Part shown: in pieces, positions 1 through 16,422 of the stretch
How the letters are laid out: each line of letters starts with the position of its first letter
How positions within the stretch are numbered: the first letter of the stretch is position 1
Origin: Nitrosopumilaceae archaeon
GTDB lineage: Archaea > Thermoproteota > Nitrososphaeria > Nitrososphaerales > Nitrosopumilaceae
Length of the DNA stretch: 16,422 nucleotides
Assembly: GCA_965200155.1 (NCBI GenBank)
Contig: CBDATR010000030.1
Location: 1-16,422, forward strand
Direction of reading: 5' to 3'
The notes under the pieces: generated by a model
Database searches by the model: none
The model's input: the letters and a program-made list of their open reading frames with translations, nothing else
Told to the model about the DNA's origin: nothing
Translations under genes and position numbers: made by a program

Positions 1-3000
1 GGTATAGTCTCGCCAACGACGCTATTGCCGGGCGGCGCTGTGGTAAGAGGCGCGCGACTGGGAACGACAGCATTAAAGACGGCCGGTACGACGAGTGCGG
101 CAGCCGCAGCCGCCGTAGGCATACAGGAAGCAATCCTGCAGGAGAATGTTAATGACAGGACTCTCTTTGAGAGTGCAACTAATGTGGCTGCGGGCGCACT
201 ACTTGGCGGTGCTTTGGGCGCGGGGGTGGGAGCCCTTGCTGGTCGAATACCCACGCCGCGGAGCTTTGATGAGGAGGTCATCGTACCTTACGAGGCTCCA
301 TCGGCTGTTCCCACGCCTGCCGTCGAGGCTGCGGACGACGCTGCTATTCCTCCTGGCATTGTGGTTAGTGATGAAGCTGGGCCGCCGATTAATCCCACCG
401 GCAGCGCTGCAGCAAAAGCTGCAGCCGATGGAGATATCAGACTAGATAGTGCGCTGGGTACGGCCACCTTCTTCGGTAAGGTATCCAGATACGCGGCGCT
501 CAATAGCCCCACAGTATCTGGCTACTTGAACGATATACCATCGATACGCGATAGCATGCGAGCCCTTGACAGTGGCGGCCTCCTATTCCGTGACGGCCAC
601 GGCAAGATTGCTGCGACTAGTGATGTGATTAGCAGGAAGAAGGCTTGGGAGGGACAGTACAAGAGAGCGCATGAGGCTAGCAAGGCAGCCATCAAAGAAT
701 ACCAGAAGTCGGTGACTCGCGCAGAGGGCCGTATGGGCAAGAAGGAGATAATGGAGCGTGCCTCTGATGCTATCGACGGAGGACTTGAGAAGTTCGACGG
801 ACCGTCCGTTGTTAAGGAGGTGGTAGAGGCTTATCAAAAACATGTGTTCCGCTCCCTTCTTCGAAGAAGCACAACGGCTAGAGTTTACTGATGCGGATAA
901 GTGGATGGATCCCAACACTTATGTGCCTCATAAAGTGCGTCGGCAATTGGTCACGGGGAAGCATGAAGAGTTTGTTGAGATATTGACGGAGCACTTTGCT
1001 GAGATAATAGGCGGCAAGGTTAATAGCGCGTTGAATAGACTGGAACAGCGGACAACAGGAAGACAGCTGGCTATCAAGGATTTGGAGGCGTCGCCGGAAG
1101 AGTTTGATGAACTGGAAGAGTTCTTAACGACGCAAATTGAGACGCTGAAGTCGAACCCTATGAAGATTCGCGGAATGAAGAAGCGTCTTGCCAACCTGCG
1201 CAAAGGTAAGGTTGCGCTTGAACGGAGGATGCAGAAGCAGAACGAGGAAATCTCGCGCGTTGAGGATGTGCAGGTTAGAGAGATTAACCGACTGATAGCG
1301 AAGGTGTCAAATCTCATCTCTCGTCCCTCTTTGATGGAGGAAGTTTCGGAACTTCTGCCAGAGGCAGGAATGTTCGCGTCAAAAGGAACTAAGCATCATG
1401 TTGAGACGAGAAGGCCTAAGAAGATAAAAGAGGCCAATCTTACAAAATTGGACGCGGATATTAAGAAGGTGCATGCTGAGGCCAAGAGGCTGGCTAAGAT
1501 TTTTCCCTCCTATCAGCATTATATTGATACTATTGATGAGAATCCTACTAGAACTAACAAAGCTATATATTCTTCAAGACTTATTAATGCAACGGAGGTT
1601 CACCTCGGTGAATTAAAATATCAAAGACAATCTGCACGAGGTCGGCTGGGTCATTTGCGTAAGGGTAAGGTAGGTTATGTTAAAGATAGTAAGGGCAAAG
1701 TTGTTCGTGATGGTGAGGGTAAACCTATTCGAGAGGAGCTATCAGAGAAGGAACTAGCTAATAGGATTAAAAACCTTGAGGAGGAAATAAAGCTACAGAC
1801 ACAAAAAATTGACTATATGGAGAAGGAAAAAAGCACGCTTGATAATTTTGCAAGTGATGTAAGGTATAGGACGCATAAGCGTAACGAGCTGACAAACAAG
1901 TGGTCAGACACATTGGAGACACGCCTCCTAGAGCTCAATGATGCAAAGTTGGCTATCGTTAGAAGGCGTGAGAGACGCTTGATGGAGCTGATTGAGGACA
2001 AGCAGAAATATGATCCTGAACTTGTAGCGAAGAGGCAAGAGGCATTTCAAAAAGAGATCGATCGCGACTATGGTAATGTGTATGCGCGTCTTGTCAAGCA
2101 AGGACTGTTGGATGAAGGTGGGGATATTGCAGGGGCAGCGTTTAATATAGGAAAGATAGCGCGTAAACAAGCCGAGGTCACCTCGTCTAAGTTCCTCAAA
2201 GATGTTAGCAGGATTCCACTTGTGTCAACGCTGTTGGAGCGTGGCCCTGAGTTAGACCGCACCCTTAACATCGACCCACTGAGGGTATGGTCTAATGGTT
2301 ATCGCTACATTGATTTTATGGAGCGCGATCTTGACCATCTCGCACGCATCTACACGCGTACGGTGGGTGCAGACTTTGAGATATATAGGTCATTCGGCTC
2401 CGTCAATCCCTTGGGTAAAGGATCTGAGTTTATCGAGCAGGTGAATAAACAAGTCGAAGACATGCGGGCTAAGGTGAAAGAGGAGCTTGAAGGAAAAGAA
2501 GCGGAAAAGGCACTTGCTCGTATCAACAATGAATATACACGAGGCGTTAAGGAGCTGCGTGAGGTTATAGAACGGGCGCGTGACATGCGAGGTATACCCG
2601 AGGATCCGGAGAGTATACCTTGGAGGGCTGGTAAAACGCTGCTCAATCTCAACACGCTGAGGTTGATGGGCGGCGTCGTGATCGCTTCGTTGGCTGATCC
2701 CGGCAACCTCAGTTAAGCGTCTGGGTGTAGAATCTATTTACCGCGACGGCCTGCGCCACATGTTTACCAACTTCAAGGCGTTGGAGGCGGGGGCTCGTGA
2801 AGCTCGCTATGCAGGAGCAGGACTGGACTTGTTGACGCACGCACGACTGCAAGCTATAACAGATACCTGTTGACGATTATGGTCTAGGTAATAAGGGTGA
2901 ACGCTATCTTGCAGTACTTGCACCAACAACATGGGCAGGATTGCGCTGTTTGATTTCTGGAATGCGTTTTGGAAACAGACTGTTGGCGCCCTCACAATGC

Positions 3001-3831
3001 AGCGCATTATTCATGACATCGATGGTGTTGCAGACTGGTAAGGGTAACAAGGCCGTAGCGGAGAAGATTCCTCGCCCATACTAACATTGGTGAGGAAGAG
3101 GCTAATGGCAATCCTGGGCATGAGATACAAGCAAAGGTGGCGCCTCCAATTATAAAGGCGTGCTTGTGCCCAATACTGAGGATTGGAAGGATCCACAGGT
3201 TGCGCAAATGTTTCGCCAAGCCATCGTGCGTATGGTCGATGATACCATCGTTACACCGGGTTTCGAGCGTCCCGCCATCATGGACGAGACTATGTTTGGC
3301 AAACTAATCTTTCAGTTTCGCAGCTTCGCATTCGCCTCCATTACCAAGACACTACTGTACAGCGCTCAAGAGTTGAAGTACGGCAACCTAAATATTTTGG
3401 CAGGTAGTGGAATGGCGCTTGCATTGGGTGCCGCGTCGTGGTATACATGGTCAATCCTTGCTGGGGAAGATCAAGCAGCCCGGATGCGGAATGCAGACTA
3501 TGATAAGTGGATGGATGAGTCTATCAACCGCAGTGGTCTACTTGGCCCGTTGCAGGAAATACTGAATATCGGATCTAAGATACCCGGGGTTGCGGATTTT
3601 GTACAGTTCTCAGGCGAATCGACCTCAAAGAGTTATCGCCCATTCGATGATCCTATCATTGATGCGGGTGGTCCCTCGGTTGGCTTTGTGAAGGACCTGC
3701 AGAAGGCAATTGGAACAGCGTCTGAACCTAATCAAACAACCTTTAAGGCTATACGGAGGTTGTCACCATTGGCGAATGTATCCTATATTCGCCCTGTGTT
3801 AAACACCCTGGAAGATGAGGTATACAAGTAA
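1..3831 (+). CDS. Large internal virion (ejection/core-type) protein, 5'-truncated by the window, interrupted by frameshifts (ORF-track pieces 25-891, 842-2716, 3160-3831)
   Basis: Frame 1 is open from base 1 (GIVSPTTLLPGG...). Gly/Ala-rich hydrophobic stretch (AAGALLGGALGAGVGALAG), long coiled-coil middle, and C-terminal motifs (RLMGGVVIASLAD, PNTEDWKD, DDTIVTPG, QFRSFAFAS, NRSGLLG) of the kind seen in large podovirus internal virion proteins. Pieces join into one reading frame if single-base indels at ~850 and within 2711-3140 are corrected. Confidence 0.65.
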
Positions 3832-4091
3832 TGGCTAGTGGAACTTTTTCAGCGGCTGGTACGAGTGCAACTGTCGTCATCAACACGAGAGCAGATGTCT
3901 CGCTAAACTTTAGTGGCACTGGTACTGTGCAATTGCAGCGCAACATCAACGGTGGTTGGCGGAATGTGCCGGATGGTAGGTGGACTGCCGACGCCGAGGA
4001 TGTTATCTTTAGTGGTAGTCAAGGGAGGCAGTATAGGCTACGCTGTACGGCTGTTGAGAGTGGCGAGACTATCGACTGGGAGATTAGCTGA
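3831..4091 (+). CDS. Small beta-rich putative virion structural protein (86 aa)
   Basis: ATG overlaps upstream TAA (TAATG), GAGG upstream; Gly/Thr/Ser-rich beta-strand pattern (GTGTVQLQRNINGGW, YRLRCT); located in the structural arm. Confidence 0.6.
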   Translation: MASGTFSAAGTSATVVINTRADVSLNFSGTGTVQLQRNINGGWRNVPDGRWTADAEDVIFSGSQGRQYRLRCTAVESGETIDWEIS

Positions 4092-4378
4092 TGTTGCTGG
4101 GGATTGTCCACAGCCCCGTTGGGTCTAAGAATAAAGGCACAGGCACAGGTACGGCGCCTGTGGTGGTGGCTGGCGGCGACTTCCTGCCGACGCCTGATAG
4201 AGATGAGGCAGCCGCAGAATACTTCTACCTAGGGTGGGCAGACGTTAACGGCGGTTGGCTTGTGAGAAGGATCGCACGAGCCGATGCCACGCGTGCCGAC
4301 GCTACTGCCAGTGACAATTCAAGCTACACCACGCTGGCCGAAGCGTGGCCCCACCGTGCTACCCTAACCTACGCTTAA
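4091..4378 (+). CDS. Hypothetical phage protein (95 aa), probably virion-associated
   Basis: TGATG overlap with the upstream gene, GGAG upstream; C-terminal W-x-x-RA-x-LTY motif; lies immediately before the tail fibre gene. Confidence 0.6.
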   Translation: MLLGIVHSPVGSKNKGTGTGTAPVVVAGGDFLPTPDRDEAAAEYFYLGWADVNGGWLVRRIARADATRADATASDNSSYTTLAEAWPHRATLTYA

Positions 4379-4389
4379 GGAGTCTAATA

Positions 4390-6984
4390 ATGTCTATTAG
4401 CAGCGCCATTACTAGCGCTTCCGGTGCCTCTCGCAATTCCACCTATGGCATACTTGATGTCAATGCTACGGTCACAGCTGATGGTACCATTGATGGTGAG
4501 ACTGTTATCATTCGATCGAACGACGGTGCCTTGCGGGCAGCCAGCAGTGCTGGTCTTATTATTAATGAGTCTCAAGTTCGCATACTAGAAAACGCTATAG
4601 GAGGGAGTGACCCGCTAACTTATCACTCCAATACTAGGAATGTTGATTTAGAAAACTCTTCTATAATCAATGAGGACCTAGCTAGTGGCTCTACTACTAG
4701 GCAGAACATTCGCGTGCGTCATCTCAAGCGTTGTGTTATAGCGGATCGCGATGAGCGCCAGAGGCTATTCGTCTATACCAAGACTGGCGCCATTCTGGAC
4801 AAGACGCTGTTCCGTGGTATTGCGGTATGGGAAATCGATGGTGTACCTGCCCAAGTCAGCGATGTTGTCGTGGATAATGTTGGGGCAGGGTTCCTGAATT
4901 GGGGACAAGCGAGGCTCGACTTTGTCGGTTTCGATGTCGCCAATATGAGTAACACTGCCGCGCATGGTTGGATTGGCAGCGGCAATTCTGGTAATAACTC
5001 AGTTTATAATTGGAACAAAGGCGCCAACTTTGATAACACGAAGATAGTGTTTGGGTCTAGCAATCCGCACTACTACGAGGGGTATACTATATGTTGGCGG
5101 TTTATCGACTCGAATGGGAATGCTGAAGGTGTCAGGCTTTCCTACTGGGATGATCGTGAGACTGAGAATACGCAGGCGTTACGCGCTATCTTCGATACTA
5201 ATAGTGACGGTGTGCCTGCGGGTATTAGGTATACGAGGACTGACACATACATAACGTCTTTGAGCGTGCCGGAAACGATGGACGCCCTGTATGCCGTCAC
5301 TGGTCGGTCCCACATTAATACGAGTGGAGCGCATCCACCCGGTGGCATTACAGGTGCGGGCACGACTATCAGGACCTATGATATGATAGATGTCACTCCG
5401 CGATATGAAGTGCGGTCATTTAAACACTTCCCTCTTCCTGCTATTGCCGGACAGGACTTTTCGATTGCTGCTCCTATAGGTAAGATTCACGGTAACTTCA
5501 CTGTCGACGAGCGCGTTGATGTTGAGCTTGATGTGGATCCAGCCATCACAGAGGATAAGGCGGATGTTGATGCCTACACCTCGATTACGACTAGCGCCCG
5601 GCTCTATCACGCAATGGTTGCGCATTGGGTTAACTTCCCGGAAGTGACAGTACCCAGACCCACCTGGAATAATGGTGTGGTTACAGGTAACCAGCCTATC
5701 GCAAGGCGTCCTATCCCATCGGCGGCGGTCACTATAGACCAAGTAGTATTTGAAACTAATTCTACATGGTCTGCAGATATGATCGCAGAATACTTCGTGG
5801 CTGGCAGACTGGTCACCATAAATGGTACCACCAAGAGGGTATATACTGCTGCTAGGACTGGTAATAGGTTTACGGTGGCGATTGATACTGGTATTACATG
5901 GGGCACCGGCAACTTGGTGATACCACTAAACCTGAGTGGATCCACATATACCTTCTCTAGCCATACAGCGCAGATAGCATCAGTTGACACAGCTCTTGAG
6001 TGGGCAGTGCAAGAGGATGTATCGATACCAGCCAATACTATATATAGATACGCTCCTGCTATTGAGTGGGACGGCACTCAGTGGTGGTTTAAGGTGGGGG
6101 CAGCGCATGGCAATGTTGCGGGTGCCTCTTTCACTGGCAATATCAACGCTGGTACTGCGGCTGTCACGCTCAATGATCTCCCAGTGACAGGTGTTGTTGC
6201 TGATAGCACCGGTACCACTTCGCAGGTCACAGTCACTTGCGCTGATAGCAATGCCCATATAGCATTATTCACAGCTACGGGCACGGAGAAAATTACCGGC
6301 GTTAGTAGTATTAGTGCAGGTTTGTCACTTACTGAAAGTGTTGATGGGGTTAAGGCAGTGGCAGCACGTCCCGGGTACAAGGCGCAAGTGCAGACGATTG
6401 ACGCAAGCTCAGGTGGTGTTATAACCGTAGCATTCCCCACACTTGAAAAGGACAAGATGCCTGATGGTACTGATATGTTCCCAACACAGGATCTTGACTC
6501 ACTGTGCACCGTAGCTTATATGGTGTCAGACATCACTAGTGTTGGCTTGAGAATTGACATCGGTGATGGGACTATTCAGGCGCGCGATGCTTATAGGGCC
6601 GCAGCCGAAGGCGCTATTACTAACGATGGTCTCAAATATCTAGCGTTCGGTGGCGTATCGCCCACTTACTTTGTTGACTTCGCCTCGAGCACCTTGGTTA
6701 TGAACCAGTCCAACAACAAGCTTCGCGCATTAGCCACAGGACAGGTGAACACGGAGATGCAGGCCACAGTGTTCCACCCTGACAATCAATCCATTGACGG
6801 GAGTAATGGTGTGGTGGCGAGGCGTGGTGGTATCAGACCCGAAGACCTGGCTACCTCCATAGCTTTCAACCTCGATATCGATCCTAACAGGCAAGAGCTG
6901 CAGTCGATAGGCGGTATGATTGTGGCTTGCCGAGATTATTCAAAGGCCGCTGCCCTACAAACTCAAAGTGAACCTTCAGGATGA
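4390..6984 (+). CDS. Tail fibre/tail spike (receptor-binding) protein, ~864 aa
   Basis: AAGGAG Shine-Dalgarno just upstream of ATG 4390 favours this start over GTG 4345. Thr/Gly/Ser/Asn/Val-rich, beta-helix-like periodicity in the N-terminal third; lies between virion genes and the lysis cassette. Confidence 0.65.
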   Translation: MSISSAITSASGASRNSTYGILDVNATVTADGTIDGETVIIRSNDGALRAASSAGLIINESQVRILENAIGGSDPLTYHSNTRNVDLENSSIINEDLASGSTTRQNIRVRHLKRCVIADRDERQRLFVYTKTGAILDKTLFRGIAVWEIDGVPAQVSDVVVDNVGAGFLNWGQARLDFVGFDVANMSNTAAHGWIGSGNSGNNSVYNWNKGANFDNTKIVFGSSNPHYYEGYTICWRFIDSNGNAEGVRLSYWDDRETENTQALRAIFDTNSDGVPAGIRYTRTDTYITSLSVPETMDALYAVTGRSHINTSGAHPPGGITGAGTTIRTYDMIDVTPRYEVRSFKHFPLPAIAGQDFSIAAPIGKIHGNFTVDERVDVELDVDPAITEDKADVDAYTSITTSARLYHAMVAHWVNFPEVTVPRPTWNNGVVTGNQPIARRPIPSAAVTIDQVVFETNSTWSADMIAEYFVAGRLVTINGTTKRVYTAARTGNRFTVAIDTGITWGTGNLVIPLNLSGSTYTFSSHTAQIASVDTALEWAVQEDVSIPANTIYRYAPAIEWDGTQWWFKVGAAHGNVAGASFTGNINAGTAAVTLNDLPVTGVVADSTGTTSQVTVTCADSNAHIALFTATGTEKITGVSSISAGLSLTESVDGVKAVAARPGYKAQVQTIDASSGGVITVAFPTLEKDKMPDGTDMFPTQDLDSLCTVAYMVSDITSVGLRIDIGDGTIQARDAYRAAAEGAITNDGLKYLAFGGVSPTYFVDFASSTLVMNQSNNKLRALATGQVNTEMQATVFHPDNQSIDGSNGVVARRGGIRPEDLATSIAFNLDIDPNRQELQSIGGMIVACRDYSKAAALQTQSEPSG

Positions 6985-7322
6985 TAGATAGTTCCCATAA
7001 CCAGATCGCCGCCATTGTTATAGGTATAGGCGCACTGATCTTCGCCTCCGAGCGTATCATCAATTTCATTACCAAGAGTCTGCGTGAAAGAGTAGACTCG
7101 CTAGAGAAACGTATCGCTAGCGTTGAGAGTAGTGACAAGGCTTCGGTTGAGATGTTGCAGAAGGTGTATGATCGCATCGAACACATGCGAGCTGAATCGA
7201 CGCAGCAACATGCTGACATGCGCAACTATGTGCATTCGGAGATACGAAGATTGGAAGAGAAATGGGGCGCTCGCTCCAGCGATATCTATGCTAAGATTAC
7301 TGAGTTGGGGAGAAGTAAGTAA
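6981..7322 (+). CDS. Membrane-anchored coiled-coil protein (113 aa), putative lysis accessory
   Basis: ATGA overlap with tail fibre stop; N-terminal hydrophobic helix (IAAIVIGIGALIFA) followed by heptad pattern (LRERVDSLEKRIASVE); upstream of holin/endolysin. Confidence 0.55.
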   Translation: MIDSSHNQIAAIVIGIGALIFASERIINFITKSLRERVDSLEKRIASVESSDKASVEMLQKVYDRIEHMRAESTQQHADMRNYVHSEIRRLEEKWGARSSDIYAKITELGRSK

Positions 7323-7486
7323 TGTTTTTGACACCCAAACCTGTCCGGGATTTGATAGCTGCGCAGACAGATAGGAAGGCGCATGGGATCATGGTTCGCA
7401 TCTGGGCCGCCGCCGCTTTCTACTTTATAATGGGCGTTGCTACGGGTATACTGGTAGATGAAAGCATCCGTCTGGTGATGTCATGA
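7322..7486 (+). CDS. Small single-TM protein (54 aa), not in the ORF track
   Basis: Hand translation MFLTPKPVRDLIAAQTDRKAHGIMVRIWAAAAFYFIMGVATGILVDESIRLVMS*; TAATG overlap at the start, ATGA overlap with the holin at the end, GGGGAG upstream; fills the gap exactly. Confidence 0.7.
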   Translation: MFLTPKPVRDLIAAQTDRKAHGIMVRIWAAAAFYFIMGVATGILVDESIRLVMS

Positions 7487-8007
7487 TAGCCGCAGCCCTG
7501 GGTTTCCTCGCCCCCTTCCTGCCCGACCTTATAGGTATGGGCAAAGGGTGGGTGGATCATAAGCAGGAATTGCAGATGATGAAGCTGCGCCTTGATCATG
7601 CTGCTCAAGAGCATGATTGGCGCATGGATTTGATACATGAGCAGGCGGCGTTGCAAAGTCAGATTGCTGCACGCAAGCCCCATCAGTCTTACGGTGTACA
7701 AATCCTGAATGCGGCACAGCATAACGAGGGTCTGATTAATGGTTGGGTATTTAGTATCGCTTTTATTATGTTCAGTGCGCTGGACTGGTTCATCAGCTCC
7801 GTACGTCCAACAGTCAGCTACTTCATCTTCGGAGTGTGGGGCAGCGTCAAGCTCGCCTCGCTGCTGTTCATCTATGAGCAAAAACAAGACCTCGTTCTTA
7901 CCTTGTCACACCCGCTCGCGTTCACCGACTTTGACCAAGAGCTGATGCTGCTGATCGTAGCGTTCTGGTTTGGCGATCGCACGAGGCGCCGGGTCATGGA
8001 AAAATGA
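7483..8007 (+). CDS. Holin, GTA-type 3TM family-like
   Basis: N-terminal amphipathic segment, coiled coil, then hydrophobic helices with characteristic SVRP and FWFGDR motifs and a basic C-tail; directly upstream of the endolysin. Confidence 0.75.
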   Translation: MIAAALGFLAPFLPDLIGMGKGWVDHKQELQMMKLRLDHAAQEHDWRMDLIHEQAALQSQIAARKPHQSYGVQILNAAQHNEGLINGWVFSIAFIMFSALDWFISSVRPTVSYFIFGVWGSVKLASLLFIYEQKQDLVLTLSHPLAFTDFDQELMLLIVAFWFGDRTRRRVMEK

Positions 8008-8450
8008 GCGAGGCCTTGCGGCTGGCTGCGGAATGTGCCAAGGAGTTTGAAGGGTTAAGCTTGGACCCCTATAGAGATCCGGTGGGGTATCCTACCATCG
8101 GGTATGGGCACCTGCTCTCACGTAATACTCACATTCCCCTTGCTCAATGGCAGTCGATTAGTATAGATGCAGCGCATAGCTTACTCGAGGATGATATGAT
8201 GACGGCAGTGGGTGCCGTGGCACGACTCATCAATGTGCCCTTGACAGCGGGACAAGAAGCAGCGTTAATAGACTTCTGTTTCAACTGTGGCAGTGGTAAC
8301 TTACAGGTCTCAACGCTACGCCGCGTCGTAAACCGTCAGGAATACGACGCGGCGCCTACTCAATTAATGCGATGGGTGTACGCCCGTGGTATGAAACTGC
8401 CCGGGCTGGTTAGGAGGCGTCAGGCTGAATGTGAATTGTGGCAGCGCTAG
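8004..8450 (+). CDS. Endolysin, GH24 phage lysozyme
   Basis: Catalytic E-x8-D-x5-T pattern (FEGLSLDPYRDPVGYPTIGYGH), FNCG, and C-terminal LPGLVRRRQAE. Confidence 0.95.
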   Translation: MSEALRLAAECAKEFEGLSLDPYRDPVGYPTIGYGHLLSRNTHIPLAQWQSISIDAAHSLLEDDMMTAVGAVARLINVPLTAGQEAALIDFCFNCGSGNLQVSTLRRVVNRQEYDAAPTQLMRWVYARGMKLPGLVRRRQAECELWQR

Positions 8451-8875
8451 CGTAACCCTGTCCGTTTTATGGACGAGGTTACATCAAACCTGTATCCCAC
8501 TTCCTCAGGAGTCAGCTCGGTGTAATGCGCGTAACCTTCCGGCACCCGACAGGTGAAGCTAGGATTCCGATGCTGCATTCGCGCGATGCCGATAAATAGG
8601 CTCCAGCCTAAACCAGACACAACCCTATGATGTGTATCGTGAGTGTAGAACCTAAGGCTGGGGCCTAATCGGCGTCTTGTTCGACTGAAGATTTGTTCAG
8701 TCATCCTTCCTTTCAACAACAGACTAATGCTGTACTTCCATGGGTGGTTGTGCATCCGCTCAGTCTTCTCACTGCACCCTGCTGGGTAGTGGTGCAGGTA
8801 CACAGTCAACCATCGGCCACGCAGACCGCGTCTAAGCATCCAGCCATTCTGCACATTATTAGAGATGTATCTCAT
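8447..8875 (-). CDS. Cupin-fold (HxH...H) putative metalloprotein/dioxygenase (142 aa)
   Basis: VYLHH...HNHPW...ISLLLKG..TE...HHRV...WSLFIG pattern; ATGA overlap with the upstream helicase-like gene, GGAGGTG upstream. Confidence 0.6.
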   Translation of the reverse strand: MRYISNNVQNGWMLRRGLRGRWLTVYLHHYPAGCSEKTERMHNHPWKYSISLLLKGRMTEQIFSRTRRRLGPSLRFYTHDTHHRVVSGLGWSLFIGIARMQHRNPSFTCRVPEGYAHYTELTPEEVGYRFDVTSSIKRTGLR

Positions 8876-10083
8876 CTCTTCTCACCTCCCTTGGCTTGTG
8901 GAATGTAGGCTGTCTTACCCTCAATAACTGTGGTCTTAATCATACCAGATCGCTCCATTATCTCAATGACATGTCTCACTTTGTACGCATCAGTCCTATC
9001 CATCAAGAATGCATTTAGCCTGGATGCAGCAACGCCTCGTTTACCCTCGCGTACGAATGTAGTCCACAGATAGTGAAACGCTTCACTAATGGTGGCGCTG
9101 TCACCGCCTGAAGACATCGTCTTGAAGATGTCCTCCATATTCGCCTCGGCCTCAGTCAACCAGCGCACCGACCTCTTCACATGCGCTTCCTCGATCAGCA
9201 TCGAACCGCCTTGGCTAGCACTAGCCACCTGACACAGCTTCAACACATGCGCTGTGCGACGCTCGTTGTAGTTACTAAGCTTGGGATGAGAGGGGCGCGG
9301 CTCACCTCCCGACAGGTGCCACCTGTTGATGTAATCCTTGGCATCATCGGCCCATTTAAATCTCCCTGACATGTTGTTAATGAGATTCAAATCTTTGTAC
9401 AGGCGTTCAAGGTTTAGGTTGGAGACTGTAAACAAGTCCTGTTGGATCTTCTCACCACTGTATACGAGTATGCACCGGGACATGAAGCCCTGTTCCCATG
9501 CCACTTCAGGCAGCAGCGAGTGTAGGAAGCCAGGCTGTGTGCCGCATAGCATATTCAGGTATGGATTTGGGATGTTAATCTTCAGACCACCACCGCGCTT
9601 CCTCTCCGTATACACTTTGCAGTCATACAAGTCGGTTAGATGAGACATGAACTCGAGGTCGTAGGATGGCAGCAGGACACCTAGCTCGTTAACCGAGGCG
9701 AGCAGCGCATTGTATTCGTACGCGCCCGACACTACTTTGGCGTCCTGCAAGCTGTCCGTAAGAGAGGCGCGGGACATGTTCGCCGAAGCTATGTGCAGCC
9801 CGTCGACCGAAGTCCACGCTTGGCGCACCCTGTCCGTCACCTCTGTCTTACCCACCCCAGGTCTCGCACACAGTATGACATAGAGATTTGGGTATAGGTT
9901 TGAACCGAGGGTGTGCACATGGACCTTGCGCTCCAGCACTCCAGCGATGCAGCTAATGGCACCCCATAGCCGAAAGCACTGGGGTGCAGTGGTCTGGTTG
10001 GTGGCTTCTATGAATGCATCAACCCAGTCCCCGAAGTCCCGTTCATACTTTTTGGAGCCCGGTTGGGTTGTGCTCTTCGTCAT
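8872..10083 (-). CDS. DUF3987/YfjI-like P-loop ATPase, putative replicative helicase
   Basis: Walker A ARPGVGKT, Walker-B-like LASVNE, GTQP, GFMSR arginine-finger-like motif, probable C-terminal winged helix; follows the polymerase. Start uncertain (10140, 10083, or ~10046 if one base is missing). Confidence 0.7.
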   Translation of the reverse strand: MTKSTTQPGSKKYERDFGDWVDAFIEATNQTTAPQCFRLWGAISCIAGVLERKVHVHTLGSNLYPNLYVILCARPGVGKTEVTDRVRQAWTSVDGLHIASANMSRASLTDSLQDAKVVSGAYEYNALLASVNELGVLLPSYDLEFMSHLTDLYDCKVYTERKRGGGLKINIPNPYLNMLCGTQPGFLHSLLPEVAWEQGFMSRCILVYSGEKIQQDLFTVSNLNLERLYKDLNLINNMSGRFKWADDAKDYINRWHLSGGEPRPSHPKLSNYNERRTAHVLKLCQVASASQGGSMLIEEAHVKRSVRWLTEAEANMEDIFKTMSSGGDSATISEAFHYLWTTFVREGKRGVAASRLNAFLMDRTDAYKVRHVIEIMERSGMIKTTVIEGKTAYIPQAKGGEKR

Positions 10084-11482
10084 AATCACCCCAGTTGCTT
10101 CCTGTCTTAGCTTCGACAGGAACATAGAATTCCCTGTCACCCTTCAATATGAGAGTATATGCGTCGGTCATGGTCTGTTTAATCTTGGGGATGAGATGTT
10201 CGTGTTTGATGGGTAGTTGGAATAGGATGCTATCATGTACTTGTACTAGTAGCTGGACGCTAGGGTAGGTGCGCCACACTGCTTCTAGGGCGGCATCGAT
10301 CTGATGTCCTGTCATGCTTTGTGGCTCGTAGGCTAGCATCTCACGAAGCGTCGCGTCCTCTTTGCTGCGTCCCCAGAACCTCCGCCTTCGACCGTACAAG
10401 GTGGTGAGTGTGGCGGGGTAATCGTTCATTTGTGCGGCGACCCACTGGTGCCACATCTTGATGCAGGGGAAGCTTTGGAAGTAGAGTCTTTGGAAGTTCT
10501 TGACAATCTGCGTCGGTATGCTGACTCGCTTTCCAAGTGATACAGGAGACGCAAAGTAGTTGGTAGCATGGCCCAATTTCTTCGCCGTTTGTCTATAAGA
10601 TTCATTACGATAGTAGGTGTCCAACACATCAGTAATCCCGGGCCACACAAGAAGACAAACAGAGGTATGTAGATCGCTGCTTTCACAAGCGTCAAGGTAC
10701 CTTCCAGCAGTATCTTTGCCAAATTCTTCCACGAAGAGTTCATAACATTTAGCTCCTACATTACGGCTATCAGCCTGTTCAAGATCCACATTCACCAACA
10801 CATGGCCCTTGTCAGCTACAAAGCATGTGCGCAACCTTCGATCAACGTTTTGCAGGTTCGTCCCCGAACCAAAATCAGAAGCCCTGCTTGCAAGTCTCCC
10901 AGTATTAGTACCGGCTACATTAAAGCTGGTGTAGAGACGATCGCCTCCCGTTGTCTTGTTGAGGAAGCCGATCTGCTTCCAGATGTCTCGCATCGCCGCT
11001 ATGAGGATGGCGAAGGGAATGGCTGTGTAGTGTTGTTTCAATTTCTCGAGGGCCTCGAGGTCAACAGAAGGAGCCCACACACCCTTGGTATTGCGCTTCT
11101 TTACCGTTGGCAGCGCCAAGTATTCGTAGAACAGTTCCTTTACTTGCTTAGGGCTCCGATAATTAAACCTTCGGTTAAAGACGCCATCACAGAGCATCTC
11201 ATATTTACTAAGTAGGTTGGCGTGATCTGCGGTGAGCCGCTTCAATAGCCGGGCTACCTGGGCGGGGGACATGCGAACACCTCGCAGCTCCATCTCCATG
11301 ATAGGCACCTGCTTTTGCAGCGCGAACCGATAGGTCCAGCCAACCTCACTAGGGGCACGCTCTATCTGTTCATGCAAGTCAGTGAAGAGCTCATAGGTGA
11401 CAAGACAATCAATGCCGTTGTAGAACCACGCAACCTCGTCCTTGTTGCGTGGCACAGCCCTCGTTAAATCATAGACGGTCAT
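10043..11482 (-). CDS. Family A DNA polymerase, polymerase domain plus ExoIII helix only (479 aa)
   Basis: SPKQVKELFY, TNTGRLAS, NLQNV, motif A (DLEQADSR), motif B (RQTAKKLGHATNY), TLYGRRR, motif C (QVHDSI); N-terminal YNGID matches ExoIII YxxxD. Confidence 0.93.
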   Translation of the reverse strand: MTVYDLTRAVPRNKDEVAWFYNGIDCLVTYELFTDLHEQIERAPSEVGWTYRFALQKQVPIMEMELRGVRMSPAQVARLLKRLTADHANLLSKYEMLCDGVFNRRFNYRSPKQVKELFYEYLALPTVKKRNTKGVWAPSVDLEALEKLKQHYTAIPFAILIAAMRDIWKQIGFLNKTTGGDRLYTSFNVAGTNTGRLASRASDFGSGTNLQNVDRRLRTCFVADKGHVLVNVDLEQADSRNVGAKCYELFVEEFGKDTAGRYLDACESSDLHTSVCLLVWPGITDVLDTYYRNESYRQTAKKLGHATNYFASPVSLGKRVSIPTQIVKNFQRLYFQSFPCIKMWHQWVAAQMNDYPATLTTLYGRRRRFWGRSKEDATLREMLAYEPQSMTGHQIDAALEAVWRTYPSVQLLVQVHDSILFQLPIKHEHLIPKIKQTMTDAYTLILKGDREFYVPVEAKTGSNWGDYDEEHNPTGLQKV

Positions 11483-11943
11483 TCAAAGATAGCCTTTTGA
11501 GGCTTGCGTCCTTGCATCTGATACTTGCCGGTGTATGTGTTGAGAGGAGGTGATGATAGTTGATGGAACACGATCTGCGCTATGGGTTCGCCAGCGTGTA
11601 CCAGCACATCCAACTCACTATGATTCGTCGCCTCAAGGGTGAGCCATCCTTCCCAACCTGGTTCGATCACTGTGTTCTGCAGGGCGAGACCAAGGCGTGC
11701 CCATGTGGACTTGTCGTGTACGAATGCGATCAGATTATTGGGCATCACGAAGCGCTCCCATGACACCAGCAATGCAAAGCCACCCGCACTGATGGGAGTA
11801 TCTTCACCATTGCGGATGTCATACCCTGCGCTTGACAGCCCGTAGCTCTTACCGTAGGCTTTCATCTTCTCCAAGTAAGCGGGGCGTACCATATGATCCT
11901 CCAGATACGGTGTCAGGCATCTGTCACTCAACACTGTCATCAT
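11479..11943 (-). CDS. dcd: dCTP deaminase (trimeric dUTPase superfamily)
   Basis: LSD, SYGLSSAGYDIR, DKSTWARLG (catalytic S/R), IEPGWEGWLTLE (catalytic E), PIAQIVF, YTGKYQ. Confidence 0.88.
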   Translation of the reverse strand: MMTVLSDRCLTPYLEDHMVRPAYLEKMKAYGKSYGLSSAGYDIRNGEDTPISAGGFALLVSWERFVMPNNLIAFVHDKSTWARLGLALQNTVIEPGWEGWLTLEATNHSELDVLVHAGEPIAQIVFHQLSSPPLNTYTGKYQMQGRKPQKAIFE

Positions 11944-12944
11944 CAGTCTCCTTTCTTATCTGTCTTGCTCTCTTGTCGCATGAACTTCCACGCAGGGCGA
12001 TTGGTGTACATACTCGCGAGATAGCCGAGGCCTTTCTCAAGCTCGGGCTCGAGGGTGTGGTGCATCAGCATTGTGTCGTGTGCCCAGTTGTTGCACGCAA
12101 TGCCCATCGCCTGCCACAAATACTTCATATCATAGGCGAAGTTTTGGCCGATCAGTCTCTTGCTCTCACACACCTGCTTCACTATGCGCCATGCTTCAGC
12201 CTCGAGCCCTGCGTTGGGCCAGTATGATTCGTTGGGGCGCTTAAAGAATGGGATGCACACTGCCTCTGTGGATGAGATGGCGAAGCCTATTTCTGTGATG
12301 GTGCCACCCTCGGTCTCGATATCGCACACTACATACGGCGCCGGTGCGATGCGTACCAAGTAGTATAGCATTAGCTCTTCTATACCCCTATCATCTGGCG
12401 ACGGGACGAACAGCTGACTGGTTGTCTTGTGGATGTGAGGGCTGCCCATCTCCTGCCGTGCTTTGGCTAGGTCCATCATGAAGGTGGGCATGAGTTTGTA
12501 GTTGCGCAGGACCATGGCAGGGTGCCAGGTCGCCAAGCACTTCTGTCCGTCCTTCGTCTCGAAGAGATAGCCTCGCCTCTTCGCTATGCCTGCATTCCCC
12601 GTTAATGCCCACAATGCTGTGCTACCTAGTGCTAGCACCAGATCTGATTTGTAGGCGTGCAGTTCCTCTTTAAGCCTCACCAGCTCCTGCTCATATTCTG
12701 CTCGCACATATTTGCCGGGCGCCAGCGGTCCGTACCCCTTAATGCCCTCCTCTTTACTCGCGCAAAGGCTCTCGATGTTGTTGCGTTCAGGCCGCAGGTT
12801 AAACACATTGGTCATGTGGCTGACATCCTGTGGAGCGATGCCTACCTTTTGCATGACCTGTTTGAGGAGCCAGCCACTGGGACCTACGAAAGGCAGGCCT
12901 TGCAGTTCCTCCTGCTCACCCCACGCCTCCCCCACCACCAGCAC
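11943..12944 (-). CDS. Family 4-like uracil-DNA glycosylase domain fused to a partial DnaQ-like 3'-5' exonuclease (N-terminal half of an SPO1-type DNA polymerase)
   Basis: UDG motifs VGEAWGEQE..GLPFVGPSG, TNV...RP, VLALGSTA, TWHPAMVLR; then ExoI CDIET, ExoII GQNFAYD, HDTMLMHH and GLGYLAS; stops before an ExoIII motif. GTG start overlaps upstream TAG. Confidence 0.88.
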   Translation of the reverse strand: MLVVGEAWGEQEELQGLPFVGPSGWLLKQVMQKVGIAPQDVSHMTNVFNLRPERNNIESLCASKEEGIKGYGPLAPGKYVRAEYEQELVRLKEELHAYKSDLVLALGSTALWALTGNAGIAKRRGYLFETKDGQKCLATWHPAMVLRNYKLMPTFMMDLAKARQEMGSPHIHKTTSQLFVPSPDDRGIEELMLYYLVRIAPAPYVVCDIETEGGTITEIGFAISSTEAVCIPFFKRPNESYWPNAGLEAEAWRIVKQVCESKRLIGQNFAYDMKYLWQAMGIACNNWAHDTMLMHHTLEPELEKGLGYLASMYTNRPAWKFMRQESKTDKKGD

Positions 12945-14203
12945 TATTCACCTCTTTCCAATATGGAGCCGAGATGTAGGCGTGCGTCTTTGTAGATGGC
13001 TGGGTCAATCTCGAGACCGAGAGCATACTTGGACTGGTTGATACGCGCTGCCTTGACGGACGATGCACTGCCGCAGGTGGGGTCGAGCATCCTAGTCTCG
13101 CCACGCTTAACAAACATGTTGAAGAAGTGCATCAGTATATAGAAAGGCTTCTCATTGCGATGCCACTTATTAGACACAGGGCCAGCGTATACATCGTCCA
13201 CCACTCTCCTTATGTGACGGTCACCTACCGTGGCGATGAGCGCAGTCTCATACACATGCCTCGCATCGTAGTATGGGTTTGGTGACACGCCCTTGCCATC
13301 TGACTTGTGCCAGATCAGGGGTGTGTGTTTGACTGTGAACCCAGCGTCCTGCAGCAGCACACGCGTTTCTTGTAAGTATTTGGTGGCACACCAGAACATC
13401 AGGTGCGAGTTCGGGGCTATGATACCCATGTCCCGAGCCTCTGATAGACCGAGGATGAGACGCGTGAATATGTCGAAGCTATCACTGTATTGGGACTGAT
13501 GTTCTGATGATAGCTGATCGCCTGACTTGTCGATTTCGATACCGTAGGGGAAATCGCAATGGATGAAGTCAAACGGCAGGCCTTCATAGGTATGTATCCA
13601 CTTGAGGAAATCCTCATTGAGGAGCTCACAGGGTCCACGAACCACCTCCTTACTCTGCGTCGGTGCAGGACTGCTGGATAGGTCGAGTGCATTTAGAGCC
13701 TCACGCTGATCCCGCATCTTATTCTTGGCCATGGCCTTGAGTGCGGATCCACGCTTATCCAGACCCGCGATGTTGTTGTCATCCTTCACCGCTTGCGCGA
13801 TATTGAGATCTTCACTTAGCTTGGACTTACTCACACCCAGTTCGAGGGCTAGTTCGACGACACTGATGCCGGGTTCCTCGTTGCGACGCATCTCGCAGTA
13901 CCGGTACACAGCATCCGTATGCTCTTGCCATGTCAGGTTCTTACGCTTTGCGTTCTCCTCGAGCTCAATCAGTTCCTTCTCAATCTCCGTCAAGTTAGAT
14001 AGGAGGCGGGTCTCGATCATATCCATGCCGAGTGCTTTGCATGCACGCAGCCTGCGTTCCCCCGCGATCAGTACATTATTCTCATCGACTACGATAGGGT
14101 TTATGAGGCCAGCGTTTGCGATGGACTTAGCCAGCTCCTCGATGTCGCCCATATCAGAACGCTGCCTTTCTGGCAGCACTCTCACCTCTTCAATTGGTAT
14201 CAC
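12944..14203 (-). CDS. ParB/Srx N-terminal domain fused to a beta-class amino (N6-A/N4-C) DNA methyltransferase
   Basis: ELAKSI...GLINPIVV...LIAGERRLRA...EENAKRKNL plus HTH (LALELGVSKSKLS); C-half has DFIHCDFPYG (motif IV variant), LIWHK, HRNEKP and LDPTCGSAS (motif I variant), GLEID, in motif IV-before-I order. Confidence 0.85.
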   Translation of the reverse strand: MIPIEEVRVLPERQRSDMGDIEELAKSIANAGLINPIVVDENNVLIAGERRLRACKALGMDMIETRLLSNLTEIEKELIELEENAKRKNLTWQEHTDAVYRYCEMRRNEEPGISVVELALELGVSKSKLSEDLNIAQAVKDDNNIAGLDKRGSALKAMAKNKMRDQREALNALDLSSSPAPTQSKEVVRGPCELLNEDFLKWIHTYEGLPFDFIHCDFPYGIEIDKSGDQLSSEHQSQYSDSFDIFTRLILGLSEARDMGIIAPNSHLMFWCATKYLQETRVLLQDAGFTVKHTPLIWHKSDGKGVSPNPYYDARHVYETALIATVGDRHIRRVVDDVYAGPVSNKWHRNEKPFYILMHFFNMFVKRGETRMLDPTCGSASSVKAARINQSKYALGLEIDPAIYKDARLHLGSILERGE

Positions 14204-14230
14204 TCTCAGTTACTCCGGCTCTCAATTATG

Positions 14231-14261
14231 AAAGGAAAGGGAGGGAGCCGAAGCTCCCTCC
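14231..14261 (-). terminator. GC-rich hairpin with C(UUCG)G tetraloop, probable weak intrinsic terminator
   Basis: Minus strand reads GGAGGGAGC-TTCG-GCTCCCTCC then CTTTCCTTT; perfect 9-bp stem 8 nt after the SSB-like stop codon; U-tract interrupted. Confidence 0.7.
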
Positions 14262-14269
14262 AGAAAATG

Positions 14270-14767
14270 CTAGCGAATATCCTCACCCATCTGTGCGAGT
14301 GAAAGCGTACGGCTGATGCGTACATTCATAGCCTCTGGGTTGTCCTTACGAGGCTCAATCGTCAACTGTCCTATGAACTCCATGCCCTCGATCCTGTCGA
14401 GCTGTGACAGCAAAGACTCATCATCCTCTGCCTCGATCCCAAGGAGGTTGATGAAGTTCTGAAGCTGGAAGCTCGTCTGCTGATTGCTCCTTTCCGCATC
14501 TGGATCATCAGACTGATTGAAGATGAAGGTGTGCCTCACATTGATTGTCTCAACGCTCGCCCCGTAGTCGTCCAGCTCCCTATCATCGACATCGACCTGT
14601 GCTGCCAGTGCCTTGCAAGGGACTTCAAGGAAGGCCCAAGCGCCATCTCGTGATTCTCGTGTAGTGTGTTTTCTTGATACGACAAACCTATAGTGTCCAG
14701 CTGGAGGATGTGGAGGGCGCTTGATGTCTGCTTTCTTTGCTTCGAGTCTTTCTAGTATACCAACCAT
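14270..14767 (-). CDS. Putative single-stranded DNA-binding protein (DUF669-like)
   Basis: PPAGHYRFVV N-terminal motif, acidic composition, beta-rich pattern, position directly after a Sak4-like ATPase and before a hairpin; AAGGA upstream. Confidence 0.55.
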   Translation of the reverse strand: MVGILERLEAKKADIKRPPHPPAGHYRFVVSRKHTTRESRDGAWAFLEVPCKALAAQVDVDDRELDDYGASVETINVRHTFIFNQSDDPDAERSNQQTSFQLQNFINLLGIEAEDDESLLSQLDRIEGMEFIGQLTIEPRKDNPEAMNVRISRTLSLAQMGEDIR

Positions 14768-14773
14768 CTATGT

Positions 14774-15514
14774 TTATCCTTTAAGTGTGTTGAAAATGTC
14801 GACCAATCCTGTAGAGATTGGGTAACTAGGCTTCAGCCTTTTAGGGGCTGAATTCTTAACATTAGTAACAGCGTCACTAATGGTAGAAATGACATGCTTC
14901 ACCTGTCTACCAGATCCTAGCTTGTCATACCTAAATACCTCGTTGAAATGTCGAGGTATCTTATCACCCAGTGCTTTGCCTACACTGGATGCATAGCCCC
15001 GCACCATATCTTCGGATACTTCACGGTAGTCTATGTGTGTTATTGTTATTGAGTGGCAGGGGAATTCGCTATGTGTGAGGACCTCGATGAATGGCTCGAC
15101 CACCTCCTGCGCATTCATGTAATGCGCTCGGTTGTCCTTGAGGCCTGGGTTCTGTGCCTTCGCCCAGATCAGGCACGCCCTGCCTAGTGCAGTCAGGCTG
15201 TCCACCACTATCACATCATCGGGCGCGGCTTCCTTCTGCCACTTCTCCAGCGTCATCCCAATCTGCGTCAGCGTATGTTGTCCCTTCAAAGGTTTGGCCC
15301 CACCCACACCAATGCTGAACTTGGGGGCCATGCTCTCAATGATCAGTTGTCCAGCTCGCTCGGGGCACTCATCCTTTATAAAGTTTCGTAGTATTTTTGA
15401 GCCATTTTCGAGGTCTAGGAGACGGAGGGTGTAACCTGCGTGTATGAGGGATATGAGACTGCCAGTCTTACCGGTGCCTGTATCACCTAGCAGGAGGAGA
15501 TGGTTCTTGTCCAT
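14774..15514 (-). CDS. AAA_24/Sak4-like ATPase (putative recombinase)
   Basis: Walker A GDTGTGKT, LDLENG, Walker B VIVVDSLT, ITH motif; 246 aa; between nuclease and SSB-like gene. Confidence 0.75.
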   Translation of the reverse strand: MDKNHLLLLGDTGTGKTGSLISLIHAGYTLRLLDLENGSKILRNFIKDECPERAGQLIIESMAPKFSIGVGGAKPLKGQHTLTQIGMTLEKWQKEAAPDDVIVVDSLTALGRACLIWAKAQNPGLKDNRAHYMNAQEVVEPFIEVLTHSEFPCHSITITHIDYREVSEDMVRGYASSVGKALGDKIPRHFNEVFRYDKLGSGRQVKHVISTISDAVTNVKNSAPKRLKPSYPISTGLVDIFNTLKG

Positions 15515-16416
15515 CAGTCTCTCACCTCTCTCACGAAGGTTTGCTGTGATGGAGGCAAGGCCTCAGTCAGGTAGGCCTTGCGCATGGCTGGTGATATGCT
15601 GCACACCTCACGGAACTCGCAGCCTTGGAAGTAACCACATGCGCTCGGGTTCTGCGGCCAGTCCGCTTCATTGTGGGGATCTTTGTCTTTGACTGCCTCG
15701 ATCTCGAGCGTGACGCCATTCAACCATTCGTCTAGCTGATCCTTGGTGCGTGAGACCACGCCGCGCATCATCTTCACGCTCCCGCTCTTCATCACCTGCA
15801 CTGCATCGATGAGGAAGCGAGCCGCCGGCTTGTTGAAGACAATGTAGGCGGCGAGCATGTATAGACTCATCTGGTTATTGGGAGTCCATGTCTTGAAGTA
15901 CATGGGACTCAGCGATGACTTCGTTGTCTTCTGATCGAGCAGGATAAGCTCGTCGTCTCGCTTGAGGACGAGGTCAAGGCGGCCACAGAAGGTGAGGTTG
16001 TTGGTGTCGAAGAGGAAAGATTGTTCCGTACGCCATACACTCGGACCGTCCAGCTCATAGTACTGGTCGAAGTATTCGACGAGCGCAGTGATCAATGCCT
16101 TGCGAGTCTTCACTTCTTCAGAGGGGAACTGCTTGCTATAATACTTACTGTTGCGCATGGCGAACATGATAGTGTTGTTCAGTGTTGACTCGTAGTCTGG
16201 ATCACGATGCTTGTAGAAGTATTCGATGGATGAGGCGAACAGTCCACCGAAGGCCAAGTCGGCGCTCGCAGTCTTGGACCTCCAGCCCTGCAGGATTGTA
16301 TAATAGTAGTAGCGTTTGCATTTTTGAAGGGCAGTGATTGATGATGCATTCCATATAGTCTGTCGTCCATCATCATCAAACATCTTGTAGTCGTATCTAT
16401 TCACAGTCTTGCTCAC
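15514..16416 (-). CDS. PD-(D/E)XK Cas4/RecB-like exonuclease with putative Fe-S cluster
   Basis: SSITALQKCKR, E...GRLD...DQKT, QMSLY, C-terminal CGYFQGCEFREVC (1+3 Cys arrangement). Start is at the window edge and uncertain. Confidence 0.85.
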   Translation of the reverse strand: MSKTVNRYDYKMFDDDGRQTIWNASSITALQKCKRYYYYTILQGWRSKTASADLAFGGLFASSIEYFYKHRDPDYESTLNNTIMFAMRNSKYYSKQFPSEEVKTRKALITALVEYFDQYYELDGPSVWRTEQSFLFDTNNLTFCGRLDLVLKRDDELILLDQKTTKSSLSPMYFKTWTPNNQMSLYMLAAYIVFNKPAARFLIDAVQVMKSGSVKMMRGVVSRTKDQLDEWLNGVTLEIEAVKDKDPHNEADWPQNPSACGYFQGCEFREVCSISPAMRKAYLTEALPPSQQTFVREVRD

Positions 16417-16422
16417 AGCTTG

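What the first reader, a model, noticed from the sequence alone, without database searches (positions are those of the whole stretch)
10043..12944. DNA polymerase split through its proofreading active site, with a dCTP deaminase gene at the split
Seen: gene 11943-12944 has a UDG domain plus ExoI (DIET, ~12312-12323) and ExoII (NFAYD) but ends before ExoIII; gene 10043-11482 begins with YNGID (11408-11422), an ExoIII YxxxD motif, followed by the polymerase domain. dcd sits between them, joined by TGATG and ATGA overlaps, so all three look translationally coupled and intact; no intein or intron signature is visible. Established: DnaQ-like exonucleases need ExoI-III carboxylates in one site, and SPO1-type polymerases carry UDG-like, exo and pol domains in one chain. 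Inference: a two-subunit PolA whose proofreading site assembles in trans, so proofreading/uracil surveillance could be detachable or tunable; the split point may also act as a cargo-gene insertion site.
Basis: partly seen in the sequence, partly recalled or inferred. Interest (0 to 1): 0.85.

Follow-up and report, generated by a model that had tools for sequence, protein, structure and literature searches.

The report
Phage DNA polymerase split inside proofreading domain
A phage DNA polymerase is encoded as two proteins cut inside its proofreading domain, with a nucleotide-metabolism gene lodged in the gap, and this cut is shared by a large group of uncultured phages that keep different small genes there.

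Summary
On the minus strand lie a UDG-like/ExoI/ExoII gene (11943-12944), a dCTP deaminase gene (11479-11943) and an ExoIII+PolA gene (10043-11482), joined by TGATG and ATGA overlaps.

The split is not peculiar to this window. Of 42 distinct related loci that show both halves, 39 are cut in the same loop between ExoII and ExoIII and 3 are fused. Of the 150 best cluster representatives, 149 end 5-18 residues after the same Trp-Lys. The ExoI, ExoII and ExoIII residues are invariant or nearly so.

The gap holds nothing in 9 of the 39 split loci. In the other 30 it holds varied cargo: DUF7768/DUF1937 genes, HNH and LAGLIDADG-like endonucleases, MazG, a methyltransferase. dcd occurs only here.

No intron or intein sign was found. 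RNA-library contigs cross both junctions unspliced. A complex model passes its controls, 0.86 against 0.22, though likeness to solved single-chain PolA may explain that.

Split PolAs are already known at the exo/pol domain boundary (T7-like cyanophages, LUZ24). A cut inside the exo domain of a UDG-PolA, with a variable gene slot, is a new variant of a known kind. Binding and activity are untested.

The parts
11943..12944 (-). Gene for the UDG-like + partial 3'-5' exonuclease subunit (P0001, 333 aa; ExoI and ExoII only)
   Evidence: ORF, translation. Pfam UDG at residues 1-151 and DNA_pol_A_exo1 at 196-328 (profile 14-141 of 173). PHROG 17 'DNA polymerase' positions 483-789.
12492..12944 (-). 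Family-4-UDG-like domain (residues 1-151; motif GEAWGEQEE at residues 5-13, HP at 141-142)
   Evidence: Pfam UDG 60.4 bits. Aligns to solved family-4 UDGs. Below the NCBIfam UDG_fam4 cut-off, 73.7 against 125.3 bits. G5-E13 motif residues (all but G9) are invariant in 24 of 24 sequences.
12312..12323 (-). ExoI motif DIET (D208, E210)
   Evidence: Translation. D208 and E210 invariant in 24 of 24 sequences and present in 149 of 150 representatives.
12129..12143 (-). ExoII motif NFAYD (N268, D272)
   Evidence: Translation. Invariant in 24 of 24 sequences. N in 145 of 150 and D in 148 of 150 representatives.
11941..11945 (-). TGATG: stop of the UDG-exo gene overlapping the start of dcd, with AAAGGAG a few bases upstream
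   Evidence: Read directly.
11479..11943 (-). dcd, dCTP deaminase family gene (P0002, 154 aa), the cargo in the gap
   Evidence: Pfam DCD 72.9 bits. PHROG 1663 dCTP deaminase, E 3.1e-42. NCBIfam TIGR02274 98.6 bits against cut-off 92.8, matching model positions 66-174 of 180 only.
11479..11482 (-). ATGA: start of the Pol gene overlapping the stop of dcd
   Evidence: Read directly.
10043..11482 (-). Gene for the ExoIII + family A polymerase subunit (P0003, 479 aa)
   Evidence: ORF, translation. Pfam DNA_pol_A at residues 80-466. PHROG 17 positions 806-1238. NCBIfam PRK05755 positions 454-887 from residue 17.
11408..11422 (-). ExoIII motif YNGID (Y21, D25)
   Evidence: Read. Y21, G23, D25 and C26 invariant in 21 of 21 Pol halves. 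Residues 17-37 form the core of the predicted interface with the ExoI/ExoII elements.
12944..14203 (-). Upstream neighbour: ParB-N + DNA methyltransferase fusion (P0005), in the same position in most related loci
   Evidence: Pfam ParB_N and a weak N6_N4_Mtase match. tblastn matches upstream of the UDG-exo gene in most loci.
8872..10140 (-). Downstream neighbour: DUF3987 primase/helicase-like protein (P0004), in the same position in related loci
   Evidence: Pfam DUF3987 and PHROG 14296 'DNA primase'. Conserved position.

Best explanation
This is the replication module of a podovirus-like phage. Its family A DNA polymerase of the UDG-PolA type is made as two polypeptides. The cut lies in the surface loop between the ExoII and ExoIII motifs of the DEDDy 3'-5' exonuclease domain.

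Subunit 1 carries the UDG-like domain and most of the exo fold, with the ExoI Asp/Glu and ExoII Asn/Asp. Subunit 2 begins with about 20 residues, then the ExoIII helix (Tyr21, Asp25), and continues into the thumb, palm and fingers.

Inferred mechanism: the ExoIII helix of subunit 2 inserts into the incomplete exo fold of subunit 1. This both completes the proofreading site and holds the two subunits together. The three overlapping genes are translated from one unspliced message with coupled termination and initiation.

The cut is old. It is shared by a large clade, and it appears to have arisen or been lost at least twice. The gap between the halves has become a slot that takes up small genes, among them homing endonucleases and nucleotide-pool genes. 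In this phage the slot holds a dCTP deaminase family gene, which would be co-expressed with the polymerase.

Shown here: the gene layout, the conservation of the cut and of the catalytic residues, the variability of the cargo, and the absence of intron or intein signals. Inferred: physical assembly, exonuclease activity, and any benefit of the split.
For: Conservation of the cut. There are 70 loci with a UDG-exo homologue: 27 viral, 33 metagenome and 7 genome contigs, plus Kuura, a Vibrio phage and this assembly's second copy. They collapse to 59 distinct loci, of which 42 show both halves. Of those 42, 39 are cut in the same loop and 3 are fused (L002, L030, L062). Nine more end with a stop at the same point but the contig stops before the Pol half, and 8 are truncated (L029 was re-read as split).

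Of the best 150 representatives out of 9465 hits in 1.84 billion proteins, none is of fused length (lengths 107-468 aa). 149 of the 150 end 5-18 residues after the Trp319-Lys320 column.

Catalytic residues. D208, E210, N268 and D272 are invariant in 24 of 24 sequences, and Y21 and D25 in 21 of 21. D208 and E210 are present in 149 of 150 representatives.

In 9 of the 39 split loci the halves are directly adjacent. In the two I read, they are in different frames with stop + 2 nt + ATG, so there is nothing to splice.

No Rfam family reached E <= 1 in 9800-13200 apart from a 19-nt chance-level sRNA match, and there is no intein domain in Pfam. By contrast, a plain in-frame intein is seen at another site of the Pol half in L068 and L071.

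Complex model: ipSAE 0.86 (runs 0.87, 0.85, 0.86) against a best control of 0.22. That mark was reached by 58 of 80 solved complexes and 2 of 110 mismatched pairs. The runs agree in at least 94% of contacts and the partner pLDDT is at least 86. The interface joins P0003 residues 1-7 and 17-37 to P0001 residues 204-210, 217-232, 265-278 and 287-301.

Contigs from two metatranscriptome libraries cross the dcd/Pol junction (11376-11643) and the exo/dcd junction (11753-12005) colinearly, and no joints were found in any of 4 runs.

On the tree, 38 split rows sit on one side of a branch with SH-aLRT 100.
Against: There is no biochemical evidence of binding or of exonuclease activity.

The complex pass may come from the model's memory of solved single-chain PolA structures (Klenow, Taq, Bst). 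The alignments were my own, so the calibration counts hold only roughly.

The RNA-library evidence consists of short Logan contigs at depth 2-5. These could derive from DNA in the library, they cover only 11 and 9 of 30 bins, and they cannot exclude a rare spliced form.

Three of the 39 'split' loci are imperfect. L072 is in pieces within a 4.7-Mb contig, L067 has an aberrant tail, and L028 lacks the first 77 residues.

The tree was built by the quick method, carries long-branch warnings and has no secure root.

That the split or the cargo slot gives any advantage is inference only. Persistence could simply mean that re-fusion is hard.
Confidence: 0.8

Rival explanations
1. The three ORFs are processed into one polymerase chain, by RNA splicing (an intron carrying dcd), protein trans-splicing (a split intein), or translational bypass or frameshifting.
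For: Introns and inteins are common in phage polymerase genes. An intein is present at another site in relatives L068 and L071. LUZ24 has an endonuclease VII gene annotated between two later polymerase pieces. In relatives whose halves are adjacent they lie 2 nt apart in different frames, so a frameshift fusion cannot be strictly excluded there.
Against: No intron family was found by Rfam at E <= 1. The whole gap is a dcd ORF that overlaps both neighbours. The tail after the conserved Trp-Lys is 5-18 residues in 149 of 150 representatives and the head before ExoIII is about 20 residues. From recall, that is far too short for split-intein fragments. No Hint/intein domain appears in Pfam. The stop and start codons at the cut are kept across the clade. 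RNA-library contigs are colinear across both junctions and no joints were seen. Bypassing 461 nt has no precedent that I know of (recalled).
Confidence: 0.04
2. The two products do not form a stable enzyme. The Pol protein works as a proofreading-free polymerase. The UDG-exo protein is a separate accessory or repair factor whose exo fold is incomplete or is completed in some other way.
For: Exo-less PolAs exist (per PMC10201439, CCPol keeps only three exo helices; section 32 read). Binding has not been measured. Any amount of cargo can separate the two genes.
Against: Y21 and D25 are invariant in 21 of 21 Pol halves although they have no role in the polymerase site. The ExoI and ExoII carboxylates are kept in 149 of 150 representatives. 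The two genes stay neighbours, in the same order, in all 39 split loci. The complex model passes its controls with the ExoIII helix at the centre of the interface.
Confidence: 0.1
3. The polymerase gene is a decaying or mis-assembled gene, that is, a pseudogene or an assembly artefact.
For: The window is a 16.4-kb contig of a metagenome-assembled genome of 51 contigs. One relative, L072, does look degraded.
Against: The same layout occurs on a second contig at 98% identity. A 2905-nt contig of an independent DNA run spans 11451-13200, though that run may be the source sample. The cut is shared by 39 distinct loci and 149 of 150 representatives, with invariant catalytic residues. The cultured Caulobacter phage Kuura, which forms plaques, has the same cut (PMC9959647 passages).
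Confidence: 0.03

Closest known systems
Split exo/pol family A polymerases of T7-like cyanophages (S-SBP1-like), described in PMC10201439 (abstract, section 32 and discussion passages read)
   Same: A phage PolA encoded as two neighbouring genes. The proofreading part and the polymerase part are separate proteins that are predicted (by AlphaFold2 there, by the complex model here) to reassemble like the single-chain enzyme.
   Different: In that case the cut is described as separating the exo domain from the pol domain. It arose by a frameshift, the genes overlap with no cargo, and there is no UDG domain. Here the cut lies inside the exo domain, with ExoIII on the Pol protein. The enzyme is a UDG-PolA, and the gap is a variable gene slot.
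LUZ24-like (Bruynoghevirus) 'DNA polymerase part I / part II' (PMC3890496 passages; GenBank annotation of NC_010325)
   Same: An exonuclease subunit and a polymerase subunit separated by several unrelated small genes, so a cargo-filled gap has a precedent.
   Different: LUZ24 gp25 (169 aa) holds all three motifs, including an ExoIII-like YCLQD, so that cut lies after the complete exo domain. It has no UDG-like domain. The uncultured phage ctLwi270 (MW202554), a UDG-PolA relative, is likewise cut about 20 residues after ExoIII.
Single-chain UDG-PolAs (SPO1-type and N4-like; PMC10201439 sections 28 and 31 passages; Bacillus phage CP-51, Microcystis phage Mel-JY34, ctMlz233, vir526)
   Same: The same domain order, family-4-UDG-like then 3'-5' exo then PolA. 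The same neighbours too (ParB/methylase upstream, DUF3987 primase downstream) in Mel-JY34 and ctMlz233; vir526 has the primase gene downstream but only hypothetical genes upstream.
   Different: Those are one chain of 779-925 aa. Here there are two chains of 333 and 479 aa.
Genes-in-pieces created by free-standing homing endonucleases, such as phage Aeh1 nrdA split by mobE (PMC3045599 and PMC2988022 seen only as listing and abstract starts; details recalled)
   Same: An essential enzyme gene cut into two separately translated genes whose products reassemble. Endonuclease genes sit in the gap in some relatives: HNH in L017 and L025, LAGLIDADG-like in L042 and L069.
   Different: In this window the gap holds a metabolic gene, not an endonuclease. 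In 9 of 39 loci the gap is empty. The cut is ancient and clade-wide rather than a recent insertion.

Membership tests
Family A DNA polymerase (PolA) | Pfam DNA_pol_A domain above the gathering score | tested here: met
   P0003 residues 80-466, 115.5 bits against cut-off 34.3. phmmer matches to Taq, Klenow and Bst structures, E 4e-20 to 1e-14.
Family A DNA polymerase (PolA) | Conserved catalytic residues of the palm and fingers (motif assignment A/B/C is recalled) | tested here: met
   D233, K301, Q414, H416 and D417 are invariant in 21 of 21 Pol halves. Assigning them to motifs A, B and C is from recall.
DEDDy (DnaQ-like) 3'-5' exonuclease domain of PolA (Pfam DNA_pol_A_exo1) | ExoI DxE and ExoII NxxxD | tested here: met
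   DIET and NFAYD in P0003's partner P0001. Invariant in 24 of 24 sequences. Pfam 27.7 bits against cut-off 23.6.
DEDDy (DnaQ-like) 3'-5' exonuclease domain of PolA (Pfam DNA_pol_A_exo1) | ExoIII YxxxD in the same polypeptide as ExoI and ExoII | tested here: not met
   The P0001 match stops at profile position 141 of 173. YNGID is at residues 21-25 of P0003. In the fused relative L030 the same Pfam model runs on to position 172.
UDG-PolA (SPO1-type / N4-like, PMC10201439) | N-terminal family-4-UDG-like domain followed by exo and pol | tested here: met
   Pfam UDG at residues 1-151, then exo, then (in the next-but-one gene) pol. Homologous to the CP-51 polymerase.
UDG-PolA (SPO1-type / N4-like, PMC10201439) | All three domains in one chain | tested here: not met
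   Two ORFs separated by dcd.
Family 4 uracil-DNA glycosylase (active enzyme) | Score above the NCBIfam UDG_fam4 / UdgX cut-offs | tested here: not met
   TIGR00758 73.7 bits against 125.3. TIGR03914 74.3 bits against 189.95. The protein starts at the GE motif, so the N-terminal 35-53 residues of the solved UDGs have no counterpart. Whether it binds or cuts uracil cannot be told here.
dCTP deaminase (Dcd) | NCBIfam equivalog TIGR02274 above its cut-off | tested here: met
   98.6 bits against 92.8, but only model positions 66-174 of 180 are matched, so the N-terminus is shorter than the model. Whether it is monofunctional or a bifunctional dCTP deaminase/dUTPase was not resolved.
Split exo/pol PolA of T7-like phages (S-SBP1-like) | Cut at the boundary between a complete exo domain and the pol domain | tested here: not met
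   The cut lies between ExoII and ExoIII.
Intein or split intein | Hint/intein domain at the cut, with fragments long enough to splice | tested here: not met
   No such Pfam match. The tail is 5-18 residues and the head about 20. A real intein at another site in L068 and L071 was easy to see.
Group I / group II intron | Match to an Rfam intron model in the gap | tested here: not met
   None at E <= 1 in 9800-13200. The gap is fully coding.
Genes-in-pieces made by a homing endonuclease gene | A homing endonuclease gene between the two halves | tested here: not met
   This window has dcd in the gap. Among relatives, HNH_3 scores 40.1 bits in L025 and is weak in L017. LAGLIDADG-like matches in L042 and L069 are below cut-off, though a LAGLLEGEG motif is seen.

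The most novel reading that the evidence does not exclude
The cut is kept because it is useful. On this reading, the clade runs a modular two-subunit replicase in which the UDG-like/proofreading module is a separately dosed subunit, clipped on through the ExoIII helix. The gene slot between the subunits would then be a translationally coupled 'expression bay', where nucleotide-pool enzymes (dCTP deaminase here; MazG and DUF1937/DUF7768 proteins elsewhere) are made in step with the polymerase or even ride on it. Fidelity and dNTP supply could thus be tuned by subunit ratio. The same loop being cut at least twice independently would mark it as a preferred fission point of PolA.
Probability: 0.15. 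Interest if true: 0.75.

Novelty: new variant of a known kind. Interest (0 to 1): 0.55.

Why it matters
Natural fission of family A polymerases was reported in 2023 as seen "for the first time" in PolAs (abstract of PMC10201439), and there the cut lay between domains. This clade shows a PolA cut inside the proofreading domain, so one catalytic site would be built from two polypeptides. The arrangement is maintained across at least 149 clusters at 50% identity.

That gives three things. First, a natural test of how much of the exo fold the polymerase needs in cis. Second, a ready-made fragment-complementation pair for engineering. Third, a defined hotspot at which phages exchange small genes next to their replicase.

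A cultured member, Caulobacter phage Kuura, has the UDG-exo half annotated only as 'hypothetical protein'. That makes the question testable at the bench and shows that current annotation misses half of this polymerase.

Tried and rejected
Nucleotide search of the 2.9-kb region against 50,697 phage records found only short dcd matches of about 100 nt at 72-79% identity, to N4-like and other phages. There is no close relative.

Pfam on the first 60 residues of P0003 alone gave nothing, so ExoIII could not be placed that way. It was placed through NCBIfam PRK05755, the fused relative L030 and the alignments instead.

phmmer against solved structures starts its alignments at residues 28-29 of P0003, just after ExoIII, so it does not place the motif either.

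I looked for thymidylate synthase or dUTPase genes that would use the dcd product. PHROG scans of the window's other ORFs and of 10 ORFs upstream on contig C19 found none. Both contigs are only parts of the phage genome, so this says little.

The first tree run failed because I named an outgroup row that my filter had dropped. It was re-shown with other outgroups. L075, L076, L077 and L072 were left out of the tree by my match-length filter, and 11 duplicate loci were dropped.

My automatic tally called L029 'fused' because the two tblastn matches overlapped. Reading the DNA showed stop, 2 nt, then ATG in another frame, so I counted it as split.

Supplementary files of the papers were not opened. 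Supplementary tables of PMC10201439 and PMC9959647 might list split UDG-PolAs or an annotation of Kuura gp29 that I could not see.

Literature searches that found no report of a PolA cut between ExoII and ExoIII, or of a split UDG-PolA, were, with passages read. Subscription journals are not covered.

In the run listing, six non-RNA runs hold 0.39-0.61 of the sampled words and two RNA runs hold 0.12-0.17. Parts of the stretch without RNA-contig cover are not evidence of anything.

Full report
What is in the window. The 16,422-base window is a whole contig (C30) of a 51-contig, 2.38-Mb metagenome-assembled genome. It reads as part of a podovirus-like phage. The plus strand carries internal-virion-protein-like genes and an endolysin. 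The minus strand carries a replication module: an exonuclease, a Sak4-like annealing protein, a ParB-N/methyltransferase fusion, the three genes of the finding, a DUF3987 primase/helicase-like protein and a small cupin. A second contig of the same assembly (C19) carries the same genes at 98% protein identity in the same layout.

Checking the observation. P0001 (11943-12944) has a family-4-UDG-like domain at residues 1-151. It also matches Pfam DNA_pol_A_exo1, but only over profile positions 14-141 of 173. It contains DIET (residues 208-211, 12312-12323) and NFAYD (residues 268-272, 12129-12143). P0002 (11479-11943) is a dCTP deaminase family protein: Pfam DCD at 72.9 bits and NCBIfam TIGR02274 at 98.6 bits against a cut-off of 92.8, although only model positions 66-174 of 180 are matched. 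P0003 (10043-11482) starts with 20 residues, then YNGID (11408-11422), then a DNA_pol_A domain at residues 80-466. The TGATG and ATGA overlaps are read directly, with AAAGGAG just upstream of the dcd start.

The two polymerase pieces match adjoining parts of single models. For PHROG 17 these are positions 483-789 and 806-1238. For NCBIfam DNA polymerase I PRK05755 they are positions 318-440 and 454-887, and the second match begins at residue 17 of P0003, so it includes YNGID. In a fused relative (L030) the Pfam exo model runs through to position 172 of 173.

How widespread the cut is. I collected loci that encode relatives of P0001: 27 from IMG/VR, 33 from metagenome contigs, 7 from GTDB genome contigs, plus Caulobacter phage Kuura, a Vibrio phage and the assembly's own second copy. 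These 70 loci collapse to 59 distinct ones.
- 42 show both halves. Of these, 39 are cut in the same loop, just after a conserved Trp-Lys and about 20 residues before the Y-N-G-L-D-C motif.
- 3 are fused there (L002, L030, L062). L029 was miscalled 'fused' by my script and corrected after reading the DNA.
- 9 further loci end with a stop codon at the same point, but the contig ends before the Pol half.
- 8 are cut off by contig ends.
- Three of the 39 are imperfect: L072 is in pieces inside a 4.7-Mb contig, L067 has an odd tail, and L028 lacks the first 77 residues.

An exhaustive HMMER search of 1.84 billion cluster representatives gave 9465 hits at E <= 0.001 and 711 at E <= 1e-30. The best 150 are 107-468 aa long, so none is of fused length. 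149 of the 150 end 5-18 residues after the Trp319-Lys320 column; the exception is a 107-aa fragment.

Further away, annotated UDG-PolA phages are single-chain: Mel-JY34, ctMlz233, vir526 and CP-51. One, ctLwi270, is cut about 20 residues after ExoIII. The Vibrio phage is cut within the pol domain around a 184-aa ORF.

On a quick maximum-likelihood tree of 44 rows, 38 split rows lie on one side of a branch with SH-aLRT 100. The split locus L029 groups with the fused L030 and L062 at SH-aLRT 99, so the state changed at least twice. The tree is unrooted in effect, carries long-branch warnings, and leaves out L072, L075-L077 and 11 duplicates.

Is the exonuclease alive? D208 and E210 (ExoI), N268 and D272 (ExoII) and D290 are invariant in 24 of 24 aligned UDG-exo halves at 32-52% identity to the window. 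D208 and E210 are present in 149 of 150 representatives, N268 in 145 and D272 in 148. Y21 and D25 (ExoIII) are invariant in 21 of 21 Pol halves at 35-57% identity. From established knowledge of DEDDy exonucleases, these two residues have no role in the polymerase site. Their invariance on the Pol protein is therefore best explained by selection for an exonuclease site shared between the two proteins.

Is it spliced? Nothing points that way.
- The gap is entirely the dcd ORF, overlapping both neighbours.
- An Rfam scan at E <= 1 of 9800-13200 found only a 19-nt sRNA match at E 0.53.
- No intein domain is seen, and the tail and head at the cut are too short for split-intein fragments (the size requirement is recalled).
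- In 9 of 39 split loci the two halves are directly adjacent. In the two I read (L029, L011) they are a stop codon, 2 nt and an ATG apart, in different frames, with a purine-rich stretch upstream in L029.
- As a contrast, L068 and L071 carry an obvious in-frame insertion of about 285 residues, beginning with Cys and ending in Asn before Ser, at a different site of the Pol half.
- In public runs, short contigs from two metatranscriptome libraries run colinearly across the dcd/Pol junction (11376-11643) and the exo/dcd junction (11753-12005), and no joints were found in 4 runs. This is weak evidence: depth is 2-5, DNA may be present in RNA libraries, and only part of the stretch is covered.

Do the halves bind? 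One complex job, using my alignments A1 (24 rows) and A2 (21 rows), gave ipSAE 0.86 (runs 0.87, 0.85, 0.86) against a best control of 0.22. That mark was reached by 58 of 80 solved complexes and 2 of 110 mismatched pairs. The runs agree in at least 94% of contacts and the partner pLDDT is at least 86. The confident interface joins P0003 residues 1-7 and 17-37 (the ExoIII helix) to P0001 residues 204-210 (ExoI strand), 217-232, 265-278 (ExoII helix), 287-301 and 313-323. This is what a reconstituted exo domain would look like. However, single-chain PolA structures are solved, so the pass may show likeness rather than binding, and with my own alignments the calibration holds only roughly.

What sits in the gap. 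In the 39 split loci the distance from the stop of the first half to the start of the second ranges from 2 nt to about 2 kb. Nine loci have no cargo. Among the 30 that do, blastp clustering of the gap ORFs and Pfam scans show the following.
- A DUF7768-like family in 9 loci. L017 and L048 were confirmed at E about 1e-22. The L068 member had no Pfam match.
- A DUF1937 family in 8 loci. L006 and L012 were confirmed. L012 also has weak matches to DUF4406 and, at E 0.044, to nucleoside 2-deoxyribosyltransferase.
- An HNH endonuclease in 2 loci (L025 at 40.1 bits; L017 weak).
- A LAGLIDADG-like protein in 2 loci (L042 and L069, below cut-off, with the motif visible).
- MazG-like proteins in 2 loci (L020 at the cut-off; L051 weak).
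- An FkbM methyltransferase in 1 locus (L014).
- Many small unknown ORFs.

dcd was found in the gap only in this assembly. There was no tblastn match at E <= 1e-5 in any of the other loci. The DUF1937/DUF7768 gene is often the last gene of the gap and overlaps the Pol start by 4 nt, just as dcd does here. The presence of homing endonuclease genes suggests one route by which genes enter.

What is known. PMC10201439 (abstract, sections 28, 31 and 32 and discussion passages read) describes UDG-PolAs as single chains. [quoted passage not shown] LUZ24-like phages have long been annotated with polymerase parts I and II separated by about ten small genes (PMC3890496 passages), but LUZ24 gp25 holds all three Exo motifs. 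Split polymerases are also mentioned for OM43 phages (PMC10580990 passages) and for an uncultured cyanophage lineage (10.1101/325100 passages), without the position of the cut being given in what I read. The paper on Kuura names only 'a DNA polymerase' (PMC9959647 passages), and the GenBank record calls the UDG-exo half a hypothetical protein. My searches found no report of a PolA cut between ExoII and ExoIII, nor of a split UDG-PolA. Supplements and subscription journals were not seen.

Verdict. This is a naturally two-piece UDG-PolA cut inside its proofreading domain, conserved across a large clade of mostly uncultured phages, with a variable gene slot at the cut that here holds dcd. It is a new variant of a known kind (split phage PolAs), not a new kind. 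Assembly, activity and any regulatory use of the split remain to be shown. The claims about detachable proofreading and uracil surveillance are speculation. The UDG-like domain is strongly conserved (the GEAWGEQEE motif residues, apart from G9, are invariant in 24 of 24 sequences) but scores below the curated family-4 UDG cut-offs, so its role is open.

Noticed in passing
L068:7535-9778 and L071:6420-8687: The Pol half of two relatives carries an in-frame insertion of about 285 residues with no stop codons. It begins with Cys right after LGHG and ends ...VTGN before SNY, which looks like an intein with an endonuclease-sized middle. It sits at the position of residues 306/307 of P0003.
   Followed up: partly
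G000 contig C19 (L004, L078, L079) compared with the window: A second contig of the same assembly carries the same replication genes at 98-99.8% protein identity. This suggests two variants of one phage binned into one metagenome-assembled genome, or a duplicated assembly.
   Followed up: partly
L006:4851-5168, L007:4305-4640, L009:7357-7746, L012:6996-7376, L013:1453-1806, L025:3123-3464 and others: DUF1937 or DUF7768-like genes (weakly related to nucleoside 2-deoxyribosyltransferase) recur in 17 of 30 cargo-bearing gaps. Often they sit directly upstream of the Pol half with a 4-nt overlap. They might be an accessory factor of the polymerase rather than random cargo.
   Followed up: partly
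window 1-891, 842-2716 and 3160-3831 (+ strand): Three successive ORFs match successive parts of one PHROG, phrog_342 'internal virion protein with endolysin domain' (profile positions 327-590, 742-852 and 1015-1224). This large virion protein may also be encoded in pieces, or the three may be diverged paralogous segments.
   Followed up: no
L075 (MW202554, ctLwi270) 1727-2986 and 3138-4364; L002 (Vibrio phage VS-ABTNL-3) 2909-4615, 4615-5169, 5147-6043: Other UDG-PolA relatives are cut at other places. ctLwi270 is cut about 20 residues after ExoIII. The Vibrio phage is cut within the pol domain around a 184-aa ORF. This polymerase family appears to be fission-prone at several sites.
   Followed up: partly
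L072 (a 4.7-Mb Actinomycetota MAG contig): A degraded copy of the module lies inside a very long bacterial contig. The ParB-methylase and UDG-exo matches are broken into pieces, and the Pol match starts only at residue 58. It is probably a decaying prophage.
   Followed up: no
window 12944-14203 (-) and most related loci: A ParB N-terminal domain fused to a DNA methyltransferase sits directly upstream of the UDG-exo gene, here with a 1-nt overlap. It is conserved in that position across the clade.
   Followed up: no
window 10043-12944 in public runs: Runs labelled sponge metagenome, and two coded organisms, hold half or more of the stretch's sampled words. Two metatranscriptome libraries of the same study hold small parts.
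   Followed up: partly
window 8447-8875 (-): A small cupin-like ORF (PHROG 4786 'cysteine dioxygenase', E 8e-10) closes the replication module, at the point where the two divergently oriented gene blocks meet.
   Followed up: no

Follow-up and report, generated by a model that had tools for sequence, protein, structure and literature searches.

Unusual active-site residues of a phage family A DNA polymerase appear as shared marks of a large, almost wholly uncultured lineage

We have found that the unusual active-site residues of a phage family A DNA polymerase are, judged by its homologues, marks common to a large group of phage polymerases with hardly any cultured members and are not peculiar to this phage. 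The polymerase is encoded in a window of 16,422 nucleotides (the whole stretch of DNA that was analysed; contig CBDATR010000030.1, deposited as Nitrosopumilaceae archaeon). The residues are taken to be inherited lineage characters because the active-site difference from Pol I is fixed across the lineage. We consider it likely that they are co-adapted as well as inherited and that the enzyme replicates ordinary DNA with the canonical set of four dNTPs, a selectivity for which genomic and family context is the guide. The use of dUTP or of a modified nucleotide by this phage is not supported by these residues. What is novel may be the lineage itself, a His762 UDG-type PolA whose split, in all crown-group members examined, falls within the exonuclease domain. 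This lineage is nearly absent from sequenced phages and is screened out by PolA surveys that accept only Phe, Tyr or Leu at position 762.

Active-site residues and their distribution

The polymerase subunit, P0001 (479 aa), is encoded on the reverse strand at 10043..11482 and consists of the final helices of a 3'-5' exonuclease domain followed by the thumb, palm and fingers of a family A polymerase. Sequence, catalytic and dNTP-binding residues, and a Klenow-type fold all place it in family A. The match to Pfam spans positions 4-381 of the 381 in the DNA_pol_A profile (PF00476), with E 3.5e-33 and 115.5 bits where the cut-off is 34.3. The AlphaFold2 model had a mean pLDDT of 94.4 and TM scores of 0.72-0.75 to Taq and Bst in Foldseek, and VIA superposition of model residues 1-477 on positions 468-928 of the Klenow chain 1kfs_A gave Z 34.1 with an rmsd of 4.0 over 418 residues. 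The sister contig C19, which is 96% identical, carries a copy of the polymerase that matches P0001 at 470/479 residues, with none of the nine differences at an unusual active-site position. Megablast of window positions 8000-16422 against phage records returned no match. The phage genome is seen in part, as about 32 kb over contigs C19, C30 and C37, and P0001 would be the catalytic chain of a replicative family A polymerase made in two pieces by a podophage of roughly 40-50 kb.

The register of the active site was established with an HMM built from the query and 119 homologues (120 sequences) and aligned to E. coli K-12 PolA from NC_000913.3, the E. coli numbering being confirmed on the aligned residues. 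Three stretches were paired without gaps: DLeqaDaR with DYSQIELR, RqlaKklGHgtnYy with RRSAKAINFGLIYG, and RxAIAYxPQ with RAAINAPMQ. Motif A, DLEQAD (10769..10786, reverse strand, as are all features below), holds the catalytic Asp233 (D705 of Pol I; codon 10784-10786) and has Asp238 (10769-10771) at the steric-gate residue E710. Motif B on the O helix (10553..10594) reads R297-K301-H305-Y309-F310, with His305 (10568-10570) at F762, also called B3, Tyr309 (10556-10558) at Y766 and Phe310 (10553-10555) at G767. In the helix Q motif, R380-x3-A384-x3-Q388 (10319..10345), which is likewise gapless in the profile alignment, Ala384 (10331-10333) stands at N845 and Q849 is kept as Gln388 (10319-10321). 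Motif C, His416-Asp417-Ser418 (10229..10237), is HDS in place of HDE. Where a canonical Pol I/T7-type site has Phe, Tyr or Leu at 762, Asn at 845 and Glu at 883, P0001 has His305, Ala384 and Ser418. The changes at 710, 762, 767, 845 and 883 named in a preliminary description of this DNA are all present at those codons.

The remaining machinery is that of Pol I: D705, D882, R754, K758, Y766, Q849 and H881 are aligned to Asp233, Asp417, Arg297, Lys301, Tyr309, Gln388 and His416, respectively. Asp233, Asp417, Arg297, Lys301 and Gln388 are invariant in the 120 family sequences, His416 is found in 119, and Tyr309 in 114, the other six having Phe. The spacing R297-K301-H305-Y309 equals R754-K758-F762-Y766 (i, i+4, i+8, i+12), as R380-A384-Q388 equals R841-N845-Q849, and all of these spaced residues lie within helices of the AlphaFold2 model.

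The unusual residues are equally constant. Asp238, His305 and Ala384 occur in 120/120 sequences of the family set and Ser418 in 112/120. In a wider library, 616 clusters matched the query at E <= 1e-30 and the best 150 of them were inspected, which makes the size found for the His762 lineage a minimum. In 149 representatives of clusters formed at 50% identity, reaching down to 33% identity to the query, His762 is present in 146 and Ala845 in 139, and position 883 is Ala in 81, Ser in 56 (137 with either) and Glu in one. Position 710 is Glu in 104 and Asp in 45, and is therefore acidic in all 149. In both sets the column of Phe310 (G767) varies freely and carries no signal. At least 343 loci were confirmed in IMG/VR; 76 of the IMG/VR loci showed His762 without exception and Asp710 in 74, a count that is biased by the DLEQAD pattern used to seed the scan. 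The combination of His762, Ala845 and HDS also occurs among cultured or named phages, namely Microcystis phage Mel-JY34, Desulfofustis phage LS06, Kuura, Tiera, Vibrio phage VS-ABTNL-3 and, as a viral genome, MW202489. These four bodies of data (family set, representatives, IMG/VR loci and named phages) agree with the caveat of the preliminary description that the residues may simply be typical of a clade. Its remark that HDS is found in other phage polymerases is borne out by VHDS in the SPO1-like Bacillus phage CP-51.

A FastTree phylogeny of 144 rows places the query in a 46-row clade that is entirely Asp710 (support 99) and nested among Glu710 rows, with two changes over the tree at 762 and seven at 710. 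The distribution suggests a deep, large and nearly wholly uncultured lineage of UDG-type PolAs with fixed His762, Ala845 and Ser/Ala883, in which position 710 would stay acidic throughout and Asp for Glu would mark the nested subclade that includes this phage. Raw counts for 710/883 were Glu/Ala 65, Asp/Ser 46, Glu/Ser 17 and Asp/Ala 4, and Phe766 was found only alongside Asp710 (10/53 Asp rows against 0/91 Glu rows). Neither pattern was retained as evidence of co-variation: each comes down to seven independent pairs, with a median p of 0.25 and no significance for either.

A divided exonuclease and a variable slot between its genes

Upstream of the polymerase gene lies P0002 (333 aa; 11943..12944), identified by Pfam, AlphaFold2 and Foldseek as a UDG and exonuclease subunit, with a family-4 UDG-like domain at about residues 1-165 followed by Exo I (Asp208, Glu210; 12315-12323) and Exo II (Asn268, Asp272; 12129-12143). 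Pfam detected UDG at E 2.7e-16 and DNA_pol_A_exo1 at E 2.8e-6; the model has a pLDDT of 91.5, and its best Foldseek matches are the T. maritima UDG 1l9g and the phiLo UDG-PolA 9qhs. The Exo I and II residues are kept in 74/74 relatives and were aligned to E. coli D355/E357 and N420/D424 with an HMM of the UDG-exonuclease proteins, which scored low against E. coli PolA (14.7 bits with --max) with a clear pairing of the motifs. Exo III, Tyr21-x3-Asp25, is located at the N-terminus of P0001 (11408..11422), aligned to E. coli Y497/D501; its Tyr and Asp are present in 118/118 rows of the polymerase-subunit alignment, in 145/149 representatives (the other four are gaps) and in 76/76 loci. The DEDDy set (DxE, Nx3D, Yx3D) is complete but spread over two polypeptides.

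As placed by motifs and models, the fission point is inside the exonuclease domain, between Exo II and Exo III. Since Exo I and II are on P0002 and Exo III on P0001, proofreading would need both chains, and we infer binding of P0001 to P0002 solely from the divided exonuclease motifs. The models predict loose termini on both sides of the break (pLDDT < 50 for P0002 residues 325-333, averaging 66 for P0001 residues 1-10). The split is present in all 76 loci in which both parts are seen, and the upstream exonuclease part is joined to none of the 149 polymerase representatives. The proposal that the active-site residues co-vary with the split architecture thus stands for the crown group, across which split and His762 coincide, but not for the deeper branches, whose fused forms have His762 too. 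A junction motif suggested an intein in long homologues, a call made from that motif alone; Pfam found no intein family in seven of these long proteins.

The UDG domain of P0002 retains the motifs GEAWG, PFVGPSG, Asn46 and HPAMVLR. Motifs A and B and the Phe of PFxG were aligned to the T. maritima and T. thermophilus UDGs, and the fold matched 1l9g at E 6.2e-11. P0002 begins at motif A and therefore is without the N-terminal part of free-standing UDGs. Among 74 relatives, Glu6 is kept in 64, Phe19 in 69, Asn46 in 53 and His141 in 51. The retained family-4 residues fit a domain that removes uracil, rather than DNA that contains it.

Between the two polymerase genes is a dCTP deaminase-like gene, P0003 (154 aa; 11479..11943), whose start codon shares 1 nt with the upstream stop (TGATG) and whose stop overlaps the polymerase start (ATGA). 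It was identified by Pfam DCD (E 3.9e-20) and PHROG 1663 (E 3.1e-42), and alignment to PDB dCTP deaminases (E 1.2e-15) matched its KSTWARLG and EPGWEGWLTLE to the KSSxxR and (D/E)PG(W/F)xGxxTLE motifs of the trimeric dCTP deaminase/dUTPase superfamily. Its nearest phage relatives, at 44-50% identity, are in N4-like roseophages and Erwinia phages. Insertion of dcd was considered as the cause of the split and rejected, 76/76 relatives being split without it. The metagenome-assembled genome (MAG) to which the window belongs has no ThyA-family gene, and its only ThyX is on the host-like contig C35; the dcd gene would most likely supply dTTP synthesis through the ThyX of the host.

The slot between the exonuclease and polymerase genes is a hot spot for variable cargo. 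The two genes are 11-1759 bp apart across loci, with other genes between them in most. DUF1937 (nucleoside-deoxyribosyltransferase-like) occupies the slot in 43/76 loci, and MazG/PRA-PH and dNMP kinase genes occur there in some relatives. Through such nucleotide-pool genes, parts of the lineage could manipulate the pool. An HMM built from the 43 slot genes found no DUF1937-like gene in the whole MAG, and a literature search on DUF1937 in phages returned no paper. The flanking genes are more constant. Upstream in most of 80 related loci is a ParB-N domain fused to a DNA methyltransferase, here at 12944..14203 (ParB_N E 1.3e-9; N6_N4_Mtase E 1.5e-4, under its cut-off). Downstream of the polymerase in related loci is a DUF3987 primase/helicase-like gene, here at 8872..10140 (DUF3987 E 1.3e-14; PHROG 14296 'DNA primase' E 2.1e-38), the true start of which is probably inside the listed ORF.

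Sugar and base selectivity

The conserved acid at 710 would keep ribonucleotides excluded. His305, on the O helix, presumably occupies the place of T7 Tyr526; by analogy with the T7 and Klenow structures it could give a hydrogen bond to the 3'-OH/beta-phosphate region of the incoming nucleotide and would act more as a Tyr type than as a Phe type. In Pol I and Taq, site-directed work suggests that a site of His762, Ala845, Ser/Ala883 and Asp/Glu710 would be poorly tolerated. The literature searched yielded no published account of such an active site.

It is unlikely, in our judgement, that His762, Ala845 and Ser/Ala883, with Asp710 in the subclade, instead amount to a lineage-level change in sugar selectivity that gives a distinct phenotype on canonical bases, such as little ddNTP discrimination, looser exclusion of rNTPs or of nucleotides modified at 2', or a speed or fidelity out of the ordinary. 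The Glu710-Tyr766 hydrogen bond is known from Klenow, and the confinement of Phe766 to Asp710 rows would fit its loss; however, this association and that of 710 with 883 are the ones reduced above to seven independent pairs. The near fixation of His at 762 implies a function, and in Pol I, Taq and T7 this position controls both activity and discrimination against ddNTPs, according to the accessible parts of PMC10201439 and 10.64898/2026.05.20.726624. Against a changed phenotype, the acidic residue at 710 in every representative argues for a retained steric gate, and the active site may be merely a compensated equivalent of the Tyr type. Were a His/Ala/Ser site to give unusual tolerance of sugars or analogues, biotechnology would gain in this lineage a new source of polymerases.

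Far less probable is an adaptation of the polymerase, through these residues and the adjacent dCTP deaminase, to dUTP or a modified pyrimidine dNTP and to DNA of dU or hmU type, as the preliminary description had ventured. The deaminase gene does sit between the polymerase genes, translationally coupled to both, and the enzyme is the first of the dU and 5hm-dU routes (available portions of PMC12697855 and PMC13697223); thymine-modified DNA is replicated by UDG-fused PolAs of the SPO1, SP-10 and SP-15 types (PMC10201439, same limitation to the accessible text); and a modification gene could sit on the unseen part of the genome. However, the same signature occurs in 76 related loci and dcd in 0/80, and each of five complete relatives with the Asp/His/Ala/Ser signature is without ThyA, ThyX and DCD. 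Contigs C19, C30 and C37 showed neither a ThyA-type hydroxymethylase nor an enzyme that degrades thymine nucleotides, and a UDG that is active, as the kept motif residues would allow, would attack dU-DNA. Moreover, UDG-fused polymerases of phages that use 5hm-dUTP or have hypermodified thymine retain Phe762: CP-51 has F762 and N845, and the O helices of the phiLo and YerA41 enzymes have F930 and F1055 in the part of PMC13697223 available. BamHI fragments of correct size are given for Caulobacter phage Kuura, a His762 phage and the one cultured member of the crown group found, in the accessible text of PMC9959647, one digest of one member being weak evidence against modified bases.

The register of the preliminary description is upheld by the profile alignment, the helical spacing and the Klenow superposition, and an alignment artefact that hides canonical residues at these structural positions is very improbable: a single-sequence phmmer alignment to Taq places the gap near 845 otherwise, with Glu386 opposite Taq N750, and MAFFT --add misplaced E. 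coli motif B in one run, but the profile alignment is gapless across all four motifs with the anchors D705, R712, R754, K758, Y766, R841, A843, I844, Q849, H881 and D882 all paired, the helical periodicity agrees with the AlphaFold2 helices, the whole model superposes on Klenow at the Z of 34.1 already given, no Phe, Tyr or Leu is within one turn of His305 on its face, and residues 380-388 hold no Asn, which no register near 845 yields.

Relation to known viral family A polymerases

In the accessible parts of PMC6302109 (Nasko 2018), PMC9069017 and the 2026 T7 preprint, a Phe762/Tyr762/Leu762 scheme is described in which the residue at 762 follows the deep PolA clades and the composition of the replication module. 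Viral PolA genes from metagenomes are classified by this residue, from which phage life style is also inferred. One screen rejects sequences with any residue other than F, L or Y at 762 (Keown 2022, PMC9069017, as far as its available text goes); therefore, the His762 clade cannot appear in the scheme. The His762 lineage shares with the scheme the idea that the residue marks a clade but differs in that the scheme names only F, Y and L, which the large His762 lineage shows to be incomplete. No description of His at 762/B3 was found among the papers listed by a search of the running text of the literature; the PASV preprint has no 'histidine', and the portion of PMC10201439 available uses the word only for a His-tag and a UDG residue. 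We are evenly divided on whether viral family A polymerases have in the His762 UDG-PolAs a fourth deep type, in addition to those with Phe, Tyr or Leu, with a crown group that is obligately two-chain and has a composite proofreading site and a nucleotide-pool cargo slot. Whether such a type was missed in surveys because residues other than F, Y and L were discarded and almost no cultured phage has it seems to us similarly balanced. As the motifs suggest, the lineage would be a natural family A polymerase with a proofreading site built from two polypeptides.

SPO1-like UDG-PolAs (SPO1, SP-10, CP-51, Shanette), which have no proper cluster in PMC10201439 and are named as a group in PMC13697223 (available parts of both), share HDS at motif C, as in CP-51, and active-type UDG motifs with the proteins studied here. 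They are the next best phage matches to the UDG-exonuclease subunit after its own lineage, at about 24-26% identity. With CP-51 as comparator, membership is contradicted by a single chain of about 925 aa with Phe762 and Asn845, where ours is split with His762 and Ala845, and by a link to an hmU pathway: a thymidylate-synthase homologue adjoins the SPO1-like gene, whereas no ThyA homologue was found here. Their genomes, of hmU DNA (accessible text of PMC10201439), are about 130-140 kb, compared with the roughly 40-50 kb of this podophage.

The N4-like UDG-PolAs (cluster 17; Czernecki et al. 2023, PMC10201439, available part) likewise have a UDG before the exonuclease and polymerase and belong to podophages of Proteobacteria, and N4-like roseophages carry a dCTP deaminase of the P0003 type. 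As described in that part of PMC10201439, however, cluster 17 proteins are single chains of about 800-900 aa with Phe at B3 and lost UDG catalytic residues, unlike the split protein with His at B3 and kept UDG motifs found here. No N4-like phage was among the matches listed for the UDG-exonuclease subunit at E <= 1e-5 (25 of 39 records).

SP15-like UDG-PolAs (YerA41 and phiLo; PDB 9qhs; PMC13697223, available part) also have an exonuclease and a polymerase together with a UDG of active type, as the motif residues suggest for P0002, and 9qhs_A of phiLo is a top structural match of the UDG-exonuclease subunit (Foldseek E 6.2e-11 over 307 columns). The same text gives them 1100-1300 aa, two large inserts, a C-terminal domain and hypermodified-thymine genomes, none of which is seen here: the two chains have 333 and 479 aa, and the polymerase model corresponds to Klenow 468-928 with no large insert. 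Among 58 PDB sequences matching the polymerase subunit at E <= 0.01, 9qhs was absent.

Two adjacent genes for exonuclease and polymerase are also found in the T7-like cyanophage S-SBP1 (cluster 5 of PMC10201439, in its accessible text). That split is described there as a recent fission by a one-base frameshift, with overlapping genes, Tyr at B3 and no UDG; in contrast, the split reported here is old and clade-wide and falls at the Exo II/Exo III boundary of genes that stand apart.

Active-site residues and the lineage that shares them

Translation of 10043-11482 (minus strand) gives the 479-aa polymerase subunit P0001, in which every residue singled out in the preliminary description lies at the codon assigned to it. 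A hidden Markov model (HMM) of the query and 119 homologues (44-57% identity) was aligned to E. coli K-12 PolA from NC_000913.3, and each motif aligned without gaps. The pairs (E. coli/query) are D705/Asp233, E710/Asp238 and R712/Arg240 in motif A; R754/Arg297, K758/Lys301, F762/His305, Y766/Tyr309 and G767/Phe310 in motif B; R841/Arg380, N845/Ala384 and Q849/Gln388, with A843 and I844 between them, in the 841-849 region; and H881/His416, D882/Asp417 and E883/Ser418 in motif C. The i/i+4 spacing of the aligned residues lands in helices of an AlphaFold2 model (mean pLDDT 94.4). The model superimposes on the Klenow fragment over 418 residues (Z 34.1, rmsd 4.0; model 1-477 on chain 468-928), and Foldseek matches it to Taq and Bst polymerases at TM 0.72-0.75. 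One single-sequence alignment to Taq placed the gap around 845 differently, and Asn was found at 845 under no register. The non-canonical residues at 710, 762, 767, 845 and 883 are thus confirmed by codons, gapless HMM alignment and Klenow superposition. P0001 retains the family A fold, all catalytic and dNTP-binding anchors and an acidic steric-gate residue.

Among 120 near homologues, Asp238, His305 and Ala384 are invariant, Ser418 occurs in 112, and position 310 (G767) varies freely among Y, L and F. To sample more widely, 1.84 billion cluster representatives were searched exhaustively with HMMER, which gave 10,932 matches at E ≤ 1e-3, 3,931 at ≤ 1e-10 and 616 at ≤ 1e-30. Residues were counted in the best 150 of these 616, 149 of which were new (33-57% identity). 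Position 762 was His in 146 of the 149 (Phe 1, Tyr 1, gap 1), 845 was Ala in 139, 883 was Ala in 81, Ser in 56 and Glu in 1, and 710 was always acidic (Glu 104, Asp 45). The His/Ala/Ser pattern at 762, 845 and 883 is also present in Caulobacter phage Kuura, Polaromonas phage Tiera, Desulfofustis phage LS06-2018-MD01, Microcystis phage Mel-JY34, Vibrio phage VS-ABTNL-3 and viral genome MW202489. Three of 50,697 phage records matched the polymerase subunit at E ≤ 1e-19, and Kuura alone belongs to the crown group, whose members have separate exo and pol genes. The caveat that the residues may simply be clade-typical was therefore well placed: judged from the sampled sequences, they are not special to the window phage, and the active-site observation is accurate but ordinary as a property of that phage.

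A FastTree phylogeny was built from 144 rows; three groups were excluded, namely the 26 long representatives (>600 aa; 16 of which have an intein-like junction in motif B), fragments of <430 aa, and two-thirds of the homologues first collected. The tree requires two changes at 762 and seven at 710. The query falls in a clade of 46 rows (support 99), every one Asp710, which is nested within Glu710 rows; since FastTree gives local support values and the deep outgroup rows have long branches, only this nesting was used. Phe766 (window codon 10556-10558) accompanies only Asp710 (10769-10771; 10/53 rows vs 0/91), and Leu766 only Glu710 (3/91 tree rows). This hints at coupling between 710 and 766, and is not significant with seven independent pairs.

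The insert in those 16 of the 26 long representatives is intein-like, about 130-300 aa or more, and directly follows the Gly after His762 (equivalent to window 10565-10567), the junction falling between GHG and CLTxDHEVLT. The carriers are homologues P0128, P0130, P0136, P0140, P0143, P0152, P0169, P0192, P0231, P0154, P0178, P0200, P0254, P0190, P0227 and P0268; in others of the long set, an insert is located at a more upstream position. No Pfam intein family was matched in seven long representatives tested.

As far as its text describes them, the 2023 PolA reclassification has 19 clusters with Phe, Tyr or Leu at 762, places uracil-DNA glycosylase (UDG)-fused PolAs as N4-like or unclustered SPO1-type, and gives as its sole exo/pol fission a recent frameshift in T7-like S-SBP1 (PMC10201439). 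SP15-like enzymes were added in 2026 (PMC13697223). Three 762 types are likewise described in the text of the virioplankton work and a 2026 preprint (PMC6302109, PMC9069017, 10.64898/2026.05.20.726624), and a 2022 screen retained only F, L or Y (PMC9069017). A His762 PolA was described nowhere in the article text searched. The active-site residues thus lead to a PolA lineage that existing classifications seem to have passed over.

A polymerase divided within its exonuclease domain

The replication module occupies the minus strand and comprises, in transcription order, a PD-(D/E)XK nuclease (15514-16416), a Sak4-like AAA_24 ATPase (14774-15514), a ParB-N/methyltransferase fusion (12944-14203), the 333-aa UDG-exo subunit P0002 (11943-12944), the 154-aa dCTP deaminase-like protein P0003 (dcd; 11479-11943), P0001 and a DUF3987 primase/helicase-like protein (8872-10140). 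The exo and dcd genes overlap by 1 nt (TGATG), and dcd and pol by 4 nt (ATGA). IMG/VR was scanned with the peptide patterns [VIL]DLEQAD[AGS] and GT[NV]TGRL[SA]S, yielding at least 597 matching stretches, at least 343 of them confirmed and 80 kept, a sample biased toward Asp710 because of these seeds. The order ParB-methyltransferase, UDG-exo, pol, DUF3987 is kept in 80/80 related loci, as far as the contigs reach.

The break point lies inside the exonuclease domain. P0002 carries Exo I (Asp208/Glu210) and Exo II (Asn268/Asp272), invariant in 74/74 and aligning to E. coli D355/E357 and N420/D424. Exo III (Tyr21/Asp25; E. coli Y497/D501) is at the N-terminus of P0001, the model of which begins at Klenow residue 468, and is invariant in 118/118 rows, 145/149 best representatives and 76/76 loci. 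The DEDDy motif set is thus complete but divided between two chains, so a working proofreading site would need both, and the UDG-exo and pol chains would be expected to assemble. Each of the 149 best representatives starts close to the N-terminus of pol, and the upstream exo part is missing from all of them.

The suggested co-variation of the active-site residues with this split stands in part. UDG-exo and pol occupy separate reading frames, with 11-1759 bp between them, in all 76 related loci showing both parts (the remaining 4 of 80 start at or near pol), but the deeper relatives Tiera, MW202489, Mel-JY34 and the Desulfofustis phage are single-chain (764-826 aa) and share His/Ala/Ser. The fission is therefore old and arose within the His762 lineage. 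In Vibrio phage VS-ABTNL-3 (MF497422, 3909-7043), a 184-aa ORF interrupts the His762 polymerase upstream of motif A; as this is a different place, breakage has occurred at least twice among PolAs of the lineage.

Between exo and pol lies a hot spot for cargo, whose genes differ from relative to relative and which in the window is filled by dcd (11479-11943). Gene clusters were built from ORFs of ≥85 aa, with Pfam run on 19 representative ORFs. DUF1937 (nucleoside-deoxyribosyltransferase-like) occupies the slot in 43/76 loci and a KTSC-domain gene in 17/76; it can also carry an HNH endonuclease, MazG/PRA-PH, a dNMP kinase or DUF7768, besides unassigned genes. No DUF1937-like gene was found in the window's metagenome-assembled genome (MAG), and the literature searched did not link DUF1937 with phage.

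Nucleotide selectivity

The evidence is against a polymerase tuned to dUTP or a modified dNTP, as had been proposed. A dcd homologue was found in none of the 80 related IMG/VR loci (tblastn, E ≤ 1e-4), and ThyA, ThyX and DCD family genes each in 0/5 complete relatives (CheckV 100%) with the Asp/His/Ala/Ser signature. No ThyA-family gene was found in the 87.6%-complete MAG, whose sole ThyX is on host-like contig C35. UDG-fused polymerases serving modified-thymine genomes keep a canonical 762 residue: that of CP-51 combines Phe762 and Asn845 with HDS, and in the phiLo and YerA41 enzymes, as reported, the sugar packs against F930 and F1055 and 5hm-dUTP is incorporated (PMC13697223). Kuura DNA is reported to give the expected BamHI fragments and ordinary Illumina sequencing (PMC9959647), which argues weakly against modified DNA. 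As a counter-point to canonical nucleotides, some relatives carry putative nucleotide-pool genes beside the polymerase, and the window phage is visible over about 32 kb only.

We propose that the enzyme works with canonical dNTPs, and that His305 would touch the sugar/3'-OH/beta-phosphate region of the incoming nucleotide, like Tyr526 in T7. The UDG domain of P0002 keeps residues that align with motif A and motif B of family-4 UDGs of solved structure, which fits the uracil removal shown for SP15-like enzymes, and would take out uracil. P0003 carries Dcd-type catalytic motifs, its closest phage relatives being in N4-like roseophages and Erwinia phages (44-50% identity), and probably boosts dUMP and dTTP supply via host enzymes.

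The phage contigs and their assembly

The window is phage DNA and is the entire contig CBDATR010000030.1 (C30) of a 2.38-Mb MAG of 51 contigs (GCA_965200155.1). Two strain variants of the phage occur in the same MAG, on C19 (96.4% identity across 14.7 kb) and C37 (97% across 5.2 kb). Upstream, C19 further encodes a UvrD-like helicase and a HIRAN protein, and no nucleotide-modification gene was found among these added genes. PF00476 matches in the MAG were limited to the two phage copies (C30 and C19), and a cellular PolA was not found. GC content is 36-40% in many small contigs and 45-49% in the large ones, pointing to a possibly mixed bin.

Located between the lysozyme and primase genes, an ORF of 142 aa (8447-8875, minus strand) matches PHROG 4786 'cysteine dioxygenase' weakly (E 8.4e-10) and gave no Pfam match. 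The plus strand encodes podovirus-type internal virion protein pieces and the lysozyme. The virion protein (1-3831) is in three ORF pieces (1-891, 842-2716 and 3160-3831, with a gap at 2716-3160), and its 97%-identical C37 counterpart (3230-7339, minus strand) is a single 1369-aa ORF; either the strains differ here or the assembly contains frameshifts.
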